Source: Akkermansia muciniphila (GTDB lineage: Bacteria > Verrucomicrobiota > Verrucomicrobiia > Limisphaerales > SXTU01). Taken from it: a stretch of 64,000 bases of DNA. The stretch is taken from assembly GCA_945874145.1 (NCBI GenBank), contig CAMCFN010000004.1, positions 5,407-69,406 of the forward strand. The letters run 5' to 3'. The translations under genes were made by a program, and so were the position numbers. Shown here one piece after another: positions 1-64,000 of this stretch (within the stretch, counting starts at the first letter, position 1; the number at the start of each line of letters is the position of its first letter). The notes under the pieces are model-generated. The model was given only the letters and a program-made list of their open reading frames with translations. It did no database searches and was not told where the DNA came from.

Positions 1-97
1 CGGGGTAGCGCCCCTCGGCTGCCGGTCGGAACAGGTAGGTCCGCATCGGGCCGGCGGGCGTGGGAAGGTCCACAGCTTCAGAGTCGCGGATAATCAT
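1..97 (-). CDS. 5' end (32 codons) of a dienelactone-hydrolase-like gene that runs out of the window
   Basis: ATG at 97..95 on the minus strand. Translation MIIRDSEAVDLPTPAGPMRTYLFRPAAEGRYP resembles N-termini of dienelactone hydrolase family proteins. GC-rich third positions. Absent from the ORF track because there is no stop in the window. Confidence 0.4.
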   Translation of the reverse strand, partial: MIIRDSEAVDLPTPAGPMRTYLFRPAAEGRYP

Positions 98-214
98 GTC
101 GCCGCGTTGTAGGGGAGCTGGCCGGTGACGGCCAGCCCAAACGCCCACTTCCCGCAATCGGGGCCGCACGCGGAAGAACCTTGTGAATAGCCCTTCATAA
201 CCCCGCCTCTAAAA

Positions 215-2746
215 ATGCGTCGCCACTCACTTGCTGCAATGCCTAGTGCCATCCATCGCCATTGGTTTCCTCGCGTCGGGCTGGGCTTGCTTGCGTTTGT
301 CCTGCCGTTCGTCGCAGAGCCTATTTTTGCCGCCGAAACTCGCATTCATCCGCTGCCGCCGCTGCATGAGCGCATTGATGCGCTCATCGAGTCCGAGTTT
401 GCCGGGCCGTTGACGCCGCCAGCTAGCGACGCGGATTTTCTACGGCGCGCATATCTCGATCTCACCGGCCGGATTCCGGCTTGGGACGAGGCCGACCGGT
501 TCCTGCTCGACGCCTCTGGCCAAAAGCGGTCGCGGCTCGTGGACGGACTGCTCGCGACGCCGCAGCATGCGCGGCACCTCGCGACGTTTTTCGATGTGAT
601 GTTCATGGAGCGGCTGGCTGAGAAGCATGTGAAGGTGGCCGACTGGCAGCAGTTCCTCTTCGCCGCCTGTCTCACCAACCAGCCTTACCACGGCCTCGTT
701 CGTGAAATCCTCGCCGCCGACAGCGCGAACGAAAGGACCCGCGTGGCCAGCCGCTTCCAACTTGATCGGGAGGCCGATCCGGCCGCGCTCACGCGCGACA
801 CTGGACGCGTCTTTTTCGGCATGGACCTCTCTTGTGCGCAATGCCACGACCACCCGAACGTCGCGGACTATCTCCAGCGCGACTATCACGGCCTCTTCGC
901 CTTCTTCAACCGCACCTATCTCTTCACGCGCGACAGCGACAAGAAGGCGTTCATTGCGGAAAAGGCCGAGGGCGACGTGACGTTCACCTCGGTTTTCACC
1001 AAGGAAACCGGGGCCACCCGCCCGCGTCTGCCGGGCGCTGCGCAACTCCCGGAGCCAGCGCCACCGCGCGGTGCCGAGTATCTGGTGCCACCCGACCCGA
1101 AGAACAAAAACCTTCGGCCCGTGCCGCAACACAGCCGCCGCGCCGAGCTGGCCAAGGCTGCCACGGAGACGAACCACCGCGCCTTCAATCGCAACATCGT
1201 GAACCGGTTGTGGGCCATGCTGATGGGCCGCCCCCTCGCCGGTCCGGTGGACGAACTGCATTCCGCGAACCCGCCCGCCTATCCCGCGCTGCTGGACTTG
1301 CTCGCCCGTGAATTCGCCGCGAGCGGTTACGACACCCGGGCCTTCCTGCGCGAGTTGGCCTTGACGCGGGTTTACGGCCGCAGCTTTGAGCTGCCGACGG
1401 CGATCGGTTCGCCGCGCGGGTTGGCGGCCACTTGGATTCCCGTGCTGGAAAACCGCCACCGGCAGGTGACCAACGAAGTGGCTTCCGCCGAGGTGTTCGT
1501 GAGGGAGGTGCGCGATCGCATCGCCGCGCAGCGGAAGGTTGCGCAACCAGTTGCAGACGAGCTGGCGAAGACCAATGCAGTCATCACCGAGGTGCGCAAA
1601 GCCTGCGACCCGGCGATCAATGCGCACCGCGATGCTGAGCGCGATTTGGTTCGGAAACGCGATGGCTTGAAGTCCGTGCAAGCCGCGCAGGCGGGGTTGG
1701 CTCAAGCGTTGGACAAATTGCCCGGCGACAAGGAGATCGTCGCCAGCGCGGACAAGCTCAAAGCGCGCGTCACCGAGTTGAACAAAGAGATCGAGGCGGC
1801 GGCGAAGGACGTGACGACGAAGGACACTGCCGCCAAGCCGTTGCGGGAAAAGCTCGCCGCCGCCGAGGCCACGGCGACTGCCATCCGCACCCGCTGGGCG
1901 GCCGAGGATCAAACGGCTGCGAAGCTCGACGCGGATCTCAGCACTGCGCTCACGCGCTGGCAGGACGCCAAGGCGGATGCCCGGCACCTTGAGCTGCGGC
2001 TGGAAACGGCCCAGACGCTGGTCGAGACCGACCGGCTGCGGGCCGAAGTTGAGCAGTTGCAGGGCAGCTTGGTGCGAGCCGTCCGTCCGGGTGTGACCTC
2101 CGCCCGGTCCGTCGCGCTGGAAGCGAAAGCGGATGTGCAGACGAAGGCCTTGAAGGAGGCCACGGACAAGCTCACGGGCGTGCTGGAAAAGTCCTTTGCC
2201 GTCGGCACCTTGACGCCGCTCACCCCGGAGCAACTGGCGTGGAGCATGATGCGCGCGGCGGGAGTGGTGGACGCCCACGAGGCCGCCGGCGCGGCCGAGT
2301 TCGACAAGAAAAACCCACCGACCACCGCGAACCAAAGCGATCCGGCGTTACCCGCCGAGCGCGCGAAGTTTGCGGAGCAATACACGTGGGACAAGCTCAA
2401 GGGCGGCGCGGCGGGCTTTGCGCCTTTCTTTGCCGCCGGTGCGGGGGAGCCGCAGGACGCCTTCTTCGCCACGGCGGATCAGGCGTTGTTCCTCAACAAC
2501 GGCAGCATGATGCGGAGCTGGCTCGCGCCGTCCGCCGACAACCTCACTGCACGGCTGGGCAAGCTCACCGACGCCGGTGCGCTGGCGAAGCAGCTCTATC
2601 TCAGCGTGCTTACGCGCTGGCCGACGGAGGCTGAAGTTGCGGCGGTGCAGAAGCAACTGGCGGCGCGGGAGAAGGATAAGCCCGCCGTGGTGCAGGAACT
2701 CGCTTGGGGTCTGCTGACCTCGGCGGAATTCCGGTTCAAGCACTGA
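215..2746 (+). CDS. DUF1549/DUF1553 (PSD1-type) secreted protein with a central coiled-coil insert
   Basis: 843-aa ORF with a hydrophobic signal-like N-terminus. DUF1549-type motifs RRAYLDLTGRIPAWDE and SCAQCHDHPN. An Ala/Glu/Lys/Arg-rich coiled-coil segment spans roughly aa 400-640. DUF1553-type C-terminus ends LLTSAEFRFKH. Confidence 0.85.
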   Translation: MRRHSLAAMPSAIHRHWFPRVGLGLLAFVLPFVAEPIFAAETRIHPLPPLHERIDALIESEFAGPLTPPASDADFLRRAYLDLTGRIPAWDEADRFLLDASGQKRSRLVDGLLATPQHARHLATFFDVMFMERLAEKHVKVADWQQFLFAACLTNQPYHGLVREILAADSANERTRVASRFQLDREADPAALTRDTGRVFFGMDLSCAQCHDHPNVADYLQRDYHGLFAFFNRTYLFTRDSDKKAFIAEKAEGDVTFTSVFTKETGATRPRLPGAAQLPEPAPPRGAEYLVPPDPKNKNLRPVPQHSRRAELAKAATETNHRAFNRNIVNRLWAMLMGRPLAGPVDELHSANPPAYPALLDLLAREFAASGYDTRAFLRELALTRVYGRSFELPTAIGSPRGLAATWIPVLENRHRQVTNEVASAEVFVREVRDRIAAQRKVAQPVADELAKTNAVITEVRKACDPAINAHRDAERDLVRKRDGLKSVQAAQAGLAQALDKLPGDKEIVASADKLKARVTELNKEIEAAAKDVTTKDTAAKPLREKLAAAEATATAIRTRWAAEDQTAAKLDADLSTALTRWQDAKADARHLELRLETAQTLVETDRLRAEVEQLQGSLVRAVRPGVTSARSVALEAKADVQTKALKEATDKLTGVLEKSFAVGTLTPLTPEQLAWSMMRAAGVVDAHEAAGAAEFDKKNPPTTANQSDPALPAERAKFAEQYTWDKLKGGAAGFAPFFAAGAGEPQDAFFATADQALFLNNGSMMRSWLAPSADNLTARLGKLTDAGALAKQLYLSVLTRWPTEAEVAAVQKQLAAREKDKPAVVQELAWGLLTSAEFRFKH

Positions 2747-2848
2747 CCACCGGTGCCGCTCCTTCCAGCGCGGAGAAAAATGGCCCTGCCAAGGCAAGAA
2801 AGCGAATTCATCCCCGCCCCCCGCAGTCTGATACCCCACAGCCCGCTT

Positions 2849-4138
2849 ATGAAGCCTTGCCAATACGCCTGTAATTCGGCCGACCACGTCATCGCCCGGC
2901 GCAATTTCCTCGGCAGTCTTGCGCTCGGTGCGGGCGTCGTGGGTGGTCTTGGCACCTTCGCACAGCCATCCGTGTCCGCCGCGCTGGCCAGGGATCAGAA
3001 GCGGATGCTCGTCATCAACATGCACGGCGGGCTTTCCCAGTTGGAGAGCTGGGATCCCAAACCGGGCACCGACACGGGCGGGCCGTTCCGCGCCATTCCC
3101 ACCAGCGTGCCCGGCCTGCACATCAGCGAACTTCTTCCGCACACGGCGAAGGTGATGCACCACCTCGCCGTCGTGCGGAGCATCAACACCAAGAACGACG
3201 ACCATGGCAAGGGCAGCTACATGATGGTCACGGGCCGTCGCAAGATGCCGGGCCAGAGCTACCCGGAAATTGGTGCGGTCGTCGCCAAGTGCCTGGATTC
3301 CCCTGCCCAGAGCCTGCCCGGCCACATCCGCATCACGGCGGGCGGCGGCGGCGGACGCAGCGCGGACTCCGCCTACCTCGGTCCGAAATACGCCAGCATC
3401 TCGCTCGATGGTGGCAAGCCCCCGCAGAACACCACCAAGCCCGAAACCCTGACCGACGTTTCACTCGCCGAGCAGAATGCCTTCCGCCGCCTGGCCAACG
3501 ACCACTTCCTCTCCCGCCGCCGCACGGCGATGACCGATGCCTACGTGCAAAGCTACGAGCAGGCGCTGGAGCTGATGAAGCAGCGCGAAGTCTTCGAGTT
3601 GAGCAAGGAGCCGGAGAAAGACCACGACCGCTACGGCAAACATGACTTCGGCCGGCACTGCCTCATGGCGCGGCGGCTGTTGGAGAAAGGCATCTCCTTC
3701 GTGCAGGTGTCGCACTCCAACTACGATACGCACAACGAGAACTTCAACTTTCACTTCGAGCAGGTGGGCGAGTTCGACAAGCCCTTCGCCACGCTCATCA
3801 CGGACCTGCACGAGCGCGGGATGCTGGAGAACACGCTGGTCGTGGTGCTCTCCGAGTTCGGGCGCACGCCGCGCATCAACCAGTATTACGGACGCGACCA
3901 CTGGGGCAAGGCGTGGAGCGTCTGTCTGGGCGGCGCGGGCCTCCAGCGGGGTGCAATCATCGGTGCGACCAACGCCAACGGCACCGAGGTGAAGGAACGC
4001 GAAGTGGACTGCGGCCATCTCTTCCACACCTACCTGCGCGCGCTGGGCCTCAGTTCCAAGTCGAGCTTTGACGTGGCCGGCCGTCAGGTGCTCATGGCTG
4101 ATCCGGCGTGCGGGCCGATCAAAGAATTGCTGGCGTAG
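2849..4138 (+). CDS. DUF1501 family protein (sulfatase-like fold) with twin-arginine leader
   Basis: Tat motif ARRNFLGSLALGAG. DUF1501-type blocks GGLSQLESWDPKPG, NDDHG, SEFGRTPRINQYYGRDHW. The frame opens at 2753, but ATG 2849 gives a normal Tat leader. Confidence 0.85.
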   Translation: MKPCQYACNSADHVIARRNFLGSLALGAGVVGGLGTFAQPSVSAALARDQKRMLVINMHGGLSQLESWDPKPGTDTGGPFRAIPTSVPGLHISELLPHTAKVMHHLAVVRSINTKNDDHGKGSYMMVTGRRKMPGQSYPEIGAVVAKCLDSPAQSLPGHIRITAGGGGGRSADSAYLGPKYASISLDGGKPPQNTTKPETLTDVSLAEQNAFRRLANDHFLSRRRTAMTDAYVQSYEQALELMKQREVFELSKEPEKDHDRYGKHDFGRHCLMARRLLEKGISFVQVSHSNYDTHNENFNFHFEQVGEFDKPFATLITDLHERGMLENTLVVVLSEFGRTPRINQYYGRDHWGKAWSVCLGGAGLQRGAIIGATNANGTEVKEREVDCGHLFHTYLRALGLSSKSSFDVAGRQVLMADPACGPIKELLA

Positions 4139-4206
4139 CTTCGCGCGGCGGCGCGGCCCACTCGTGAGTTGAAAACATTTGCCGGAAGCGGTTCATTTCC
4201 ATCGCC

Positions 4207-4449
4207 ATGAACTTCAAACAGCAAGACCTCCGCGACTTGGTTCTCCACGCTCCATTCCAAGCCTTCCGGTTGCATCTGTCCGATGGCAAACAACTCAAGG
4301 TTCCCCATCCTGACTTTGCCTTGCCGGGGGCCAGCTTGCTTGTCGTCGCCAATGAGCTGCCCAACGGTGCCCCGGGTGATGTGAACCTGATTTCCTACGA
4401 ACACATCGATCGGGTGGAGTTGCTGCCCAAGCGTTCGGTTAAAGTGTGA
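4207..4449 (+). CDS. hypothetical small protein (80 aa)
   Basis: ATG-initiated ORF 68 nt after the DUF1501 stop. Its stop overlaps the GTG of the next ORF (GTGA). No recognisable family. Confidence 0.45.
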   Translation: MNFKQQDLRDLVLHAPFQAFRLHLSDGKQLKVPHPDFALPGASLLVVANELPNGAPGDVNLISYEHIDRVELLPKRSVKV

Positions 4450-4874
4450 AGCCTGACTTCAAAACCGCCGCCGTTGCCACTGAAGCGCAGAGCCGCTTCA
4501 GTCAGGCGCGTCCTCTCACGGCGAAGATGACGGCGGTCACTGGGAGTCTGACCGCCTTGCTGCTCCTCTGGCATCCGTTGTCCGTGGTTCAATTTGTTAC
4601 AGGCATCTTGATCGGCGTTCTCTGCGCTGTGCTCGGTTTGAAGCAGATGACTAGCGACAGAGCCGTCTTCCCAACCTCTTTTCTTCCCCTGTTCGTCCTA
4701 CTCTTCGGAGCGACGATGATAGCGGACGCGAATGAGCCTGAATCTTCAGCCTTGTCGCTGGCCCATTCGCAATCGCTCATTTTGGCCGCTTGCGGGGCTG
4801 TGATGCTCATCTTCGAGAAACCCGTCCTTCGCCGCTTTGCAAAAGAAACGGCCGCTGAAACTCGCCGAACGTGA
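4446..4874 (+). CDS. hypothetical membrane protein (142 aa)
   Basis: GTG start in a GTGA overlap. About three hydrophobic helices (LTALLLLWHPLSVVQFVTGILIGVLCAVLGL, FLPLFVLLFGATMI, LILAACGAVMLIF). GC about 55%, below its neighbours. The first 13 codons mimic the start of the following WD40 gene. Confidence 0.45.
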   Translation: MKPDFKTAAVATEAQSRFSQARPLTAKMTAVTGSLTALLLLWHPLSVVQFVTGILIGVLCAVLGLKQMTSDRAVFPTSFLPLFVLLFGATMIADANEPESSALSLAHSQSLILAACGAVMLIFEKPVLRRFAKETAAETRRT

Positions 4875-5887
4875 AACCCGACTTCAAAGCCGCGCACGTC
4901 GCCGCCGAGTTCGACCACACGTCGCCGCTCATCACCTGCCGCTTTGACCCCACGGGCAGGTTCGTCTTCGCCACGGCCGAGGATCGCGCCATCCTGCGCT
5001 GGGATCTGGCCGACCCGAAGAAGAAGACCGTGTTCAGCGCGCATGATTCCTATGTCTGGGCGGTTGCGTTGTCGAAGGATGGCCAGATCCTTGTGAGCGC
5101 GGGCGGCGATGACACGCTCATCTGGTGGCCCGCCACGGCGGAGAAGCCTGAACCGCAGCGCAAGGTCGCGGCGCACAAGGGCTGGATTCGCGCCCTCGCC
5201 ATCAGCCCGGACGGCAAGCTCCTCGCCAGCGGTGGCAACGACCGGCTCGTTAAACTCTGGAATCTGGCCGACGGGAAAATGGTGCAGGAGTTCTCCGGCC
5301 ATGAGCTGGACGTTTACAGCGTCACGTTCCATCCCGACGGCAAATTTCTCCTCTCCGGCGACCTCATGGGCAAGGTGCACCAGTGGGATCTCGCCACGGG
5401 CAAGTCCGTGCGCGTGCTCGATGCAAAGGAGCTGCACCATTATGACAAGGGACAGCAAGTTCACTTCGGCGGCATGCGCGGCCTTGCCATTTCGCCGGAC
5501 CGGAAGAACCTCGCGTGCGGCGGGCTGCACAAGGCCACGAACCCCCTTGGCAACGTCCACGAGCCCATCGTCCAGCGCTACGACTGGGAAACCCACAAGT
5601 TGGTGAAGACGCACCTCGCCGAGGGTTTGACTAACTCGACCGTGTGGAACTGCCTCTTCCATCCCGACGGCACGCTCATCGCCGGTTGCGGCGGCGGCAG
5701 CGGCGGGCACCTGCTCTTCTGGGGCAAGGACGACGAGAAGCCCGCGCCCGCCTTCAAGCTCCCCGACATGGCCCGCGAAATGGATTTGCACCCCGACGGC
5801 CTCCAGATCGCCACGGTCCACTACGCCAAGAAACTGCGCCTGACCAAGCTCGCGCCCAAGCCCCCGGCACCCGCGAAGAAGGCGTGA
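4871..5887 (+). CDS. WD40 repeat (beta-propeller) protein, no signal peptide
   Basis: Repeated WD-like blocks (RWDL, LIWW, VKLWNL, VHQWDL). GTG start in a GTGA overlap with the upstream ORF. Paralogous to 40654..41655. Confidence 0.85.
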   Translation: MKPDFKAAHVAAEFDHTSPLITCRFDPTGRFVFATAEDRAILRWDLADPKKKTVFSAHDSYVWAVALSKDGQILVSAGGDDTLIWWPATAEKPEPQRKVAAHKGWIRALAISPDGKLLASGGNDRLVKLWNLADGKMVQEFSGHELDVYSVTFHPDGKFLLSGDLMGKVHQWDLATGKSVRVLDAKELHHYDKGQQVHFGGMRGLAISPDRKNLACGGLHKATNPLGNVHEPIVQRYDWETHKLVKTHLAEGLTNSTVWNCLFHPDGTLIAGCGGGSGGHLLFWGKDDEKPAPAFKLPDMAREMDLHPDGLQIATVHYAKKLRLTKLAPKPPAPAKKA

Positions 5888-5968
5888 GGCCGAACTCCAC
5901 AGTTGAAGGACCACTACCCGAGGCACATCTTACGTGTGGTGACATGAACTGAAACGCACGTTCACGCT

Positions 5969-6127
5969 ATGAAAGAAACCGTCCGTCTCTCCCGTCCGCC
6001 CAAGCCCGCCATGAAGGAAACCGTTCGCCTCGTCATGCCGCCGGCCAAATACGGCCCCGAGGAGCGGGCCAAACACGACGACTGGCTGAAGAAGCAGAAG
6101 TCGCCCGTCGAGCCGCCGCCGCAGTGA
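5969..6127 (+). CDS. possible small ORF (52 aa) with an internal tandem duplication
   Basis: MKETVRLSRPPKPA-MKETVRLVMPPAKYGPEERAKHDDWLKKQKSPVEPPPQ. GC-rich third positions. Below the ORF-track size cutoff, with no homolog recognised. Confidence 0.3.
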   Translation: MKETVRLSRPPKPAMKETVRLVMPPAKYGPEERAKHDDWLKKQKSPVEPPPQ

Positions 6128-6198
6128 CCGACTGCAAGGAAGCGGCTCGGTGGGGTTGCCCGGCAAGCTAGCCGTCTAAGCCCACCGCTTCTGAAGCA

Positions 6199-7131
6199 AT
6201 GTTGCAGCCCCTTGCCGAAGACTTCCTCTTCTCCCTGCGCCACGAGCGCGGGCAGGCGGAGCACACGCAACGCACCTACAAGGCGTTGCTGGACAAATTT
6301 ATCAACTGGGCGGAGCCCCGGGGGATCGAGCACTGGGGCCAGGTGCAGTTGAACCAACTCACCGAGTTTCTCCAGCACGAGTGTGACCGTAAGCTGGCCG
6401 ACGCACCAAAGGAGTCACAGGCGAAGCTCAGCCCCTCCAGCCTCTACCTGCAAATCGCCGCCCTGCGGGCTTTTTACCGCTGGGCCGAAACCGAGAAAAA
6501 GCTGGCCGCAAACCCGGCCGAGAACCTGTCGCTGCCGCGCCGTTGGAAGTTGCTCCCCAAGTCGCTGCCCATCGCGGAAATTGTTCAAATTCTTAAGCCG
6601 TTGCCCGTCAACGAACCTTGGGACCTATGTGATCAGGCGATCCTTGAACTCGCCTACGCCAGCGGCCTGCGGCTCGCGGAGCTGCGCAACTTGCGGCTGG
6701 AGCAGTTGCACCTGGAAGCTGGCTTTGTCACCGTGATTGGCAAGGGCAACAAGGAACGCGTGGTCCCGGTCGGCAAATTTGCGGCGGCCGCGCTGAACCG
6801 TTACCTCGAGGTCGCGCGGCCCAAGCTCGTCAGTCCGAGATCGCCGGCGAATGTCTTTCTCACCCGGCGGGGCACGGCCTTCGCGCATGTGACCATGTGG
6901 GCGCACATCAAGCAGCGGGTGCGGCGCGCGGGCATCGAGCGTCTCGTGACGCCACACATGCTGCGGCACAGCTTCGCCACGCATCTGCTGGAGCACGGCG
7001 CGGACCTGCGTGTGATTCAGGAGCTGCTGGGCCATTCGAGCATCAGCACCACGGAGGTTTACACGCACGTCGCCGGTCAGCGGCTGAGGGAGGTGCATGC
7101 GGAACACCATCCACGGGCCAAATTCTCATGA
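6199..7131 (+). CDS. tyrosine site-specific recombinase, XerC/XerD family
   Basis: 310 aa. C-terminal catalytic block HMLRHSFATHLLEHGADLRVIQELLGHSSISTTEVYTHV. N-terminal SAM-like core-binding region. Confidence 0.9.
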   Translation: MLQPLAEDFLFSLRHERGQAEHTQRTYKALLDKFINWAEPRGIEHWGQVQLNQLTEFLQHECDRKLADAPKESQAKLSPSSLYLQIAALRAFYRWAETEKKLAANPAENLSLPRRWKLLPKSLPIAEIVQILKPLPVNEPWDLCDQAILELAYASGLRLAELRNLRLEQLHLEAGFVTVIGKGNKERVVPVGKFAAAALNRYLEVARPKLVSPRSPANVFLTRRGTAFAHVTMWAHIKQRVRRAGIERLVTPHMLRHSFATHLLEHGADLRVIQELLGHSSISTTEVYTHVAGQRLREVHAEHHPRAKFS

Positions 7132-7206
7132 TCCCTGCAGGCTGCCAAAATGTTGCCCTGCCAACGACCGCTTGAAACCCTCCTTGGCGTTGTCCATTCT
7201 CCGCCC

Positions 7207-7992
7207 ATGATTACCCATCGCTTGGTCCCGCTGCTCCGTTTCGCACTCCTGCTCTCGCTCGTCTCCGTGTCCGCCGCCGCCGATTCAGCCATCGGCGTTG
7301 GAGCCAAGCCCATCGCCGGGGCGGAGGTGCTCATTGATGGCTCGCGCAAGCTGCTAGACGACAAGTGGACTTACTGGCAGGGACCGCGCTTCGCCTCCTC
7401 GCTGCCCATCAAGTGGAAGATCGTTGAGGATCCAGTGGACAAAGGCGGCACCGTGGTGATGACCGACGACCCGGTTGCGCTCGGCGGCAAATATGGCACC
7501 GCAGACATCGTGACCAAGAAGGCCTATCGCGACTTCCGGCTGCACATCGAGTTTTGCGTCATGAACCCGCGCGGCAACAGCGGCGTGTATCTCCAGAACC
7601 GCTACGAGATCCAGATCATGGAGGGTGACAAAACCAAGCACGGCATGGGCGCGGTGATTAACGAGACCGAGTCGCCCTACCATGCGTTCGCCGGCCTCGG
7701 GAAGTGGAACAGCTACGACATCGTCTTCCGCGCCGCGCGCTTCAAGGACGGCCAGCGCACTGAGAAGGCGATGGTCTCCATGTATTTTAACGGTCAGAAG
7801 GTCCACAAGAACATCGCAATCAACCAAGTCTGGGGCGGGGCAAACTCCGGTGTGGACGGCGGCAACGACAAGGGCCAAGGCATCACCGACACGCCGCAGG
7901 GCCTCAAGCTCCAATGCGAAGGCCACGACGTGCGGTATCGCAACAGCTGGATCAAGGAGCTGGATCTGAAGGAAGCGAACACGGACTTCTGA
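7207..7992 (+). CDS. DUF1080 (3-keto-disaccharide hydrolase / lectin-fold) secreted protein
   Basis: Signal peptide MITHRLVPLLRFALLLSLVSVSAAA. Motifs NSGVYLQNRYEIQI and LKLQCEGHDVRYRNSWIKEL are typical of DUF1080. The track ORF opens at 7150. Confidence 0.8.
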   Translation: MITHRLVPLLRFALLLSLVSVSAAADSAIGVGAKPIAGAEVLIDGSRKLLDDKWTYWQGPRFASSLPIKWKIVEDPVDKGGTVVMTDDPVALGGKYGTADIVTKKAYRDFRLHIEFCVMNPRGNSGVYLQNRYEIQIMEGDKTKHGMGAVINETESPYHAFAGLGKWNSYDIVFRAARFKDGQRTEKAMVSMYFNGQKVHKNIAINQVWGGANSGVDGGNDKGQGITDTPQGLKLQCEGHDVRYRNSWIKELDLKEANTDF

Positions 7993-8207
7993 GGCTTGGA
8001 GCGCGGTCCGCCGGTCCGCTTCGATCGAGCAAGTGCGCAGGCTACGATGGCATGCCAATTCTCATAGAGAATCGAAATCCTGAGTCAGGCGGAGGTGGTG
8101 CGTTTGGCCCTGCGACTCGCAAGGAAGCGGGCTTTGACGACCGAAGCGCCGCACGCGGCAATCCAACGCGGTCTTGTCTTCCAATTCGCGCGAGCTAAGT
8201 TCGCCCC

Positions 8208-8435
8208 ATGACCGCAGCCGCGCTGAAGGACATTGCAACCACCGCCGAGCAACTCCCGACGAAGGACCGGGCCTATCTCGCCGAGCGGCTCATCGCCAGT
8301 CTGGATGAAAGCGAGCTGGAGCAGCAGTGGGCCAGCGAGGCCATCCGCCGCCGCGACGAGGTGCGCTCGGGCAAGGTCAAGCCCATCCCCGCCGCAGAGG
8401 TCTATCGCCAGATTGAAAGCCTGCTGGCGAAGTGA
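8208..8435 (+). CDS. type II antitoxin, 'putative addiction module component' family
   Basis: 75 aa. LPTKDRAYLAERLIASLDE...WASEAIRRRDEVRSGKVKPIPAAEV matches the small addiction-module component family normally paired with RelE/ParE toxins. Confidence 0.75.
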   Translation: MTAAALKDIATTAEQLPTKDRAYLAERLIASLDESELEQQWASEAIRRRDEVRSGKVKPIPAAEVYRQIESLLAK

Positions 8436-8740
8436 TGCACGAGTTCCATCCCGAGGCGGCTGAGGAGTTCGCGGAGGCGGTCCAGTTCTACAAACAACGC
8501 GGGCGCACCTTGGGCCAGCGTTTCGCCTCGGAGGTTCGCGCCGCAATTGCCCGCGCCGTCGTGACACCGGAACGCTGGCGTGTTCTTGAGGACGACGTTC
8601 GGCAGTGTGTGGTGCGCGTGTTTCCCTACGCGGTCCTCTACACCATCGAGCCGGACTACCTGCTCATCATCGCCATCAAGCACGGGAAACGGCAGCCGGG
8701 CTATTGGCGGCACCGGGTCAAGGACAGGCCGCACAGTTGA
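8435..8740 (+). CDS. type II toxin, RelE/ParE family
   Basis: The ATG overlaps the antitoxin TGA by 1 nt (TGATG). FHPEAAEEFAEAVQFY...FPYAVLYTIEPDYLLIIAIKHGKRQPGYW is a typical RelE/ParE layout. Confidence 0.8.
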   Translation: MHEFHPEAAEEFAEAVQFYKQRGRTLGQRFASEVRAAIARAVVTPERWRVLEDDVRQCVVRVFPYAVLYTIEPDYLLIIAIKHGKRQPGYWRHRVKDRPHS

Positions 8741-8750
8741 CAGACACAAC

Positions 8751-9338
8751 TCAAAGGTCGCCGAGATGCCAGACGCACTGGCAGCGCTCGCAGGGGAGGA
8801 TCACTCCCGGTCGGCTGCGGTCGCGGGTCAGGGTGGTTTGGCATTGCCGGCATTTATAGCGATTCAACGCGCGGACATGCAGCCACCAGTAAACCGCCCC
8901 GCCAACCAGCAGCCACATCAGCATCCATTTCAAGTCGCTGTGTGCGAAGGGCGTCGTCATCGAAAGCTTGCGACCAGCGGCGAGCGGGACGACGAGTGGA
9001 AGGCCAAAGACCAGCCCGTAGCCGGTCGCTTGGTCGCGACAAATCCACCGCCAATCTGTCCGACGGTCTTCGGCAATCTCCCGGTAGGACTCTTCGCCGC
9101 CTTTTGGGTCATCCGCCACCAACGCCTGCCGAAAGCCTTCCCGTTCTTCCGCCGTCATGGTGCGGTAATCGTTCCGCAGCCGTCGCTCCATCGATCTGAG
9201 GTAAGCACTGAGCAGGAAGTAGAACAGCAAAGCTGCCCCGAGTAGCAGCCAGCCGGTGCGCTGGCTCACCTGGCTCTTCACGAACTGCCAGCCCACAACC
9301 CAGAGGACAGTGCCAAGCAACAGGGTGGTGGGCCTCAT
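8751..9338 (-). CDS. hypothetical membrane protein with C-terminal zinc-ribbon (CxxC...CxxC)
   Basis: 195 aa with several hydrophobic helices. C-terminus CRQCQTTLTRDRSRPGVILPCERCQCVW. Reads more protein-like than the overlapping plus-strand ORF. Confidence 0.55.
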   Translation of the reverse strand: MRPTTLLLGTVLWVVGWQFVKSQVSQRTGWLLLGAALLFYFLLSAYLRSMERRLRNDYRTMTAEEREGFRQALVADDPKGGEESYREIAEDRRTDWRWICRDQATGYGLVFGLPLVVPLAAGRKLSMTTPFAHSDLKWMLMWLLVGGAVYWWLHVRALNRYKCRQCQTTLTRDRSRPGVILPCERCQCVWHLGDL

Positions 9339-9351
9339 GAGCGGGTCAGCT

Positions 9352-10404
9352 TTACCCCAGCTTCTGCCGCAACGCCTCGGCGATTAGGATGAAGGGCTTG
9401 CCTTGCGGGTCCGCCGGGTGGGAGACGGCGACGGGGATGCCTTTGTCGCTGCCTTCGCGGATTTCGAGGAAGAGGGGGACTTCGCCAAGGAAGGGGATTT
9501 TCTGTCGCTCGGCCTCGGCGCGTCCGCCGCCGTGGCCGAAGATTTCCACGCGCTCGCCGCCGGGGGTGATGAAGTAACTCATGTTCTCCACGATGCCCAG
9601 GAGCGGGACGTTCACCTTCTGGAACATCGCGATGCCCTTGCGCACGACGCCGAGCGAGGCCTCCTGCGGGGTGGTGACGATGACGCCGCCGTCGAGCGGC
9701 ACGGTCTGGCAGAGGGAGAGCTGGGCGTCGCCGGTGCCGGGCGGGAGGTCCACGAGGAGGTAGTCGAGCTGGCCCCAGTCCACCTGCGAGATGAACTGCT
9801 GGATGGTCTTCTGAATCATCGGGCCGCGCCAGATGACCGGCTGGTCGTCGGTGAGGAGGAAGCCCATGCTCATGAGCTTCACGCCGTGGTTGCTGGGCGG
9901 GACGAGCTTCTCGTCGTCGTTGACGATGGGGCGCTGGTGGATGCCCATCATGAGCGGGATGCTGGGGCCGTAGATGTCGCAGTCCAGCAGGCCGACGCGC
10001 GCGCCGAGGTGGCTGAGGGCGCAGGCGAGGTTCACGGAGCAGGTGGACTTGCCCACGCCGCCCTTGCCGCTGGCCACGGCGACGATGCGCTTGATGCCGG
10101 GGACTTTGTTCTGGTTCTGAAACGCACCACCGGCTGCGGGCGCTGCACCGGGCGCGGGGCCAGCGGGCTGCTTCACCTCCACGAAGACGTGGGTGACGCC
10201 GGGTTGGGCGCGGATGACGTTCTCGCACTCGGCCTTCACGATGCGGGCGGCGTCGGCGTTGGGCGAGGTGAGTTCGAGGCGGACATTGACCGCGCCGCCA
10301 TTCACGGCGACGTGCTTGACGAGTCCGAACGAGATGATGTCACGCGAGTAGCCGGGGTATTTAACGGCCTTGAGTGCGTCGAGGATGGCTTCTTGAGTCA
10401 GCAT
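9352..10404 (-). CDS. apbC: Mrp/NBP35 family Fe-S cluster carrier ATPase
   Basis: N-terminal DUF59-like domain, deviant Walker A motif ASGKGGVGKST, and CDIYGPS / CxxC-region typical of ApbC/Mrp. Confidence 0.9.
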   Translation of the reverse strand: MLTQEAILDALKAVKYPGYSRDIISFGLVKHVAVNGGAVNVRLELTSPNADAARIVKAECENVIRAQPGVTHVFVEVKQPAGPAPGAAPAAGGAFQNQNKVPGIKRIVAVASGKGGVGKSTCSVNLACALSHLGARVGLLDCDIYGPSIPLMMGIHQRPIVNDDEKLVPPSNHGVKLMSMGFLLTDDQPVIWRGPMIQKTIQQFISQVDWGQLDYLLVDLPPGTGDAQLSLCQTVPLDGGVIVTTPQEASLGVVRKGIAMFQKVNVPLLGIVENMSYFITPGGERVEIFGHGGGRAEAERQKIPFLGEVPLFLEIREGSDKGIPVAVSHPADPQGKPFILIAEALRQKLG

Positions 10405-10610
10405 GGTTGCGGGTCAGTTGCTAAAATTAGGGCGCGAATGTCGGCGGAAGCGATGGGTTTGGCAACTGCACAGAAGACCCGCGAGGGGCTGGCATTTGCG
10501 GGTGAACCGCCGGGCCGCACAGGAGCCAAGGTGCGTGGAAGCAGGTGGTTGGGATGAGCGGCGTTTGCTTTCACGTCTCTGCGCCTTGGCGTTCAATCCG
10601 GCTGCCCGGT

Positions 10611-11402
10611 TCAGGCCTTCACCCGGCTGCGCTTGCGCGAAAGGGACTTCACGCCGGGCACGGCGAAGAGGGCGGCCCCGACGATGCCGGCGTCATTGCC
10701 CATCGTGGCGGGCACAATCTTGCACTCGGCGGTTTCCAGATAGCGGAAGAACCGTTCCGGATCCGCGCTCACGCCGCCGCCGATGATAAAGAGGTCGGGA
10801 GCCAGCATGTATTCGAGCGTAGTGAGATAGCGGTCCACGTTGCGGCCCCATTGTTCCCAGCTCCACTTGTTGCGTTCGCGGGCAACTGTGGAGGCGAACT
10901 GCTCGGCGTCCTGCCCGCCGATTTCGAGGTGGCCCAGCTCAGTGTCCGGCAGCAGTGAGCCGTTGTGCAGCACGGCGGAGCCGATGCCGGTGCCCAAGGT
11001 GACGAGCACCACGGTGCCGCGCACCCCGCGCCCTGCACCAAAGCGCGCCTCTGCCAGACCGGCGGCGTCAGCGTCGTTGCCCACCGCGACAAACGGGACG
11101 CCCAAGGCGCGCCGCAGGTGTTCTACGATCTCATGCCGCACCCAGGATGCGTCGAGGTTGGGTGCCCGCCGGACAACACCGTGCTTGATGAGGCCGGGAA
11201 AGCCAACGCCCACGGGCCCCTGCCACTTGAGCCGCTTCGCCAGTTCGCCAATCGCGACCACGACGCCCTTGGGCGTCGCAGGACGGGGCGTCTTGGTGCG
11301 GATGACGGCGGTGGCCAGCGTGCCTTTGCGGGTGTCCACCACGGCGGCCTTGATGCTGGTGCCGCCGATGTCCACGCCGAGGATGAGATGCGAGTCGTTC
11401 AT
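10611..11402 (-). CDS. ppgK: ROK family polyphosphate/ATP glucokinase
   Basis: ILGVDIGGTSIKAAVVD, TPRPATP, GVGFPGLIKHGVV..APNLD, TLGTGIGSA. The pattern matches PpgK-type ROK kinases. Confidence 0.8.
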   Translation of the reverse strand: MNDSHLILGVDIGGTSIKAAVVDTRKGTLATAVIRTKTPRPATPKGVVVAIGELAKRLKWQGPVGVGFPGLIKHGVVRRAPNLDASWVRHEIVEHLRRALGVPFVAVGNDADAAGLAEARFGAGRGVRGTVVLVTLGTGIGSAVLHNGSLLPDTELGHLEIGGQDAEQFASTVARERNKWSWEQWGRNVDRYLTTLEYMLAPDLFIIGGGVSADPERFFRYLETAECKIVPATMGNDAGIVGAALFAVPGVKSLSRKRSRVKA

Positions 11403-11453
11403 GTGCGAGGCTGGGCCCAGCCGCCCGTATGAAACCGTTTCTCCGGTCCCGGC

Positions 11454-13580
11454 TCAAGCCTTTGCCGGAGCTTCCTTGTCGCGCGCCGCAAAGACGGGAC
11501 CAGGCCGACGCGCCTCCAGCACGATGCGAAAGCCGACGATGTCCACCCGATGACCAGGGGAGTTCATTAGCCGGGCGGAAGAGAGCAGCATGTGCCGCTT
11601 GGCGCTGTGCCAGGATGCGCCACGCAGGACGCGGCAATTTTGGCCGCTGTCATAAGCATCCTGGCACCACTCCCAGACATTGCCGCCGAGGTCGTAAAGA
11701 CCGTGGCGGTTCGCCGGAAAACTGCCCACGGGCGAGGTGTAATCGAAGCCGCTGGGACGCAGTTCGGAGTCATAGTTGCCCGCGCCTTTCGGCGGCGGCC
11801 ATTGGGTGCCCCACGGATAGACATTGCGAATCTTGCCGTCGCGGTCGGCGGGCGTCGCGCCCGTTTCCTTGGGCAGATCCACTGCGGCGCTCCATTCGAG
11901 ATCCGTGGGCAGGCGGTAGGTGTCACGTTCGCCCAGCCGCCCGGCCTTGCGCTCGCGCTCGGTGAGCCACTGGCAAAAGGCGCGGGCATCGTCCCAACTG
12001 GTGTTCACCGCAGGGTGGGTCGGTTCCTGGCGGAACTTGGGCCGCGTCCACTTGTGCTGCTGCTCTCTCGCGAAGACGTCGTAGTCCTGCACCCGGACCG
12101 GCCAGATGCCAAAAAGCACCGTGGTGCCCGGCACCGGCACGAAGCGCACGCCGAGCGAGTTGGTGTAAGCCTCGCGGTTTAGCTGGGCACGGATCGCGCC
12201 GAGGCGGTTCCGCCGTCCCCAGTGGACCTGCACGGTCTTGGTCAACGGTTCGTAGAGGCTGGGATCAAGGGTGAGTTGGTAAGTGCCGGGCTCCAGCAGA
12301 TCGCCGGGGCGCACCACGCGGCCATTGAAAAACGCCCAAGCTTTCTCGGGGTCTTCCACGAGGTGTCCGCCCGCTTCGATTTGGAAATCCACGCGGGTCC
12401 GTGCGCGTAATGACCTCCCGAAGCGTTTGGCCCCTTGCACTAGCAGCACGATCGCCAGTCCGGGGCCGGCCACCGGCAGCAGTTGCTGGTGGAATCGCGC
12501 GCATAGCAACGCGACGGCGGCGACGCCGGCCAGCTCGCCGATCGCCCGTGTGCGCGCGGCGGCAAGTCGGGGTTCGAGGCCATGGCGCAAGTGGTCACAT
12601 TGCCGAACGAGCCGCTTGAACAGGGAATGTCCGTCACGCGCGTAGTCGGAGTTTTTCCATTCCTCAAGTCCGCCATGGAACTTGACGAGCCGGTCGTGGA
12701 AGACCTGGAGTCGGGCTTCCAGCTCCACTTTGCGGGGCGCAACTGTCCACGGCTGCGCGAAGGGCGCGCGCCACGGGGTTTCCAGTTCCACTTGGAGCTG
12801 GGTGAACTTGGTCTCCACTTCGCGGAGGTTTTTCCGCCAGTCCTCGATGGTTTCGTTGATGCTGTTGTAGGGCAGGTCAGCAAACTCCGTGGTGCATTCG
12901 GCCAGCAACGCTGCCGCCCGAGCGAAATCGCCGGCTTCCGCCAGCGCCAGGGCCTCCTCCAGCACCACGCTCTGATGGGTGTGCAGCTCCAGCAGCTCGG
13001 TGCCCGCGTCCCGCACACTGGCGAGGTGGTTGAACACCTGCGCATGCAGCTCGCCTTCGCCGTGCGCAAAGCCACACAGGGCAATGCGGTCCGCCAGCAA
13101 GAGTTTGGAATCAGGCCGGGCGGCCTGGGCGAAAGCGGGCAGTTCGGCGGCCAGGTCAATTGTCCCGTTGTCCATCACGAGATCTTTGTTCAGAAAACCC
13201 GCCGCCAGCCGGTGCTGGTGCTCCACCAGGTTGCGCAGAGCCAGCTCGGCAGCGGCTTGCCCCTCGACAAGCTGCTGGCGGGCGAGCGGGTTTTTCTTGG
13301 GGTCCAGCAGCGGCAGGGCCAGCTCCAACTGCTCCTTCACAAAATCCCCGATGGCTTGCAGCACGCGCTCCAGGCGCTCGACCTCGCGGTTCACGAAGCC
13401 AGCCGGATCGTCTGGGACATCCCCATCGGCGCGGTGGAGCGCCAGATATTCCGCCAGCTCGTTTTGAAACTCGCGGTGCGCGATCAGATCGGCTGTGTCG
13501 TGAAAGGTGTTGCTGGCATTCCGAAGGCTGCCGGCGGTCGCCTGCAAAACGGCCAGCTTACGGGTGAGGTCGAGGTTCAT
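11454..13580 (-). CDS. FGE-sulfatase (SUMF1-like) domain protein with large helical N-domain and TM hairpin; catalytic Cys pair absent
   Basis: C-terminal YPWG..NYD, NRHGLYDLGGNVWEWCQD and RVLRGASW are FGE-fold blocks. Central hydrophobic pair AIGELAGVAAVALLCARF / LLPVAGPGLAIVLLVQGA. ATG 13580 chosen because it forms an ATGA overlap with the upstream small ORF; the track ORF extends to 13757. Confidence 0.75.
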   Translation of the reverse strand: MNLDLTRKLAVLQATAGSLRNASNTFHDTADLIAHREFQNELAEYLALHRADGDVPDDPAGFVNREVERLERVLQAIGDFVKEQLELALPLLDPKKNPLARQQLVEGQAAAELALRNLVEHQHRLAAGFLNKDLVMDNGTIDLAAELPAFAQAARPDSKLLLADRIALCGFAHGEGELHAQVFNHLASVRDAGTELLELHTHQSVVLEEALALAEAGDFARAAALLAECTTEFADLPYNSINETIEDWRKNLREVETKFTQLQVELETPWRAPFAQPWTVAPRKVELEARLQVFHDRLVKFHGGLEEWKNSDYARDGHSLFKRLVRQCDHLRHGLEPRLAAARTRAIGELAGVAAVALLCARFHQQLLPVAGPGLAIVLLVQGAKRFGRSLRARTRVDFQIEAGGHLVEDPEKAWAFFNGRVVRPGDLLEPGTYQLTLDPSLYEPLTKTVQVHWGRRNRLGAIRAQLNREAYTNSLGVRFVPVPGTTVLFGIWPVRVQDYDVFAREQQHKWTRPKFRQEPTHPAVNTSWDDARAFCQWLTERERKAGRLGERDTYRLPTDLEWSAAVDLPKETGATPADRDGKIRNVYPWGTQWPPPKGAGNYDSELRPSGFDYTSPVGSFPANRHGLYDLGGNVWEWCQDAYDSGQNCRVLRGASWHSAKRHMLLSSARLMNSPGHRVDIVGFRIVLEARRPGPVFAARDKEAPAKA

Positions 13581-13882
13581 CCGAAGTGGCGCTTGAGCTG
13601 GCGCAAGGTCGCCACCGCATCCGCCATGCTCTGGCGCGAGACGACGACTTGCTGTTCGCGGGCGGCCTGCGCCTCCGTGGCGGCCTGCGCCTCGGCCAGG
13701 CGAGCTTGCTCGGCAGCGAGCTGCCGCTGGGCCATCGCCCGTTGCTCCTCCAAGCAAGTTTCCAGGACACGGAGCTGCCGGCGTTGCAGCGTGAGAAGTT
13801 GCATCAGGAGCACGACCATCCCGCCGACAAGGGCGAGCACAAGCATCCCGAGGTAGGGGTTCAACTGGTCCAGCGTGAGCAT
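13577..13882 (-). CDS. small membrane-anchored coiled-coil protein (101 aa)
   Basis: N-terminal TM LGMLVLALVGGMVVLLMQLL, followed by a Q/A/E/R-rich heptad-like helix. Its stop overlaps the ATG of the FGE-like gene (ATGA). Confidence 0.55.
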   Translation of the reverse strand: MLTLDQLNPYLGMLVLALVGGMVVLLMQLLTLQRRQLRVLETCLEEQRAMAQRQLAAEQARLAEAQAATEAQAAREQQVVVSRQSMADAVATLRQLKRHFG

Positions 13883-13960
13883 GGGAACGGCGCGAGACTA
13901 CTGGTTACGTCCTGCTGGACAACCGAGAAAACCGCAGCTCCGCGCCGAGCCATGCCCGGG

Positions 13961-14878
13961 CTACTTGGAGAGCGCCACGATGTAGCGCTGAAACCGCACG
14001 GTCTCTTCCGCAAGGTTCAGGCTGTTGTAGATGTGATGAAGGTTGGAGCAGACCCTTAGCAGCATGCGTCGCGGTGTGACGGACGCCAGAAAGCCGTCAT
14101 GAAACGCGTGCCCGGACTGGATCAGGAACTTGATGCAGTCCCCCTTGGTCATCAGCTTCCCCTTGCGGAAGGGATCGATGAACACCTCGCCGCGCGAGGT
14201 TTGAAACCGGCAGATGAAGTGCCCCGGCATGCCGATGCCCGTCACCGGCAGGCGCAGCCGCCGCGCCACGGCGAGATACACGATGGACAGGCTGATGGGG
14301 TTGCCCGTCCGGCGATCCATCACCCGGTTCAGGTAGCTGTTGTCCGGGTCCGAATAATCCTTCTCGTTGCCCGTGAAACCCAGGTCCGTGAAGAGGAAGT
14401 AGTTGATGGTCGCCAGAATCCGGTCCGGAGCCGCGCCGAAATCCACCCGCGTCCGCAGGTCCGCCGCATAACTGTCAAACAGCGCCGAGTAGGCGAGCGC
14501 GTTGATGTTCGGGTATTGCGTCTGGCACAGGAGCCACACGGCCTGTTCCAGATCGAAGTCCTCGCCCCGCGTCAGGCAGAAGGCGAGAAAGCGGTTGTCC
14601 GCCGCGCCTCGCTCGAAATGATCGACAATCTCCTGCGCCCGCCGCCGCAGCACCGGGTCGCTGCTCAGCGTGTGCGCCCGCAGCCAGTCCCGCGCGGGTT
14701 GGCCTTGCTCGATGATTTTGGACCGGATGATCTGGTAGATGGCGGGGTCGTCATCCGTCAGGAGGGTCAACAGCGCGGCGCGCTGGCCCTCGGTAAGGGC
14801 CGCCGGTGCGGGCGCGCTGGTGACGGGCAGATTCACGGCTACAGGCCGGACGGTGGCAAAGTCTGGCCACTGATTCAA
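13961..14878 (-). CDS. transglutaminase-like / SirB1 (UPF0162) family protein
   Basis: NYFLFTDLGFTGNEKDYSDPDNSYLNRVMDRRTGNPISLSIVYLAVARRLRLPVTGIGMPGHFICRF is the characteristic SirB1-type core. Confidence 0.7.
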   Translation of the reverse strand: MNQWPDFATVRPVAVNLPVTSAPAPAALTEGQRAALLTLLTDDDPAIYQIIRSKIIEQGQPARDWLRAHTLSSDPVLRRRAQEIVDHFERGAADNRFLAFCLTRGEDFDLEQAVWLLCQTQYPNINALAYSALFDSYAADLRTRVDFGAAPDRILATINYFLFTDLGFTGNEKDYSDPDNSYLNRVMDRRTGNPISLSIVYLAVARRLRLPVTGIGMPGHFICRFQTSRGEVFIDPFRKGKLMTKGDCIKFLIQSGHAFHDGFLASVTPRRMLLRVCSNLHHIYNSLNLAEETVRFQRYIVALSK

Positions 14879-14958
14879 CCAATTAACCGTGTCCGGACAG
14901 ATGAAGCAACGGCCGGTTCAGCTTTCCCTGCGCGGCCAGTTCATGCTTACCTGTCGGC

Positions 14959-16302
14959 ATGAAATCCACCGCGCGCCTCGCCTTTCTGTTGTGGCTGGCC
15001 GGGCTCCTGGCGGCCGGCAGCACTGCCGCCGCGAAGCCGAATCTCATCCTCTTCATGGCCGACGACCTCGGCTACGAGACCATCGGTGCGAACGGTGGCA
15101 CGAGCTACAAGACGCCCGTGCTAGACAAGCTGGCCGCCACCGGCGCGCGCTTCACGCACTGTTTCGTGCAGCCGCTCTGCACCCCGACGCGCGTGCAGCT
15201 CATGACCGGCCAATACAACGTGAGGAACTACATCAACTTCGGAAACATGGACCCGAAGCTCACCACCTTCGGCAACCTCCTCAAGTCCGCCGGCTACGCC
15301 ACGTGCATCACCGGCAAATGGCAGCTCGGCCGCGACGTGGACCTGCCGAAGAAGTTCGGCTTCGACGAGCATTGCCTCTGGCAGCACACGCGCCGCCCGC
15401 CGCGCTACGCGAACGCCGGCCTGGAAATCAACGGCGTCGAGAAGGACTACACGAACGGCGAATATGGCCCCGACCTCGTCAACGACTACGCCCTCGACTT
15501 CGTCACGCGGCACAAGGACAAGCCCTTCTTCCTCTACTACCCGATGATGCTCACGCACGACCCCTACCAGCCCACCCCCGACAGCAAGGATTGGAACCCG
15601 AAGGCACAGGGCGAGCAGGTGAACCGTGACCCCAAGCACTTCGGCGACATGGTGGAATACATGGACAAACTCATCGGCAAGCTCGTCACGCGGCTCGATG
15701 AACTGAAGCTACGCGACAACACGCTGCTCCTCTTCGTCGGCGACAACGGCACCGGCCGCGGCACGCGCTCAATGATGGGCGACAAGGTGGTCATCGGCGG
15801 CAAGGGCACGACAACCGAGTTCGGCATGCATGTCCCGCTCATCGCGAACTGGCCGGGCAAACTCGCCGCCGGAAAAGTCCACGCTGACCTCGCCGACAGC
15901 ACGGACTTCCTGCCGACGCTGTTGGACGCCGCCGGGGCGAAAGCGCCTGCCGGACTAAAGTTCGACGGTCGCAGCTTCCTGCCACAGGCGCGCGGGGAGA
16001 AAGGTCAGCCGCGCGAATGGGTTTACTCCTGGTATTCGCCGCGGCAGGGCGAGGACATGACGGTGCGCGAACTGGCCTTCAACCACCGCTTCAAGCTCTA
16101 CCGCTCCGGCGATTTCTTCGACCTCGAAAAGGACATCGCGGAGAAACAGCCGCTCCAAGTCGCGTCACTTACCGGCGAGGCCGCCGCCGCCGCGAAGCTG
16201 CTGCAAGGCGCGCTCGACCAGTTCAAGGACGTGCGACCAGTGAACCTCGACCAACCCGGCGCGAAGACCGACAAAGCCAAGGCGAAAAAGAAGGCGAAGT
16301 GA
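14959..16302 (+). CDS. Cys-type sulfatase (arylsulfatase A family)
   Basis: Signal peptide. [13 protein letters not shown]. Sulfatase signature [14 protein letters not shown] (C-x-P-x-R). Confidence 0.9.
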
Positions 16303-16306
16303 CTTT

Positions 16307-16514
16307 GGCTGCGTAGCAGCCGAACAAAAGTAGCCGTGGGTGACGCGAGCGCAGCAAGCGGAACCCACGGTTTCCAAGGTGGGACAGTCCACCGCGTAGC
16401 GGTGGCACATTGTTCAACCGCGACGCGGTTGCCGGCCTCTTTCGTGTCATCCGTGGGTTCCGTTCGCGGGGCGAACTCCACCCACGGCTATTGTTGTTTG
16501 GCCCCGCTGGAGCC
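16307..16514. repeat. MITE-like 208-bp nested palindromic element between convergent genes
   Basis: Imperfect terminal inverted repeats of about 64 nt (16307-16370 vs 16451-16514). Each arm is itself a hairpin: CCGTGGGT...ACCCACGG at 16334-16370 and 16451-16487. Two internal hairpins: CCACCGC-GTA-GCGGTGG at 16389-16405 and CAACCGCG-A-CGCGGTTG at 16415-16431. Confidence 0.6.
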
Positions 16515-16543
16515 AAAGCTCGAGGCTGTCAAAGTGAACCCAC

Positions 16544-17971
16544 TCACTTCCCGTCAAAGTTACCCTCCACCTTCGCCGCGCCTGCCGTGACCTCCTGCCC
16601 GTTCGCCAGCAAGTTTTGGAGAATCCAGTTGCCCTTCCCGCCGATGACTTGCAGCGAGCGCGTCGCCTTGCGCTCCACACGGTCGTCGCGAATCACGCAG
16701 CCGGCCACGCGCGTGTTCGTCGTGTCGCGCAGCAGCAGGCCAACGCCGTCGGAATCGAGGACGGTCGCGTTGGCGAGGTGGAAGCGGTCGCACTTCTCGA
16801 TGAGCACGGCGGCGGGTTTGCGCCACACGCCGTTGACGTGCAATCCGGTGAGCGTGCAATCGCGCGAGCCGCGAAAGACGAGGCCGCCGTTCACATTCGT
16901 GCTCGTGCCGTAGTTGTAGCGCGGATTGCGGTCGAAGACGTTCGGCCCGACGACCACGTTGCTCGAATCCTCCACGAGCAGGTCATGCTGGTAGCCCATC
17001 CAGAATGTGTTGCCCGTGAGCGTCACACCACGTGAGTTCTTCAAGTGGACGTTCACCTGCACGTCACTCAACACGTTGCCCGTGATCGTGACGTGGCCTT
17101 CCTGAGTTTTCGCCGAGCCGATGCGCCGTGCCAAAGCCGCGTCGTCGCCCTGCCCAAGGATGCGGATGTTCGCCGAGTCGGGGCCAACGCTGTTGTGCTG
17201 GATGGTGCAGCCGGTGATGGCGACCTCGCCGATGGAGCCGCCGGCGGAATCGAAGAGGACGTTCGCGGTGGGTGGCGCGTCCTTGGTCATGTTGCTTTCG
17301 ATGTCACAGTTGGCGATGTGGACGTTCCGCACGTTGCCGCCGCGCCCGACGATGCCGCCGCCCGCGCAATAGCTGATGTGGCTGCCGGTGATGTTGGACT
17401 GGTGGAGGTTCACGTTGTCGTAGAACACGCCGATGCCCGTGCAGTGGTAGATGTGGCAGTCGCTGATGAGCACGTTGCGATTGCGCACGGCGAGGTGGAT
17501 GCCGTGGCGCACGGAGCGGATGTGTGTGCGCGTGATGGTGATTTGCATCGTGCCCTCGGCCTCGATGCCGTCGGCCTCCGCGTGCGCGCCCTCGATGGCG
17601 AGCGAGTCCACGACCGGCATCCGCTGGCGCTCCCAGACGTTCGGCTTGAACTGATCGGGGTCCGCCGTGCCGCCGTGCGTGCCGAGGAACTTGAACGCCG
17701 GCCCCGCTCCCGCCATCACCACACGCGCCGTGCCATCGCCGACAAGCGAGACGAAGCCGGCCTTGTCCAAGTCCACGAGCACGGTCTTCGTAACCCGGTA
17801 GGTGCCCTTGGTGAAGCGCACGCCACCCCCCGCGTTGACTGCGCGCTGGATGGCCGTCGTGTCGTCCGTGCCGCCATCGCCTTTCGCCCCGAACTCGCGG
17901 ACATCGCTGGCGGCCGCGCTCCAGCTAATGGTGACAATGCCAAGCAGCCAGCTCATCGAGATGTGATTCAT
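16544..17971 (-). CDS. right-handed parallel beta-helix protein (pectate-lyase superfamily / GH28-related)
   Basis: Signal peptide MNHISMSWLLGIVTISWSAAA. FGAKGDGGTDDTTAIQRAVNAGGGVRF motif. Many NVxI/TGN beta-helix repeats. The track ORF extends to 18100. Confidence 0.8.
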   Translation of the reverse strand: MNHISMSWLLGIVTISWSAAASDVREFGAKGDGGTDDTTAIQRAVNAGGGVRFTKGTYRVTKTVLVDLDKAGFVSLVGDGTARVVMAGAGPAFKFLGTHGGTADPDQFKPNVWERQRMPVVDSLAIEGAHAEADGIEAEGTMQITITRTHIRSVRHGIHLAVRNRNVLISDCHIYHCTGIGVFYDNVNLHQSNITGSHISYCAGGGIVGRGGNVRNVHIANCDIESNMTKDAPPTANVLFDSAGGSIGEVAITGCTIQHNSVGPDSANIRILGQGDDAALARRIGSAKTQEGHVTITGNVLSDVQVNVHLKNSRGVTLTGNTFWMGYQHDLLVEDSSNVVVGPNVFDRNPRYNYGTSTNVNGGLVFRGSRDCTLTGLHVNGVWRKPAAVLIEKCDRFHLANATVLDSDGVGLLLRDTTNTRVAGCVIRDDRVERKATRSLQVIGGKGNWILQNLLANGQEVTAGAAKVEGNFDGK

Positions 17972-18079
17972 GCGGGCATTGGATGCCCACCGGCCGGGGC
18001 GATCAAGCGCAATGCCGCCGCCCCACTTTGCCATCACGCTCGCTTGACAGCGACGCCCGCCCAACGAAGCTCGGCGGCA

Positions 18080-19264
18080 ATGAACCCAGCCGAACGGCAA
18101 AGCCTTCTGTTCCCTGTTGGGAATCCCGCTTCCAATTGGCAGGCGCGTTTGGTCGCCGCCGTCGCCTTGGCTGGACTCCTCTCTTCAATGTCCCTGTCGG
18201 CGGCCGAATGGTTCGTCAACCCCGAGTCCGGCGCCGACAACAACTCTGGGGCGAAGGCCGCGCCATTCAAGACCGCCCAACTCGCCGTCAGCCGCGCGAA
18301 GCCGGGCGACATCATCCACCTGCTGCCCGAAGGTGCGGTCTATCGCCAGATGATCATGCTGGCGGGCAAGACTAACCTGACCATCGAAGGCCACGGCGTG
18401 ACCCTCACCGGGGCCGACCCGCTGCCGGCCGACGGCTGGGAACAGGTCGCGCCCGGGCTGCATCGCCGGCCGTTGCCCCGGACGCGCTTTGACCGCCACC
18501 TGCTCATCCGCGACGGCAAGGCGAACCGCATGGGCCGCAGCCCGTCGGTGGAGAAGCCATTTCCTGCGCCGGAGTCGTTGCGCGACCGCGAGTTTGCCTG
18601 GGTGCTGCAGCCCGACGAAAAGACCGGCTGGCTCTACGTGCGCGGCTTGACCGCGGGCTTGGAATGGAGCGTGCGCGACGCCGGCCTCGCCACCGGCGGC
18701 ACCAACCGCTTCATCACCGTCCGCAACCTCCGCACCCGCCACGCGCTCAACGACGGCTTCAACATTCATGGCGACTGCCGCGAGCTGCACTGCTATAACA
18801 TCAGCGGCTACGAAAACTTCGACGAGGGTTTCAGTGCCCACGACACCTGCCAGGTCTGGGTGACGGATGGAAAATTCTGGGGGAACGACAACGCCGTCGC
18901 CGACGTGAATCTGTGCGATTCCTACTACGTCCGCTGCGAGTTCCGCGACAGCGTGAGCGTGGAAGTGCTCTTCTCCGGCGGCGACCACCGGCTGGACGAC
19001 TGCCGGATCATCGCCTCGGGCAAGGTGGCCTTCTCGCTGTCCTCCGGCGGCAATCCGCGGACCAAGGAGCCAGGCACCGGAAAGTGCGCTGTGACCAAGA
19101 CCGAGATCTCCAGCGCCGACCAAACACCCCGCCCCCTGCGAATCGCTGAGCACAACGCAGCAACCTTCACGAACTGCCGGCTGCGCGGAATCGCCGTTTC
19201 GAATCGAGGAAAACTTACGGCCACCGAGTCCACGCTCGATGGCCTAGCCTGGCTTCCTCGCTAA
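18080..19264 (+). CDS. right-handed beta-helix protein (DUF1565-like N-terminus)
   Basis: WFVNPESGADNNSGAKAAPFKTAQLAVSRAKPGDIIHL. Only the part from ATG 18080 is taken as real. The upstream 345 codons of the 739-aa track ORF are antisense to the previous gene. Confidence 0.7.
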   Translation: MNPAERQSLLFPVGNPASNWQARLVAAVALAGLLSSMSLSAAEWFVNPESGADNNSGAKAAPFKTAQLAVSRAKPGDIIHLLPEGAVYRQMIMLAGKTNLTIEGHGVTLTGADPLPADGWEQVAPGLHRRPLPRTRFDRHLLIRDGKANRMGRSPSVEKPFPAPESLRDREFAWVLQPDEKTGWLYVRGLTAGLEWSVRDAGLATGGTNRFITVRNLRTRHALNDGFNIHGDCRELHCYNISGYENFDEGFSAHDTCQVWVTDGKFWGNDNAVADVNLCDSYYVRCEFRDSVSVEVLFSGGDHRLDDCRIIASGKVAFSLSSGGNPRTKEPGTGKCAVTKTEISSADQTPRPLRIAEHNAATFTNCRLRGIAVSNRGKLTATESTLDGLAWLPR

Positions 19265-19278
19265 ACACACCTCACCTC

Positions 19279-20451
19279 ATGAGTCCAGTTCCCAGCCAAG
19301 CTTCCTCCTTGAGTCGCCGTGGTTTCCTTGTTTCCTCCATGGCCGCCGCGCCGGTCTTCCTGCACACCGCCCGGTCCGCAGCGCCCGAGTTCAAGCTGCT
19401 CGACACCAAGGTTATTTCGCATCAGCCCGAGTATTACCACGGCTGGTCCACCGTTGCGCGCCGGAGCAATGGCGAGCTGTGGCTCGTGTGGTCCGGCGGA
19501 CGCGAGGCGCATGTGTGTCCCTTCGGCCAGGTGGTCGCCATGACTTCGCGCGACAACGGCACGACCTGGACCTGGCCGCGCGTGCTGCTGGACTGCGCCA
19601 TTGATGACCGCGACGCCGGGGTGCTGGAGACGGCGAAGGGCTCGCTGCTGGTAACGACCTTCAGTTCGCTCGCCTACGCGCCCGGCTTGGCGCAGGCCGA
19701 CAAGGACGGCAAATGGGCCGCGGCCAAACTTGCCCGTTGGCAGGCCGCGCACCATCGCCTCAGCCCTGAAGCACAGCAGAAGGAGCTTGGCCAATGGATG
19801 CTCCGCTCAACCGACGGCGGCGTGACGTGGTCGCCCCGCTACTCGTGCATTGTCAACAGCCCGCACGGGCCAATTCAGCTCCGCAACGGCCGCGTATTTT
19901 ACGCCGGCAAGGAACTCTGGACTGGGGAAAAACGCACCGGCGTGTGCGTGTCCGACGACGACGGACAGAACTGGCGCTGGCTGGCGGAAATTCCCGTCCG
20001 CGAGGGTGACTTGGCGAAGGACTACCACGAGTTGCACGCCGTCGAGTGCGCCAACGGCACGCTGCTGGTCCACATCCGCAATCACAACAAGCCGAACGCC
20101 GGCGAGACCTTGCAGACCGAGTCCACGGATGGCGGGAAGACGTGGAGCGAACCGCATTCCATCGGCGTCTGGGGTCTGCCTTCGCATTTGATGCGTCTGC
20201 GCGACGGCCGGCTCGTGATGAGCTACGGCCACCGCCGCGCTCCGCTCGGCAATCAAGCCTGCGTCAGCACCGACCACGGCAAGACTTGGAGCGAGCCGAT
20301 GATCATTTCCGGCGATGGCACCTCCGGCGATCTTGGCTATCCCAGCACCGTGCAGCTCGACGATGGTTCACTGCTCTCCGTCTGGTATGAGAAGTTGAGG
20401 GACCGCACCCAAGCCGTCCTGCGCCAGGCTCGCTGGACATTGGGTGCGTAG
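19279..20451 (+). CDS. BNR/Asp-box sialidase-family (GH33-like) protein with Tat leader
   Basis: SRRGFLVSSMAAAPVFL. Four Asp-box repeats: STDGGVTWS, SDDDGQNWRW, STDGGKTWSEP, STDHGKTWSEP. Confidence 0.85.
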   Translation: MSPVPSQASSLSRRGFLVSSMAAAPVFLHTARSAAPEFKLLDTKVISHQPEYYHGWSTVARRSNGELWLVWSGGREAHVCPFGQVVAMTSRDNGTTWTWPRVLLDCAIDDRDAGVLETAKGSLLVTTFSSLAYAPGLAQADKDGKWAAAKLARWQAAHHRLSPEAQQKELGQWMLRSTDGGVTWSPRYSCIVNSPHGPIQLRNGRVFYAGKELWTGEKRTGVCVSDDDGQNWRWLAEIPVREGDLAKDYHELHAVECANGTLLVHIRNHNKPNAGETLQTESTDGGKTWSEPHSIGVWGLPSHLMRLRDGRLVMSYGHRRAPLGNQACVSTDHGKTWSEPMIISGDGTSGDLGYPSTVQLDDGSLLSVWYEKLRDRTQAVLRQARWTLGA

Positions 20452-20464
20452 CTGTCAGACCACG

Positions 20465-22345
20465 ATGAATCGACTGTCATTGCTTCTCCTCACACTCGTC
20501 GCGTTCACAGCCCACGCGGCTGAACCGATCGACTTCACCGTGAAGCTCGAAACCGTCCTCCAGCACGACGACGGCAAGTTCCTCTGGTTCCACCCGCGCG
20601 CAGCCGCCATCCCCGGCACCAACCCGGCCGCACCGGCCGCGGTTATGACCATCCAGAAGCATCTCAAGGTCTCGGATTACTACTCCGGCCTGCATGTGAT
20701 GACCCGTGCCACACCCACCGCGCCGTGGACCGGCCCGGTGTTGCCGCCCGAGCTGGATTGGAAGCAACAGCCCGATGGCGTGACCATCAGCGTGGCGGAC
20801 GTGACGCCCGGCTGGCACGCGCCGACAGGCCGGCTCCTCGCCATCGGCTGCCAAGTCCGCTACAGCGAGAAAGGCAAGCAGCTCGACGACGTGAAGCGTG
20901 CCCACCAGACCGTGTATGCCGTGCTCGATCCGAAGACAGGCAAGTGGTCGCCGTGGCAGGTGCTGGAGATGCCGGCAGACGAAGAGTTCAACTTCGCCCG
21001 CAACGCCTGCGCCCAATGGCTCGTGCGCACCGACGGCTCCCTGCTCGTGCCGCTCTACACCGGCAAAAGTGCGAAGGACCGCTACAGCACCACCGTGGCG
21101 GAATGCCGCTTCGATGGCACCAAGCTCACCTTCGTGCGCCACGGCAGCGTGCTGCGGCTGCCGGTGGCACGCGGGCTTTATGAGCCGTCGCTCGTCGCAT
21201 TTCAGGGACGCTACTTCCTAACGCTGCGCAACGACCTGCGTGGCTACGTCAGCGTGAGCGACGACGGCCAGAACTTCGCCGAACCGAAGCCCTGGCTCTT
21301 TTACGACGGCACCGAACTCGGCAGCTACAACACGCAGCAGCACTGGCTCGCGCACAGCGATGGACTGTTCCTCATCTACACCCGGCGCGGCGCAAACAAC
21401 GACCACATCATCCGCCATCGCGCACCGCTCTTCATGGCCCAGGTGGACCCCGCCACGCTCCGCGTCCGCCGCGCCACCGAGAAAGTCGTCGTGCCCGAGC
21501 GTGGTGCGGAACTCGGCAACTTCGGCTGCAACATCTTCAGCGAAGCCGAGTCCTGGGTGACGGTGTCCGAAGGCATGTTCATGAAGGACTCGAAGCAGCG
21601 TGGCGCGGTAGGCGCGACCTTCGTGGCCCGCATTCTCTGGTCGAAGCCGAACCAGCTCGCCCGCGCAACCGCACCCACCGCGAGCAAGCTCCGCATCGTC
21701 ACGCTCGGAGACTCCATCACGAAAGGCGTCCGCCCCGGCGTGAAGGCAGAGGAGACCTTTGCCGCGCGCTTGGAAGCAGCCTTGCGCGCGGACGGCGTGG
21801 ACGCTTCCGTGGCCAACGTCGGCATTGGCGGCGAGCGCACGGATCAGGCGTTGAAGCGGCTGGCCAAGGACGTCCTCGCGCAAAAGCCGACCCTCGTAAC
21901 CATCATGTATGGCACCAACGACAGCTACGTGGACCAGAGCAAAAGCGCCTCGCGCATCACCGCCGACGAGTATCGCGCGAACCTCGGCCAGCTCGTGGAC
22001 GAACTGCGCGCCGCCGGAGTCACGTCGGTCCTGATGACCGAGCCGCGCTGGGGCAGGACGGCGAAGCTCAACGGCGTTGGCGAACACCCGAACGTGCAGC
22101 TCGAAAAGTATGTCGAAGCCTGCCGCGCCGTCGCGAAGGAGAAGCAAACGCCTCTCGTGGACCACTACCAGCACTGGACCAACGCGGAAGCCAAGGGCAC
22201 CGACATCGGCGCCTGGACCACCGACCAGTGCCACCCGAATCCCGCCGGCCATCGGGTGCTCACCGAAGTCATGCTGCCGGTCATACGCACTGGCTTGAAA
22301 TCACCCTTGTCGACTTTCCGCATCACTCCGATTCTCCACCCATGA
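20465..22345 (+). CDS. fusion protein: sialidase-like beta-propeller N-domain + SGNH/GDSL esterase C-domain
   Basis: Signal peptide MNRLSLLLLTLVAFTAHA. N-domain has an SDDGQNF Asp-box-like motif. C-domain has SGNH blocks I-V: TLGDSITKG, GIGGERT, MYGTNDS, DQCHPNPAGH. Confidence 0.75.
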   Translation: MNRLSLLLLTLVAFTAHAAEPIDFTVKLETVLQHDDGKFLWFHPRAAAIPGTNPAAPAAVMTIQKHLKVSDYYSGLHVMTRATPTAPWTGPVLPPELDWKQQPDGVTISVADVTPGWHAPTGRLLAIGCQVRYSEKGKQLDDVKRAHQTVYAVLDPKTGKWSPWQVLEMPADEEFNFARNACAQWLVRTDGSLLVPLYTGKSAKDRYSTTVAECRFDGTKLTFVRHGSVLRLPVARGLYEPSLVAFQGRYFLTLRNDLRGYVSVSDDGQNFAEPKPWLFYDGTELGSYNTQQHWLAHSDGLFLIYTRRGANNDHIIRHRAPLFMAQVDPATLRVRRATEKVVVPERGAELGNFGCNIFSEAESWVTVSEGMFMKDSKQRGAVGATFVARILWSKPNQLARATAPTASKLRIVTLGDSITKGVRPGVKAEETFAARLEAALRADGVDASVANVGIGGERTDQALKRLAKDVLAQKPTLVTIMYGTNDSYVDQSKSASRITADEYRANLGQLVDELRAAGVTSVLMTEPRWGRTAKLNGVGEHPNVQLEKYVEACRAVAKEKQTPLVDHYQHWTNAEAKGTDIGAWTTDQCHPNPAGHRVLTEVMLPVIRTGLKSPLSTFRITPILHP

Positions 22346-23307
22346 AGCACCTTTTCAGATTATTCCTCCTGTCCCTCCCGCTGCTCGCAAACGGCGTCGA
22401 GTTGAATCTCCCGCTGCATCCCGACGAGGTAAAAATCATCCAGGCCATCATCGCGATGGAAGGCGTCGAAGTCGAAGTCACCGATATGCCGGGTTACGCC
22501 AAAGGCAGCCTCTTCAAGACGCTCGAAGGCTACGGCGTCGATGCGAAATCGCTGAAGACCTTGGGCATCGCGTTGAAGGGCAAGCCGCAGGTGGCGCTCA
22601 CCTTTGCCTACAACCCAGCGGGCCGTGTCGTGGCCTTGCATGGCAACGGCCCGTGGCTGCGCAACAGCACGCTGCGCTCGTTCAAGGCTCTGCCGGAGCT
22701 GCGCATCATCCGCATGGACCACAATGGCTTCGTCGGCAACGAGCCGCGCATCCCGGAGTTCGATGGCAGCGGCTTTGACGCGCTCGTGGACTCGAAGCTC
22801 GCGGACATCAAAATCGGCCTCAGCTTTTCCGACAAAGGGATGGAGCAGTGCGCGAAAATCAAAACGCTGCGCAGTTTCTCTGTCGCTCATTCACAGGCCA
22901 CGGGGGCGGGCATCGCGTTCTTCGCCGGGCATCCGGGGCTGACGAGTTTCTCCATTAGCGAGATGGGCAAGCCGAGCGTCACCGAGAAGGCATTGGGAGC
23001 CATCGCGAAGATTCCGAATCTGAAGCGGGTGGGTTTGGGCGAGTGCTATGTGACGTATGCCGGCGGGTTCGCGCTCCTCGCGCCGTTCAAGGGCAAACTC
23101 ACCGAAATCAACCTCAGCATGTGCGTGGCGGCGCAGGCGGACTTGGACAAGCTGAAGGCCGACCATCCGCAGGCGAACATCATCACGACACCGGTGGCCG
23201 AGATTCCGAAGCGCCATATCGGCGTGGCGATGAGTCTCGCCAAACAGGTGCCGCCGGACCTCGCCGCGCCCCTGAACGCCGCCATCGAGCAGTTCCGCAA
23301 AAAGTAA
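22342..23307 (+). CDS. secreted leucine-rich-repeat (RNI-like) protein
   Basis: The ATG overlaps the upstream TGA (ATGA). Signal peptide MKHLFRLFLLSLPLLANG. Repeated L..L..L/C-containing units of about 25 aa. Confidence 0.55.
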   Translation: MKHLFRLFLLSLPLLANGVELNLPLHPDEVKIIQAIIAMEGVEVEVTDMPGYAKGSLFKTLEGYGVDAKSLKTLGIALKGKPQVALTFAYNPAGRVVALHGNGPWLRNSTLRSFKALPELRIIRMDHNGFVGNEPRIPEFDGSGFDALVDSKLADIKIGLSFSDKGMEQCAKIKTLRSFSVAHSQATGAGIAFFAGHPGLTSFSISEMGKPSVTEKALGAIAKIPNLKRVGLGECYVTYAGGFALLAPFKGKLTEINLSMCVAAQADLDKLKADHPQANIITTPVAEIPKRHIGVAMSLAKQVPPDLAAPLNAAIEQFRKK

Positions 23308-23319
23308 TCCGTCTTCGTC

Positions 23320-25914
23320 ATGCGCCTTGCCCCGATTCTCATTCTGCTGGTCTTCGCCCAAGGGCTCCAAGCGGTGCCCGATTTCGAGCGCGAGGTGCGC
23401 CCGTTTCTCAAGCAGAACTGTTACTCCTGCCACGATGCGAAGAAGGCGAAGGCGGGCTTCCGCATTGATGAATTGGGCACGGATTTCCTCAGCGGCAAGA
23501 CGGCGGACGCCTGGCACGAGGTCATCAACCAAATCAACAGCGGCGAGATGCCGCCGAAGAAAGAGCCGAGGCCGGATGCGAAGGCGGCGTTTGCCGTGGT
23601 GGAATGGGTGGGCGCGAATCTGAAGAACGCGGAGCGGCAGGCGCGCATGGCGGGCGGGCGCATCCTGATGCGGCGGCTGAACCGGCAGGAGTATGCGAAC
23701 ACCGTCGGCGATTTGTTCCGGCTCGACCCGAATTTTGTCGAGAAGCTGAAACGCGAACTGCCCGCCGATGGCAAAGCGGAGGGCTTCGACCGCATCGGCA
23801 GCGCGCTGTTTTTCGACCAGACGCAGATGCTCGGCTATCTCGACTGGGCCGGGCAGATTGCCCGCGAGGCGGTGCAGAGCGCGCCGCCGAAGGCGGAGAC
23901 CTATGTCTATGAGGCGGAGAAGCACCTCAACAGAAACGAAGGCCCGACCGTAGAAGTGGGGCAGGCCATCGACCATCAGATTCCCCTCGGCCCCACGTTC
24001 TACGACAAGAAAGCCACGGGCGTCGAGATTTGGGCGGGCCACGGCGGCAAGCCTGATGAAGATAATAAGACGTGGGCGATGGTGCCGTATGGACCGCGCC
24101 CGGACCTGACGAAGCTGGTCACGCAGGACGGCTACTATCGAGTGCGCGTTCATGCCGGGGCCTCGACTGGCGCGCGGGGGACTCCGGTGGTGATGCGCCT
24201 CACCTACGCCGTCGGCACGCCGCTGGAGAGCATCCATGACATCACCATCGAGGGAACTTTGGAGAAACCAGGTGTGGCGGAGACGCTGGTGTTCCTGCGG
24301 GCCGGGCAGCCCGACCAGCAGAAGCCCTTGGTGCCGTCTTGGAATGGCATCAACAACCTGCGCGTCAACAATCCCGAATGGGGTGCCGTCCACCTGCGTT
24401 GGCTCATATCGCAGGGCAAACTCTCAAAAGCTGCGGCTGCACGTGACGATGCCGAAGTCGCACGACTCAAGGTCGAGCGCGAGCAGGTGCTCAAGGACTT
24501 GAATGCCTTCACCGGGCCGCGCTGGATTCCGCATCCGACGCACAACCCGGCCACCGCGCCGCGCCTCTTCCTCGATAAAATCACGGTGGAAGGTCCGCTG
24601 CCAAAGGAGTGGCCACCGGCGAGCCATGCCCTGCTCGGACTCGATGACAAAACCCCGCAGGACGAAAACGGCCTGCGCTCGGTGTTCGCATCGCTGCTGC
24701 CGAGAGCGTATCGTCGGCCCGTCGAAAAAGCGGAAGTGGATAAGCTCGTGCGCATCGCCGCCGGTGCGATGCAGCGCGAGAAGATACCCTTTCCCGATGC
24801 GCTCCGACTTGGCCTGCAAACGATGCTTTGCTCGCCGGGCTTTGTTTTCATCCAGGAGCCGCAACCGCGCGCTGCTGCTGCCGCGAAGGGCACGCGTCAG
24901 CTGAACGACTTCGAACTCGCGAGCCGCCTTTCCTATTTCCTCTGGAGCAGCCAGCCGGACGACGCGCTGCTCGCGCTCGCGGACAAAGGCACCCTGAAGC
25001 AGCCCGCGACGCTCCGCGCCCAGGTCACGCGCCTGTTAGCGGATGCGAAGAGCCGGCGTTTCGTTGAGAATTTCGCCGGTCAGTGGCTCGATGTGGAGCA
25101 GTTCGGCAGCGTGGAGCCAGCGAAGGAATACAAGAGCTATGACAACGCGCTCAAGACCGCGAGCCGCGAGGAGCCGCTGGCGTTTTTCCAGCAGGTGCTC
25201 ACGGAAAATCTGCCGGTCGCGAGCTTCCTCGACTCCGACTTCCTCGTCATCAATGAACGCCTCGCGCGGCACTACGGCATCGAGGGCGTGAGCGGCGAGA
25301 CGTTTCAAAAAGCCGCGCTCAAGCCGGAGCATCATCGCGGCGGCGTCCTCGGCATGGCCGGGCTGCTGACCTTGCTGGCTGATGGCACCCGCACACTGCC
25401 AGTGCGGCGTGGGGCGTGGGTTTTGGAGAAGCTGCTCAACGACCCGTCACCGCCTCCGCCGCCGAACGCGGGCGACATCCAGCCGAATACCGCTGGCGCG
25501 AAACTCACCGTCCGCGAGCGCCTGCAAAAGCACCGCGACGAGCCGAGCTGCGCGAGTTGCCATGCCAAGCTCGACCCCTACGGCCTCGCATTGGAGAACT
25601 ACGACGCCATCGGCGCGTGGCGCGAGCGCCAAAATGGCGAGGGCATCGGCGGAAAAAATGCGCCGGTCATTGATGCCAGCGGCGCGCTCAAATCCGGACG
25701 CGCGTTCCAAGACCTCACCGGCTACAAGGCCGGATTGATGGCCGAGCAGGACAAGTTCATCCGCGCCTTCACGGAAAAGCTGCTCACCTACGCGCTCGGC
25801 CGCCCCGTGGGCTACGTGGACCACGCCACGATCGAAACCATCCTGAAATCCGAGCCGCGCCTGCAATCGCTCGTGCAAGCGGTCGTCGCCTCCGAACCTT
25901 TTCAAACCAAGTAA
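23320..25914 (+). CDS. DUF1587/DUF1592/DUF1595/DUF1588/DUF1585 multi-domain protein with N-terminal CxxCH (planctomycete cytochrome c-like) motif
   Basis: FEREVRPFLKQNCYSCHD, MRRLNRQEYANTVGDLF, LASRLSYFLWSSQPDD, FVENFAGQWLDV, SCASCHAKLDPYGLALENYDAIGAWR. Confidence 0.85.
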   Translation: MRLAPILILLVFAQGLQAVPDFEREVRPFLKQNCYSCHDAKKAKAGFRIDELGTDFLSGKTADAWHEVINQINSGEMPPKKEPRPDAKAAFAVVEWVGANLKNAERQARMAGGRILMRRLNRQEYANTVGDLFRLDPNFVEKLKRELPADGKAEGFDRIGSALFFDQTQMLGYLDWAGQIAREAVQSAPPKAETYVYEAEKHLNRNEGPTVEVGQAIDHQIPLGPTFYDKKATGVEIWAGHGGKPDEDNKTWAMVPYGPRPDLTKLVTQDGYYRVRVHAGASTGARGTPVVMRLTYAVGTPLESIHDITIEGTLEKPGVAETLVFLRAGQPDQQKPLVPSWNGINNLRVNNPEWGAVHLRWLISQGKLSKAAAARDDAEVARLKVEREQVLKDLNAFTGPRWIPHPTHNPATAPRLFLDKITVEGPLPKEWPPASHALLGLDDKTPQDENGLRSVFASLLPRAYRRPVEKAEVDKLVRIAAGAMQREKIPFPDALRLGLQTMLCSPGFVFIQEPQPRAAAAAKGTRQLNDFELASRLSYFLWSSQPDDALLALADKGTLKQPATLRAQVTRLLADAKSRRFVENFAGQWLDVEQFGSVEPAKEYKSYDNALKTASREEPLAFFQQVLTENLPVASFLDSDFLVINERLARHYGIEGVSGETFQKAALKPEHHRGGVLGMAGLLTLLADGTRTLPVRRGAWVLEKLLNDPSPPPPPNAGDIQPNTAGAKLTVRERLQKHRDEPSCASCHAKLDPYGLALENYDAIGAWRERQNGEGIGGKNAPVIDASGALKSGRAFQDLTGYKAGLMAEQDKFIRAFTEKLLTYALGRPVGYVDHATIETILKSEPRLQSLVQAVVASEPFQTK

Positions 25915-25919
25915 CCACC

Positions 25920-27284
25920 ATGAACATCCTCAAACACCGCTCCATCGACCGCCGCACATTCCTGCGCGGCACCGGCGTCTCGCTCGCGCTGCCCTGGCTT
26001 GAATCCATGTCCTCGCTGGCACGCGCGGCATCTACGGCGGGCGGCATCGCGGAGAGCGAGCGTCCGAAACGCGCCCTCTTCACCATGTGGGGCCTCGGCA
26101 TGAACGGCCGCGATTTCACGCCCGCGAACACGGGCCGCGATTGGGGCGTCACGCCCATCCTGAAGCCCGTGGCGCACCTGCGCGATGACTTCACCCTCAT
26201 CAGCGGCCTCAAACTCACGCACTCCGGCGGCCACGGCGGTGACCGCACCTTCTTGACCGGCACCGCCACGCACAAAGCCGACGCGAAGCTCCGCATCTCC
26301 GCCGACCAGGAAATCGCCGAGGCCATCGGCAAAGCCACGCGTTACCCCAGCCTCGTGCTCGGCATCAATCGCGGCACCGGCTTCGGCAGCGGCACCATTG
26401 ACAAGACGCTTGCCTGGACCCGCGGCGGCACGCCCATCCCGGCGGAAAACCGTCCGCACATCCTCTTCGACAAACTCTTCCGCGCCGAAAGCCCTGACGA
26501 AGTCGCCGCCCGCAGGGTCGGTGCCGGCCGCACCGGCAGCGTGCTCGACGCCGTGCGCGACGAGGCAAAGACCCTGCAAAACCGCCTCGGCAAAGACGAC
26601 CTCGCCAAGCTCGACGAATACTTCACCTCCATCCGCGACGTGGAGCAGAGCATCGCCACCGACCTCGCCTGGCTCGACAAGCCGAAGCCAAAAGTCGCCG
26701 CGATTGACTTCGGCAAGAACGTCCAGGCGCTCGACCCCGAGCTGCAAGCCAAGGGCAACTTCGACTACCGCCGCTACCAGCGCCTCATGTTCGATGTCAT
26801 CACCCTCGCGCTCCAGACCGACAGCACCCGCGTCATCAACTACTACGCCCGCCGCGACCTCAACGACGGCACCCATTGCTACGCCTACAAAGGCTGCCCC
26901 TACGGCTACCACGAAATGACCCACCACGGCGAAGACCCCGACAAGCTCAAGTGGCTCACCACCGTGGACACTTGGTATATGGAGGACTGGGCTTACTTCA
27001 TCGAAAAGCTCAAGAGCGCCAAGGAAGGCGACGGCACCCTGCTCGACCACACCATGCTCGTCTGGGGCAGCAGCGGCGGCACTGTCAACGCCCACAACAA
27101 CACCGAACTGCCCACCATGCTCGTCGGCGGTCAAAAAATCGGCATCAAGCACCAGGGCCACCTTGAGAAAAAGGACGTCCGTCTCGGCAACCTCTGGCAG
27201 ACGATGTTCGGCGTTATGGGCGTGAAAGTGCCCGACAAATTTCAAGGCGGCGAAGCGGATGGCATCGTGAAGGAAATCGTGTGA
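25920..27284 (+). CDS. DUF1552 family protein (usual partner of DUF1592 proteins)
   Basis: MNILKHRSIDRRTFLRGTGVSLALPWLESM Tat-like leader. Lies 5 nt downstream of the DUF1592-type gene. Confidence 0.85.
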   Translation: MNILKHRSIDRRTFLRGTGVSLALPWLESMSSLARAASTAGGIAESERPKRALFTMWGLGMNGRDFTPANTGRDWGVTPILKPVAHLRDDFTLISGLKLTHSGGHGGDRTFLTGTATHKADAKLRISADQEIAEAIGKATRYPSLVLGINRGTGFGSGTIDKTLAWTRGGTPIPAENRPHILFDKLFRAESPDEVAARRVGAGRTGSVLDAVRDEAKTLQNRLGKDDLAKLDEYFTSIRDVEQSIATDLAWLDKPKPKVAAIDFGKNVQALDPELQAKGNFDYRRYQRLMFDVITLALQTDSTRVINYYARRDLNDGTHCYAYKGCPYGYHEMTHHGEDPDKLKWLTTVDTWYMEDWAYFIEKLKSAKEGDGTLLDHTMLVWGSSGGTVNAHNNTELPTMLVGGQKIGIKHQGHLEKKDVRLGNLWQTMFGVMGVKVPDKFQGGEADGIVKEIV

Positions 27285-27489
27285 GGCCTGCCACAACCGG
27301 CTGTCGCATTTCTATGAAAAACCCGTTGCTGAAATGCAGCCACACCGGAAGAGGCGACCTGCCTGAAGCTCGGCATCAACCCGATCCATGAACCACCGCG
27401 CCGCTGAACGGTGTGCTTGAAAACGCCCGATGATGAATCGCCGGGCCGTGCCTATTCCACGAATGCCTTTCCGTTCCTCATCACCCACC

Positions 27490-28650
27490 ATGAAACCACT
27501 GCCTCTCCTCATCGCCACCCTCCTGTTCGCCGCCACACTGTCGGTCCAGGCCGCCTCGCCGCTCACGTCCGCCATCGAAGCCGCGCTCACCAGGGAGATC
27601 GCCGCCCACCACGCCGCCGGCGTCGTCACGCTCGTGATGCAGGACGGCAAGGTGATTCATCACGCTGCCACCGGACTCGCTGACCGCGACCAAAAGCTCC
27701 CGATGAAGGCCGATTCACTTTTCTGGATCGCCTCCATGACCAAGTCCGTGGCCGTCACCACGATCATGACGCTCGTGGACGAGGGCAAGCTCTCGCTCGA
27801 CGTTCCCGCGTCGCAGTGGCTGCCCGAGCTGGGCAAGGTCAAGCTCGCCAGCGGGCAGCCGCCCGCCCGCGCCATCACACTGCGTGACCTGCTGTCGCAC
27901 ACGGCGGGCATCGCGTTTCCGCCGCGCAAGTCCACCGATGGAGCGCACTCCCTCAAGGGCTACGTGGCGGAGTTGCTGCGCGCGCCCCTCGCCTTCGAGC
28001 CGGGTTCGGCCTACGAATACGGCTTTGGGATCACCGTCGCGGGCCGCATCGCGGAGCTGGTTTCCGGCAAGCCCTTTGAAGTGCTGATGCACGAGCGCGT
28101 CCTCGACCCGCTGGGCATGAAGGAGACCACGTTCCATCCCGACGCCCGCCAGCGCCCGCGCATCGCCCGCACTTACAAATCCGCCGAGGGCGGCGGCCTC
28201 GCACTGGCCAACAACGTCTTCGTCACGTCCGACCCCGCCGTGCGGCGCATGGCCGAGCCCTCGGGCGGGCTGTTCTCCACGGCGGCGGACATGGCCAAGT
28301 TCTACCAGATGATTCTCAACGGCGGCGTGCATGAGGGGAAACGCATCGTGTCGGAAAAGGCCGTCGCCGAGATGACGCGCCCGCACAAGGCCGGCGGCAA
28401 GACTCTGAACTACGGTCTCGGCTGGCAGACCGGCAACGGCGAGAGGCCGGCCGTTCCTGGTTTTTCCAAAACCGCCTTCGGCCACGGCGGCGCGTTCGCC
28501 ACGCACGGGTTCATTGATCCCGAGCGCAAACTGGTCACGGTGTTCATGGTGCAGAACGTCTTGGTGACCGGCAGCGGCGATGCGCGCAAGGCCTTCCATG
28601 ATGAAGTCAACCGCGCGCTGAAAAGCGGCGAAACAAGCTCGGCCCAGTGA
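27490..28650 (+). CDS. serine hydrolase, beta-lactamase (class C/PBP4-like) family
   Basis: Signal peptide MKPLPLLIATLLFAATLSVQA. S-x-x-K motif ASMTKSV, YEYGFG, HGGAF (KTG-equivalent region). The track ORF opens at 27430. Confidence 0.85.
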   Translation: MKPLPLLIATLLFAATLSVQAASPLTSAIEAALTREIAAHHAAGVVTLVMQDGKVIHHAATGLADRDQKLPMKADSLFWIASMTKSVAVTTIMTLVDEGKLSLDVPASQWLPELGKVKLASGQPPARAITLRDLLSHTAGIAFPPRKSTDGAHSLKGYVAELLRAPLAFEPGSAYEYGFGITVAGRIAELVSGKPFEVLMHERVLDPLGMKETTFHPDARQRPRIARTYKSAEGGGLALANNVFVTSDPAVRRMAEPSGGLFSTAADMAKFYQMILNGGVHEGKRIVSEKAVAEMTRPHKAGGKTLNYGLGWQTGNGERPAVPGFSKTAFGHGGAFATHGFIDPERKLVTVFMVQNVLVTGSGDARKAFHDEVNRALKSGETSSAQ

Positions 28651-31469
28651 ACTCACTCAAAGCCAGCCCAACCTTCCGCCAAGGTCCAGCGGCCATCTGG
28701 CCGCGCCTGTTCGCTGTGCTCTGCTTGGTTGGAGCAACGGGGCTTCACGCTGCGGAAAACACTTGGTGGTCGTATCAGCCCGTGGTCCGCCCCGCCTTGC
28801 CACCGGTGAAAAGTTCCACCTGGGTCCGCAACGACCTCGACCGCTTCATTCTCGCCAAATTGGAGGCGAAGGGGCTCCAACCCTCACCCGAGGCCGACCC
28901 GCGCACTTTGATTCGCCGCCTCTATTTCGACCTCCTCGGCCTGCCCCCTACGCCTGAGGAAGTTGAAGCGTTCGTGCGCGAGTGTTCCCCAATCGGCAAT
29001 CGGCAATCGGCAATCGCCAATCTCATTGACCGTCTCCTCGCCAGCCCGCACTACGGCGAACGCTGGGCGCGTCACTGGCTCGACATCGCCCACTACGCCG
29101 ACACCCACGGCTTCGAGCGCGACCAGCTTCGCCCCAACGCCTGGCGCTACCGCGACTACGTCATCGCCTCGCTCAACGCCGACAAGCCTTACGACCAATT
29201 CCTTCGCGAGCAAATCGCTGGCGACGTCCTCCCCCCAGCCCCCAAGCGTCAGACCCCAGACGCCATCGCCCTCGGCTTCCTCGCCGCCGGCCCGTGGGAT
29301 TTCGTCGGTCAGGTCGAGACCAAGAGCGACGTGCTCAAGCGCGCCGCCCGCGCGGACGACCTCGACGACATGGTCACGCAAGTCCTCACCGCCTCGATGG
29401 GCGTGACCATCAATTGCGCCCGCTGCCACGACCATAAGCTCGACCCCATTTCGCAGCGCGAATACTACGGCCTCTGGGCGGTCTTCGCCGGCGTGAAGCG
29501 CGGCGACCGCGAGCTGGACCCCGCCGCCACCGCGCGTCGCGAGACCGAGCGCAAGCAGCTCCAGACGCGTCTCCGCGAAGTCTCCGCCGAGTTGGGCCGC
29601 CTCACCGGCGAGGGCCTCGACCTCGCGGACATGGTCGGCGGCGGCAATGGTCGCGGCACGGGCACCAAGGGCGCGGGCCTCGACCTCCGCACCGGCAACG
29701 TGGTGAAGGACAAGCTCGGCTACCACCGCGACATCCAGCTCAACCTCCTGCAAAAGCCCGAGTGGCCGGACGCGAACACGCCGAAGTTCGTCCAGTGGGT
29801 TTTTGTGCCGGACGGCAAGTCGCCCGTGCCCGTCGCGCCGCAAGTCACCGTCAGCCACCTGCCGCCCACGTCTGGCCACGCGTGGGACGCGATTCGTAAT
29901 GGCGCGCTGAACGCCCTAGTCTCCACCAAACTCGACGGCGTGGACTTCGCGGTGGCTGGCCACTCGCTCCTTGGCCTGCATGCCAACGCCGGCATCACCT
30001 TCAACCTCGCTGAGATTCGCAAGGCCAGCGGCTTCGCGAAACTCCGCTTCACCGCACAGGTCGGCTTCGGCGCAGGACCGACTGCCGCTGCGACTCGCGC
30101 GGACTTCTCCGTTTTCGCCGGCAAGGAGCTGCTCTTCCAGAAGCTCAAACTCCGCAAAGACGAGTCCGCCCGCGTGGACGTGGCACTCCCGGACGCCGCC
30201 GAGACGCTCACGCTCGTCGCGACCGACGGCGGGGACGGCATCGGCAACGACCTGCTCTTCCTCGGCGACGCGAAGCTCTCGCTGACCGTGGAGGCGCAGA
30301 GCCTCGCCGCCGCTGACCGCGCGCGTCTGGAGACGTTGCGCGCGGAGGAGAAGCAGTTGAACACCGCCCTGGCCGCGAAGGCCGACGGCGACAAAGTCTA
30401 TGCCATCACCAGCACCGAGCCGCCCGTGGTAAAAGTCCTCCGCCGTGGCAACCCCGAGGACGCGCAGGAGGAAGTCGCGCCCGGTGTCCTCAGTTGCGTG
30501 AAGCACGCCGCCGCCGATTTCGCGCGCGCCAAGACCGAGGGCGAGCGCCGCCTCGCATTGGCCGAGTGGATTACGCATCCCGCAAACCCGCTCACCCGCC
30601 GCGTGCTCGTGAACCGCCTGTGGCACCACCACTTCGGCGTCGGTCTCGTGGACACGCCCAGCGACTTCGGCAAAGGCGGCGGCGCACCGTCGCACCCGGA
30701 GTTACTCGATTGGCTGGCGGAGGAATTCCTCGCGCGCGGCTGGTCGCTGAAGGCGATGCACCGGGTGATTTGCACGTCAGCGGCGTATCGGCAGAGTTCA
30801 GCGTTCAGTAATCAGTATTCAGTAAGCAGTGGGGGAAGCGCCAGTGTGCCGCGGAGCACCGGTCCCCCACTGAACACTGAACACTGGAAACTGAACACTG
30901 CCGCCGCCCAACACCTCGACGCCTCGAACCGCCTCCTCTGGCGTCAAAACCCCCGCCGCCTCGACGCCGAGTCCACGCGTGACGCCGTGCTTGCCGTCAG
31001 CGGCAAGCTGAACCTCACCGCCGGCGGCCCCGGCTACCGCGACTTCAAATACACCGAGGCCTACGCGCCCATCTACGACTACGTCACCGCCGACACGCCG
31101 GAGCTGTGGCGGCGCAGCATCTACCGCTTCGTCGTGCGCACCACGCCGCACACGTTCATGACCACGCTCGACTGTCCGAACCCCGCGAACCTCACGCCCG
31201 CCCGCACCGCCACCACCACCGCGCTGCAAGCCCTCGCGCTCTCGAACAACGAGTTCATCCTCCAGCAAGCCCGCCATTTCGCCGCCCGCGTGGAGCGCGA
31301 GGCGGGCGCGGACGCCGCCGCCCAAATAAACCGTGCCTTCCACCTCGCGTTCCCCCGTCCGCCCGGCTTGGCGGAACTGGCCGCCGCGCGTGACCTTGTC
31401 CGCACCGACGGCGTCTTTTCCCTGTGCCGCATGCTGCTCAACGCCAACGAATTTGTGTATGTGGATTGA
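28647..31469 (+). CDS. DUF1549/DUF1553 (PSD1-type) protein with NPCBM-like central module
   Basis: GTG start in a GTGA overlap with the upstream gene. [65 protein letters not shown]. The central segment ...[22 protein letters not shown] resembles NPCBM-type carbohydrate-binding modules. Confidence 0.85.
28991..29022 (+). repeat. in-frame heptanucleotide tandem array (AATCGGC)x3 + AATCGCC + AATC inside the CDS
   Basis: Read directly: aatcggc aatcggc aatcggc aatcgcc aatc. Encodes [10 protein letters not shown] just before the [11 protein letters not shown] block. Confidence 0.7.
30797..30900 (+). repeat. in-frame palindromic element: five TTCAGTN heptamers, 36-nt core, five NACTGAA heptamers
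   Basis: Left array at 30797-30831 and right array at 30868-30900. Perfect 10-bp stem CAGTGGGGGA/TCCCCCACTG plus 19/27 further pairs. AT-rich relative to the gene. Amounts to 87 extra nt compared with the paralog at 56804-56825. Confidence 0.75.
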
Positions 31470-31484
31470 GCCAGGCTCCTACTC

Positions 31485-32888
31485 ATGAAACCACTTTTGA
31501 ACCTCGCCTTCGCGGTGCTGCTGCTGGCCGCTTCCCCCGCCCTGACTGCCGCGCAGCCCAACCTCATCCTCTTCCTCGCCGATGACCTTGGCTACGGCGA
31601 TCTCGCATGCTTCGGCCACCCCATCATCAAGACGCCGAACCTCGACGCGTTCGCGAAGCAGGGCGTGCGGCTGACGCAGTGTTACTCGGCGAGCGCGGTG
31701 TGCAGTCCGTCGCGCTCGGCGCTGCTCACGGGGCGCACGCCGCATCGGAACGGCGTTTACACCTGGATTGCCGAGGGCGCGCCGGTGCATCTGCGCACGA
31801 GCGAAATCACGTTGCCCAAACTGCTCAAGAGCGCGGGCTACGCGACCTGTCACAGCGGCAAGTGGCACTTGAACGGCCTGTTCAACAACCCCGCCCAGCC
31901 GCAGCCCGGCGACCACGGTTACGACTGGTGGATGGCCACGCAGAACAACGCCGGGCCGTCGCACGAGAACCCGAGCAACTTCGTCCGCAATGGCCAGGCG
32001 GTCGGGCGGCTTGAAGGCTACTCCGCACCGCTCGTCGTCAGCGAAGCCGTGACGTGGCTGAAGGAAAAGCGCGACCCCGCGAAGCCGTTCTTCCTCGCGG
32101 TGTGGACGCACGAGCCGCACTACCCGATTAAGTCTGACCCGAAGTTCAAGGCGCTCTACCCCGACCTCGCCGACGACGTGCAGCGTGAGCATCACGCGAA
32201 CGTCACCCAGATGGACTTCGCCTTCGGCCAGCTCATGAAGGCGCTCGACGAGCAGAAGCTCGCGGACAGCACGTTCGTGTTCTTCACGTCGGACAACGGC
32301 CCGGAAGGCGATGGCATCAAGTCGCCGGGGCGCGGCTCCAGCGGCGGCTTGCGCGACCGCAAACGCTCGATGCACGAGGGCGGCATCCGCGTGCCGGGGA
32401 TCGCGCGCTGGCCCGGCAAAATCCCCGCCGGCATGACGAGCGAAGTGCCCGTCATCGGCAGCGATGTGTTCCCCACGATGCTCGGCATCGCCGGCGTTAA
32501 ACCGCCCACCGACCGCGTGCTCGACGGCGTGGATGTGTTGCCCGTGGTCACCGGCAAAGCGACGAAGGTGGAGCGTCCGCAGCCGCTCTTCTGGCGCTTG
32601 CACATGGCCCCGAACGCCAAAATCGCGATGCGTGTGGACGACTGGAAGATTCTCGCCAATGCCGAACTGACCGAGTTCGAGCTCTACAATCTCAAGACCG
32701 ACCCGAAGGAAGCCACCGACCTCAAGTCCGCCGAGCCGCAACGCTTCGCCGCGTTGCGCGAACAACTCGTGAAGCACAACGCCGCCGTGGATGCCGACGG
32801 GCCGGACTGGTGGAAAACTCTCAGCCCGAACGGCGGCAAAGCGAAGTCCGACGAGCCGCCCGCGAAGAAGAAGGGGAAGAAGAATTAG
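31485..32888 (+). CDS. Cys-type sulfatase
   Basis: NLILFLADDLGYGDL. Signature VCSPSRSALLTGRT. Signal peptide present. Confidence 0.9.
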   Translation: MKPLLNLAFAVLLLAASPALTAAQPNLILFLADDLGYGDLACFGHPIIKTPNLDAFAKQGVRLTQCYSASAVCSPSRSALLTGRTPHRNGVYTWIAEGAPVHLRTSEITLPKLLKSAGYATCHSGKWHLNGLFNNPAQPQPGDHGYDWWMATQNNAGPSHENPSNFVRNGQAVGRLEGYSAPLVVSEAVTWLKEKRDPAKPFFLAVWTHEPHYPIKSDPKFKALYPDLADDVQREHHANVTQMDFAFGQLMKALDEQKLADSTFVFFTSDNGPEGDGIKSPGRGSSGGLRDRKRSMHEGGIRVPGIARWPGKIPAGMTSEVPVIGSDVFPTMLGIAGVKPPTDRVLDGVDVLPVVTGKATKVERPQPLFWRLHMAPNAKIAMRVDDWKILANAELTEFELYNLKTDPKEATDLKSAEPQRFAALREQLVKHNAAVDADGPDWWKTLSPNGGKAKSDEPPAKKKGKKN

Positions 32889-32900
32889 CATCACAACAGG

Positions 32901-35372
32901 GTGAAAAACTATCTGGTCCTTCTGGCCGCCTTGCTGACGGCAACCTCAACCGCCCTGCGCGCCGCCGACTTGGTGCTGGTGGACAAGGCAGTTGCCCGGG
33001 CGGAAATCGTGGTCGCGGAGACGCGCCCGCGCATGGTCTCGCTGGCGGCACTCGAACTGCGGCACTTCGTCCACAAGATGAGCGGCGCGCGCTTGCCCAT
33101 CGTCACCCAACCCACGGCGGCGGTGCCGATGAAGATTCACATCGGGCGGAGCGCGGAGACGGACCGGCTGGGCGTCACGAGCGACGGGCTGCGCGATGGC
33201 GCGTATCGCATCGCCTCGGGGCCGGACTGGCTGGTGCTCATCGGGGAGGACCGGGACTTCAGCCCCGGCAAGATGCCGTGGCCGGTGAAGCGCAACGACG
33301 CGCCGCGCGCCGAGGCGGAGTGGACCAAGGCGACAGCGGGGAAGACCGACACGGTCTGGGGCTTTCCGTTCGCCGCCGGGTTCAAGGCGTTCTGGAATCC
33401 CGCTGATTTCACCACGCAGATGTCCACGCGCTATGGGGCGGACTTTCCCGCGCTCTGGTCGGCTGGCGCGACAGGGAGAGCCGGATTCTGGAACCACGAC
33501 ACCGGCGGCTCGCTCAACGCCACCTACGCCCTGCTGCGGCATCTGGGCGTGCGCTGGTTCATGCCCGGCGAACTCGGCGAAGTGGCGCCGAAGCAAACCA
33601 GTCTCGTGGTGCGGTCGCTCAAAGAGACCGTGGTGCCTGACTTTCCGGTGCGCGACTGGGGCTGGTATAACTTCAGCGGCTTCGACTACGAGGACATCAT
33701 CTGGGCGCGGCGGCTGGGCATGAACTCCTGTTACGAGCGGCTCGGCCCGGCCAAAGGCCCGCACGGCATGGTGCCAGTGATGTCCGAGCCGGCCATGAAG
33801 GCGAAGCACCCGGAATACTACGCGCTTATCGGCGGCCAGCGCGACACGGGGCATCGCGATGGCGGCACGCCGTGCTTCACTTCCACCGGGCTGGAGGGGG
33901 AGACCGTCCGCTATCTTCGCTTCCTCTTCGACAGTTACGACCTCCCCAGCGCGGACATCTGGCCCGTGGACGGGCTGCGGACTTGTCAGTGCGAGCAGTG
34001 CGCGGGCAAGTCCGCATCGGAACTGGTCTGGGGCTTCGCCGACCGCGTGGCGCAGCAGATTTACCAAAGCCATCCGGCCAAGCGCGTCACTTGCGGCGCT
34101 TACACGAGCTACGTCGAGCCGCCGAACAACATCGCAAAGTTCAGCCCAAATTTGGGCGTGTGGATTTCCAACTGTGGCCGGCCCAAGATGACGGACCCGG
34201 AGCACTGGTCGGACTACCTGACGCGCATCCAGCGGTGGCAGGCGAAAATCGCGCCAGGCAACATCCTCCGCCTTGAAAACAACCGCTATCATATCTGGGG
34301 CGAGGGCGAACCCATCGCGTATCCCGTGCTGCATCCGCGCGGTGCTGCGCGCGACTTGAAAATGCTCAAGGGGCTTTCCCTCGGTGACACCGGCGAGCAA
34401 AGCCAGGTCGGCGGCAAATGGCGCGTCCCCGCGCTGGAGCACATCACGCTCTATGTCCAGTCGCGCTTCCTCTGGGATTCGGCCCAAGACGTGGACGCGG
34501 TGCTCGACGAGTATTGCCGCCTGTTCTACGGCCCCGCTGCGAAGCAGATGCTTGAGGCCATCACCTACGCGGAGCAGAACCTCGCTTTCAAAGACCAAAG
34601 CCGCCGCGGACGCGGCAACCCGGCCAGCGTTTCCCTCGCCGTCAGCCTCCGACTCCGCGAGTTGTTGGCAGCAGCGCGCAGCGTCGCCGGTGACAGCGTT
34701 TACGGCCGGAGAGTTCAGGCCGTCCTCGCCGAACTTCAGCCCAAGGAGCAGCTCATCGCCAAGCGCCGCGAGCAGGACGAAGCTCTCGCGCAGGCGCGCG
34801 CCAAGGCGCCGGTGGCGAAGGGGGTCCAAGGCGCGGACTTTGCGCAGGCGGTCGTCTACTCGTTGAAGGACAACCGGACGCCCGCGAAGCCCGCCGCGCA
34901 AACCACCTTCCGCGTCGCTTGGGAGAAGGACGCCATCCTCTTCGACATCGTCTGCCAGGAGTCGGACATCAAGAGCCTGCGTGTCAGCAGCGACGTTTAC
35001 AGCGGTGACAACGTGGTCATCTCGCTCGAAACCCCGCTGCATTCCTACTACCACCTCGAAATCAGCCCGGTGGGCATCGTCGCCGAGGGCAATCCGGGGC
35101 CAAACTGGAAAGCCTTGGCCGACGTGAAAGTCGAGCGCGGCCTCGACTCCTGGCGCGTGCGCGTGCGCATCCCGGTGGTCGGCGAAGCCGAGGCGCAATC
35201 TGACCCGCGTCACCGGGTCGCCGGCCAGAAGCCAACGACGCAGGCACCGTGGTATTTCAACGTGGGACGCCAGCGTGTGCTCGACCTCAAGAAGGCCGAG
35301 TTGCAGGCGTTCTCCCCGACGAAAGCCGGTTGGCACCTGCCGGAGAAGTTCGGGAAGCTGGTGATTGATTAG
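32901..35372 (+). CDS. DUF4838-like glycoside-hydrolase-associated protein with C-terminal CBM9-like domain
   Basis: GTG start 12 nt after the sulfatase stop, with a signal peptide. The N-terminal pattern LVLVDKAVARAEIVV...AALELRHFVHKMSGARLPIV is typical of DUF4838 proteins. C-terminal TFRVAWEKDAILFDIVC...ISLETPLHSYYHLEISP is CBM9-like. The family call is from memory only. Confidence 0.6.
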   Translation: MKNYLVLLAALLTATSTALRAADLVLVDKAVARAEIVVAETRPRMVSLAALELRHFVHKMSGARLPIVTQPTAAVPMKIHIGRSAETDRLGVTSDGLRDGAYRIASGPDWLVLIGEDRDFSPGKMPWPVKRNDAPRAEAEWTKATAGKTDTVWGFPFAAGFKAFWNPADFTTQMSTRYGADFPALWSAGATGRAGFWNHDTGGSLNATYALLRHLGVRWFMPGELGEVAPKQTSLVVRSLKETVVPDFPVRDWGWYNFSGFDYEDIIWARRLGMNSCYERLGPAKGPHGMVPVMSEPAMKAKHPEYYALIGGQRDTGHRDGGTPCFTSTGLEGETVRYLRFLFDSYDLPSADIWPVDGLRTCQCEQCAGKSASELVWGFADRVAQQIYQSHPAKRVTCGAYTSYVEPPNNIAKFSPNLGVWISNCGRPKMTDPEHWSDYLTRIQRWQAKIAPGNILRLENNRYHIWGEGEPIAYPVLHPRGAARDLKMLKGLSLGDTGEQSQVGGKWRVPALEHITLYVQSRFLWDSAQDVDAVLDEYCRLFYGPAAKQMLEAITYAEQNLAFKDQSRRGRGNPASVSLAVSLRLRELLAAARSVAGDSVYGRRVQAVLAELQPKEQLIAKRREQDEALAQARAKAPVAKGVQGADFAQAVVYSLKDNRTPAKPAAQTTFRVAWEKDAILFDIVCQESDIKSLRVSSDVYSGDNVVISLETPLHSYYHLEISPVGIVAEGNPGPNWKALADVKVERGLDSWRVRVRIPVVGEAEAQSDPRHRVAGQKPTTQAPWYFNVGRQRVLDLKKAELQAFSPTKAGWHLPEKFGKLVID

Positions 35373-35474
35373 GTCGCAACGCATTCCAATGAATATAGCT
35401 TTCGCGTTAATTCCGCCGACCACGGCTGCAACAGCGGACCACGGGTTTGGCATTTTGGTATGCGTCAACAATTC

Positions 35475-36998
35475 ATGAAAAAACTCCTGCTCACTCTGTT
35501 GGTCGCTGGCTCCTTTGCCACCGCATTCGCTGCCGCGCCTGCCCAGCCCAACATCGTCATCATGCTCGTGGATGACATGGGCGTGATGGACACCTCGGTG
35601 CCGTTTCTTACGGACGAGGCGGGCAAGCCGAAGCGGTATCCGCTCAACGATTACTACCGCACGCCAAGTATGGAGCGGCTCGCAGCCCGTGGCATTCGCT
35701 TCAACAACTTCTACGCCATGAGCGTGTGCTCGCCCACGCGCATCTCCATCATGACCGGCCAGAACGCGGCGCGGCATCGCACGACGAACTGGATCAACCC
35801 CGACAACAACAACGCCGGCCCAAGCGGCCCGTCGCAGTGGAACTGGCGTGGCCTGAAGCAGGGCGACGTGACGTTGCCCCGCCTCCTGCAGGCGAACGGC
35901 TACCGCACCATCCACGTCGGCAAGGGTCACTTTGGCCCGCGCGACTCCGACGGCGCAGACCCGCGCAACTTGGGCTTCGACATCAATGCCGGCGGAGCGT
36001 CTATCGGCGCGCCAGCAAGCTACTACGGCACGCAGGATTTCGGTCTCAAGACGAAGAATGCAAAAGCCGGCGTGCGCGGCCTGGAGAAGTATCACGGTCA
36101 GGAAATCTTCCTCACCGAGGCGCTCACACTCGAAGCCAACACGCACGTCGCCGACGCGGTGAAGGCCGACAAACCATTCTTCCTCTACTTCGCGCAATAC
36201 GCCGTCCACGCACCGTTCAACTCCGACTCACGCTTCGCCGCGCACTACGCAAACTCCGGGAAACCCGCGAACGCGCAGGCCTTCGCCACGCTCATCGAGG
36301 GCATGGACAAGTCGCTTGGCGATGTGCTGAACCAGCTCGAAAAGTTAGGCGTCGCGGAGAACACGCTGTTTGTCTTCCTCGGTGACAACGGCTCCGACGC
36401 GCCGCTTGGGCACCAGCACGAGGTTGCCTGTGCCGCGCCGTTGCGCGGGAAGAAAGGCTCGCACTACGAAGGCGGCGTGCGCGTGCCGTTCATCGCCGCG
36501 TGGGCCAAGCCGGATGCGAACAACGCCTTCCAGAAACGCCTGCCCATCGCCGCCGGATCCATCCAGAGCCAGCAGGCCGCCGTCTATGACATGTTCCCCA
36601 CCCTCCTCGCGCTCACCGGCAAGCCCGCTCCGGCGAACCACGTCGTTGACGGTGCGCGCCTCGACACGCTGCTCACCGGCAAGCGCGATGCGAGCCGCGA
36701 AGAATCGTTCCTCATGCACTACCCCCACTCGCCGCACCGCACCGACTACTTCACCACCTACCGCAACGGCGATTGGAAAGTCATCTACCACTACTTCCCG
36801 GGCGAGGTGTCCGAGAGCTCCCACTACCAGCTCTTCAACCTAAAGGCCGACCCGTTCGAGCAGAAGAACCTCGCCACGACTGAACCGACCCAGCTCAAGC
36901 GATTGATGCAGGGCCTCGCCGCTGGCTTGGAGAAACAAGCCGCCGTGTATCCGGTGGACAAGGGGACGAAGCTCGCGCTGAAGCCGAAGTTGCCATGA
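35475..36998 (+). CDS. Cys-type sulfatase
   Basis: Signal peptide MKKLLLTLLVAGSFATAFA. NIVIMLVDDMG. Signature VCSPTRISIMTGQN. An alternative ATG lies at 35460. Confidence 0.9.
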   Translation: MKKLLLTLLVAGSFATAFAAAPAQPNIVIMLVDDMGVMDTSVPFLTDEAGKPKRYPLNDYYRTPSMERLAARGIRFNNFYAMSVCSPTRISIMTGQNAARHRTTNWINPDNNNAGPSGPSQWNWRGLKQGDVTLPRLLQANGYRTIHVGKGHFGPRDSDGADPRNLGFDINAGGASIGAPASYYGTQDFGLKTKNAKAGVRGLEKYHGQEIFLTEALTLEANTHVADAVKADKPFFLYFAQYAVHAPFNSDSRFAAHYANSGKPANAQAFATLIEGMDKSLGDVLNQLEKLGVAENTLFVFLGDNGSDAPLGHQHEVACAAPLRGKKGSHYEGGVRVPFIAAWAKPDANNAFQKRLPIAAGSIQSQQAAVYDMFPTLLALTGKPAPANHVVDGARLDTLLTGKRDASREESFLMHYPHSPHRTDYFTTYRNGDWKVIYHYFPGEVSESSHYQLFNLKADPFEQKNLATTEPTQLKRLMQGLAAGLEKQAAVYPVDKGTKLALKPKLP

Positions 36999-38485
36999 AC
37001 TCACCCTCCGCCTGCAATCTCCGCCAGCACTCCGCCTCCCGCCGGGACTTCCTCTGGCAACTCGGCGGCGGCCTCGGCGGCGTGGCGTTGACCGCGTTGC
37101 TTGCGGAGCAGGCTGCATGCGCCGCCGCCCAGACGCCAGACCCCATCCCCCATCCCCAAAACCCGCTCGCTCCCAAGCCCGCGCCACACCCCGCCCGCGC
37201 TCGCGCCGTCATCCAAATCTTCTGCCCCGGCGGCCTGAGCCATGTGGACTCGTGGGATTGGAAGCCGGAGCTGGCGAAGCGCACGGGCAAGCCGTTTGAC
37301 CCCACGGGCACGGTGCAATTCTTCGCGTCCAAGCCCGGCAACTGCCAAGGCAGCTATTGGCCGTTCCGCCAGCACGGGCAGTGCGGACGCTGGATGAGCG
37401 ACTTGTTCCCGCAGTTTGCCGCGTGCGTGGACGACGTCGCGTTCATCCACTCCATGCAGAGCAAGTCCGCGCTGCACGGTCCGGCGATGTTCATGGCCAA
37501 CAGCGGCTTCATCCTGCCCGGCTTTCCGAGCATGGGCGCGTGGGTCACCTACGGCCTCGGCAGCGAGAGCGAGAACCTCCCCGCGTTCGTCGTGCTGCCC
37601 GACCCGCGCGGCCTGCCGCCCGGCGGCGTCATCAACTGGGGTGCGGGCTTCCTCCCCGCCGTGCATCAAGGCACGCCGCTCAACACCGACCCCGAGCTCC
37701 CGCCCATCGCGGACCTGTTTCCGCCGAAGAACTTCGCCGGCATCACGCCGCAGGGCGAAGTGGCCGGGCGCAACTTTCTCCAAACCCTGAACCGTCAGCA
37801 CGCCGCAGCGCGCGCGGGCAACACGGAACTCGACGCCCGCATCGCCGCCTACGAGCTGGCCGCGCGGATGCAACTCAGCGCACCCGAAGTCACCGACCTG
37901 CGCGGCGAGAGCGACGCGACGAAGCAGCTCTACACCCTCGCCGATGAGGACATCGGGCCGTTCGGTCGCCAATGCCTGCTGGCGCGGCGGCTGGTCGAGC
38001 GCGGCGTGCGCTTCGTGCAGATTTTCTGCGGCGCGGAAAACACGGGCGCGAAGAAAATCCGTCCGAACTGGGACAGCCACGAAGACCTCGTCCGCGACCA
38101 CGGCTACTGGGGCCGCGTGCTGGACACCGGCGCGGCGGCGTTGCTTACGGACCTCAAGGCGCGCGGCCTGCTCGACTCGACGCTCGTCATTTGCACGTCG
38201 GAGTTCGGTCGCCAGCCCGGCGCGCAGGGCAAGGGCCGCGACCACAACGCCGGCGCGTTCACCGCGTGGCTTGCGGGCGGCGGCATCAAGGGCGGCACGG
38301 CTTACGGCACGACGGATGAACTCGGTTCCAAGGCCGAGGAGCACCCCGCATACAGCTACGACCTCCACGCCACCGCGTTGCACCAGCTCGGCGTGGACCA
38401 CGAGCGCCTGAGCTTTTACCACAACGGCGTCCAACGCCGCCTCACCGACGTGCATGGGCATGTCGTTCGGGAGATTTTGGCGTGA
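36995..38485 (+). CDS. DUF1501 family protein with twin-arginine leader
   Basis: ATGA overlap with the sulfatase stop. SRRDFLWQLGGGLGGVALTALLA. SEFGRQPGAQGKGRDHN. Confidence 0.85.
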   Translation: MNSPSACNLRQHSASRRDFLWQLGGGLGGVALTALLAEQAACAAAQTPDPIPHPQNPLAPKPAPHPARARAVIQIFCPGGLSHVDSWDWKPELAKRTGKPFDPTGTVQFFASKPGNCQGSYWPFRQHGQCGRWMSDLFPQFAACVDDVAFIHSMQSKSALHGPAMFMANSGFILPGFPSMGAWVTYGLGSESENLPAFVVLPDPRGLPPGGVINWGAGFLPAVHQGTPLNTDPELPPIADLFPPKNFAGITPQGEVAGRNFLQTLNRQHAAARAGNTELDARIAAYELAARMQLSAPEVTDLRGESDATKQLYTLADEDIGPFGRQCLLARRLVERGVRFVQIFCGAENTGAKKIRPNWDSHEDLVRDHGYWGRVLDTGAAALLTDLKARGLLDSTLVICTSEFGRQPGAQGKGRDHNAGAFTAWLAGGGIKGGTAYGTTDELGSKAEEHPAYSYDLHATALHQLGVDHERLSFYHNGVQRRLTDVHGHVVREILA

Positions 38486-39036
38486 CCGACGCCTCTCCCC
38501 CATCGCTGCCGAAGCCTCCGCGAAAGCGGTTCCTGTCGGTTGCCGTTGCGGTTGTCGTGGCTGCGCTGGTGGGAGCCGCATTCGCATATCACTCACTCGG
38601 TTTGCGCGACCCCAACTACAACAAGTGGCGGCGGGAGTGGAAGGACGCCGCCCTTGCAGCGCTTGCCAAACAGGCTTCGGACGCCGCCTGGGTGGCGAAA
38701 GAAACTAGGGCGGTGAAAGCAAAGCTCGGAGCGCAGGGAGAAGATGATGGCGGTTGGTTCTCCAGCAACCTTCTCTTGATGAAGAATGGTGACTGGATTG
38801 CCTACGCCAGCCGGTGCAGCAAAGAGGATTGGCGCATCAGGGACATCTTCATTGGCCGTGCCACGGACGGAAAATGGTATTACTCCACCTTCCACTTTTG
38901 TTGTGGCATGTTGACGCTGCGAGTGGAAGACCGCCCGGAGAGCTTGGACAAATTTATCACCGCCTACTCGCTCCGCGAGTTTGATGGCCGCTCCGACGAG
39001 TGCCTGAAGAAAACTTGGCCGAATCCGACGCAATGA
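38482..39036 (+). CDS. hypothetical membrane-anchored protein (184 aa)
   Basis: GTG in a GTGA overlap with the DUF1501 stop. One TM, FLSVAVAVVVAALVGAAFAY. GC lower than its neighbours. No family recognised. Confidence 0.5.
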   Translation: MTDASPPSLPKPPRKRFLSVAVAVVVAALVGAAFAYHSLGLRDPNYNKWRREWKDAALAALAKQASDAAWVAKETRAVKAKLGAQGEDDGGWFSSNLLLMKNGDWIAYASRCSKEDWRIRDIFIGRATDGKWYYSTFHFCCGMLTLRVEDRPESLDKFITAYSLREFDGRSDECLKKTWPNPTQ

Positions 39037-40646
39037 AACCAACGCGCACACCAAAGTCCAACCGAGACCCCCGACAATTGGCTGCTTCCTCCCTCACCCT
39101 GGCCCTCTCCCGCTGGGAGAGGGAGAACGGCAGCCAGCGCGTCCGGCAATCGCGCGCGTTCGACTTCAGCCCGTTGCGGACTGCGTTTTCCCCTCTCCCA
39201 GCGGGAGAGGGCTGGGGTGAGGGAGAACAGCTCGAAGTCAGACAGTCGTCTCCCATAGCCGAAGGCCCCAACCATTCCACCCGCCGCCAGTTCGTCCAGG
39301 CGACGGCCACCGCCACAGCCTTCGCCTCCCTTGCCACTCCCGTCCTCGCGCAGCCCGCCGGCAAATCGCTCGGCTCCAAAACGCTCAAGACCGACGTGCT
39401 GGTCTGCGGTGGCGGCTGCGCGGGCATTGCCGCCGCGCTCGCGGCCGCGCGACGCAGCGCGAAGGTGATGCTCGTGGAGAAGGCGCCGTTCGCCGGCGGC
39501 ATCATTACGTGCGTCGGGCTGCCTTACTTCGATGGCATCGCGAACATCAAGGACAACCGCATCGTCGTGCGCGGCATCGCGCTGGAGCTGTTGTCCAAGT
39601 CCGGCGTGTGCAAGCCCGACGCCACGCACACGGCGAAGCACAACCCGACCATCGGCAATTCCTTCGAGTTCAAGCTGCTGCTCGACCGCCTCATCCGCGA
39701 GCAGCGCGACCGGATCACCGTGCTGTTCAACTCCTTCGTCTGCGGCGTGCAGAGCAACGGCGGACGCATCCGCTCCGTGCAAATCGCCAACAAGGACGGC
39801 CTCGTGAACGTCGAGGCGAACACGGTGATTGATTGCACCGGCGATGCCGATGTCGCCGCGTGGGCGGGCGCGCCCTTCGAGCAGAACGCCGAGGTGCAAC
39901 CGCTCACGCTGCACTTCCGCATCGGGAACGTGAAGCGCGTCGGCAACCTCAGCCAGAACTGCCGCGCCGCGCTCGCGAAGGCGCAGGCCGCCGGCGAGTT
40001 GCCCTTCTATTACGGTCCCGGCGTGATGTTCCTCTACCACGAGAGCGAGGTTTACATCCACGGCATCCGCGTGCCCGCGAACCCGACCGATGCCGCCGAC
40101 CTCTCGCGCGCCGAGATGCAGGGCCGCGCGGATGCGTGGGCGATGTTCCAAGCGTGGCGGCGCGAGGTTCCGGGCTTCGAGCAGAGCTACTTCATCGAGG
40201 CGTATCCGTGGATTGGCGTGCGCGAGTCGCGTCGGCTCATCGGCCAATACGTGCTGAACGAGGACGACCTGATGAAGGCCCGCCGCTTCGACGACGCCAT
40301 CGCCACCGGCTGCTGGTATCTCGACCTGCACCCGAACAAGACCGTCATCGGCAGCGCGAACGACTTCGACCCCAAGAAGGTTCAGCCCGAACCCTACGAC
40401 ATCCCGTATCGCTCGTTGCTGCCGCAGCAGATTGAAAACCTGCTCGTCGCCGGCCGCTGCCACTCCGCCACGCGCGGCGCGCACGCCTCGACCCGCGTGA
40501 CCGTCACCGCGATGGCGATGGGCGAAGCCGCCGGAACAGCGGCGGCGATGGCCGTCACCGCGAAGAAGTCGGCTCAGGAAATCGGGGGTGTGAAGGTCCG
40601 CGATGCGCTGAAAGCCAGCGGCGCAGGGCCGTTCACAGACGCATGA
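39033..40646 (+). CDS. FAD-dependent oxidoreductase (PF12831-like) with a distal Tat motif; start uncertain
   Basis: Dinucleotide-binding motif DVLVCGGGCAGIAAALAAARR, with Tat-like STRRQFVQATATATAFASL upstream of it. The only in-frame ATG/GTG upstream of the RR motif are 39033 (ATGA overlap with the previous gene) and 39000. The intervening codons contain a repeat pair. Confidence 0.8.
   Translation: MKPTRTPKSNRDPRQLAASSLTLALSRWERENGSQRVRQSRAFDFSPLRTAFSPLPAGEGWGEGEQLEVRQSSPIAEGPNHSTRRQFVQATATATAFASLATPVLAQPAGKSLGSKTLKTDVLVCGGGCAGIAAALAAARRSAKVMLVEKAPFAGGIITCVGLPYFDGIANIKDNRIVVRGIALELLSKSGVCKPDATHTAKHNPTIGNSFEFKLLLDRLIREQRDRITVLFNSFVCGVQSNGGRIRSVQIANKDGLVNVEANTVIDCTGDADVAAWAGAPFEQNAEVQPLTLHFRIGNVKRVGNLSQNCRAALAKAQAAGELPFYYGPGVMFLYHESEVYIHGIRVPANPTDAADLSRAEMQGRADAWAMFQAWRREVPGFEQSYFIEAYPWIGVRESRRLIGQYVLNEDDLMKARRFDDAIATGCWYLDLHPNKTVIGSANDFDPKKVQPEPYDIPYRSLLPQQIENLLVAGRCHSATRGAHASTRVTVTAMAMGEAAGTAAAMAVTAKKSAQEIGGVKVRDALKASGAGPFTDA
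39089..39225. repeat. inverted pair of 35-nt REP-like hairpin repeats (34/36 identical) separated by 67 nt, embedded in the 5' coding region
   Basis: Copy 1 at 39089-39123: CTCCCTCACCCTGGCCCTCTCCCGCTGGGAGAGGG. Copy 2 at 39191-39225 is its reverse complement. Each contains a perfect 9-bp stem CCCTCTCCC/GGGAGAGGG. Confidence 0.75.
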
Positions 40647-40653
40647 AGTCGGC

Positions 40654-41655
40654 CTAGGCCGTCGCTTCCCACACCGTCAGCTTATTGTGTCCCGCCGTGT
40701 AGAAGCACGTGCCCGTCTCATCGAGCGTGAACTTGTGGAAGTGGTTTGAGGCCATCTCCTCGCGCAGGATTTTGCCGGACACCACGTCGAAGAACATCAC
40801 CAGCCCCTTGGAGTCGCCGCCCGCGCCCACGAGCCACTCGCCCTGCGGATGAAACGCCAGGTGCGTGATGAGGCCCTTGGCCTTGTCGCCCGAGAACTTC
40901 GCCACGCGCTCCTGCTTCCGCCAGTTAAAGACCTCGACGTGCGCCTTGCCTTCGAGATGGTCAATGTTCCCAACCTTGCCCATGCCGCCGACCGCGAGCT
41001 GCGTGCCATCCGGCGAGAAGGCCAGCGAGCGGATGCCGCCGATGGAGTGGATGCGCGCGCGCGGATCCCAGGTGTAAACTTCCGGCACTTCGAGCGTCCC
41101 CAAAGGCTTGCCGGATGCCACGTCCCACACGACCACATGACCGATCTTGTCGCCGGTGGCCAGCAGCGTGCTATCAGCGGAGAAGGCGCAGGCGTAGAGC
41201 ATGGAGCTGAAGTGGCTCGGCGTCAGCGTCGCGTGGCCGCGCAGTTCGTGCTTTGGCTTGCCGGTCGCAGCATCCCAGACGCGGCAGACCATGTCATCGG
41301 CCGTGCTGGCGACGAGCTTGCCGTCACGCGTCGCGACCACGTTGCGAATCCAGCGGTCGTGAGCCTTGAAGCCGCGCACCTTCTGGCGCGACTCCGCATC
41401 CCACCAGATGAGTTGGCCGTCGTAGGCACCGGAGACGACCTGCTTGCCCGCGACCGCGATGCCGGTGACGTAGCCGGTGTGGCCTTCCATCGCGATGCCC
41501 TCGGGCTTCTCCTCGGCGAGGTCGAAGTGATGCACGCAGCCGTCCGAGCTGCCCGCAAAGAGGCGCTTCGTCTCCGGCACGCGTGCGATGCAGAGCAGGA
41601 TGTCCTTCCGCGAAATCTCCTTCGCGACTTTGAACTTGGCGGGGTCGGTGGGCAT
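40654..41655 (-). CDS. WD40 repeat (beta-propeller) protein, no signal peptide
   Basis: ATG 41655 (MPTDPAKFKVAKEI...). WD-like blocks LIWWD, RVWDA, VVWDV. Paralog of 4871..5887. The track ORF opens at 41697 inside a heptamer array. Confidence 0.85.
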   Translation of the reverse strand: MPTDPAKFKVAKEISRKDILLCIARVPETKRLFAGSSDGCVHHFDLAEEKPEGIAMEGHTGYVTGIAVAGKQVVSGAYDGQLIWWDAESRQKVRGFKAHDRWIRNVVATRDGKLVASTADDMVCRVWDAATGKPKHELRGHATLTPSHFSSMLYACAFSADSTLLATGDKIGHVVVWDVASGKPLGTLEVPEVYTWDPRARIHSIGGIRSLAFSPDGTQLAVGGMGKVGNIDHLEGKAHVEVFNWRKQERVAKFSGDKAKGLITHLAFHPQGEWLVGAGGDSKGLVMFFDVVSGKILREEMASNHFHKFTLDETGTCFYTAGHNKLTVWEATA

Positions 41656-41662
41656 GGCGTGG

Positions 41663-41697
41663 GAGTTGAGAGATGAAGGTTGAGAGTTGAGAGGCAC
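41663..41697. repeat. heptanucleotide array (GAGTTGA-like x4-5; TCAACTC on the coding strand) in the 45-nt DUF1501-WD40 spacer
   Basis: Read directly: gagttga gagatga aggttga gagttga gaggcac. Confidence 0.6.
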
Positions 41698-41700
41698 TCC

Positions 41701-43002
41701 TTATGCCAGCACCTGCGTTATGGGCTTGATGCCGGGGTTCACCAGCGGGATGGGGCGCGCGCCGACGTGGTATTCCTTCTTCGGGTTCACGCCGATGGCG
41801 GCGAGCACCGTCGCGAAGAGTTCGCCCGCGCCCACCTGGTCTTCCACCACCGTCTGGCCATCCTTGTCCGTCTTGCCGAAAACCGCGCCGCCCTTGAGGC
41901 CGCAGCCGAACATCGCCGCGCTCCACGCGTTCGCGAAGTGGTCGCGGCCGAGGCTGGCGTTGATGGCCGGCGTGCGGCCGAACTCACCCACCGCCAGCAC
42001 CAGCGTGCGCTCCAGCAGCCCGCGCTGCTTCAGGTCGTCGTGCAGGGCGGACATCACGCGGTCCAGCTCCGGCACCATCTCCTGGTGCGTCTCGAAGTTC
42101 TGCCCGTGGCTGTCCCACCACGCGCGGCTCACGCGCACGAAGGGCACGCCCGCCTCGACCATCCGCCGCGCCATCAGCGCCTGCTCGCCGAAGAGCGTCG
42201 GGCCATAGGGCTCGCGCGCCTTGGCTGGTTCCTGCGACAGGTCGAAGAGCGTCTCGCTGCTCATCAGGCCGTGGACGCGCGCGTAGGCGTTCGCGTGGCT
42301 CTTCACCGGCCCGGTGCCGTGCCCGGCGACGAACTGGCTGTTAATCAACTGCTGCAACTCCGCGCGCGCGTGGTGGTCCAGCTCGGTGATGGACTCCAGC
42401 CGCTTCAAGTTCGGCGGCGTCATGCTCTCGGCGAGCTTCATCGGGGCGTAACGCGCGCCGAGGAAGCTGGAGCCTTGCCGCGAGAAGTCGCGCCCCTCGG
42501 TGGCGGCGTAGAAGGAAACGTAGTCGGGCACCTTGCTGTCCGCGCGGCCCAGCTCGCGCGCGAGCACCGCGCCCATGTCGGGATAGCGCAGACTCGGCTC
42601 GTCCGCCCGGCCGCGCATCATGAGCTGCGCGGCCCCGCCGTGGTCGCCGTTCCGGGTGTTTAGCCCGCGGATGACGCAGATGTCCTTCATGCGCTTGGCC
42701 ATCTGCGGCATCAGCTCGCTGATGTGGACGCCCGGCACGGAGGTGGGGATGGCCGCGAACGGCCCGCCCGTGGGCCGGCCCGGCTTCGGGTCCCACGTCT
42801 CCAACTGGCTCGCACCGCCCGCCAGCCAGAGCAGGATGACGCTCTTGCCGCCGGCCTTGAGCGTGTCGTTCAGCGCCGGTGTGGCGAAGGAATGCACCGC
42901 GCCGATGCCGCTGGCGGCCAAGCCCGTGCCCGCGCCGAGCGTGCGGAGGAAGGCGCGGCGGCTGACGTCGTGGTCGGAGGAGCCGCAGAAGTGGGAGGTC
43001 AT
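41701..43002 (-). CDS. DUF1501 family protein with twin-arginine leader
   Basis: SRRAFLRTLGAGTGLAASG, GGASQLETWDPKPGRPTGGPFAAIPTSVPGVHISEL, GEFGRTPAINASLGRDHF. Closest in-window paralog of 2849..4138. Confidence 0.85.
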   Translation of the reverse strand: MTSHFCGSSDHDVSRRAFLRTLGAGTGLAASGIGAVHSFATPALNDTLKAGGKSVILLWLAGGASQLETWDPKPGRPTGGPFAAIPTSVPGVHISELMPQMAKRMKDICVIRGLNTRNGDHGGAAQLMMRGRADEPSLRYPDMGAVLARELGRADSKVPDYVSFYAATEGRDFSRQGSSFLGARYAPMKLAESMTPPNLKRLESITELDHHARAELQQLINSQFVAGHGTGPVKSHANAYARVHGLMSSETLFDLSQEPAKAREPYGPTLFGEQALMARRMVEAGVPFVRVSRAWWDSHGQNFETHQEMVPELDRVMSALHDDLKQRGLLERTLVLAVGEFGRTPAINASLGRDHFANAWSAAMFGCGLKGGAVFGKTDKDGQTVVEDQVGAGELFATVLAAIGVNPKKEYHVGARPIPLVNPGIKPITQVLA

Positions 43003-43047
43003 AGAATTAAGTTTGGCAGCACGGTGATAATCTTTCTAGGCAAGGCT

Positions 43048-43839
43048 CTAAGGAAGCTCAACGCGTTTGACTCCCGCAGGTGGAGTTTCAGTTACGTCCT
43101 CAACAACCACCTTCCCGTAACCAAGGCCATTCTTCCGGTCAGCTTCAACGCGGCAAAAGAGCGTCAGGCCCTTTTCAGCCTTCGTGCTCATGCAGTTGTA
43201 TTGAGCGTTGGCCGGCGTTTCCTTCAAGTCATCGAAGGCAACCCCATCGGGGACTTTGGCAAAACCAAAGCCCTTGCTGGAGCGATGGAAGTCTAGAAAC
43301 GGTGTGTCGCCGAACATGTCGCCCCCTGATGCCTTCTGCCAAATCTGCCAGTCATGCTGGAAGTAGGGCAAACTCCCCCAGTGGGCGACCGCTGCTCGCC
43401 CCTCCTTGATGCTTTTGCCGGAAAGCTCTCGACCGCCCGAAGTGTTGAAAACGTAGCGCAACACCACGTATCGCTTGCGGTAAAGGTTTACTTTCATCTC
43501 ACTCGGCTCTCCCTTCCCTTGCTTCACTGTCAGACTCTGCCACTGAGCCGCATAGCCCGGAGAAGAGAAGAAAACCAAGTAGTCTCCGTCAGCCAAATCA
43601 GACAATCCCAGCGCGTTTGAACCTGGCTGCGCATCATCCAGCTTTTTCAGAACTTTAGGCGTCAGCTCCCCGGTCTGAATTTCCACCTTAATCTTCGCTG
43701 ACCGCATGTCCTCCATGGACAGATTAAGACGTAAGGAGGATTTAGTCGCCTCTGCTCCATCCTTTTGAGCCTGCTGGCCGTGAGCCCCCTCGTGAGAAAC
43801 GGCTACCATCAGTAGGATTGTCAGCGTAAGCGTTCGCAT
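43048..43839 (-). CDS. hypothetical secreted protein (263 aa), low-GC
   Basis: Signal peptide MRTLTLTILLMVAVSHEGAHG. GC about 52% in sampled 60-nt windows versus about 70% in the flanking DUF1501 gene. A possible CarboxypepD_reg-like segment (GDYLVFFSSPGYAAQWQSLTV). No confident family. Confidence 0.6.
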   Translation of the reverse strand: MRTLTLTILLMVAVSHEGAHGQQAQKDGAEATKSSLRLNLSMEDMRSAKIKVEIQTGELTPKVLKKLDDAQPGSNALGLSDLADGDYLVFFSSPGYAAQWQSLTVKQGKGEPSEMKVNLYRKRYVVLRYVFNTSGGRELSGKSIKEGRAAVAHWGSLPYFQHDWQIWQKASGGDMFGDTPFLDFHRSSKGFGFAKVPDGVAFDDLKETPANAQYNCMSTKAEKGLTLFCRVEADRKNGLGYGKVVVEDVTETPPAGVKRVELP

Positions 43840-43857
43840 GGCTCTCAGTGTGGGAAG

Positions 43858-43929
43858 CTAGTGATTAAACCGAAACTCCGTGCTGGTCAGGAGCGGCAAC
43901 GCGACCTGGCGCACGGTGTCGGTCGGACG
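43858..43929 (-). pseudogene. orphan 3' fragment (23 codons + stop) of a DUF1553-type gene
   Basis: Encodes RPTDTVRQVALPLLTSTEFRFNH*, versus RPTEAVRQVVWSLLTSTEFRFNH* at the end of the intact gene (44702...). The first 38 nt are 37/38 identical to 44702-44739. Confidence 0.6.
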
Positions 43930-43979
43930 AACCAGTGCGGAGTGCGGATACACCCAGTTCTTCCCGGCTTGGCCAACCG

Positions 43980-44222
43980 TTATTCCAGTGCGTCGTAAGG
44001 CTCCGCCGGCACGTTCGGCACCTTGGCGAGCACCCGCTGGAAGTCCGCTCGTGAACCGAGCGCTGCCTCGCGGCGGAGATACTCGGACCCCGCCAGCATC
44101 GCCGCGAGCTTCTCGCCCGCAGCGGCGGCAACCAACTGCTCCACGGAGGTGCCGCCGGCGTCCGCGAACTCGCGAAGCTTGCCGTGGAGGGAATCCGGTA
44201 GCTGGATGGTCAATGTGCTCAT
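43980..44222 (-). CDS. ribbon-helix-helix type antitoxin (80 aa)
   Basis: MSTLTIQLPDSLHGKLREFADAGGTSVEQLVAAAAGEKL has RHH-like beta-alpha-alpha features. The ATG overlaps the PIN gene stop (ATGA). The track ORF extends artificially to 44441. Confidence 0.7.
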   Translation of the reverse strand: MSTLTIQLPDSLHGKLREFADAGGTSVEQLVAAAAGEKLAAMLAGSEYLRREAALGSRADFQRVLAKVPNVPAEPYDALE

Positions 44223-44641
44223 GGTCGTAGTCCAGTAAGCCGCAAAAATGCGGCGGGTGCAACTGCGCGAACGCCGAAGCTCGCGGCGCTTGGGAAGTGA
44301 CGAAGGTTGTGGGTGACGATGTGCGTGGCCCCCGCTGCCACGGCCAATTCCAGCAGCATATCGTCCTTCGGGTCCGGCAGAAAGGAAGGCCAGAGGAAGT
44401 GAATCTCCTGGGCGTGGGCAATCGAGGCGAGGTAGCGGCACAGACCCTGGATGTCTGCCTGTGTGAAGGCTGGAGGCACCAACCCTGGGCGCAGGAGCAC
44501 GTCTTGATACTCAAGATAAACCGGCACCGAAAGAGCCAGCTCCCAACCGGAAACTGGCAGTGCGGACACAAGCGCGTAGGACGCACCCTGCGGCGAGCGG
44601 AGCGCGGCAACGAGAACATTGGTGTCGAGAACGAATCGCAC
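44219..44641 (-). CDS. PIN-domain toxin (VapC-like, PIN_3 type)
   Basis: MRFVLDTNVLVAAL...DDMLLELAVAAGATHIVTHNLRHF carries the acidic PIN residues (D6, E, D, N-type C-terminal block). Confidence 0.85.
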   Translation of the reverse strand: MRFVLDTNVLVAALRSPQGASYALVSALPVSGWELALSVPVYLEYQDVLLRPGLVPPAFTQADIQGLCRYLASIAHAQEIHFLWPSFLPDPKDDMLLELAVAAGATHIVTHNLRHFPSAASFGVRAVAPAAFLRLTGLRP

Positions 44642-44701
44642 GCTACAGATTGGTGGCAGTTCGCCAGTCGCATATCAAGGCAGAGGTTCGATGCGTTCCA
44701 C

Positions 44702-46696
44702 CTAGTGATTAAACCGAAACTCTGTGCTGGTCAGGAGCGACCACACCACTTGCCGCACCGCTTCGGTCGGGCGGTCGCTGCGTTTGTCGAGGTAGTCAGC
44801 AAGCACTTGCAACTCTCGCGCTTCGGGCGGGCGGGAGAGGACGTTCCACACGGCGGCGGTGGCCAGTTCGCGGTTGTCCTTGAGGTCCAGCAGCCCTTTG
44901 AGCAGGCGGTCGTTCGAAAGAGCCAGCAGCTCGCGCTGGACGCGGTCGCTGTTGCTGAAGAGCAGCGCCTCGTCCACGCCCACTTGGAAATCATCGCCGG
45001 GGCGTTCGAGCGAGCTGGCCCAGCCCTGGCCGGCGCGCTCCACCTGCTCGATGAACTTCTCCCGCTCCTCCGGTTTCGCATCCGACTTGAAGGCGTCCGG
45101 GCTGGTGACGGCGAACTGCAACGACGCACCGACCTGCTGCGGCGTGAGCGCCCGCGGCTGCGCCACTGCGAAGAGTCCCGCGTCCGGTCGCGCGCCGTCC
45201 CACCGGCTGCTGCGCGCGTAGGCGGCGCTTTGCACCAGTCCGCGCACGAGCCGGCGCACGTCGTAATCGTGCTGCACCAGGTCGCGGGCGAGCCACTGGA
45301 GCAGCGCGGGATGGCTCGGCGCGTTCTGTCCGTGCATCTGGTCCACCGGCATCACCAGGCCGTGGCCGAAGAGGCGTTGCCAGACTTGGTTCACCACCGC
45401 GCGGGCGAAGAAGCCTTCATGGCCGGACTTCAGGCTGGCCTCGGCGAGCAGCGCGCGGCGGCTGAACTTGGGCGCGGGCATGGGCTGCTTGTTCTTCTTC
45501 GTTTCTTCGAGCAGCCGTTTCTCCTCCTTCTTCTGCGCCTCGTTCGGCTCGGGCGCGGGCGGTTCCTCGACCGCGTCGCCGCTCAGGAACATCAGGCGCG
45601 CCTGCTTGGTATCGCCCGCCGTGGTCTTGAAGCTGATGGTGCCGTAGTCGCGCTCGGCCACGAAGTCGCCGTGCTCGAACGTGCGGCTGAAGAAGGACTT
45701 CATGCCGTAGTAATGGTCCTGCTTCCACGCGGGCACGAGCGGGTGGTCGTGGCACTGGGCGCAACTGATGTTCACGCCGAAGAAGCGCACGCTCACGTCG
45801 GTGACCAGCTTGTCGAGGTCCTTGGCGCGCGAGCGGAGGAAGGCGTCCGCACCCTTCGTCTCCGGCGTGGCGGTGTCCCCGGTGATGACTTCCTTGAAGA
45901 CGCGATCCCAGCGGCGGCCTTCGGAAATGGCCCGCGTGAGGTAGTCGCGGAAGCCACTGCCCTGCCCCTCGGTCAGCAGCCACTCAAACTCCGTCACCTG
46001 ATGCCGCACGAAGCCGGGCGCGGCTACCAACCGCTCCACGAGCCGGGAGGCCTTGTCCGGCTCGGTGGCCACGACATACGCGCGCACTTCCGCCGTCGTC
46101 GGGATGCGACCGGCGAGGTCGAGCGTGAGGCGGCGGATGAAGTTCGCGTCGCTCGCGGCAGGCGCGGGCTTGACCTTGGTCTGCGTGAGTTTCGCGGCGA
46201 CGTAGTGGTCCACGACCTCATGAATCGGACGCGCGGCGGGGATCAGGTCTTTCTCGGCAACCGTATCCCACCAAGGCTTGGCATCCTTCGCAGCAGTGGC
46301 TGATACCTCGGGGAAAGGCGCGCCAGCCTTCACCCACTTCTCGAAATTGGCGATGACCTCGTCAGGCAGTTTCCCATCCGGCGGCATGAGCTGGTCCTTG
46401 TCCGGGTGGCGGAGGGACTTGAGCAGGAGGCTGTCATCGGGCTTCTGCGATGAGATGGCCGGGCCGGTTTCGCCGCCCTTGAGCAGACCCTCGCGATGGT
46501 CCAGGCGCAGGCCACCCTTGAGCTTCACGGCCTTGGCGGAATGGCACTTGTAGCAATGCTCGGCCAGCGCGGGGCGAATCTTCTCCTCGAAGAACGTCAC
46601 GGAGCCGGGCGGGCTGGCCGCCATGACGGCGGCACTGCCCGCCGTGAGTAACGTGGCCAAGACAGAGTGAAGGAGTTGTTGGCTGGAGCCGTGCAT
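44702..46696 (-). CDS. PSCyt (CxxCH) + DUF1549 + DUF1553 protein
   Basis: ATG 46696 (MHGSSQQLLHSVLATLLTAGSAAVMA signal). FFEEKIRPALAEHCYKCHS, RRLTLDLAGRIPT, ISCAQCHDHPL, C-terminus LLTSTEFRFNH. The track ORF to 47182 would overlap the GntR gene. Confidence 0.85.
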   Translation of the reverse strand: MHGSSQQLLHSVLATLLTAGSAAVMAASPPGSVTFFEEKIRPALAEHCYKCHSAKAVKLKGGLRLDHREGLLKGGETGPAISSQKPDDSLLLKSLRHPDKDQLMPPDGKLPDEVIANFEKWVKAGAPFPEVSATAAKDAKPWWDTVAEKDLIPAARPIHEVVDHYVAAKLTQTKVKPAPAASDANFIRRLTLDLAGRIPTTAEVRAYVVATEPDKASRLVERLVAAPGFVRHQVTEFEWLLTEGQGSGFRDYLTRAISEGRRWDRVFKEVITGDTATPETKGADAFLRSRAKDLDKLVTDVSVRFFGVNISCAQCHDHPLVPAWKQDHYYGMKSFFSRTFEHGDFVAERDYGTISFKTTAGDTKQARLMFLSGDAVEEPPAPEPNEAQKKEEKRLLEETKKNKQPMPAPKFSRRALLAEASLKSGHEGFFARAVVNQVWQRLFGHGLVMPVDQMHGQNAPSHPALLQWLARDLVQHDYDVRRLVRGLVQSAAYARSSRWDGARPDAGLFAVAQPRALTPQQVGASLQFAVTSPDAFKSDAKPEEREKFIEQVERAGQGWASSLERPGDDFQVGVDEALLFSNSDRVQRELLALSNDRLLKGLLDLKDNRELATAAVWNVLSRPPEARELQVLADYLDKRSDRPTEAVRQVVWSLLTSTEFRFNH

Positions 46697-46864
46697 GTGG
46701 ACAAACGCCCGCCTGACTGGAGGCGAGTTGGTGCCGATTTCAGCAATGCCGACTAGGGGCTTTGCACGGGTATTCAAGCGGGCGCCGGGTTGATCAGCGC
46801 TGGCAAAGGGACCCGTCCACTGCCAGTCGGGATACCGTCTCCGCAAAGCTCCGACAAAACCCGG

Positions 46865-46892
46865 TTGACAGCCAAAACTTGAGTGGTATGAC
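46865..46892 (+). promoter_or_regulatory. sigma70-like promoter candidate for the GntR gene
   Basis: TTGACA (46865-70), a 16-nt spacer ending in TGg (extended -10), then TATGAC (46887-92), 9 nt before the ATG. This would give a near-leaderless mRNA. GT-N3-AC (GGTATGACC) overlaps the -10. Confidence 0.3.
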
Positions 46893-46901
46893 CTCACACC
46901 A

Positions 46902-47618
46902 ATGACCCTTTCCGCCATCGCTCGGCCCGCCTCGCTGGTCGAGGACGTCTGCCAGCGGCTCGCCACGGAAATCCGCGCGGAGCGCAACGGCGGCGACGGC
47001 TGGCTGCCTCCTGAGCGCCAGCTCGCCGAGCAACTGGGCGTGAGCCGCACCGTCATCCGCGAAGCGACCAAGCGGCTGGAGTTGCAGGGGCTGATCGAGG
47101 TCCAGCACGGCATCGGCATCAAGGTGGTGGACAAGCTGCACAAGCCGCTCAACGGCTCGCTGGCCCTGCTGATTCCCGACACAGCGGACCGCCTGCGCCA
47201 GCTCGTCGAGGTGCGCCTGCTGGTGGAGCCGGAAGTGGCCCGCCTCGCCGCCGAGCGCGTGAAGCCAGTCGCCCTGCGAGCCTTGAAGCAAGTTCAAGCC
47301 CGGCTTGCCGCCGCCACGGACATGGAGGAGGCCATCGAGCTGGACCTTGAGTTTCATCGCCAACTCGCCCGCGCTTCCGGCAATGAAGTGCTGGTGTTGC
47401 TGCTGGAGTCGCTCGGCGACCTGGGCCGCAAGAGCCGCTCAGTGACGGTCTCCACCACGGGCATCGCGCGCGCCCACGAGCAGCATGAGGCCGTGTTGGC
47501 CGCCGTCGCGGCTGGCGATGCGGACCGTGCGCATGCAGCCATGCAGTTTCACATCCGCGAAGCGGCTGCGGACCTCGCCCGTCTGCTCAAGCAGCCCGCC
47601 GCCAAAGCCACCCGTTGA
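46902..47618 (+). CDS. GntR family transcriptional regulator (FadR/FCD subfamily)
   Basis: wHTH LPPERQLAEQLGVSRTVIREATKRLELQGLIEVQHGIGIKV plus a helical FCD-like C-domain. Confidence 0.9.
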   Translation: MTLSAIARPASLVEDVCQRLATEIRAERNGGDGWLPPERQLAEQLGVSRTVIREATKRLELQGLIEVQHGIGIKVVDKLHKPLNGSLALLIPDTADRLRQLVEVRLLVEPEVARLAAERVKPVALRALKQVQARLAAATDMEEAIELDLEFHRQLARASGNEVLVLLLESLGDLGRKSRSVTVSTTGIARAHEQHEAVLAAVAAGDADRAHAAMQFHIREAAADLARLLKQPAAKATR

Positions 47619-47622
47619 ACGC

Positions 47623-49122
47623 ATGAAGAACGATTCCCCCTTCCACCGCATCGCTCCCAGCCGCCCCCAGTCACGCCGCGAGTTCCTCTGGCAAAGCGGC
47701 GGCGGCCTCGGCGGCATTGCGCTGGCCGGCCTGCTCAGTCGCGCCGGTGCGCTCGCCGCGAATCCCCAGACCCCAGACGCCAGACCCCATTTCCCCGCCA
47801 AGGCCAAGCGTGTCGTCCAGCTCTTCATGGCCGGCGCGGCAAGTCATGTTGACCTCTTCGACTTCAAGCCCGAGCTGGTGAAGCGCGATGGGCAGGCCAG
47901 CGAGTTCGGCGAGTCGGTCGAGGCGTTTCAAAATGGGCTGGGGCCGTGGAAGAAGCCGGTGTGGGACTTCAAGCCCTACGGCCAGAGCGGCAAGATGTTG
48001 AGCGACGCAGTAGCCGATCTTGGGCACGTGGCGGACGAGCTGGCCTTTATCCACAACCTCGTCGGCAAGACCGGGGTCCACTCGCAGGCCACGTTCTTGC
48101 AGGCGACAGGCTTCAACCTGCCCGGCTTTCCCGGCATGGGCAGTTGGGTCAGCTATGGCCTCGGCACGGAGAACGAGAACCTCCCGACCTTCGTCGTGCT
48201 CCCCGACCATCGCGGCCTCGCCAGCAACGGCACGAAGAACTGGGATGCCGCCTTCCTCCCGCAGCAGCACAGCGGCACAGTGATTTATCCCGGAATGGAG
48301 ACACCGATTGCCGACCTGTTTCCTCACAAGAAGGGCGACTTCGTCACGCGCGACAGCGAGGCGGCCGGGCACGCGGTCATGGCGCGATTGAATCAGGTTC
48401 ATGCCGCGTCGCGCGCGGGCGACGACCGGCTGGAATCCCGCATCCGCAGCTACGAACTTGCCGCGCGGATGCAACTCGCCGCGCCCGAGGCGCTCGACAT
48501 CTCGAAGGAGCCCGACCACCTGCTGCGCGCCTATGGCATCAACAACACGCGCAAGGAATGGCCCAAGGAAATCAACGCCGAAGAAGAGGCCGACATTTTC
48601 GGGCGCAAGTGCCTTGTCGCCCGCCGGCTCTTGGAGCGCGGCGTGCGCTTCGTGCAAATCTGGAGCGGCAACGATAACGGCTTCCCGCGCCGCAACTGGG
48701 ATTCGCACGAGGACATTGAGCGTGATCACGGCCCGCTCGCGCGCGGCATGGCGCGCGGTGCCTCCGCCCTCATCCAAGACCTCAAGCAGCGCGGCCTGCT
48801 CGACGACACCATCATTCTCTGGACCACTGAGTTTGGCCGGATGCCCAGCACGCAGGGCGGCAAGGGCCGGGACCACAACCCGTTTGTGTTCACGAACTGG
48901 CTCTGCGGCGGTGGCATCAAGGGCGGGGTCACGCACGGGGAGAGCGACCAATGGGGTTACAAGCCGTTGAACCGCAACGCGCCCACAACCTGCTACGACA
49001 TCCACGCCACCATGCTGCATCTGCTGGGCATCCACCACGAACAGCTCACTTTCCGACACAACGGCATCGACCGCCGCCTCACCGACGTTCACGGCGAAAT
49101 CATCAAAGACTTATTGGCATGA
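47623..49122 (+). CDS. DUF1501 family protein with twin-arginine leader
   Basis: ATG 47623, 4 nt after the GntR stop. SRREFLWQSGGGLGGIALAGLLS. TEFGRMPSTQGGKGRDHN. The track ORF opens at 47485 inside GntR. Confidence 0.85.
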   Translation: MKNDSPFHRIAPSRPQSRREFLWQSGGGLGGIALAGLLSRAGALAANPQTPDARPHFPAKAKRVVQLFMAGAASHVDLFDFKPELVKRDGQASEFGESVEAFQNGLGPWKKPVWDFKPYGQSGKMLSDAVADLGHVADELAFIHNLVGKTGVHSQATFLQATGFNLPGFPGMGSWVSYGLGTENENLPTFVVLPDHRGLASNGTKNWDAAFLPQQHSGTVIYPGMETPIADLFPHKKGDFVTRDSEAAGHAVMARLNQVHAASRAGDDRLESRIRSYELAARMQLAAPEALDISKEPDHLLRAYGINNTRKEWPKEINAEEEADIFGRKCLVARRLLERGVRFVQIWSGNDNGFPRRNWDSHEDIERDHGPLARGMARGASALIQDLKQRGLLDDTIILWTTEFGRMPSTQGGKGRDHNPFVFTNWLCGGGIKGGVTHGESDQWGYKPLNRNAPTTCYDIHATMLHLLGIHHEQLTFRHNGIDRRLTDVHGEIIKDLLA

Positions 49123-50438
49123 AAACACCCTTCTCACTCGATTTACCATCGTGTGCGCTCCAGCTTGCGCTCCTCGCGCTGACATGGTCCGTCGCTTCCG
49201 GCAGCGCTCAGGATTTTCCTCTCTCGCCCGTCCAGGAGTGCCGCCCGCGCAACGGCCTGCCGAACTTCTTCGCGAAGGCGACCACCGCCGGGGCCGAGGT
49301 GAAAATCGCCTATCTTGGCGGCTCCATCACCGCACAGCCGGGCTGGCGCCCAAAAACGCTGGCGCACTTCCAGAAGACGTTTCCGACGGCGAAGTTCTCC
49401 GAAATCAACGCGGCCATCGGCGGCACCGGCTCGGACCTCGGCGTGTTCCGGCTCAAGCAAGACGTGTTGGATGCGAAGCCGGACCTGCTCTTCGTCGAGT
49501 TCGCCGTGAATGACGGCGGGGCGGAACCGCAGCAGATTTTTCGCTGCATGGAGGGCATCGTGCGGCAGACGTGGCGCACGCTGCCGCAGTGCGACATCGC
49601 GTTCGTTTACACCATCACCGAGCAGCTCTCGCCAGCGTTGCTGGAGGGTCGGTTTCCGCGCGCCGCCAGCGCGATGGAGAAGGTCGCCGACCACTACGGC
49701 ATCCCGACGATCCACATGTGCATGGAGGTCGCGCGGCTGGCGAAAGCTGGCAAGCTCGTATGGAAAGCACCGCTGCCCAAGACGCCGGAGGAGAAGGCCA
49801 AGCTCGGCGGCCAGTTCGTCTTCGCGCCGGACGGCGTGCATCCGCACATCGAGACGGGGCATGAGCTATATTTGCAGGCGGTGGTGCGGTCGTTGCCGGT
49901 GATGCGCGAGGCCTCGAAGTCCACGAGCGCGCACAAGCTGGGCACGCCATTCATCGCGACGAACTACGAGCACGCGAAGCTGTTGCCCATCAGCGAAGCG
50001 GTGCTCTCCAAAGACTTCACCCTGCTCGACGCGAAGACCGACGCCTTCGGCAAGCGCTGGGCGAATCGCATGACTTCGCTGCACAAAGGCTCGCAGCCGG
50101 GCGCGACGCTCACCTTCAAGTTCAAGGGCACGCGCTGCTCCATCTATGACATCATCGGCCCTGACTGCGGGCAGGTCATCGTCACGGTGGACAACCAGCC
50201 GCCGCGCACGGTGCCGCGCTTCGACAGCTACTGCACCTATCACCGGCTAGCGACCCTGGGGCTCGGCACCGAACTGCCGGACACGATCCACACCGTGAGA
50301 ATTGAGGTTCACCCCGAGCAGCCCGACAAGGCGAAGATTCTCGCCACACGCAACAACACGATGGACAAGCCGGAGCGCTACCACGGCACCGCCTTTTACC
50401 CCGGCGCAATTCTGCTCGTAGGGGAACTGGTCAAATAA
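49119..50438 (+). CDS. SGNH/GDSL-type hydrolase with extra C-terminal domain
   Basis: ATGA overlap with the DUF1501 stop, and a signal peptide. Blocks IAYLGGSIT, GGTGSDLG, EFAVNDG, DGVHPH. Confidence 0.75.
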   Translation: MKTPFSLDLPSCALQLALLALTWSVASGSAQDFPLSPVQECRPRNGLPNFFAKATTAGAEVKIAYLGGSITAQPGWRPKTLAHFQKTFPTAKFSEINAAIGGTGSDLGVFRLKQDVLDAKPDLLFVEFAVNDGGAEPQQIFRCMEGIVRQTWRTLPQCDIAFVYTITEQLSPALLEGRFPRAASAMEKVADHYGIPTIHMCMEVARLAKAGKLVWKAPLPKTPEEKAKLGGQFVFAPDGVHPHIETGHELYLQAVVRSLPVMREASKSTSAHKLGTPFIATNYEHAKLLPISEAVLSKDFTLLDAKTDAFGKRWANRMTSLHKGSQPGATLTFKFKGTRCSIYDIIGPDCGQVIVTVDNQPPRTVPRFDSYCTYHRLATLGLGTELPDTIHTVRIEVHPEQPDKAKILATRNNTMDKPERYHGTAFYPGAILLVGELVK

Positions 50439-50457
50439 GCGTCAAACTCCGACCTCG

Positions 50458-53214
50458 ATGCAACGCACCCTAGCAACGGCATTCGCGATCTGCGGCCTGG
50501 TTCTGGCCAGCGACGCAGCCGAGCACCGTGGCAAGGCACCGTCGGGCGACTGGTGGTCGCTGAAGCCGTTGGTGAAACCGGCCGTTCCTCAAATCGGCAA
50601 CCGGCAGGCGGCAAGCGCCAATCCCATTGACGCCTTCATCCTGGCCAGGCTCCGCGAGCAGAAGCTCACGCCCTCGCCCGCCGCCGACCGGGGCACGTTG
50701 ATTCGCCGGCTGACCTTCGATTTGCACGGTCTGCCGCCCACGCCGGAGGAGGTGGACCGGTTTGAGCAGGACGCCGCCGCGCAAGCGTATGAGCGACTGG
50801 TGGAGCGGCTGCTCGCCTCGCCACGCTACGGCGAGCGTTGGGCGCGGCACTGGCTGGACGTGGTTCACTACGGCGAGTCGAACGGCTTCGGCATGGACCG
50901 GCCAAGGCTGCAGGCGTGGCCATATCGGGACTACGTCATCGCCGCCTTGAACACCGACAAGCCCTACGCCCGTTTTGTGCAGGAGCAGCTCGCGGCGGAT
51001 GCGTTGTTCCCCGAGGACGCGGCGCTCGTGCCCGCGCTCGGCTTTGCGGCGGCGGGACCGTTCAACCAGAGCGCGCTCGTCGAGCAGGTGGACGGCACGG
51101 ACTGCAAGCGCATGGCGCTGAACCTCGACCGCGATGACATGGTCGCGAGCACGGCCAGCACGTTTCTCAGCCTCACGGTGCATTGCGCACGTTGTCATGA
51201 GCACAAGTTCGACCCGATTTCCCAGCAGGATTACTACCGGCTCCAAGCGGTCTTCGCGGGCGTGGGCCGCGCCGAACGGGCCTTCGATGCCGATCCCCAA
51301 GTTCGCACCCGGCGCGCCGGACTGCGCGGGCTCATCGCGGACTTGGAGAAAAATCCCGACGCCCACCCAGCGACCGCCGCCGAGCGCGACTCGCTCGCCA
51401 CCGCGCAGGCGGCGTGGGAAAAGTCCCTCGCCTCGCAGACGGTGAACTGGACTCTGCTGCCCGTGGAGCAAGTCACCTCCACGAACAGCACAACTACGTT
51501 CACCAAGCTGGATGACGGCTCGTGGCTGGCCGCCGGCACTGCGGCGGACAAGGATGTTTACACCGTGCGAGCGAGGGTCACCCTGCCCACAGTCACCGCC
51601 CTTCGGCTCGAAGTGCTCCCGGATGACCGCCTCCCGACTCGTGGTCCCGGTCGCCAGGACAATGGCAATCTGCACCTCTCGGAAATCCGCGTGAGTTTGG
51701 CGGGGACGAATGTGGCCGAGAAGCCGAAGTCGATTGCCCTGCGCAACGCCTCGGCGGATTTCAACCAGACGGGCTGGGGCATCGAGCGCGCCTTGGATGG
51801 CAAACCTGAGACGGCGTGGGGCATTCATCCGCAGGTTGGCAAGCTGCATCACGCGGTCTTTGAGTTGACCCAGCCGTCCGCTGCAACCAACGGGGTGACG
51901 CTGGTCATTCAACTGGATCAACTTCACGGCCAGCGGCATCTCATCGGGCGCTTCCGCCTGTCGGCCACCGACAAGCCCCTGCCTGTGCGGGCGCCCACGC
52001 TGCCGGTGGAGCTGCTCGCCAAGCTGGCCCGCCCGGACACCGAGCGCACCGAGGCGGAGCGCAAGCAGCTCTTCGACCTGCATCGCCTGGTGTTCTTGCG
52101 GGAACAGCTCGCGCAGCTTCCCGCCGAGCAGCGGGTCTGGGCCATCGCTGCGGACTTCGCCCCCCTGCGTAACTACAAGCCCACGAAGGAGCCGCTGCCC
52201 ATCGCGGTGCTGCACCGCGGCGACATCAAGCAGCCGCTGGCCACGGTCGGCCCCGGCGCGCTCGCAGCGGTGGGCACGCTGCCGGCGGAGTTTGCGCTCG
52301 CGAATGCGCAGGACGAATCCGCTCGCCGGGCCGCGCTGGCCCGCTGGATCACGGCCCCGGAGAACATGCTGACCTGGCGCAGCATCGTGAATCGCGTCTG
52401 GCACTGGCACTTCGGTCGCGGCCTGGTGGACACCCCGAACGACTTCGGCCGCATGGGTTCGCCGCCCACTCATCCGGAGCTGCTGGACTGGCTGGCCATC
52501 GAGTTTCGCGACAACGGCGGCACACTGAAGCAGTTGCACAAGCTCATCGTGACCAGCGCCACCTATCGGCAGATCTCCGCCACCGCCGAGGCAGGAAGGC
52601 GGAACCCTGGGATGCTCCCTGTCCGCCTTCAAACCTCGCCGGCTGCGACCGATTCGGACAACCGCTTCCTCTGGCGCATGAACCGTCCGCGCCTCGATGC
52701 GGAGGCCGTCCGCGACGCGCTGCTGGCCGCCAGCGGCAAGCTGAACCTCACGATGGGCGGTCCCTCGGCCATGCAGTTCAAGTTCGATGATCCGAACGTG
52801 AACGTCAGCCCGCGCGTGGACTACGCCGCCTTCGATCCCGACAGTCCGGCCAGCTACCGGCGCAGCGTGTATCGCTTCCTGTTTCGCAATTTGAACGATC
52901 CGCTGCTGGAAGCGCTGGACGCTGTGGACCCCTCGCTTTCCACGCCCAAGCGGAACTCGACCATCACGCCGCTTCAAGCGCTGTCGCTCTGGAACAACCG
53001 GTTCGTCCTGCGTCAGTGCGAGCACCTGGCCACGCGCGTCGAGCAGGAGGCGACCGGCCTCGAAGCCCAGATCACCCGCGCCTTCAGCCTGCTCTGCGCC
53101 CGCGCGCCATCGCGAGAGGAGATGGCACTGCTCACCGAGCACGCCCGCCGTCATGGTTTGGCCCACGCGTGCCGCGTGGTGGTGAACCTGAACGACTTCC
53201 TGTTTGTGAACTGA
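50458..53214 (+). CDS. DUF1549/DUF1553 (PSD1-type) protein
   Basis: [66 protein letters not shown] central beta-rich module reads ERALDGKPETAWGIHP. Confidence 0.85.
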   Translation: MQRTLATAFAICGLVLASDAAEHRGKAPSGDWWSLKPLVKPAVPQIGNRQAASANPIDAFILARLREQKLTPSPAADRGTLIRRLTFDLHGLPPTPEEVDRFEQDAAAQAYERLVERLLASPRYGERWARHWLDVVHYGESNGFGMDRPRLQAWPYRDYVIAALNTDKPYARFVQEQLAADALFPEDAALVPALGFAAAGPFNQSALVEQVDGTDCKRMALNLDRDDMVASTASTFLSLTVHCARCHEHKFDPISQQDYYRLQAVFAGVGRAERAFDADPQVRTRRAGLRGLIADLEKNPDAHPATAAERDSLATAQAAWEKSLASQTVNWTLLPVEQVTSTNSTTTFTKLDDGSWLAAGTAADKDVYTVRARVTLPTVTALRLEVLPDDRLPTRGPGRQDNGNLHLSEIRVSLAGTNVAEKPKSIALRNASADFNQTGWGIERALDGKPETAWGIHPQVGKLHHAVFELTQPSAATNGVTLVIQLDQLHGQRHLIGRFRLSATDKPLPVRAPTLPVELLAKLARPDTERTEAERKQLFDLHRLVFLREQLAQLPAEQRVWAIAADFAPLRNYKPTKEPLPIAVLHRGDIKQPLATVGPGALAAVGTLPAEFALANAQDESARRAALARWITAPENMLTWRSIVNRVWHWHFGRGLVDTPNDFGRMGSPPTHPELLDWLAIEFRDNGGTLKQLHKLIVTSATYRQISATAEAGRRNPGMLPVRLQTSPAATDSDNRFLWRMNRPRLDAEAVRDALLAASGKLNLTMGGPSAMQFKFDDPNVNVSPRVDYAAFDPDSPASYRRSVYRFLFRNLNDPLLEALDAVDPSLSTPKRNSTITPLQALSLWNNRFVLRQCEHLATRVEQEATGLEAQITRAFSLLCARAPSREEMALLTEHARRHGLAHACRVVVNLNDFLFVN
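50592..50626 (+). repeat. degenerate heptanucleotide array (AATCGGC AACCGGC AGGCGGC AAGCGCC AATCCCA) in frame
   Basis: Read directly. The paralog 54672 has only two units at the homologous site. The 21-nt difference equals exactly three units, and it sits after an identical 22-nt flank. Confidence 0.55.
52595..52630 (+). repeat. perfect 9-bp inverted repeat GAAGGCGGA...TCCGCCTTC (18-nt loop) inside the CDS
   Basis: Read directly. It lies in the same post-YRQ(S/I)S linker where the paralog 28647 carries the heptamer palindrome. Confidence 0.6.
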
Positions 53215-53220
53215 CGCGCC

Positions 53221-54651
<1,431 letters not shown>

Positions 54652-54671
54652 CCTTCAGACCACACCACTCG

Positions 54672-57395
54672 ATGCATCGCTTCAATCTCTCCTGCCCGCC
54701 GCTGCTGCGGACCCTCTCAATCGCTGCACTGGCTTCCACGCTGGTGGGCTCGGCCCCCAGCGCGGCTGCCGAGGACAAGCCCAAGTCATCGCCCACCCCG
54801 GCAGCGAAGGCCGGCGCCTCGCGTGACTGGTGGTCGTTGAAGCCGCTGGTGAAACCGGCCGTTCCTCAAACCGGCAATCCGATCGATGCCTTCATCCGTG
54901 CGAAGCTCGCGGAGAAGCAGCTTCAGCCCGCACCCGAGGCCGAGCCGCGCGTGTTGATCCGGCGACTCTACTTCGACCTCCTCGGCCTGCCACCGAAGCC
55001 CGAAGAGGTTGCGGAGTTCGAACGGGCCTGCTCAATCGGCGACCGGCAATCGGCAACCAGCAGTCTCGTGGACAAGTTGCTCGCCTCGCCGCACTACGGC
55101 GAGCGTTGGGCGCGGCACTGGCTCGACGTGGTTCACTACGGGGACACGCACGGCTACGACAAGGACAAGCCGCGCCCGAACGCCTGGCCTTACCGCGACT
55201 ACGTCATCCGTGCCTTCAACGAGGACCGGCCCTACGCACGGTTCATCCAGGAGCAGGTTGCCGGGGATGTGCTTTTTCCCAGCACGCGGGATGGCATCGA
55301 GGCGCTGGGCTTCATCGCGGCGGGGCCGTGGGACTTCATCGGCCACGCGGAGGTGCCGGAGACCAAGATTGACGGGAAGATCGCGCGCCACCTCGACCGT
55401 GACGACATGGTCGCCAACACCTTGCAGACCTTCAACAGCCTGACCGTCGGCTGCGCGCAGTGCCACGACCACAAGTTTGACCCCATCCCGCAGCGCGATT
55501 ACTACCGGCTGCACGCCGTCTTCGCCGCGCTGGACCGGGCGGACAAAAAGTATTTTACCGACGCGAAGCTCACGGCGCGCTTTGCCGAGCTGGAGCACCG
55601 TCAACGCACGCTGACCGCGCAGCGCACGGCCTTGGAGAACAAGCCGAAGCTCACTGCCGGCAAGGAACTCGAATCGCTCGACCAGCAAATCGAAGCCGCG
55701 AGCAAAGCCAAGGGCGGGCTCCGTCCCGAGTATGGCTACCACAGCGCCGTCTCACCAACGCAGGTCACGACGAAGTGGGTGCAAGTGGATTTGGGCCGCA
55801 GTGTGGCGATTGACCGCGTGGTGTTGCGGCCATGCTACGATGACTTCAACAAGATCGGCGCGGGCTTTGGTTTTCCGGTGCGTTTCAAGGTGGAAGCCAG
55901 CGAGGATGCGCAGTTTAAGTCGGGCGTGGTGGCCATCGCGGACAAGACCGCAGCGGACTTTGCCAATCCCGGCATCGCACCGCAGATCTTCAAGAGCACC
56001 GGTGCGACGGCGCGCTTCCTCCGCGTCACGGTCACCAAGCTCGCACTCCGGCAGAACGACTACATCCTCGCCCTGGCGGAGGTGCAGGTCTTCGACAGCA
56101 CCGGAAACAACGTCGCGCTCAAGGGCGGCGTCACCGCGCTCGACTCGATCGAGGCCGCGCCGCGCTGGCGAAAGGCCAACCTGACGGACGACGTCGCCCC
56201 CGCCGCCGACAACTCCGGCGCACTGGCCGAACTGCGCGCCAAGCGGGAGGCCCTGCTCGCGAAGTTCACGGACGACACGGCCCGTGCCCAACTCGCCGCA
56301 CTGGCGAAGGACATGGAACACGTGGCGGCGGAATTGAAGCAGTTTCCTAAGCCGGATGTGGTGTATGCCGGCACGGTGCATTATGGCGGTGGGGCCTTTT
56401 CCGGCACGGGACCAGCCGGGGGCAAGCCGCGCGTCATCAAGGTGCTGCATCGCGGGGATGTGAAGCAGCCCAAGGACGAGGTCATTCCCGGCGCACCGGG
56501 CTATCTCACAGGCCTGCCCGGCGAGTTCACGCTGCCTGCCGAGCACGCCGAGGGCGAACGCCGCGCCGCGCTGGCCAGGTGGCTTTCCTCAACCGACAAC
56601 TCGCTGACTTGGCGCAGCATCGTGAATCGCGTCTGGCAGTATCACTTCGGTCGCGGCCTGGTGGAGACGCCGAACGACTTCGGCCGCATGGGCGCGCTGC
56701 CGACGCACCCGGAGCTACTTGACTGGCTGGCCGTCGAGTTTCGCGACAACGGCGGCACACTGAAGCAGTTGCACAAGCTCATCGTGTCGAGCACGACGTA
56801 TCGGCAGAGTTCAAGTGTTCAGCGTGCCGCCGCCACTGACTCCGCTAACTCGCTTCTCTGGCGTCAAAACCGCCGTAAGCTCGACGCCGAGGCGGTGCGC
56901 GATGCGACGCTCTTCGTCGCCGGCAAACTGGATCCGAAGCTGGGCGGACCGGCGTTTCAGGACTTCATCGTCGAGAAGCCGGAACACTCGCCGCACTACC
57001 AGTATCATCTGCACGATCCGGAAGATCCGCGTTCGCACCGGCGTTCCGTGTATCGCTTCCTCGTGCGCTCGCAGACGCAGCCGTTCATGACCACGCTCGA
57101 CTGCGCAGACCCTTCGATGCAGGTGGGCAAGCGCAACGAAAGCGTCTCCGCGCTGCAAGCCCTCGCGTTGTTGAACAACGGACTCATGGTCACGATGTCG
57201 AAACACTTTGCTGCGAAGCTCGACGCGGGCGGCGGCGATTTAAATGCCAAAGTGGAACGCGCCTTCCGCGAAGCGCTGTCCCGAGCGCCCTCACCAGAGG
57301 AAAAGGGCGGCCTCACTGCTTACGCCCAGCAGCACGGACTGGCAAATGCCTGCCGCGTGCTTTTCAACCTGAACGAGTTCGCCTTCGTGGATTGA
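54672..57395 (+). CDS. DUF1549/DUF1553 (PSD1-type) protein with central F5/8 type C (discoidin) domain
   Basis: [59 protein letters not shown]. The central KWVQVDLGRSVAIDRVVLRP...ARFLRVTVTKL...LALAEVQVFD is discoidin-like. Confidence 0.85.
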   Translation: MHRFNLSCPPLLRTLSIAALASTLVGSAPSAAAEDKPKSSPTPAAKAGASRDWWSLKPLVKPAVPQTGNPIDAFIRAKLAEKQLQPAPEAEPRVLIRRLYFDLLGLPPKPEEVAEFERACSIGDRQSATSSLVDKLLASPHYGERWARHWLDVVHYGDTHGYDKDKPRPNAWPYRDYVIRAFNEDRPYARFIQEQVAGDVLFPSTRDGIEALGFIAAGPWDFIGHAEVPETKIDGKIARHLDRDDMVANTLQTFNSLTVGCAQCHDHKFDPIPQRDYYRLHAVFAALDRADKKYFTDAKLTARFAELEHRQRTLTAQRTALENKPKLTAGKELESLDQQIEAASKAKGGLRPEYGYHSAVSPTQVTTKWVQVDLGRSVAIDRVVLRPCYDDFNKIGAGFGFPVRFKVEASEDAQFKSGVVAIADKTAADFANPGIAPQIFKSTGATARFLRVTVTKLALRQNDYILALAEVQVFDSTGNNVALKGGVTALDSIEAAPRWRKANLTDDVAPAADNSGALAELRAKREALLAKFTDDTARAQLAALAKDMEHVAAELKQFPKPDVVYAGTVHYGGGAFSGTGPAGGKPRVIKVLHRGDVKQPKDEVIPGAPGYLTGLPGEFTLPAEHAEGERRAALARWLSSTDNSLTWRSIVNRVWQYHFGRGLVETPNDFGRMGALPTHPELLDWLAVEFRDNGGTLKQLHKLIVSSTTYRQSSSVQRAAATDSANSLLWRQNRRKLDAEAVRDATLFVAGKLDPKLGGPAFQDFIVEKPEHSPHYQYHLHDPEDPRSHRRSVYRFLVRSQTQPFMTTLDCADPSMQVGKRNESVSALQALALLNNGLMVTMSKHFAAKLDAGGGDLNAKVERAFREALSRAPSPEEKGGLTAYAQQHGLANACRVLFNLNEFAFVD
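55034..55061 (+). repeat. degenerate heptanucleotide array (AATCGGC GACCGGC AATCGGC AACCAGC) in frame
   Basis: Read directly. Encodes IGDRQSATS at the site homologous to 28991-29022. Confidence 0.5.
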
Positions 57396-57496
57396 TCCGT
57401 CGCGGCTTTCACGCCGCAGAGGGGCAGAAGGAAAATGCGCTGGAAGCTTCCTGAACCGCTCACATTTCTGCGGCCTGAAGGCCGCGCCTCACGCGG

Positions 57497-57883
57497 TTAC
57501 TTGTCCCGAATCTGCAACCGATACGGCGGGGACAGGACGCTGTTGGAGCGCGGGGCGGGGATGGCGTTGTATTCGAAGTCCACCTTTACCCGGTAATCGG
57601 CCACATTGGTGGAGGCGGGCACAGGCAGCAGGGTTTCCCAGCGGTTTTCCAGGCGCGGGGTGCGGCGCATGGGGTAGTTGTTGTCGCCCACCTGAAGGTA
57701 GGGTTTCAGCGTCTCCTTCTTGAGCGCCTGCATGTTGGTGCGAAACTCAACTTCGACCGGGTAGAGCCCCTCGGCGTTGCGCATCTGGGTGCGGGGGGAG
57801 AGCAGGGTGACTGTGGAAGTGGTGCCGCAGCCGGCGAGCAAAACCGCGGCTGCCAGACTGCCAAACTGTAGTGCCTTGCGCAT
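57497..57883 (-). CDS. small lipoprotein (128 aa)
   Basis: ATG 57883 gives MRKALQFGSLAAAVLLAGC with a lipobox LAGC. The track ORF extends to 58048 across the dapL start. Confidence 0.6.
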   Translation of the reverse strand: MRKALQFGSLAAAVLLAGCGTTSTVTLLSPRTQMRNAEGLYPVEVEFRTNMQALKKETLKPYLQVGDNNYPMRRTPRLENRWETLLPVPASTNVADYRVKVDFEYNAIPAPRSNSVLSPPYRLQIRDK

Positions 57884-58028
57884 GAGGCCGGGAGTGTGGC
57901 GGTGCCGTGCGCGCCCGTAAAGCCGGTTTTGCCACTTGCGAAAAACCGCCTCCTCGCTACCGTCTGCCCCCTGAAAATCGCGGCTCGACCGCACGCAATT
58001 TGACCTCAATTTCAACGCCCATTCCATC

Positions 58029-59267
58029 ATGGCTTTTCTAAACGACAACTACCTCAAGCTCAAAGCTGGCTACCTGTTTCCGGAGATCGGACGCCGGGTG
58101 AAAGTCTTCTGCGAAGCCAATCCAGAGGCCGCCAAGCGTCTCATTCGGTGCGGCATCGGCGATGTCACGGAACCGCTTCCGCCAGCGGTGGTGGCGGCGC
58201 TGCACCAAGCCGTGGATGAGATGGGCGCGCGCCCGAGCTTCAAGGGTTACGGGCCGGAACAAGGCTACGACTGGCTGCGCGGGGCCATCGCGAAGCACGA
58301 CTTCCGCGACCGGGGCATCGAGGTGGCCGACGATGAGATTTTCGTCAGCGATGGTTCAAAGTGCGATTGCGGCAACATCCTAGACATTCTGGGCCACGAG
58401 AACCGTTTGGCCATCAGCGACCCGGTGTATCCGGTCTATGTGGACACCAATGTCATGGCTGGCCACACCGGAGCGGCCGACGATTCGGGAGCTTATGCCG
58501 GCATCATTTATCTGCCCTGCACGCCAGCGAACGGCTTCATCCCGGAGCCCCCGAAGGAGCATGTGGACGTCATCTACCTTTGCTCGCCGAACAACCCCAC
58601 CGGCGCCGTGGCGACGCGGGCGCAGCTTGAGGCGTGGGTGAAGTATGCGATCGAACACAAGGCGGTCATCCTATTCGATGCGGCTTACGAGGCTTACATC
58701 AATGATCCCGCCATCCCGCACTCCATCTACGAGATTCCCGGTGCCCGCGAGTGCGCCATCGAGTTCCGCAGCTTTTCGAAGAACGGTGGTTTCACCGGGG
58801 TGCGGTGCGCGTTCATCGTCGTGCCCAAGACGCTCAACGCCCAGACCCAGTCTGGGGAGTCCAAGCCGTTGCATCCGCTGTGGCTGCGCCGGATGACGAC
58901 GAAGTTCAACGGGGTTTCCTACCTCGTGCAGCGGGCGGCCGAGGCACTGTATTCGTCCGCCGGCAAGGCGCAGGTGAAGGCGCTCATCGAGCATTACATG
59001 GGCAATGCGAAGGTGTTGCGCGAAGGGGCGACCAAGGCCGGGCTACAGGTCTTCGGCGGCGTCAACGCCCCCTACATCTGGGTCCGCACCCCGGTCGGCG
59101 TCACGAGTTGGCAGGCTTTCGACAAAATTCTTGGCGACGCCAATGTGGTCATCACGCCCGGCAGCGGCTTTGGCTCGCAGGGCGAGGGTTACTTCCGCAT
59201 CAGCAGCTTCAACAGCCGCGCCAATGCGGAGGAAGTGGCGCGCCGCTTGCAGGAATTGAAGTGGTGA
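58029..59267 (+). CDS. dapL: LL-diaminopimelate aminotransferase
   Basis: [47 protein letters not shown] (PLP lysine region). 412 aa, typical of DapL. Confidence 0.85.
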
Positions 59268-59289
59268 GCGTCCGCCCCGTCGAAGTGCG

Positions 59290-59883
59290 ATGAATTGCTT
59301 GCTCCGCTCGGTCTTGCTGGCCTGCGCCGTCGTTCTGCTGCCTGCGTTTGTTGTGCGCGCCGTGGACGGCGAATTTCAACCGCTGTTCACTGGGAAGGAT
59401 TTCAGCGGCTGGCGTTTCTCCCTGCAAAAGGCCGGGGATCCGTGGCCGGAGAACTGGAAGGTGAAGGACGGCGTGATCTCCCTGCTCGGCGGCATGCGCC
59501 CGCATCTGGTGACCGCGCGCGCGTATTCAGACTTCGAGGTGCGGTTTGAGTGGCGGGCGTTGAAAGATAAATTCAACGGCGGCTTTTACATCCGGTGCAA
59601 GCCGGACGCCGGCAACAACCAGATCCGAATCGACAAGGGGACCGAAGGGGCATTTCTGGTCGGCAAGATCAACGGTGCGGTCGGAGTGCCGACGTTGCAG
59701 AAAGCGATCGGCGAGTGGAATGAGTGGCGCGTGCTGGTGAAGGCCGACAAAGTAAGCCTTTGGTGCAACGGCAAGCTCGCGTGGGAGGGCACGGGGCTGA
59801 CGCCCGAGCGTGGCCACATTGGGCTTCAGGCCGAGGGGGCTCCGCTCGAATTCCGCAATCTACAGGTGCGCGAGCTCAAGTGA
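59290..59883 (+). CDS. DUF1080 (lectin-fold) secreted protein
   Basis: Signal peptide. FQPLFTGKDFSGWRF, WKVKDGVI, DFEVRFEWR, GHIGLQAEGAPLEFRNLQVREL. Confidence 0.8.
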   Translation: MNCLLRSVLLACAVVLLPAFVVRAVDGEFQPLFTGKDFSGWRFSLQKAGDPWPENWKVKDGVISLLGGMRPHLVTARAYSDFEVRFEWRALKDKFNGGFYIRCKPDAGNNQIRIDKGTEGAFLVGKINGAVGVPTLQKAIGEWNEWRVLVKADKVSLWCNGKLAWEGTGLTPERGHIGLQAEGAPLEFRNLQVRELK

Positions 59884-59957
59884 CTGTGGGCGGTTGGAAT
59901 TCGCCGGCCTTGCCGCTACTTCGCCAAACACGCTAGCCTCCCTCGTCACCTCGACTC

Positions 59958-60800
59958 GTGAGCGCGGGAAAAACATACCTCAAGTGCAAGTGCCCCCACT
60001 GCGGGGCGGAGGTTGCCTATCCTGATTATGCCGGTGGGGGGGCGAGCAGTTGTGGCCAGTGTGGTAAAACCGTTTTGCTCCCCAAAGCCGCTGCCCCGCC
60101 TGCCTCGGGGCCGGCCAAACCTGCGCCGGCCAAGACAGTGCCGGCTGCGTCTCCCGCTCCCAGCCCTGCGCCCCAGCCGCCACCTGCTGCCAGCAAGCGT
60201 GTGGCCCCGGCCGCCATCCGCGCGGTGGGGCCAAGTCCGGCGGTGCGCGGAAAGAACCAGTGGCTCCGCCTGTGTTTGTGGACCGTGAACTTTGCGGTCG
60301 TCATCGCGGTCCTCGTGGTGGTGGGCGCTCATGTAAGGCAGCGGGGCGATCAATCGCCCGATGGCTCGGCGCCCAATGAGTCGGAGCCGCCTGCCGCCAA
60401 GAGCGGTCCCCAACCGACCGCCCCAACTGCCAGCCCAGCCTCAGCTCCGGCCGCCAAGACACCTTCAAGCACCGCCCCAACGCCCGCACCGGCACCGGTG
60501 CCAAAGGGGCCCAAGCTCATCGGTGATTTGAAGGTCACTCAAGTCGCCCTCGACCAGCCCAAAGGCGCGAAAGGCAGCCGGCTGGTCTATGTCACCGGCC
60601 TGCTGAAGAACGATTCCGAACAACAGCGTCTCGGCGTCCGGGTCGAACTCGACATGTTGGACGCTTCCGGTGCCAAGGTCGGGACCGCCACGGACTACCG
60701 GCAGACCATCGATCCCAGAGCCACCTGGCAGTTCCGGGCGATCGTCACCGACCGCCGGGCCACGGCCGCCAAACTCGTCAATGTGAAGGAAGATGAGTGA
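59958..60800 (+). CDS. zinc-ribbon / TM / Pro-Ala-rich linker protein with C-terminal beta domain (FxLYD-like, tentative)
   Basis: GTG start. CPHCGAEV...CGQCGKTV, TM LRLCLWTVNFAVVIAVLVVVGA, and a low-complexity PA-rich region. Confidence 0.55.
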   Translation: MSAGKTYLKCKCPHCGAEVAYPDYAGGGASSCGQCGKTVLLPKAAAPPASGPAKPAPAKTVPAASPAPSPAPQPPPAASKRVAPAAIRAVGPSPAVRGKNQWLRLCLWTVNFAVVIAVLVVVGAHVRQRGDQSPDGSAPNESEPPAAKSGPQPTAPTASPASAPAAKTPSSTAPTPAPAPVPKGPKLIGDLKVTQVALDQPKGAKGSRLVYVTGLLKNDSEQQRLGVRVELDMLDASGAKVGTATDYRQTIDPRATWQFRAIVTDRRATAAKLVNVKEDE

Positions 60801-60865
60801 GGCTGCTGAGAGTCTAGTTCAGTAGTTGACGCGCTACTCCGAAGCCGTAGTTTACCGTTAGACTT

Positions 60866-61660
60866 ATGTTTACAGCAACCCGTAGCCATCGCCGCCGTTC
60901 GGCCGCCTTTACCCTCATCGAACTGCTGGTCGTGATCGCCATCATTGCCATCCTCGCGGGCATGTTGCTACCAGCGCTATCGAAGGCCAAGGCCAAGGCC
61001 GGGGCGATCAAATGCACCAACAACGTCAAACAGATTGGCCTCGCCTTCCTGATCTATGCCGACGATCACGACGGCAAGCTGCCGGATCTCTACAACGGTT
61101 ATTGGACGGCGGGCGGCATGATTCCCGCCGGGCAGCAATGGTATTTCCAGACCATGACCAACGGGAATTACATGACCTCCCACACCGTTTCCAACAATGT
61201 CTGGCGGTGTCCCACGGTCAGGGATCAGGACCGATCCACGTTCGCGGGCATTCGCTGGGAAGGCTATGGCCCGCAGGAGGGAAACATCATTCGTTACGCA
61301 ATGAACCCCTCCAATCCGACCCAGGAGCTGCACAGCCGTCGGGTTCAGGAAGTGAGCCGCGCCAGTTCCCTCTGGCTGATCGGAGACGTGGGCTATCCGC
61401 GCCAGAACTCGCTACCACCCTCTGGCGGTTACATGACTGAAATTGTTACGTTTGCCCCCAAAGCCGACGGCCATTTCGGCCAAGGCAATGCGGCTGATCC
61501 CTCTGGTATCAGTAACGGCGGCGTGGCGAAGCAGCCTGCCTGTCGTCACGGCGGCGGCCGTGCCAACATCACCATGGTGGACGGGCATGTGGAATCCCGC
61601 GTTTATCAAGAGATCACCAATAACGTGGGGAACATCTTCGGCGTGGGTGGGGTGCTTTAG
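60866..61660 (+). CDS. prepilin-type N-terminal cleavage/methylation domain protein (DUF1559 / H-X9-DG type)
   Basis: [32 protein letters not shown], and C-terminal [18 protein letters not shown]. Confidence 0.85.
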
Positions 61661-62037
61661 CGCGCCCCGCAGGCCGCGCAGCCGTATTCGCCACTGTTCG
61701 CCACCATCAGCGGCGCGCGCCTTTACGGCTTTACCTCGCCGGACTCGGATTTCGACTTGCGCGGCGCGCATGTGCTGCCATTGGCAGGCATCATCGGCTT
61801 GGATGTGCGCGCCGAGACGGTGGGGGATGCGCGCGTCATTGAAGGGTTGGAGATGGACATTGTGAGCCACGACGTGGGCAAGTTCCTGAACTGCTGCTCA
61901 AAAAGAACTGTTGCGTGCTGGAGCAAGTGTGCTCGCCGCTCATCGTCCACACGACGCCAGAGCACTCGGAGTTGAAAGCCATCGCGCCCGGCTGCATCAC
62001 GAAGCATCACTCCCAGATGTTAGCCAGCCAGATTTGA
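61661..62037 (+). pseudogene. decayed nucleotidyltransferase (PF10127/RlaP-like): 5'-truncated, frameshifted, 3'-truncated
   Basis: Frame 1 reads ...PLFATISGARLYGFTSPDSDFDLRGAHVLP...DIVSHDVGKFL with no start codon after the upstream TAG. After a -1 shift at about 61888 it continues ELLLKKNCCVLEQVCSPLIVHTTPEHSELKAIAPGCITKHH and then stops. Restoring one G in CTG(G)AA rejoins the frames. Confidence 0.6.
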
Positions 62038-62454
62038 ATAGCGGACCGTGACCGCCCTGCCAAAACCGGCCATGTCTGCCAAGCGCTGCTGGCCATTGGT
62101 GGGCGAGCGCGCACCTGTAGCCGCGCTCTTGTCATGGGGTTCGGTGGCGGCCGGGCACTCCCGTCTGAAGCTGTGGCGTTGAGGGGCAATTGGGTTCGTT
62201 TCCTGCCAGGTCCGAACTTGCCGGAGCGAGCAATTCAGGCCCAAGCTATTGTTATCCAAGGCTTTTGGGATTTGGGATGAGCCCTTGGAGCCGGACGATG
62301 AATTGGGCTAAACTCTGCGGCTTTGACGCGACATAGCGGCTCAGTTGTGACTTCCACGGCGCGCTCTGCATGTGTGCTCCGGTGCAAGGCAGGCTCATTA
62401 TCGGCCAATTCTCATGCTTCTGCTATTGGCACTGCGAGTGCAGGGTAATCTAGC

Positions 62455-64000
62455 ATGAACATGGACCGTTTCACCACCAAGGCGCAGCAGGCGCTCCAGG
62501 ACGCGCAGCGCCTCGCCCACGGCTACAGCCATCAGGAACTTGACGGCGAGCACTTGCTCCTCGCGCTCATCGAGCAGCCGGAGAGCCTCGTGCCGCTCGT
62601 GGTTCAGAAGCTCGGCGTCGCGGTGCCCGCGCTGAAGGCGGACTTGGAAAAGGAGCTGACGCGCCGGCACAAAGTGGAGGGCACCAGCTCCAGCGACGTT
62701 TACCTCGGGCAGAACCTGAAGAAGACCTTCGACGCCGCCGAGGCCGAGGCGCGCAAGTTGAAGGACGAATTCTTCTCCACCGAACACCTGCTCCTCGGCC
62801 TGCTCGCGGAAGGCGGTGAGCCGCTCAAGAAGTTGTTCAAGGCCCACAAGCTCACGCGCGACGCGGTGCTCAAGGCGCTCGCCGACTTGCGCGGCAACCA
62901 GCGCGTGACGGACCAGAACCCGGAGGAGAAATTCCAGACGCTCGAGAAATACGGCAAGGACCTCACCGCCCTCGCGCGCCAGGGGAAGATTGACCCGGTC
63001 ATCGGACGCGATGACGAAATCCGCCGCGTGATGCAGGTGCTCACCCGCCGCACGAAGAACAACCCCGTGCTCATCGGCGAGCCGGGCGTGGGCAAAACCG
63101 CCATCGTCGAGGGCCTCGCCAAGCGCATCGTGGACGGCGACGTGCCGGAGTCGCTCAAGAACAAGCGCGTCGTGGCAATGGACCTTTCGGCGATGGTCGC
63201 GGGCGCGAAATTTCGCGGCGAGTTCGAGGAGCGGCTCAAAGCGTTTCTGAAAGAAGTCACTTCCGCCGAGGGCCGCATCATTCTCTTCATTGACGAGCTG
63301 CACACCATCGTCGGCGCGGGCAAGGCCGAGGGTTCCGCTGACGCCGCGAACATGCTCAAGCCCCAGCTCGCGCGTGGCGAACTTCGTTGCGTCGGCGCGA
63401 CCACGCTCGACGAGTATCGCAAGCACATCGAGAAAGACCCGGCGCTGGAGCGGCGTTTCCAGCCGGTGTTTGTCGCCGAGCCGAGTGTCGAGAACACCAT
63501 CGCGATTCTGCGCGGGCTGAAGGAGCGCTACGAAGTCCACCACGGGGTGCGCATTCAAGACACGGCGCTCGTGGCGGCGGCGACCTTAAGCCATCGCTAC
63601 ATCGCGGACCGTTTCCTGCCGGACAAGGCCGTGGACCTCGTGGATGAATCGGCGTCACGGCTTAAGATGGAGTTGGACTCGAAGCCCACGGACATTGACA
63701 AGCTCGACCGTGCGATTCTCCAACTCGAAATCGAGCGCACGTCACTCGCGAAGGAGAAGGACGACGCCAGCAAACAGCGGCTCAAGAAACTTGAGGTCGA
63801 GCTGGCGAACCTCAAGGAGCGCTCCGGCGCGCTCACCGCGCAGTGGCAGAACGAGAAGGCCTCCACCAACGCCGTGAGCGTGATTCAGTCGCAGATTGAC
63901 GCCGCGAAGACGGAGCTGGAGCAGGCGCAGCGCAAAGGTAACTTGCAGAAGTCGGCGGAAATCCAATACGGCAAGCTGCCGGAGCTGGAGAAGAAGCTCG
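62455..64000 (+). CDS. clpB: ATP-dependent chaperone ClpB (N-terminal ~515 codons; continues beyond the window)
   Basis: [18 protein letters not shown]..., Walker [31 protein letters not shown], the RFQPVFV sensor, then the coiled-coil M-domain. Absent from the ORF track because there is no stop in the window. Confidence 0.95.

Follow-up and report, generated by a model that had tools for sequence, protein, structure and literature searches.

The window, meaning the whole stretch of 64,000 nt that was analysed, contains two gene triads, each encoding a large PSCyt2/PSD1 (DUF1549/DUF1553) protein (A), a DUF1501 protein (B) and a WD40 protein (W), with triad 1 on the plus strand and triad 2 on the minus strand. 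Their features, with Pfam matches for the genes and translations for the leader motifs, are as follows:

A1: 215-2746, plus strand, PSCyt2 (118 bits) and the N-terminal part of PSD1 (89 bits)
B1: 2849-4138, plus strand, DUF1501 (331 bits); ORF open from 2753
B1 predicted Tat leader, n-region motif: 2870-2902, plus strand, C-N-S-A-D-H-V-I-A-R-R
B1/W1 insertion: 4139-4870, plus strand, two small ORFs, lineage-specific
W1: 4871-5887, plus strand, WD40 (138 bits)
W2: 40654-41655, minus strand, WD40 (95 bits); ORF reaches 41697
B2: 41701-43002, minus strand, DUF1501 (319 bits)
B2 leader motif: 42955-42987, minus strand, CGSSDHDVSRR
A2/B2 insertion: 43048-44701, minus strand, a junk ORF and a 263-aa secreted protein, missing from orthologous loci
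A2: 44702-46696, minus strand, PSCyt1, PSCyt2 (123 bits) and PSD1 (100 bits); ORF reaches 47182

Profile searches, called for in a first-pass annotation of this DNA, were run with Pfam and matched PSCyt2/PSD1, DUF1501 and WD40. The gene order reported there as occurring twice is present in both triads, with the caveat that strict contiguity is absent, as each carries one lineage-specific insertion. The gap between B1 and W1 is 730 nt in the window and ~95-105 nt in the closest relatives (L015, L016, L018, L096). It holds ORFs at 4207-4449 (80 aa) and 4446-4874 (142 aa, with hydrophobic stretches), and the 5′ end of W1 is duplicated within it (38 nt, 4446-4483 versus 4871-4908); W1 itself has a GTG start, which overlaps the inserted ORF's stop codon. 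A2 and B2 lie ~1.7 kb apart. The 3′ end of the junk ORF between them (43858-44673) is a 72-nt copy (43858-43929) of the A2 3′ end (44702-44773), 85% identical. The neighboring signal-peptide protein (43048-43839) had no match in a Pfam search, and no family was found for it. This insertion was not found at the orthologous loci L008, L010 and L012.

In both A proteins PSCyt2 precedes PSD1 (Pfam gathering cut-offs: PF07583, 29.8 bits; PF07587, 28.5 bits), and the PSD1 profile is only partly covered, at positions 1-87 (A1) and 2-126 (A2) of 244. A1 consists of a Sec-type signal peptide, PSCyt2, the N-terminal PSD1 part, a coiled-coil insert of ~225 aa (residues ~411-635) with weak matches to SMC/Rad50-like coiled coils, and a C-terminal module. 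A2 is built from a signal peptide, PSCyt1 (with a CYKCH motif), PSCyt2 and PSD1. Neither A1 nor A2 has a Big_2 domain by Pfam. Within PSCyt2, a CxxCH motif is found as CAQCH in A1 (residue 207) and A2, and as CA[RQ]CH in the three other A proteins of the window (A3-5). Going by these features, A is predicted to be a PSCyt2/PSD1 protein that is exported by Sec and has retained a heme-type CxxCH motif.

B1 and B2 cover positions 2-389 of the 390 in the DUF1501 profile (PF07394, gathering cut-off 27 bits), and score below the other window members, B3-5, at 433-453 bits. An alignment including B1-B5 shows the invariant blocks GG.S, D.KP, DH, EFGR and GRDH, with invariant residues S63, D69, K71, P72, H119, D293, H295, E336-R339 and R349-H351. 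An AF2 model of B1 (pLDDT 77, with the leader disordered) was compared by Foldseek with known structures, and the matches were to LtaS, S1 sulfatases, alkaline phosphatase and YejM (E-values of 2e-5 to 8e-4, TM-scores only 0.31-0.41). The modeled fold of B is that of the alkaline-phosphatase superfamily, in which B is predicted to be a distant relative of the solved members. Orthologs of B1 are 67-72% identical between Verrucomicrobiota and Planctomycetota.

In B1 and B2 the aligned leader has an RRxF[LF] motif, then a hydrophobic stretch and an AxA-type site. Twin-arginine leaders had been described for the DUF1501 members of the triads, and the description extends to 50 of 56 distinct WD40-linked B ORFs. 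In the n-region of the leader, a motif of the general form C-x3-[DEQ]-H-x3-RR, which takes in the two arginines, is present in 117/120 B1-family orthologs and in 47/52 WD40-linked B ORFs; among more distant DUF1501 representatives it is rare, at ~2%. The codons of its conserved residues vary synonymously, so the motif is constrained at the protein level. It is missing from the B of locus L176, which nonetheless has W in its operon, and from the B of the first of two tandem triads in Prosthecobacter. A related C-x3-Q-H-x3-RR occurs in B3, the window's unlinked classical paralog.

W1 and W2 contain WD40 (PF00400) and no PSCyt1 domain by Pfam. The AF2 model of W1 (pLDDT 94, pTM 0.92) has ~30 strands, the first from residue 8, and its closest Foldseek matches are PkwA-WD40 and WDR5 (TM-scores 0.77-0.80), with 7-bladed propellers scoring 0.75-0.80 overall. 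W1 is predicted from this model to be a stand-alone 7-bladed WD40 propeller. W2 is likewise a stand-alone WD40 propeller, and can be extended at its N-terminus by 14 aa at most, to 41697, which is 4 nt past the B2 stop. The earlier reading that the WD40 members lack a signal peptide is upheld: none is found in W1 or W2, which have no room for one, and all 240 listed W homologs (277-364 aa) start directly at the propeller. One candidate for a natural B-W fusion (P0285) proved to be a frameshift artefact, and no robust fusion was found.

Members of the two triads are each other's closest paralogs in the window, as the first-pass annotation had proposed. A1 and A2 are 34% identical, compared to 27-30% with A3-5, which share ~50% among themselves; B1 and B2 are 40% identical, compared to 26-30% with B3-5 (47-52% among themselves); and W1 and W2 are 32% identical. 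Literal checks of the shared motifs gave the same picture, with the LLTS(A/T)EFRF(K/N)H terminus only in A1 (LLTSAEFRFKH) and A2 (LLTSTEFRFNH), GG[LA]SQLE[ST]WDPKPG..TGGPF.AIPTSVPG.HISEL only in B1 and B2, and the LIWW, AH..WIR and FHP.G blocks in W1 and W2 alike. The count of five large and five small partners was also correct, as was the additional DUF1592/DUF1552 pair (23320-25914 / 25920-27284). The ten A and B genes are not all adjacent pairs: a sulfatase gene follows A3, and B3 and B4 have no adjoining A. For each triad copy there is a separate orthologous family, with 55-90% identity across Verrucomicrobiota and Planctomycetota, so the copies are ancient paralogs and, as had been judged by eye, not a recent segmental duplication. 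The window is of verrucomicrobial origin, W1 sharing 93-96% identity with its counterparts in Limisphaerales and in MAGs of uncultured Verrucomicrobia. Sequence comparison indicates that the window triads represent two old, diverged paralogous versions of the operon, one of each type: in type 1, A is long and includes a coiled coil, and in type 2 it is shorter and may or may not have PSCyt1.

The strongest evidence for the triad comes from other genomes. Among species genomes, a B1-type DUF1501 gene lies directly upstream and on the same strand in 47 of 53 assessable W1-type WD40 genes, within 200 nt in 42 of those 47 loci, and an A1-type gene is also present in 41/44 assessable W1-clade loci. 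In the reverse test on metagenomes, W lies downstream of 61/66 B1-type genes and A upstream of B in 64/69 assessable loci. All three W2-type loci (L008, L010, L012) pair with B2 and A2 types, A2-type upstream. B and W overlap by 4 nt in L002 and are separated by 4-6 nt in L001 and L003, and tiny gaps or overlapping codons are frequent among the reverse-test B1-W loci. Linkage is kept even where the gene order is permuted to W-A-B (L176). Exceptions exist: a third WD40 clade is unlinked to B (0/20 loci), and in one of its genomes the A1/B1 pair lies ~470 kb from the WD40 gene; W is also found away from B in several genomes closely related to the window organism. In favor of the unit, A1/B1 and W share one contig even when they are unlinked (L095 versus L083). 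Linkage of ~90% in both directions across other genomes exceeds chance. Enrichment of WD40 genes beside DUF1501, on which the first-pass annotation had staked its claim beforehand, was found in both directions, and the subfamily-specific clades that it also required appear as congruent A, B and W typing, with W1-type paired with B1/A1 types and W2-type with B2/A2 types, bearing out its view that dedicated subfamilies are used. The A-B-W triad is a genuine conserved three-gene operon of Verrucomicrobiota and Planctomycetota.

The DUF1501 + PSCyt1/PSCyt2/PSD1 modules of PVC bacteria were reportedly described by Studholme in 2004. They are also treated by He et al. (2017; PMC5615132), and Kamneva et al. 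(2012; PMC3542564) presented DUF1501 + PSCyt/PSD1 modules, among them one of four genes that encodes a PSCyt1/WD40 protein, while DUF1501 has been noted as a frequent neighbor of planctomycete WD40 genes (Hu et al., 2017; PMC5587647). The initial statement that the triad cannot be assigned to any described system was therefore overstated; the modules and a loose WD40-DUF1501 adjacency were already published, without a function, and the WD40 member had barely been noted. As in the triads, the large PSCyt2/PSD1 protein of the classical modules, which have many paralogous copies per genome, adjoins a DUF1501 protein with a twin-arginine leader. The triads differ in their divergent A/B subfamily (its Pfam scores reach ~40% of the window's classical ones for A, and ~70% for B), in the third, signal-less WD40 gene, and in the unusually conserved B with its Cys/His leader motif. 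The “most complex” cluster of Kamneva et al. (PMC3542564) encodes DUF1501, a PPC-like secreted protein, PSCyt1/Big_2/PSCyt2/PSD1 and PSCyt1/WD40. It resembles the triads in encoding a WD40 protein with DUF1501 and a PSCyt/PSD1 protein, whereas in the triads the WD40 protein has no PSCyt1 or signal, A has no Big_2, and the conserved unit has no PPC-like gene, the secreted A2/B2 ORF being a local insertion. The DUF1592-family (PSD2-5/PSCyt3) + DUF1552 (HXXSHH) pair, with its window copy at 23320-27284, is a parallel PVC-specific two-gene module, but of different protein families and with no WD40 partner in the window.

Our preferred reading, held tentatively and at somewhat less than an even chance, is that W is a cytoplasmic escort of the B precursor, with B then exported by Tat to work with A. 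B would fold, and probably acquire metal, in the cytoplasm, where W, often translationally coupled to B, would bind the precursor as a dedicated escort or assembly/quality-control factor functionally comparable to TorD, DmsD and NapD, and may do so through the conserved C-x3-[DE]-H-x3-RR segment of the leader. After export by Tat and cleavage of the leader at the conserved AxA site, B would act together with A in the periplasm. This reading is suggested by the tight A-B-W linkage, the topology of a leader on B and no signal on W, and the subfamily-specific leader motif. Conserved n-regions are typical of Tat leaders recognised by chaperones (TorA/TorD, DmsA/DmsD), and WD40 propellers are peptide-binding scaffolds; to our knowledge, there is no Tat chaperone of WD40 type. 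W resembles the Tat chaperones (TorD/DmsD family, NapD) in being signal-less and in sharing an operon with a Tat substrate that has a conserved leader region, but its fold is unrelated, so that the analogy is functional only, and its substrate is no known redox enzyme. We count against the escort that the leader is disordered in the B1 model, that the motif is dispensable for linkage (L176 and the first Prosthecobacter triad), that a motif-like leader occurs in the unlinked B3, and that W is unlinked in the 0/20 clade and several close relatives.

Unlikely, in our view, but with precedents, is Tat hitch-hiking, the idea raised in the first-pass annotation, where W would fold in the cytoplasm, dock on folded B and cross the membrane by means of the B leader, giving a periplasmic A/B/W complex. 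Signal-less partners travel with Tat substrates in HybC/HybO, DmsB/DmsA and PlcR2/PlcH, the last with an AP-clan enzyme as carrier, and B and W share with these pairs a leader on one partner and none on the product of the adjacent gene. The tight, often translational, coupling of B and W suits such a complex, as does the WD40 protein of the published four-gene DUF1501 cluster, which carries a cytochrome c domain of the PSCyt1 type and so should be periplasmic (Kamneva et al., 2012; PMC3542564). However, hitch-hiking does not need a conserved leader n-region motif, W differs from the known passengers in having no cofactor to force cytoplasmic folding, many periplasmic propellers use Sec, and a whole W clade (0/20) is unlinked from B.

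It is more improbable still that W is a cytoplasmic signaling or regulatory adaptor, for example passing on the state of the envelope to an ECF sigma factor or Ser/Thr kinase, that controls A/B expression and does not act on the B protein. Sigma-70 family genes are often neighbors of planctomycete WD40 genes (Hu et al., 2017; PMC5587647), and for R. baltica, regulation of a PSD1/PSCyt2 gene by an ECF sigma factor has been proposed (PMC2754498). ECF sigma-TM-DUF1501 fusions also exist, so that a signaling protein can have DUF1501 as its outside half. Yet no conserved sigma, anti-sigma or kinase gene lies beside the triads (neighborhoods of the L001-L003, L008, L010 and L012 type loci), W has no DNA-binding or enzymatic domain, and its tight coupling to B suits a stoichiometric partner better than a regulator. 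That the WD40 gene is a passenger beside an old DUF1501 pair, its linkage functionally meaningless, is very improbable: the region is prone to insertion and rearrangement in the window's own lineage and W is unlinked in one clade, but ~90% linkage both ways across two phyla, the agreement of A, B and W types in each of two independent paralogous triads, overlapping start and stop codons, and linkage that survives permutation of the gene order all argue otherwise. As for novelty, it is possible, if on the doubtful side, that the WD40 propeller is a cytoplasmic receptor of the Cys/His Tat leader, in a new class outside TorD/NapD, or else the first WD40 propeller piggy-backed through Tat.

Few gene families have expanded as much in Planctomycetes and Verrucomicrobia as DUF1501 and PSCyt/PSD1, which run to dozens of copies per genome, and the triad subfamily, typically with one or two copies per genome and a defined partner set, is the best experimental entry point to them. 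B is ~70% identical between phyla and therefore probably indispensable; if the escort or piggy-back reading is true, W would serve one of the most conserved DUF1501/PSCyt/PSD1 members in PVC bacteria. The triad poses a sharp and testable topological question, in that a propeller that looks cytoplasmic is combined with an enzyme-like protein predicted to leave by Tat and a heme-motif protein predicted to use Sec. The answer might bring to light a novel type of Tat escort or hitch-hiker, and might give a first way into the function of the family as a whole.

Pfam annotation of the window, which has a G+C content of ∼65%, recovered every gene named in the first-pass annotation, and its count of five large and five small partners is correct. 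The large partners (A1-A5) are PSCyt2(DUF1549)/PSD1(DUF1553) proteins and the small partners (B1-B5) are DUF1501 proteins. Two WD40 propellers, W1 and W2, complete the triads A1-B1-W1 (type 1) and A2-B2-W2 (type 2), while A3-A5 and B3-B5 are classical copies. Several of the five A and five B genes are not adjacent pairs.

Triad genes and their relatives in the window (Pfam domains)
215-2746, plus strand: A1, PSCyt2/DUF1549 and the N-terminal third of PSD1/DUF1553
2849-4138 (ORF start 2753), plus strand: B1, DUF1501
4871-5887, plus strand: W1, WD40
44702-46696, minus strand: A2, PSCyt1, PSCyt2 and PSD1
41701-43002, minus strand: B2, DUF1501
40654-41655, minus strand: W2, WD40
28647-31469: A3, PSCyt2/PSD1
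50458-53214: A4, PSCyt2/PSD1
54672-57395: A5, PSCyt2/PSD1
36995-38485: B3, DUF1501
47485-49122: B4, DUF1501
53221-54651: B5, DUF1501
23320-27284: DUF1592-type/DUF1552 pair, the only one in the window

By pairwise BLASTP, A1 and A2 are 34% identical to each other vs 27-30% to A3-A5, and B1 and B2 are 40% identical vs 26-30% to B3-B5. W1 and W2 share 32% identity, and the classical A and B copies share ∼50% among themselves. The triad proteins also score lower than the classical copies against the Pfam profiles for PSCyt2 (∼120 vs ∼270 bits), PSD1 (∼95 vs ∼287 bits) and DUF1501 (∼325 vs ∼440 bits). The motifs on which a dedicated paralog subfamily had been proposed are all literally present and, within the window, occur in triad members only. 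The region between both triads (17000-39000) resembles a polysaccharide-degradation region, with three S1 sulfatases, GDSL esterases, a BNR/sialidase-like protein, DUF4838 and a beta-lactamase-fold protein. Of the A proteins, A3 has an additional NPCBM module and A5 (54672-57395) an F5/8 type C module. Limisphaerales, Pedosphaera and other Verrucomicrobia MAGs are the closest relatives, with W1 93-96% identical, indicating that the window is verrucomicrobial; several of the matching public MAGs are labelled implausibly, for example as “Klebsiella”, “Akkermansia muciniphila” or “Kuenenia”.

The A-B-W arrangement is a conserved operon. Two large orthologous families of ∼330-aa proteins, one around W1 and one around W2, have members in Verrucomicrobiota and Planctomycetota that are 55-92% identical. 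At three distant W1 orthologs (loci L001, L002 and L003), PSCyt2/PSD1, DUF1501 and WD40 genes follow one another on one strand, separated by a few bases or overlapping by 4 nt, and the identical order is found at three W2 orthologs, L008 (Singulisphaera acidiphila), L010 (Pirellulales) and L012. A WD40 alignment scan with one genome per species gave 355 relatives, of which the best 80 were analysed by tblastn with the A, B and W proteins of the window and by a neighbour-joining tree. These include 53 assessable non-redundant W1-clade loci. In 42 of them a same-strand DUF1501 gene lies no more than 200 nt upstream, in a further five the distance is 0.3-2.4 kb, and the other six lack such a gene. 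The 47 linked DUF1501 genes all match B1 best, never B2-B5, and an A1-type gene lies further upstream in 41/44 loci; the W2-clade loci among the same 80 are all paired with B2- and A2-type genes. In the reverse direction, metagenome contigs were scanned with a DUF1501 alignment, yielding 80 loci with 42-99% identity to B1. The B1-type gene is followed by a WD40 gene in 61/66 assessable loci and preceded by an A1-type gene in 64/69. Strong enrichment of this WD40 subfamily beside this DUF1501 subfamily (47/53 forward, 61/66 reverse), together with the congruence of the A, B and W types, leaves the proposed association standing against both refuting conditions named in the first-pass annotation.

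The first-pass annotation also described the same gene order in both triads, and here the A-B-W order holds while contiguity does not, as neither triad is unbroken in the window. A2 and B2 are ∼1.7 kb apart, with two features between them that, together with the A2 3′ end, span 43048-44773. The first is an insert of ∼840 nt that reads as a junk ORF with wrong-frame-like composition; the final 72 nt of this ORF (43858-43929) repeat the A2 3′ end (44702-44773) in direct orientation at 85% identity, and the repeat flanks the insert. The second is a 263-aa signal-peptide protein (43048-43839) between the junk ORF and B2, with no Pfam or NCBIfam match. Both are missing in the type-2 orthologous loci L008, L010 and L012, where A and B are directly adjacent. 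In triad 1, a 730-nt gap (4139-4870) separates B1 from W1 and holds two small ORFs, one of 80 aa and one of 142 aa with hydrophobic stretches. A 38-nt copy of the W1 5′ end (MKPDFK...) forms the start of the 142-aa ORF, whose stop codon overlaps the GTG start of W1. The B-W spacer is only ∼95-105 nt in four close relatives (L015, L016, L018 and L096), and the region of the 80-aa ORF is common to L098 at 82% nucleotide identity. Apart from these two interruptions, which are lineage-specific insertions, the operon is compact. The short spacer of the relatives contains a near-perfect inverted repeat, AATGGACACGAAT ... ATTCGTGTCCATT (L015 6680-6780; L016 ∼5000-5090; L018 ∼7010-7110), a candidate hairpin or repeat element separating the B and W genes. 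ParE-type toxin-antitoxin cassettes and a tyrosine recombinase adjoin W1 and W2 orthologs in close relatives (L005-L007, L094), and in the window a recombinase (Phage_integrase, 152 bits; 6199-7131) lies just downstream of W1. In this lineage the sequences flanking the WD40 genes resemble a hot spot for insertions.

Some loci depart from the rule. DUF1501 lies upstream in 0/20 loci of a third WD40 clade, which is 44-50% identical to W1 and comes from Schlesneria, Pirellulales, Fuerstiella and others; its neighbours, among them a rhomboid protease, a DUF7133/HEAT/cytochrome c protein, PQQ_2 and GFO_IDH, are unrelated and show no common theme. In the Pirellulales assembly GCA_046349915.1, contig JAXMBL010000004.1 (L083, L095) carries an A1-type/B1-type pair with no downstream WD40 gene and, ∼470 kb away, a W1-like WD40 gene of this unlinked “W3” clade, so the third clade looks like the same partner in unlinked form. 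The W1 ortholog comes after a peptidase S8 gene in several of the window organism's close relatives, toxin-antitoxin cassettes precede the W2 ortholog in L094, and one genome (L176) has the order W-A-B. Prosthecobacter/Verrucomicrobiaceae MAGs (L050 1-9005; L052) hold two complete A-B-WD40 triads in tandem, the first with a divergent WD40 and a DUF1501 leader that lacks the Cys/His motif described below. In L094 (2171-3781) the W2 ortholog overlaps a downstream S1 sulfatase gene by 4 nt. In unrelated genomes, WD40 members repeatedly have a large DUF7133/HEAT_2 protein within a few genes (L005 3948-8498; L008 12527-15661; L079 9063-12242). Most of these proteins include a cytochrome c domain, and their being common in PVC genomes may be explanation enough.

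The A proteins are Sec-type proteins with a heme-type motif: they bear Sec-type signal peptides, and all those of the window keep the CxxCH motif in PSCyt2. A1-type proteins additionally contain a coiled-coil insert of ∼225 aa. B orthologs are 67-72% identical between Verrucomicrobiota and Planctomycetota, and in alignment every residue invariant among the window's classical DUF1501 copies is retained in B. PDB sequence searches gave nothing useful for A1 and detected no solved relative of B1, and NCBIfam gave no names for the proteins searched. The AF2 model of B1 (pLDDT 77) matches LtaS, S1 sulfatases, alkaline phosphatase and YejM in Foldseek (E ∼1e-5, TM 0.31-0.41), and this predicted fold makes B a distant member of the alkaline-phosphatase superfamily. 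W1 is a canonical seven-bladed WD40 propeller (AF2 pLDDT 94; Foldseek TM 0.77-0.80 to PkwA-WD40 and WDR5). W is signal-less: the W1 model enters its first strand at residue 8, no N-terminal extension able to hold a signal occurs in the 240 W homologs among the matches listed, and the WD40 gene usually starts only a few bases past the end of the upstream gene. Among the 150 best cluster representatives, the sole candidate for a natural DUF1501-WD40 fusion, P0285, is a frameshifted assembly artefact.

B is a Tat-type protein, and WD40-linked DUF1501 proteins have a conserved segment immediately N-terminal to the twin arginines, typically M-K-x-C-x-Y-A-C-x-S-x-E-H-x-I-A-R-R-x-F-L-G and more generally C-x3-[DEQ]-H-x3-R-R. 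This motif is present in 117/120 B1-family orthologs. When DUF1501 50%-identity cluster representatives are ranked by similarity to B1, it occurs in 8/15 of the top representatives and then in 1/31, 1/32 and 0/34. Synonymous codons vary freely at the conserved residues, which places the constraint on the leader peptide and led us to reject an RNA element. An AxA-type site is conserved in alignment after the hydrophobic region, and thus the motif should be removed after export; an uncleaved leader anchoring the Cys/His motif in the cytoplasm for W is unlikely given this site. Motif and WD40 gene do not always go together. In L176 and the first Prosthecobacter triad the WD40 gene is present and the motif is missing, while the unlinked, classical and WD40-less paralog B3 (36995-38485) carries C-NLR-Q-H-SAS-RR at its twin arginines. 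A Cys no more than 12 residues upstream of RR is seen in about a quarter of distant DUF1501 representatives, and the DUF1501 family as a whole may have inherited some leader feature with a Cys from its ancestor.

Kamneva et al. described modules of DUF1501 and PSCyt/PSD1, one in a four-gene form with a PSCyt1/WD40 protein, and proposed roles in membrane targeting and electron transport (PMC3542564) (Kamneva et al., 2012). Triad 2 is not this four-gene cluster, as W2 lacks the PSCyt1 domain carried by the WD40 protein there, and the extra secreted ORF of triad 2 is a local insertion missing in L008, L010 and L012. DUF1501 is also listed among the frequent neighbours of planctomycete WD40 genes (PMC5587647) (Hu et al., 2017), and nothing is reported to be known about the function of these genes (PMC5615132) (He et al., 2017). 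Our full-text literature searches found no functional study of them. Nor did that literature contain the three-gene form with a stand-alone, signal-less WD40, the ∼90% two-way A-B-W linkage, the two ancient paralogous triad types, the extreme conservation of B or the B leader motif.

W would meet B in the cytoplasm, where it may act as an escort or assembly factor on the B precursor. Export of W together with B by Tat hitch-hiking, the idea raised in the first-pass annotation, fits the topology equally well and has precedents, and on these grounds we regard it as a somewhat unlikely but serious alternative. That W is a regulatory adaptor is less probable again; the idea is prompted by a literature tie between WD40, ECF sigma factors and PSD1 genes, and by five representatives (P0348, P0364, P0369, P0373 and P0390) that join an ECF sigma-70, an anti-sigma-like linker, one TM helix and DUF1501 in one chain. 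These fusions suggest that DUF1501 can act as an extracytoplasmic sensor. P0373 further ends in two copies of a ∼55-aa module resembling the A1 C-terminus (E 4e-4) and the PSCyt2 start, which suggests that A proteins may contact DUF1501 through this module. A meaningless A/B/W linkage is very unlikely.

Conserved motifs are a feature of chaperone-recognised Tat leaders, and short peptides are the typical ligands of WD40 propellers. Since the B leader carries such a motif, conserved at the protein level, and W has no cofactor that would require its export in the folded state, we tentatively favour a role for W as an escort or assembly factor acting on the B precursor.

Follow-up and report, generated by a model that had tools for sequence, protein, structure and literature searches.

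A small coiled-coil protein and a 708-aa protein with a cysteine-less FGE fold, encoded by overlapping genes, as candidate subunits of a membrane-anchored binding complex

Two overlapping genes on the reverse strand of the window (the whole 64,000-nucleotide stretch of DNA analysed here) are best explained, by a modest preference over other readings, as encoding a two-subunit complex that is anchored in the membrane and has a binding or receptor-like rather than an enzymatic role (Table 1). A binding role is suggested by the loss of the catalytic residues from the FGE-sulfatase fold of the larger protein and by analogy with other proteins carrying this fold. A Cys-less FGE fold is ordinary and common in itself, and what is new here is the helical domain and the small subunit rather than the fold. 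Judged from sequence comparisons, it is the N-terminal helical domain (N-domain) together with the small subunit, not the FGE fold, that forms the constant core of a rare, undescribed family.

Table 1. Features of the gene pair, with coordinates in the window
Feature	Coordinates	Strand	Evidence or description
Large subunit gene	11454..13580	(-)	708 aa + stop; full-length orthologues at 41-96% identity
Small subunit gene	13577..13882	(-)	101 aa; short N-tail, hydrophobic helix, E/Q/R/A-rich helix, conserved C-terminal helix SRQSMADAVATLRQLKRHFG
ATGA start/stop overlap of small and large genes	13577..13580	(-)	Junction sequence; kept in orthologue loci
All-helical N-domain, aa 1-340	12561..13580	(-)	AF2 pLDDT 80-94; constant module of wider family
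Two adjacent hydrophobic segments, aa 346-363 and 367-384, 2-4 polar residues between	12429..12545	(-)	Kyte-Doolittle scan, AF2
PEGA/transthyretin-like beta sandwich, aa ~396-470	12171..12395	(-)	Foldseek, sub-cut-off Pfam PEGA, relatives
FGE-sulfatase/C-type-lectin-like fold, aa ~476-695	11496..12155	(-)	Pfam PF03781, PDB match 1y4j
Segment in place of FGE catalytic Cys loop, RGASWHSAKRHMLLSSARLMNSPGHR, aa 653-678	11547..11624	(-)	Orthologue alignment
Predicted transmembrane helix of small subunit, about aa 10-31	13790..13855	(-)	Hydrophobic run, orthologue comparison

The large gene appeared in the list of open reading frames as a 767-aa frame with a TTG start (11454-13757, reverse strand), and its start was reset to the ATG at 13580, which is supported by the orthologues and gives a 708-aa protein starting MNLDLTRKLAVLQ. 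The junction between the genes reads ...CACTTCGGATGAACCTC..., and direct reading of it bore out the original prediction that the start of the large gene (ATG, 13580-13578) overlaps the stop of the small ORF (TGA, 13579-13577). The same ATGA overlap was found in all 15 orthologue loci from GTDB genomes in which the junction is complete and in three contigs retrieved by protein look-up, consistent with the predicted two-protein unit being kept in relatives. A 4-nt overlap was also present in loci L026, L028, L030, L031 and L032. Among distant relatives, a homologue of the small subunit was located directly upstream of the large gene in six of the seven looked up and in all eight metagenome loci, which are all short and came from a narrower N-domain subgroup profile. 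In at least four relatives (P0038, P0040, P0053 and P0077), the small and large proteins are fused.

The small ORF is indicated to be a real gene by the pattern of substitution, as its dN/dS of 0.20-0.36 in frame points to purifying selection, whereas in the other two frames only one of 20 comparisons gave pN below pS. An HMM of the small subunit matched the homologues upstream of the large gene in distant relatives (E 1e-16 to 1e-40), and its only match in PADLOC-DB v2 was at chance level (ZorB, E 0.09). An uninterrupted hydrophobic run of 18-22 residues, followed by the E/Q/R/A-rich helix, was found in 14 of 14 orthologues. The distant homologues are not hydrophobic at this position (maximum Kyte-Doolittle score below about 1.0), and the predicted transmembrane helix therefore appears specific to the window lineage.

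An AF2 model of the large protein shows helices across aa 1-394, with pLDDT values of 80-94 up to residue ~350, and database searches with this part were empty, in keeping with the about 400 aa of helical sequence of no known family described originally. The N-domain had no match in Pfam at E values up to 10, in NCBIfam, in PADLOC or in a PDB profile search, and when both AF2 models were compared with PDB and BFVD using Foldseek, only the beta sandwich further along the protein was recognised. The helical domain gave weak, generic Foldseek matches to spectrin, BAR and CorA (E > 0.1). A CorA-like reading, based on the long helix, the transmembrane hairpin after it and a basic tail, was dropped, as the match probability was below 0.7, TM-scores were about 0.13 by query length and 0.2-0.25 by target length, and a GMN-like motif is missing. 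Conserved motifs in the N-domain include TRKLAxLQA and PWRAPFAQPW.

As the helical bundle has no signal peptide, it is predicted to be cytoplasmic, and our guess for a domain with no recognisable fold relative is that it would serve as the constant output or scaffolding part of the complex. The small subunit may dock on the start of this bundle through its conserved C-terminal helix, as is proposed because this helix and the bundle are contiguous in natural fusions. Fusion P0038, as modelled by AF2, has a small-subunit-like C-terminal helix (residues 154-175) that continues directly into the N-domain (182 onward).

The pair of hydrophobic helices predicted to follow was recovered both in a Kyte-Doolittle scan and in the AF2 model, where a long helix (312-362) and a second helix (367-394) span the two segments, and these probably form a membrane hairpin. 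Averaged over 39 sequences, the segments are preceded by 4.9 K/R residues and followed by 4.1, with 0.8 in the loop, and they are clearer in P0038 and P0040. Distant members have a single transmembrane helix, compared with the two segments plus small-subunit helix of the window pair, and one hydrophobic stretch is also seen in P0066, the closest outgroup. The single stretch in P0066 would place a closely similar FGE domain outside the cell, whereas the two-segment reading places that of the window protein inside. In most relatives, a single transmembrane helix would lie between the helical bundle and a binding domain outside the cytoplasm, an arrangement like that of a bitopic receptor, whereas in the Limisphaerales clade the hairpin probably holds both ends of the large protein on the cytoplasmic side, with a third membrane helix contributed by the small subunit.

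The region between the hydrophobic segments and the FGE fold had been described as a short beta-rich linker. It is indeed beta-rich, and AF2 predicts a beta sandwich at aa 396-492. Foldseek matched this to the transthyretin-like domains (CarboxypepD_reg) of carboxypeptidases D/N and to teneurin with probabilities of 0.96-1.0 but an E value of only about 0.1, and the Pfam PEGA profile (PF08308) scored 16.7 bits, below its gathering score of 20.8 (E 0.0068). Bona fide PEGA domains are present at the position of the sandwich in relatives.

The predicted C-terminal FGE-sulfatase fold was confirmed by Pfam (PF03781, aa 506-687, E 2e-32, 113 bits against a cut-off of 23.3), and the motifs quoted for it were all located in the 708-aa protein (YPWG at aa 588-591, GLYDLGGNVWEWCQD at 627-641, RVLRGASW at 650-657 and GASWHSAKRHMLLSSAR at 654-670). 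The match spans only positions 75-254 of the 255 in the profile, leaving positions 1-74 unmatched, and the AF2 model of this domain is poor (pLDDT 30-40). The best PDB match is SUMF2/pFGE (1y4j, E 2.5e-20), with an alignment that reaches aa 694, whereas alignments to true FGEs end at aa ~643, short of the active-site segment. In human FGE, the active-site cysteines C336 and C341, which follow an RGGS[FY] motif, bind copper. Neither the window protein nor any of the 38 orthologues has a cysteine between RGASW and SPGHR; the only ones nearby are a non-conserved one before RVLRG and that of a family-wide GFRC. The catalytic pair, predicted to be lost, has thus not moved to other positions, either in the window protein or in the orthologue clade.

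As the copper site has no cysteine in the window protein or in 38 of 38 orthologues and the closest solved relative is SUMF2, the 708-aa protein is predicted not to be a sulfatase maturase, and the earlier doubt that it matures the sulfatases in the window was well founded. An aerobic formylglycine-generating enzyme for these sulfatases would fit the Pfam match, the Cys-type sulfatases close by and the failure to find another credible FGE (HMM search) or an anSME (CxxxCxxC scan) within the 64 kb window. However, this is extremely improbable given that both cysteines are missing in all 39 sequences, that the alignments to solved FGEs and to the profile are incomplete as described above and that adjacency to sulfatases is not kept in the orthologue loci; the real maturase may lie elsewhere in the genome, outside the window. 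The three C-x-P-x-R sulfatases reported in the window were themselves recovered as motifs (CTPTR, CSPSR and CSPTR in ORFs at 14959, 31485 and ~35460), but Pfam confirmed only the first as a sulfatase. Annotation pipelines label the large protein as 'formylglycine-generating enzyme family' or 'SUMF1/EgtB/PvdO nonheme iron enzyme', and in sulfatase-rich PVC genomes such labels invite a wrong inference on sulfatase maturation.

Conservation in the large protein is highest in the FGE domain, with a mean identity of 79% compared with 59% in the N-domain, and the loop GASWHSxKxHTLLSSARLFNSPGHR is nearly invariant in the clade. Unlike DGR variable proteins, the fold therefore has no hypervariable C-terminal region. 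This strong conservation implies one conserved partner, for which the FGE fold would be the ligand- or protein-binding head. The loop could instead be a new active site, and PF03781 includes enzymes besides FGE, so that the domain might be an enzyme of another chemistry acting at the membrane, such as an oxidase or oxygenase of the PvdO or EgtB type with an invariant His/Ser/Arg loop. Three loop histidines (H658, H663 and H677) are conserved in most orthologues, as would suit such an enzyme, but only H677 is invariant, H658 and H663 being replaced in P0037 and P0038, and a three-His metal site in the loop was rejected on this ground. The DinB_2 domain required by EgtB and OvoA was not found in the large protein by Pfam, and all NCBIfam matches (GldK, PvdO, SenA, OvoA and EgtB) score far below their cut-offs, with PvdO at 61 against 500, EgtB at 23.5 against 360, and EgtB, OvoA and SenA together at 23.5-36 bits against 360-420. 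In the wider family, plainly non-enzymatic repeat domains occupy the position of the FGE fold, which argues for an interchangeable binding role, and another chemistry is accordingly improbable, if less so than sulfatase maturation.

A non-catalytic binding module, as proposed originally, fits the SUMF2-like sequence and published precedents. SUMF2, the Cys-less paralogue of human FGE, has the same fold with both catalytic cysteines lost. However, it is a stand-alone soluble ER protein, whereas in the window the fold ends a predicted membrane protein of 708 aa, behind a novel helical domain and a PEGA-like spacer, and this protein is accompanied by a small partner subunit. In the Tsi3 T6SS immunity proteins, an FGE domain without the catalytic cysteines acts by protein-protein binding (10.1101/2021.05.21.445229). 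These are single-domain proteins encoded beside a T6SS effector; the likeness to the window protein lies in the fold and the lost cysteines, and no T6SS genes were seen near the window pair. The PorK/GldK ring lipoproteins of the T9SS, in which the FGE fold is used structurally, gave the second-best match (E ~5e-14 for the solved structure, 6.8e-20 in NCBIfam), but the score of 71.8 bits is far below the 350-bit equivalog cut-off of TIGR03525 and the architecture differs. The large protein has no lipoprotein signal, and there are no T9SS neighbours.

A profile of the N-domain found 124 representatives among 1.84 billion proteins. The C-terminal domains carried by relatives are FGE, PEGA, Sel1, RCC1, WD40, ankyrin and PDZ, and the 55 representatives scanned had only binding or repeat domains, none of them enzymatic. 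Judged by these architectures, at least seven C-terminal domains are interchangeable, and the FGE fold is one of them. Only the gene pair is conserved across relatives, the flanking genes varying outside the closest ones. This delimits a rare, uncharacterised two-gene module in which a new helical domain is combined with one or another of several binding heads, and it gives structural and genetic work a concrete example of the bacterial linkage of a recognition domain to a helical assembly close to the membrane.

Conflict systems have been described as exchanging WD40, ankyrin, Sel1, FGE and RCC1 domains on one fixed module in this way (PMC7159879), and their FGS domains, like those of DGRs, are Cys-less FGE folds acting by binding (PMC7159879). 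FGS/FGE-sulfatase domains are fused there to Ser/Thr kinases, caspase homologues and vWA-MoxR ternary systems (PMC7159879, PMC3501461). Like the window family, these proteins have a C-terminal non-catalytic FGE fold that is interchangeable with WD40, Sel1/TPR or ankyrin; unlike theirs, the constant module here has no kinase, caspase, vWA or NTPase but a 340-aa helical domain and a small coiled-coil protein, and no conserved NTPase or protease partner was found near the window pair. On this pattern, the pair could serve in conflict or anti-phage defence: an invader-derived or envelope signal would be sensed by the variable C-terminal domain, and the constant helical domain, membrane segments and small partner would form an effector acting on the membrane, or a switch that oligomerises, in the manner of abortive infection. 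This reading is unlikely, though less so than an enzymatic role. The window gene and its orthologues adjoin housekeeping genes (a ROK kinase, an Mrp ATPase and a transglutaminase-like protein) in a synteny common to close relatives, identities of 41-96% look like vertical descent, unlike patchy defence genes, and the FGE domain is strongly conserved rather than diversifying. No PADLOC-DB v2 match was found for the large protein or P0056, leaving no component with a credible one, and tblastn against plasmids found no copy.

The conflict-system link raised originally thus finds a hint in distant relatives only, and none for the window gene. The defence context comes from three short contigs, and the accessory genes adjoining distant members have no similarity to each other. 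L030 is flanked by a PemK toxin and antitoxin, and an HNH nuclease is encoded upstream in L026. In L028, where the cassette also includes a 205-aa ORF and a small subunit, a Sel1-type relative lies between HmaB (E 1.9e-68) and HmaC (E 1.9e-51) on one strand, and is thus 'embedded' in the sense of Payne et al., who found that seven of nine embedded candidates tested defended against phage. It is conceivable, at similarly low probability, that the small protein and 340-aa helical domain are an undescribed two-component membrane module with interchangeable sensor heads, of which at least some members (such as the Hma-embedded one) are a new anti-phage or conflict sensor-effector and the Limisphaerales copy is domesticated and vertically inherited. 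If the hint from the Hma-embedded member is true, a new defence architecture would be added to those described.

The original prediction that the large gene (708 aa) and the small ORF overlapping its start (101 aa) form a two-protein unit was supported by comparison with related loci. On the minus strand of the window (G+C 62-68%), the ORF list gave the small ORF and a 767-aa ORF with a TTG start, and the junction of the two reads ...CACTTCGGATGAACCTC..., in which an ATG at 13580 overlaps the small-ORF TGA as ATGA. As the N-termini of orthologues all read MN(L/P)xLTRKLA, the 708-aa reading is correct. The ATGA overlap and a homologous ORF of ~101 aa were found at all 15 orthologue loci in GTDB genomes with a complete junction, and also on 3 contigs from protein look-up. 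The in-frame dN/dS of the small ORF was 0.20-0.36 (five orthologues), and in the two alternative frames pN was at least equal to pS, with a single exception among 20 comparisons. Only the closest relatives share the flanks, a transglutaminase-like gene upstream (synteny restricted to loci L007, L009 and L022) and a ROK kinase gene downstream. As the small gene stays with the large gene while the flanks vary, the pair is a conserved unit. The window otherwise has PVC-type gene content (PSCyt/PSD giants, DUF1501, sulfatases), the giants and the DUF1501 partner being a typical Planctomycetes-Verrucomicrobia gene set.

Features of the window and their coordinates
Feature	Coordinates	Remarks
Large gene	11454-13580	minus strand; 708 aa
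TTG ORF	11454-13757	minus strand; 767 aa
Small ORF	13577-13882	minus strand; 101 aa
Loop replacing the FGE catalytic segment	11547-11624	aa 653-678 of large protein
Transglutaminase-like gene	13961-14878	Transglut_core2, SirB1-related; same strand, directly upstream of pair
ORFs with Cys-type sulfatase motifs	14959-16302, 31485-32888, 35460-36998	motifs CTPTR, CSPSR, CSPTR
PSCyt2/PSD1 (DUF1549/DUF1553) giants (several), one PSD/PSCyt1-3 protein, DUF1501 sulfatase-like partner	215-4138, 23320-25914, 28647-31469, 44702-47182, 50458-53214	

The predicted C-terminal FGE-sulfatase fold was identified by Pfam (aa 506-687, E 2e-32), which found no match in the first 500 aa of the large protein or in the small protein, and the motifs originally quoted were all found at their positions. 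The best solved-structure match was SUMF2/pFGE (1y4j; E 2.5e-20), in an alignment that reaches aa 694, and alignments to the human, Streptomyces and Thermomonospora FGEs end at ~aa 643, short of the active-site segment. NCBIfam matches to GldK, PvdO, SenA, OvoA and EgtB were all far under the curated cut-offs. A word-indexed search recovered 39 proteins, of which the 38 full-length ones have 41-96% identity, and their source labels, where given, were Verrucomicrobia, Limisphaerales, or generic or clearly wrong.

When the window protein was aligned with the 38 full-length orthologues, no sequence included a Cys between RG(A/G)SW and SPGHR, and nearby Cys residues were limited to a non-conserved one ahead of RVLRG and that of the family-wide GFRC. 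The catalytic pair is therefore absent, as had been proposed, and cysteines at shifted positions are ruled out. The loop in its place (GASWHSxKxHTLLSSARLFNSPGHR) is almost invariant in the 39 orthologues. That the large protein is a true FGE is effectively excluded. No second FGE fold or credible radical-SAM maturase (anSME) was found within the 64-kb window, and the maturase for its three Cys-type sulfatases must be encoded outside it.

An AF2 model built with the 39 sequences is helical over aa 1-394 (pLDDT 80-94 up to ~350), and helices 312-362 (50 residues) and 367-394 span both hydrophobic segments. Next comes a beta sandwich, at aa 396-492 (pLDDT about 80); the FGE domain was poorly modelled. 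The sandwich was the sole part recognised by Foldseek, matching transthyretin-like domains of carboxypeptidases D and N and teneurin (probability 0.96-1.0, E about 0.1), in agreement with a PEGA match under the Pfam threshold and with relatives in which bona fide PEGA domains occupy this position. The helical N-terminal part had been assigned to no known family, and this held, as the N-domain (aa 1-340) had no match in Pfam (E up to 10), a PDB profile search, PADLOC, or Foldseek searches of PDB and viral structures.

A profile of aa 1-340 found only 124 proteins among 1.84 billion representatives (E <= 1e-3). Pfam scans of 55 longer proteins from this set revealed a common N-terminal domain followed by differing C-terminal domains, namely FGE-sulfatase (13 proteins), PEGA (9), RCC1 (6), Sel1 (6), WD40 (4), ankyrin (3) and PDZ (2), and no enzymatic domains, indicating that the helical domain is constant and the FGE fold is one among several exchangeable binding heads.

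The small subunit is likewise retained in nearly all distant loci. Its HMM detected a homologue (E 1e-16 to 1e-40) immediately 5' of the large gene in distant members whose heads are ankyrin, Sel1, FGE, PEGAx3+FGE, RCC1 and PEGA, with a 4-nt overlap in 5/6, and likewise upstream in 8/8 metagenome-scan loci. The sole exception was the WD40 member at L025 (4282-7709), which has a 240-aa DUF4388/PatA_N protein upstream in place of the small coiled-coil subunit; this too overlaps the WD40-type gene by 4 nt. In at least four relatives, the two proteins form one chain: P0038 and P0040 carry the small protein at the N-terminus of the large one (BLASTP E 2e-4 for a match spanning the hydrophobic helix), and P0053 and P0077 are fusions as well. 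In the AF2 model of P0038, helix 154-175, which corresponds to the conserved C-terminus of the small subunit, runs directly into the N-domain. The P0053 (612 aa) and P0077 (684 aa) fusions have no transmembrane segment; P0053 has a partly repeated N-domain (matched in three stretches) and lacks a C-terminal binding domain, and P0077 retains PEGA and FGE domains, with one Cys in the loop.

The N-domain of the large protein should be cytoplasmic, given the lack of a signal peptide. In most distant members a single strong transmembrane helix comes directly after the N-domain (three have none), and the small subunits of these members are not hydrophobic; the single helix suggests a bitopic, receptor-like layout with the head outside. 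In the Limisphaerales clade, the large protein has two hydrophobic segments of 15-20 residues, with K/R counts of 4.9 before, 0.8 in the 3-residue loop and 4.1 after, and the small subunit has a hydrophobic run of 18-22 residues. The simplest reading of these sequences is a hairpin that would bring the PEGA and FGE domains back to the cytoplasm. The nearest outgroup, P0066, however, combines a single hydrophobic stretch with a very similar FGE domain.

On balance, we lean towards the pair being a two-subunit binding or receptor-like module that is anchored in the membrane and is not an enzyme. The Cys-less FGE fold, which is strongly conserved, would bind a conserved ligand or protein, and the helical domain, together with the docked small subunit, would form the constant cytoplasmic part. 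A Cys-less FGE fold is in itself ordinary, and the pair fits a known pattern in which non-catalytic FGE or repeat heads are carried on a constant signalling module. Tsi3 immunity proteins, Cys-less FGE folds that work by binding (10.1101/2021.05.21.445229), are a precedent for the proposed action, and the FGS domains of conflict systems and caspase homologues (PMC7159879, PMC3501461) are one for a C-terminal binding head. What is new is the helical domain matching no known family, the obligatory small partner and the modular exchange of heads, described in none of the libraries checked. It is improbable that the nearly invariant loop supports some other enzymatic chemistry.

The main alternative, a role in defence or conflict, is unlikely, though locus L028 offers some support. 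There (3-5238), HmaB (methylase, E 1.9e-68) and HmaC (ATPase, E 1.9e-51) enclose a cassette, encoded on one strand, that comprises a small subunit, a large subunit of the Sel1 type and a 205-aa ORF with no annotation. The cassette is thus embedded in an Hma defence operon; Payne et al. found 7/9 tested candidates with such embedding to be defensive. Toxin-antitoxin genes also flank the relative at L030. However, the neighbours of the window gene are housekeeping genes, its inheritance looks vertical, it shows no diversification, and neither PADLOC nor the plasmid search gave a match. If the module turned out to represent a new architecture for defence or signalling, the finding would gain in interest.

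Six GTDB/GenBank MAG records (L009, L011, L013, L014, L019 and L023) carry the title 'uncultured Klebsiella sp.', 'Klebsiella pneumoniae' or 'Proteobacteria bacterium'. The orthologues in them clearly belong to Limisphaerales, in some cases with the synteny conserved, and the titles look wrong.

Follow-up and report, generated by a model that had tools for sequence, protein, structure and literature searches.

Glycan-enzyme genes recurrently occupy the junction of a conserved DUF1549/DUF1553 and DUF1501 gene pair in several bacterial lineages

Introduction

Modules combining PSCyt1, PSCyt2 and PSD1 domains with a DUF1501 protein are found in Planctomycetes, Verrucomicrobia, and Lentisphaerae (Kamneva et al. 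2012, PMC3542564); the PSCyt/PSD domains received their names in Rhodopirellula baltica. In the 64 kb stretch of DNA analysed here (the window), whose host is a freshwater, Limisphaerales-like verrucomicrobium, the large (DUF1549-NPCBM-DUF1553) and small (DUF1501) partners of one such pair are separated by 5.5 kb of DNA that holds three enzyme genes. The locus raises the question of whether these enzymes tell us something about the role of the pair or simply landed at its junction. An earlier note on this DNA had taken the arrangement as a hint of a PUL-like role in sulfated-glycan processing.

Gene order and junctions

The gene order and domain content given in the earlier note were confirmed by Pfam matches and direct reading of the sequence (Table 1). 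The unit is co-directional, running from a serine hydrolase gene through those for the large partner, sulfatase 1, a DUF4838 protein, sulfatase 2, DUF1501, and a 184-aa protein to that for an FAD oxidoreductase. The overlaps and gaps it listed were also borne out: overlaps of GTGA at 28647, ATGA at 36995, GTGA at 38482, and ATGA at 39033, and gaps of 15 nt before sulfatase 1, 12 nt before the DUF4838 gene, and 87 nt before sulfatase 2 (102 nt with the ATG 35475 start of public gene calls). Consensus scans of the sequence gave no convincing terminator or promoter within the unit, and the spacing would be consistent with co-transcription across it.

Table 1. Features of the locus and other relevant genes of the window
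Feature	Position	Strand	Evidence
Formylglycine-generating-enzyme domain protein	11454-13757
Upstream PSCyt1-PSD3-PSD5-PSD4-PSCyt3-PSD2 protein	23320-25914	+	Pfam
Upstream DUF1552 protein	25920-27284	+	Pfam; TAT motif RRTFL
Class C beta-lactamase/family VIII esterase-like serine hydrolase	27430/27490-28650	+	Pfam PF00144 1.9e-73
Large partner	28647-31469	+	Pfam PSCyt2/DUF1549 7e-82, NPCBM 2.8e-9, PSD1/DUF1553 5e-86
Sulfatase 1	31485-32888	+	Pfam Sulfatase 7.5e-59 and SGSH_C; motif CSPSR
DUF4838 protein	32901-35372	+	Pfam PF16126 2.5e-26, residues 224-551
Sulfatase 2	35460-36998 (alternative start ATG 35475)	+	Pfam Sulfatase 1.5e-47; motif CSPTR
Small partner (DUF1501)	36995-38485	+	Pfam PF07394 1.7e-135
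184-aa protein	38482-39036	+	One N-terminal hydrophobic helix
REP-like inverted repeat	39089-39225		50-nt arms, 37-nt loop, 84% complementary
FAD-dependent oxidoreductase	39033-40646	+	Pfam PF12831 6.2e-101
WD40 gene	40654-41697	-	Convergent, after oxidoreductase
Second split pair, DUF1501	41701-43002	-
Second split pair, large partner	44702-47182	-
First adjacent pair	215-2746/2753-4138
Second adjacent pair	50458-53214/53221-54651

The beta-lactamase-family gene, proposed as the start of the unit, is not a conserved part of it: in relatives it is missing upstream of the large partner, except for a 36% homolog in L042. This hydrolase likely starts at ATG 27490, with the signal peptide MKPLPLLIATLLFAATLSVQA (public gene calls give 386 aa), and NCBIfam yielded only sub-threshold matches, the best to an AcmB-like methyl acetate hydrolase. 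The PSCyt1/DUF1552 genes 145-205 nt before it form the other PVC pair type, and a longer co-directional cluster beginning near 19279 may include them.

At the other end, the ATGA junction at 39033 is doubtful. A very stable REP-like hairpin (predicted RNA fold -115.2 kcal/mol, z = -8.9) lies inside the reading frame extension from this ATG, upstream of the TAT motif T-R-R-Q-F-V-Q-A (residues 83-90 of the long reading frame), and in the sister loci L067 and L088, which lack the element, the gene starts MKTTTSRGTTRRQFVQA; ATG 39033 is thus probably not the real start. The element recurs at the equivalent site in L017 and L014, with another copy in the unrelated locus L083. No close solved or named relative of the oxidoreductase was found, and neither Pfam nor NCBIfam gave a match for the 184-aa protein. 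Homologs of the latter (54-90%) follow DUF1501 in L012, L014, L017, L094-L097, L099, L103, and L106, and the gene is absent from L013, L067, L088, and L100. With or without it, oxidoreductase orthologs (84-93%) follow DUF1501 in L013, L014, L017, L067, L088, L094, L095, L099-L101, L103, and L106; in L096 and L097 the match is just a 74% fragment covering 20% of the query.

The two partners

The large partner carries a Sec signal peptide and, as previously claimed, an NPCBM-like central module. The Pfam match covers residues 442-544 of a CBM51-like module spanning about 340-550, which also matches CBM51 (2vmg/2vmh) in sequence (E 1e-3) and CBM51 in fold (27% identity, target-normalised TM 0.69). 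Public gene calls differ on its start, giving 940 or 895 aa, and we favour 28647 because the shorter protein would lack both the signal peptide and a conserved stretch, ENTWWSYQ; the C-terminal tail NANEFVYVD is conserved as well. A CxxCH motif in PSCyt2 (C257-A-R-C260-H261) occupies invariant columns of a 40-sequence alignment, is kept in 5/5 window paralogs, and is a putative c-type haem site. Orthologs at 60-67% identity bear an additional N-terminal PSCyt1 cytochrome c domain, a haem domain that has been lost from the window's clade. The AlphaFold2 model reaches a pLDDT of 70, a moderate quality, and its confidence is low near CxxCH; no PDB matches were found for the helical PSCyt2 and PSD1 parts.

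The small partner carries the TAT motif SRRDFL and aligns with sulfatases (hhalign probability 92.8%, E 4e-7, 93 columns), with a weak match to the GalNAc-6-sulfatase 7stt (E 0.004). Judged from these alignments, DUF1501 is a distant relative of the alkaline-phosphatase/sulfatase superfamily, and the formylglycine C/S-x-P-x-R motif is absent from its sequence. Its orthologs (64-95%) adjoin those of the large partner in most loci.

Elsewhere in the window, the earlier note had considered the partners to be adjacent, which is correct for two pairs but overlooks that another pair, on the minus strand, is split as well, by a PIN toxin-antitoxin module together with a gene of 263 aa. Pairs of the PSCyt1/DUF1552 type also flank orthologs of the large partner and DUF1501 in other loci (e.g. 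L013, L014, L024, L027, L039, L121, L124, L130, L157, and L169).

The nested enzymes

Each inserted enzyme carries an export signal by motif or signal peptide reading. Sulfatase 1 is an S1 formylglycine-type enzyme of the Cys type (C73-S-P-S-R) with a Sec signal peptide; among solved structures it is closest to the E. coli arylsulfatase 3ED4 (E 7e-83), and its orthologs (93-96%) occupy the equivalent position in L017, L068, L088, and L089. Sulfatase 2, also Cys-type (C90-S-P-T-R) and with a signal peptide, aligns over its full length with 7OZ9 (E 4.4e-186, 56% identity over 480 columns), which is BT3057 and, like 7OZA (BT3796), an S1_16 4S-Gal/GalNAc sulfatase structure. Residues equivalent to W109 and H423 are conserved, Ala stands in place of H182, and sulfatase 2 is likely, on this alignment, an S1_16-type 4-O-sulfo-Gal/GalNAc exo-sulfatase. 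Its orthologs (82-90%) are nested in the pair in L011, L017, L068, L088, and L094, and lie upstream of it in L010, L047, L064, L096, L100, and L102. The window also encodes a formylglycine-generating-enzyme domain protein.

The DUF4838 protein comprises a signal peptide, an N-terminal GH20b/GH67N-like domain, a TIM barrel (224-551), a helical linker, and a C-terminal beta-sandwich (about 638-823). In Foldseek searches of the PDB, its AlphaFold2 model (pLDDT 89.6) matched GH115 (4c90) first, followed by GH67, GH84, and GH20, the last including the 6S-GlcNAc sulfoglycosidase BT4394. The suggestion that the protein is CBM9-like agrees with the match of its C-terminal domain to CBM9 1i82 (target-normalised TM 0.76) and 7nwn. 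It belongs to its own PVC-wide ortholog group and is nested between the partners only here and in one sister species among the 158 related loci; orthologs with 56-75% identity are found in other, unrelated gene neighbourhoods that have no such pair.

Families GH163 and GH185 both have DUF4838 as their catalytic domain and are represented by BT1035, an endo-beta-N-acetylglucosaminidase acting on complex N-glycans, and Sp_0475, an exo 6-sulfo-beta-GlcNAcase (Bains et al. 2023, PMC10570127). The protein described here resembles both in its PF16126 domain on a TIM barrel, and Sp_0475 in having GH115 4C90 as best structural neighbour, with GH84 and GH20 also matching. It differs from both families in its N-terminal GH20b-like and C-terminal CBM9-like domains and its signal peptide. 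We infer a glycosidase-like protein of GH163/GH185 type, in which the GH185 catalytic residues could not be mapped; its position among sulfatases would fit a sulfated-hexosamine substrate.

Distribution of split pairs and their cargo

Among 158 related loci from GTDB genomes and metagenomes, 98 orthologous pairs were informative from the DUF1501 side. The partners were adjacent in 70 of these and split in 28 (27 versus 12 in genomes, 43 versus 16 in metagenomes), and from the side of the large partner the GTDB genomes gave 24 adjacent and 12 split. The survey shows that the pair is ancestral and usually adjacent, and that genes for glycan enzymes turn up repeatedly at its junction in several lineages. 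In a neighbour-joining tree of the large partner, split states occupy at least four clades, with sulfatase cargo perhaps in three independent clades.

The cargo consists mostly of co-oriented, tightly packed glycan enzymes: sulfatases, GH28-like and GH5-like proteins, BNR_2, SASA esterases, and lectin-like proteins. Sulfatases occur with Laminin_G_3 and DUF1080-like proteins (L011, L012, L017, and L068), an ankyrin-repeat gene (L094 and L088/L089), a GH5-like gene (L012 and L098), or an esterase/GH28-like gene (L022), and an MBL-fold gene accompanies a sulfatase or nuclease in L045 and L123. Other slots hold GH28-like genes with or without a SASA esterase (L030, L031, L037, L107, L119, L133, and L155) or BNR_2 proteins (L061 and L127). 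The junction also harbours antisense ParE/Phd toxin-antitoxin genes (L023, L032, L109, L160, and L133), YhcG/DUF1016 nuclease genes (L068 and L123), and, in L051, a whole second pair.

In the genome set, slots contain 2.1 sulfatases per 10 kb versus 0.13 elsewhere in the loci (the background being the flanks in these genomes, over 1.1 Mb in total), an approximately 16-fold enrichment that is inflated by shared ancestry. Cargo is absent from around 70% of the orthologous pairs, and many pairs lack a sulfatase within 10 kb. With 28 of 98 pairs split and slots this dense in sulfatases, the arrangement is not unique to this genome, and the association with sulfatases put forward in the earlier note is present.

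Comparison with known systems

The pair resembles the modules of Kamneva et al. in its large PSCyt2-PSD1 protein with a sugar-binding insert, its TAT-bearing DUF1501 partner, and the many paralogs per genome, and differs from them in the three enzyme genes that separate the partners and the missing PSCyt1. In freshwater Verrucomicrobia MAGs, a phylum and habitat type shared with this locus, He et al. 2017 (PMC5615132) found that PSCyt proteins carry CBMs, NPCBM included, and neighbour sulfatases, and proposed a periplasmic carbohydrate role for them. That account is qualitative, whereas in this locus the sulfatases sit between the two members of an orthologous pair, and reuse of the slot with different glycan enzymes is counted across several lineages.

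As in Bacteroidota PULs for sulfated host glycans (for instance, in B. thetaiotaomicron with its S1_16 BT3057), co-oriented sulfatases, a glycosidase, and a carbohydrate-binding protein are encoded together. In contrast to PULs, the unit has by Pfam neither a SusC/SusD-type transporter pair nor a hybrid two-component or ECF regulator, the sulfatases are of the Cys rather than the Ser type, and the core consists of a cytochrome-like and a sulfatase-fold protein.

Periplasmic complexes of an FAD dehydrogenase, a small subunit, and a cytochrome c, such as glucoside 3-dehydrogenase and FAD-glucose dehydrogenase, offer another parallel, as the unit here likewise combines genes for a TAT flavoprotein, a small accessory protein, and a cytochrome-like protein of c type. 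The likeness is one of gene layout: the flavoprotein is PF12831 and not GMC family, the cytochrome-like protein has 940 aa and a CBM, and the linkage is found in one clade only.

Possible roles of the locus

We favour, with a probability of roughly 0.55, an operon for the periplasmic trimming of sulfated glycans that was built into the junction of the conserved pair. It would have arisen via insertion of enzyme genes between normally adjacent partners. The S1_16-like sulfatase, the GH163/GH185-type domain, and the CBM51-like module point to sulfated Gal/GalNAc/GlcNAc-type glycans. Oligosaccharides of this kind would enter the periplasm and be held by the CBM51-like module of the large partner, the two formylglycine sulfatases would remove sulfate, the DUF4838 enzyme would cut the hexosamine linkage, and the pair would perform one more, undefined step; our preferred guess is that DUF1501 acts as a metal-dependent ester hydrolase with the large partner as its substrate-recognition partner. 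Co-transcription, the substrates, and any physical or functional coupling of pair and cargo are to be read as our inference. The PUL-like role suggested earlier fares well in terms of cargo, sulfatase density, and enzyme identities, and less well in that these amount to an association in a unit with neither SusC/SusD nor a regulator. Sulfatases are, moreover, generally abundant in PVC genomes, which counts against this reading.

A less probable alternative is that the junction is a permissive insertion site, where cargo uses the promoter of the pair with no mechanistic link to it and sulfatases or CAZymes merely reflect genomes crowded with such genes, as in this window, whose 64 kb contain 3 sulfatases and 5 DUF1501 genes. 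Selfish or unrelated inserts (ParE/Phd, YhcG/DUF1016, the PIN module, and the second pair in L051) share the slot, some of them antisense, so the junction is permissive, its partners need not be strictly coupled, and nesting by itself is no proof of co-function. Cargo also varies even among near relatives, and is absent from the close relatives L013, L014, L092, and L093. Against this, slot sulfatases greatly exceed their density in the flanks of the same genomes, and the non-selfish cargo comes nearly entirely from glycan-related families in at least four clades. This cargo runs in the direction of the pair, its junctions overlap or are very short, and the DUF1501 ATG overlaps the stop of differing last genes as ATGA in the window, L011, L012, L017, L045, L030, and L031. 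The sulfatase 2 ortholog keeps its linkage to the pair through rearrangements, and the large partner has a carbohydrate-binding module of its own.

It is unlikely that the core is instead a periplasmic electron transfer system similar to the FAD dehydrogenase complexes above, in which the large cytochrome, DUF1501, the 184-aa protein, and the oxidoreductase would oxidise sugars or their derivatives prepared by the sulfatases and glycosidase: the invariant CxxCH, the PSCyt1 domain of the 60-67% orthologs, the order of these genes, conserved across over 10 loci in the closest clade, TAT signals typical of cofactor-containing periplasmic enzymes on DUF1501 and the oxidoreductase, 3-keto-disaccharide hydrolase (DUF1080)-like cargo in L011 (below the Pfam threshold in L017), and the suggestion of electron transport by Kamneva et al. 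(2012, PMC3542564) for the module speak for it, but haem binding is only predicted from CxxCH, PSCyt1 is lost in this clade, the kin of DUF1501 are hydrolases and not redox enzymes, the PF12831 protein lacks a close relative that is characterised, the hairpin sets its gene apart, and that gene is linked only in the closest clade (large partner at least 77% identical, plus L106, where it lies off the contig), with distant pairs having none within 10 kb except for a 35% fragment in L054.

Returning to the trimming operon, the association of sulfatases and CBMs with PSCyt proteins is known from He et al. (2017, PMC5615132). In the literature searched, the published account treats the pair as adjacent and does not describe cargo recurring at its junction; this recurrence appears to be new. 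The glycan genes found there offer a testable clue to the role of a very common pair.

Organization of the proposed operon

Pfam assigns the genes from the beta-lactamase-family hydrolase through the FAD oxidoreductase to the same families, in the same order, as the earlier note had read from the sequence, and between 27430 and 40646 every real gene lies on the plus strand. The junctions that it described are also present in order (GTGA, gaps of 15 nt, 12 nt and 87-102 nt, and then ATGA, GTGA and ATGA), although the last of these, at 39033, is doubtful as the start of the oxidoreductase, as the ORF that it opens crosses a repeat before reaching the twin-arginine (TAT) motif. Sec-type signal peptides are found in the hydrolase, in LARGE (the DUF1549/DUF1553 protein), in both sulfatases and in the DUF4838 protein, and the DUF1501 protein bears a TAT signal, SRRDFLWQLGGGLG. 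Compared with the PSCyt2/PSD1 plus DUF1501 module of PVC bacteria, the window has both proteins and the TAT signal, but the partners are separated: instead of being directly adjacent, LARGE and DUF1501 lie 5,525 nt apart with three genes in between. The co-directional gene run begins near 19279, its first genes encoding a BNR_2 protein and a GDSL esterase.

Features of the window, with the evidence for each assignment
Feature	Coordinates	Strand	Basis
Tyrosine recombinase, XerC/D-like	6199-7131
3-keto-disaccharide-hydrolase (DUF1080) protein	7150-7992
767-aa protein, C-terminal FGE-sulfatase domain	11454-13757	-
Third Cys-type-family sulfatase	14959-16302
PSCyt1/PSD/PSCyt3 protein and TAT-signal DUF1552 protein (other PVC pair type)	23320-27284	+	Pfam
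Serine hydrolase, beta-lactamase family	27430-28650	+	Pfam
LARGE, 940 aa, DUF1549(PSCyt2)-NPCBM-DUF1553(PSD1)	28647-31469	+	Pfam PSCyt2 7e-82, PSD1 5e-86, NPCBM 2.8e-9
Sulfatase 1	31485-32888	+	Pfam PF00884, E 7.5e-59
DUF4838 protein	32901-35372	+	Pfam PF16126, 93 bits (cut-off 26.6)
Sulfatase 2	35460-36998	+	Pfam PF00884, E 1.5e-47
DUF1501 protein	36995-38485	+	Pfam 1.7e-135
184-aa protein, no family	38482-39036	+	Pfam search
FAD oxidoreductase, PF12831 (ORF from ATG 39033)	39033-40646	+	Pfam
REP-like inverted repeat	39089-39225
DUF1501 of the minus-strand split pair	41701-43002	-
263-aa protein, family-less, in the minus-strand split pair	43048-43839
PIN-domain toxin, in the minus-strand split pair	44219-44641
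PSCyt1-PSCyt2-PSD1 gene (LARGE-type), PSD1 match truncated	44702-47182	-
Unpartnered DUF1501	47485-49122		Pfam
GDSL-like gene, longest ORF	48951-50438
Unpartnered LARGE with F5/8-type-C domain	54672-57395
3-keto-disaccharide-hydrolase (DUF1080) protein	59290-59883

The repeat in question is 137 nt long with 50-nt arms, has a folding energy of -115 kcal/mol (z = -8.9 against shuffles) and, within the ORF, encodes a 'SPLPAGEGWGEGE'-type peptide, as is typical for REP-like elements. The 184-aa gene precedes it, and the TAT motif of the oxidoreductase, TRRQFVQA, lies downstream of it. The same repeat occupies the same site in two of the related loci that we compared (designated by L-numbers), L017 (about 19386-19522) and L014 (about 9000-9130), and an additional copy is found in the unrelated locus L083 (274-294). 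It is absent from L067 and L088, in which the oxidoreductase begins with MKTTTSRGTTRRQFVQA straight after the previous gene. In the window, there is no canonical start codon between the repeat and the TAT motif, and thus any start assigned to the oxidoreductase is provisional.

The two adjacent pairs that the earlier note placed elsewhere in the window both stand, and a further pair, on the minus strand, is also split; it holds the family-less gene and a PIN toxin-antitoxin module, consisting of the toxin and a short antitoxin-like ORF, and is followed by a WD40 gene. Downstream of the pair in L067, the minus strand carries a DUF1501 of 30% identity and, around 1 kb from it, a LARGE-like fragment of 31%. 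The unpartnered DUF1501 ORF has its TAT motif at residue 64, which makes a later start probable, and its 3′ end overlaps the longest GDSL-like ORF by around 170 nt, such that both starts need revision. The two PVC pair types, PSCyt2/PSD1 with DUF1501 and PSCyt3/PSD2-5 with DUF1552, are repeatedly neighbours in varying orders, both in the window and in L013, L014, L024, L027, L039, L121, L124, L130, L157 and L169, which suggests a higher-order linkage of both systems.

The 64 kb have a G+C content of 62-69% and a set of genes of the kind typically found in PVC bacteria. The closest public relatives of LARGE are found in Verrucomicrobiota/Limisphaerales MAGs (81-86% identity), and freshwater-type metagenome scaffolds in ENA contain sequence identical to the window. 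Among the GTDB MAG contigs L012-L015, L018, L035, L062, L067 and L083, several are titled 'Akkermansia muciniphila', 'Klebsiella' or 'Proteobacteria' despite their high-GC PVC-type genes, probably through mislabelling of the records or mis-binning of the contigs.

The pair and its junction in related loci

The comparison covered 158 related loci, 78 from genomes, each with a relative of LARGE, and 80 from metagenomes, each with a relative of DUF1501, and the operon proteins were placed on all of them by tblastn. In most of them, the orthologs of LARGE (51-88% identity) and DUF1501 (64-95%) are immediate neighbours, with the LARGE stop 4-8 nt ahead of the DUF1501 ATG in the adjacent pairs. Seen from the LARGE side, 24 pairs in genomes are adjacent and 12 split; seen from the DUF1501 side, the corresponding numbers are 27 and 12 in genomes and 43 and 16 in metagenomes. 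On this second side, adjacency is found in 70 of the 98 informative loci, and the remaining pairs (around 29%) are split, with 0.6-7.9 kb between the partners. Splits are rarer among the paralogous pairs of these loci (7 of 43). Adjacency prevails and is probably also ancestral, and since the orthologs are mostly adjacent, the LARGE and DUF1501 genes that bracket the enzymes are true partners. The earlier note had allowed that the nesting could be unique to this genome, which is not so: splits recur among the 158 loci, and in a rough neighbour-joining tree of LARGE they fall in at least four clades, with the adjacent L013 and L014 interleaved with the split Limisphaerales group.

The contents of the split junctions were identified by Pfam searches of the ORFs lying between the partners. 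In the sister species, they are followed by DUF1501 (93%) and the FAD gene.

Genes inserted between the orthologs of LARGE and DUF1501 in related loci
Loci	Group	Inserted genes
L017	Limisphaerales group	Sulfatase 1 ortholog, Laminin_G_3, sulfatase 2 ortholog, weakly DUF1080-like protein
L068	Limisphaerales group	Sulfatase 1 ortholog, Laminin_G_3, sulfatase, sulfatase 2 ortholog, YhcG nuclease
L011	Limisphaerales group	Laminin_G_3, three sulfatases, DUF1080-like proteins
L012, L098	Limisphaerales group	Sulfatase and GH5-like protein
L094	Limisphaerales group	Ankyrin-repeat gene, sulfatase 2 ortholog, sulfatase
L088/L089	Sister species	Ankyrin-repeat gene, sulfatase 1 (93-96%), DUF4838 (90%), sulfatase 2 (90%), extra sulfatase
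L030, L031, L037, L107, L119, L133, L155	Verrucomicrobiaceae/Prosthecobacter-type	GH28-like beta-helix proteins, with or without SASA acetylesterase
L022	Verrucomicrobiaceae/Prosthecobacter-type	Sulfatase and esterase/GH28-like fusion
L061, L127	Verrucomicrobiaceae/Prosthecobacter-type	FGE-BNR_2 or BNR_2 proteins
L045, L123	Verrucomicrobiaceae/Prosthecobacter-type	Sulfatase or nuclease, and MBL-fold protein
L158	Verrucomicrobiaceae/Prosthecobacter-type	GH5-like protein

The inserted genes are tightly packed and on the same strand as the pair, and seven different configurations show the stop of the last inserted gene, whichever this is, overlapping with the ATG of DUF1501. In the genome loci, sulfatase genes amount to 2.1 per 10 kb in the junctions and 0.13 per 10 kb elsewhere, a ratio that is inflated by shared ancestry, with perhaps three independent sulfatase acquisitions. 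Orthologs of sulfatase 2 (82-90%) are found beside the pair in many genomes, either nested or upstream of LARGE; for instance, they are upstream of an adjacent pair in L010, L047, L064, L096/97, L100/110 and L102/105. Other inserts are of different kinds and speak against a purely functional reading: antisense ParE/Phd modules (L023, L032, L109, L160 and L133), YhcG-type nuclease genes, a prenyltransferase-like protein (L104) and, in L051 (10001-18208), a pair within the pair, where a complete paralogous LARGE and DUF1501 come between a LARGE ortholog (53%) and the orthologous DUF1501 (66%).

The toxin-antitoxin and nuclease inserts are what one would expect if the junction were a permissive site gathering whatever abounds in these genomes, but we consider this explanation unlikely, given the sulfatase enrichment, the orientation of the inserts, their coupling to DUF1501 and the persistent linkage of sulfatase 2. 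That the junction has been reused lineage by lineage for glycan enzymes, with junctions of the translational-coupling type, argues that the pair acts in the same process as these enzymes.

The nested enzymes

Both nested sulfatases match PF00884 over the full-length domain and contain Cys-type formylglycine motifs (CSPSR at residue 73 in sulfatase 1 and CSPTR at residue 90 in sulfatase 2), and both are part of an alignment of 14 sequences in which the metal-site residues, D38 and D39 towards the N-terminus and D309 and N310 towards the C-terminus (sulfatase 2 numbering), do not vary. The candidate formylglycine-generating enzyme (FGE) in the window is the 767-aa protein, whose FGE-sulfatase domain family also covers non-FGE proteins. 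The closest solved relative of sulfatase 1 is an uncharacterised E. coli arylsulfatase (3ED4). Sulfatase 2 matches PDB 7OZ9 over its full length (E 4.4e-186, 56% identity over 480 columns); next come 7OZA, 9s8f, 6uss and 9fo1, the last a kappa-carrageenan sulfatase of S1_16. Two S1_16 proteins, BT3057 and BT3796, both of which are exo 4S-Gal/GalNAc sulfatases, have their structures in 7OZ9 and 7OZA, and W109 of BT3057 is a critical stacking residue that its authors linked to this activity. Assuming that 7OZ9 is BT3057 and that the numbering is offset by one residue, sulfatase 2 appears to keep W109 (TNWIN) and H423 (PHR) and to have Ala in place of H182. Thus, it is a reasonable inference from the alignment that sulfatase 2 would act on 4-O-sulfo-Gal/GalNAc.

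The DUF4838 protein has more than 100 full-length orthologs across the PVC phyla. DUF4838 is the catalytic domain of GH163, which are endo-beta-GlcNAc-ases acting on complex N-glycans, and of GH185, which are exo 6-sulfo-beta-GlcNAc-ases (PMC10570127). In a model with a pLDDT of 89.6, the (beta/alpha)8 barrel of the protein resembles GH115, GH67, GH84 and GH20 enzymes by Foldseek (E 1e-11 to 1e-5), with the 6S-GlcNAc sulfoglycosidase BT4394 among its structural relatives, and its C-terminal domain is predicted to be CBM9-like. The GH115 structure 4C90 is the top structural neighbour of both this protein and the GH185 founder Sp_0475, whose catalytic residues are Q174, H227, D309 and Y436 and which binds sulfate through R633 (PMC10570127). 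The barrel residues H288, H303, E334, D357, Y401 and Y439 of the DUF4838 protein are invariant and are candidate catalytic residues only. The barrel region of the orthologs also presents a near-invariant four-cysteine cluster, C...CxCxxC (C325, C362, C364 and C367), which is possibly a structural metal site. A second, independent association of DUF4838 with the pair is found in L123, from a Verrucomicrobiaceae-type metagenome, in which a DUF4838-like gene (12534-14342, 37% identical to that of the window) follows shortly after the orthologous DUF1501, the junction itself holding a YhcG nuclease and an MBL-fold protein.

The proteins of the pair

The central module of LARGE is CBM51-like by both sequence (2vmg/2vmh, E 1e-3, in addition to the Pfam NPCBM match) and predicted fold (Foldseek against 2vmi, E 1.2e-5, 27% identity, rmsd 3.1), making it a putative sugar binder; the ligands of characterised CBM51s, according to PDB entry titles, are galactose, blood-group antigens or GlcNAc, and 2vmg itself is a galactose complex. 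No solved structure matched the helical parts, PSCyt2 and PSD1. LARGE is an exported protein in which a haem site can be predicted from a CxxCH motif: the PSCyt2 motif around C257-x-x-C260-H261 is invariant across its orthologs, and C-x-x-C-H is kept in all five paralogs of the window. The model of LARGE is moderately confident as a whole, with a pLDDT below 50 around residues 257-265. In orthologs with 60-67% identity (Prosthecobacter and Chthoniobacteraceae), a mono-haem cytochrome c domain, PSCyt1, is added at the N-terminus, whereas the window's own clade (77-100%) lacks it, and thus this domain has been lost or gained inside one ortholog group. All five DUF1553 proteins of the window share an aromatic C-terminal tail (NEFVYVD, AEFRFKH, TEFRFNH, NDFLFVN and NEFAFVD), which is encoded at 31434-31469 in LARGE and kept to the last residue in its orthologs; the tail could be a docking or sorting signal.

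DUF1501 is detectably related, at the level of sequence, to the alkaline phosphatase/sulfatase superfamily, as hhalign aligns it with the sulfatase core (probability 92.8%, E 4e-7, just 93 columns in the C-terminal half) and phmmer matches it to 7stt (E 0.004). The C/S-x-P/A-x-R formylglycine motif was not found in its sequence, and where sulfatases have their 'DN' metal ligands, the aligned residues are 'EF', of which E403 is invariant. We infer that its invariant acidic and histidine residues (D88, D360-x-H362, E403 and D416-H417) would suit a metal site. Our favoured guess is that DUF1501 could be a metal-dependent ester hydrolase guided by a sugar-binding, haem-containing LARGE. More doubtful than the permissive site is the proposal that the core works together with the FAD oxidoreductase as a redox system, for which the sulfatases merely prepare the substrate: the CxxCH of LARGE, the PSCyt1 domain of its orthologs and the conserved order DUF1501-(184 aa)-FAD would fit it, but this last linkage is essentially limited to the closest clade and DUF1501 resembles a hydrolase.

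Interpretation and significance

The reading that we prefer, with a probability of roughly 0.55, is that the operon serves the periplasmic trimming of sulfated Gal/GalNAc/GlcNAc-type glycans, and that it would have arisen by the entry of enzyme genes into the LARGE/DUF1501 junction of a conserved pair that has a putative sugar binder as its large member. A PUL-like mode of action was suggested in the earlier note, and the likeness holds for the co-localization of glycan enzymes with a binding protein: as in Bacteroidota-type PULs, two sulfatases, a GH-like DUF4838 enzyme and CBM51-like and CBM9-like modules are co-oriented. The unit is not a Bacteroidota-type PUL, as the SusC/SusD pair and the regulator are absent from it; indeed, the Pfam families of SusC-like TonB-dependent transporters and SusD-like lipoproteins were found in none of the called genes of the window.

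The families, their pairing, their CBMs and the sulfatase neighbourhood are already published. Kamneva et al. described the module in 2012 and guessed at electron transport (PMC3542564), and He et al. in 2017 reported PSCyt proteins with CBMs, NPCBM included, and sulfatase genes nearby, predicted that these proteins reside in the periplasm or cytoplasm, and proposed a role in carbohydrate metabolism for them (PMC5615132). What is apparently new is that the partners of one orthologous pair have repeatedly been separated by glycan-enzyme genes integrated into the operon, here an S1_16-like sulfatase and a GH163/GH185-type enzyme. A broader proposal, which we regard as improbable, is that PVC bacteria possess a periplasmic glycan-processing system of their own, with the PSCyt2-PSD1/DUF1501 pairs, of which a PVC genome has dozens, as its modular core. 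Here, the interchangeable CBM of LARGE would set the substrate, its haem and histidine-rich conserved sites would act jointly with the TAT-exported, sulfatase-fold partner in a non-canonical step, and the junction would be a cassette slot for translationally coupled lineage-specific enzymes; the step could be a redox-assisted or metal-dependent removal of esters, or the cleavage of a linkage out of reach of the usual glycoside hydrolases and S1 sulfatases.

In Planctomycetes and Verrucomicrobia, the DUF1549/DUF1553 and DUF1501 families rank among the largest; they were first described around twenty years ago, and in the literature searched, neither has been assigned a function since. The repeated presence of glycan-active genes in the junction of one orthologous pair is a stronger form of guilt by association than mere neighbourhood, and several modules of the window have specificities that can be named (the S1_16-like sulfatase, the GH163/GH185-type domain and the CBM51-like module). 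These indicate 4-O-sulfated Gal/GalNAc and sulfated hexosamine linkages as candidate substrates, and the Prosthecobacter versions point to acidic or O-acetylated sugars. If the pair does serve the turnover of sulfated glycans, this would change the counts of carbohydrate-degrading capacity in abundant freshwater and soil PVC bacteria, which at present rest on glycoside hydrolase and sulfatase genes only.
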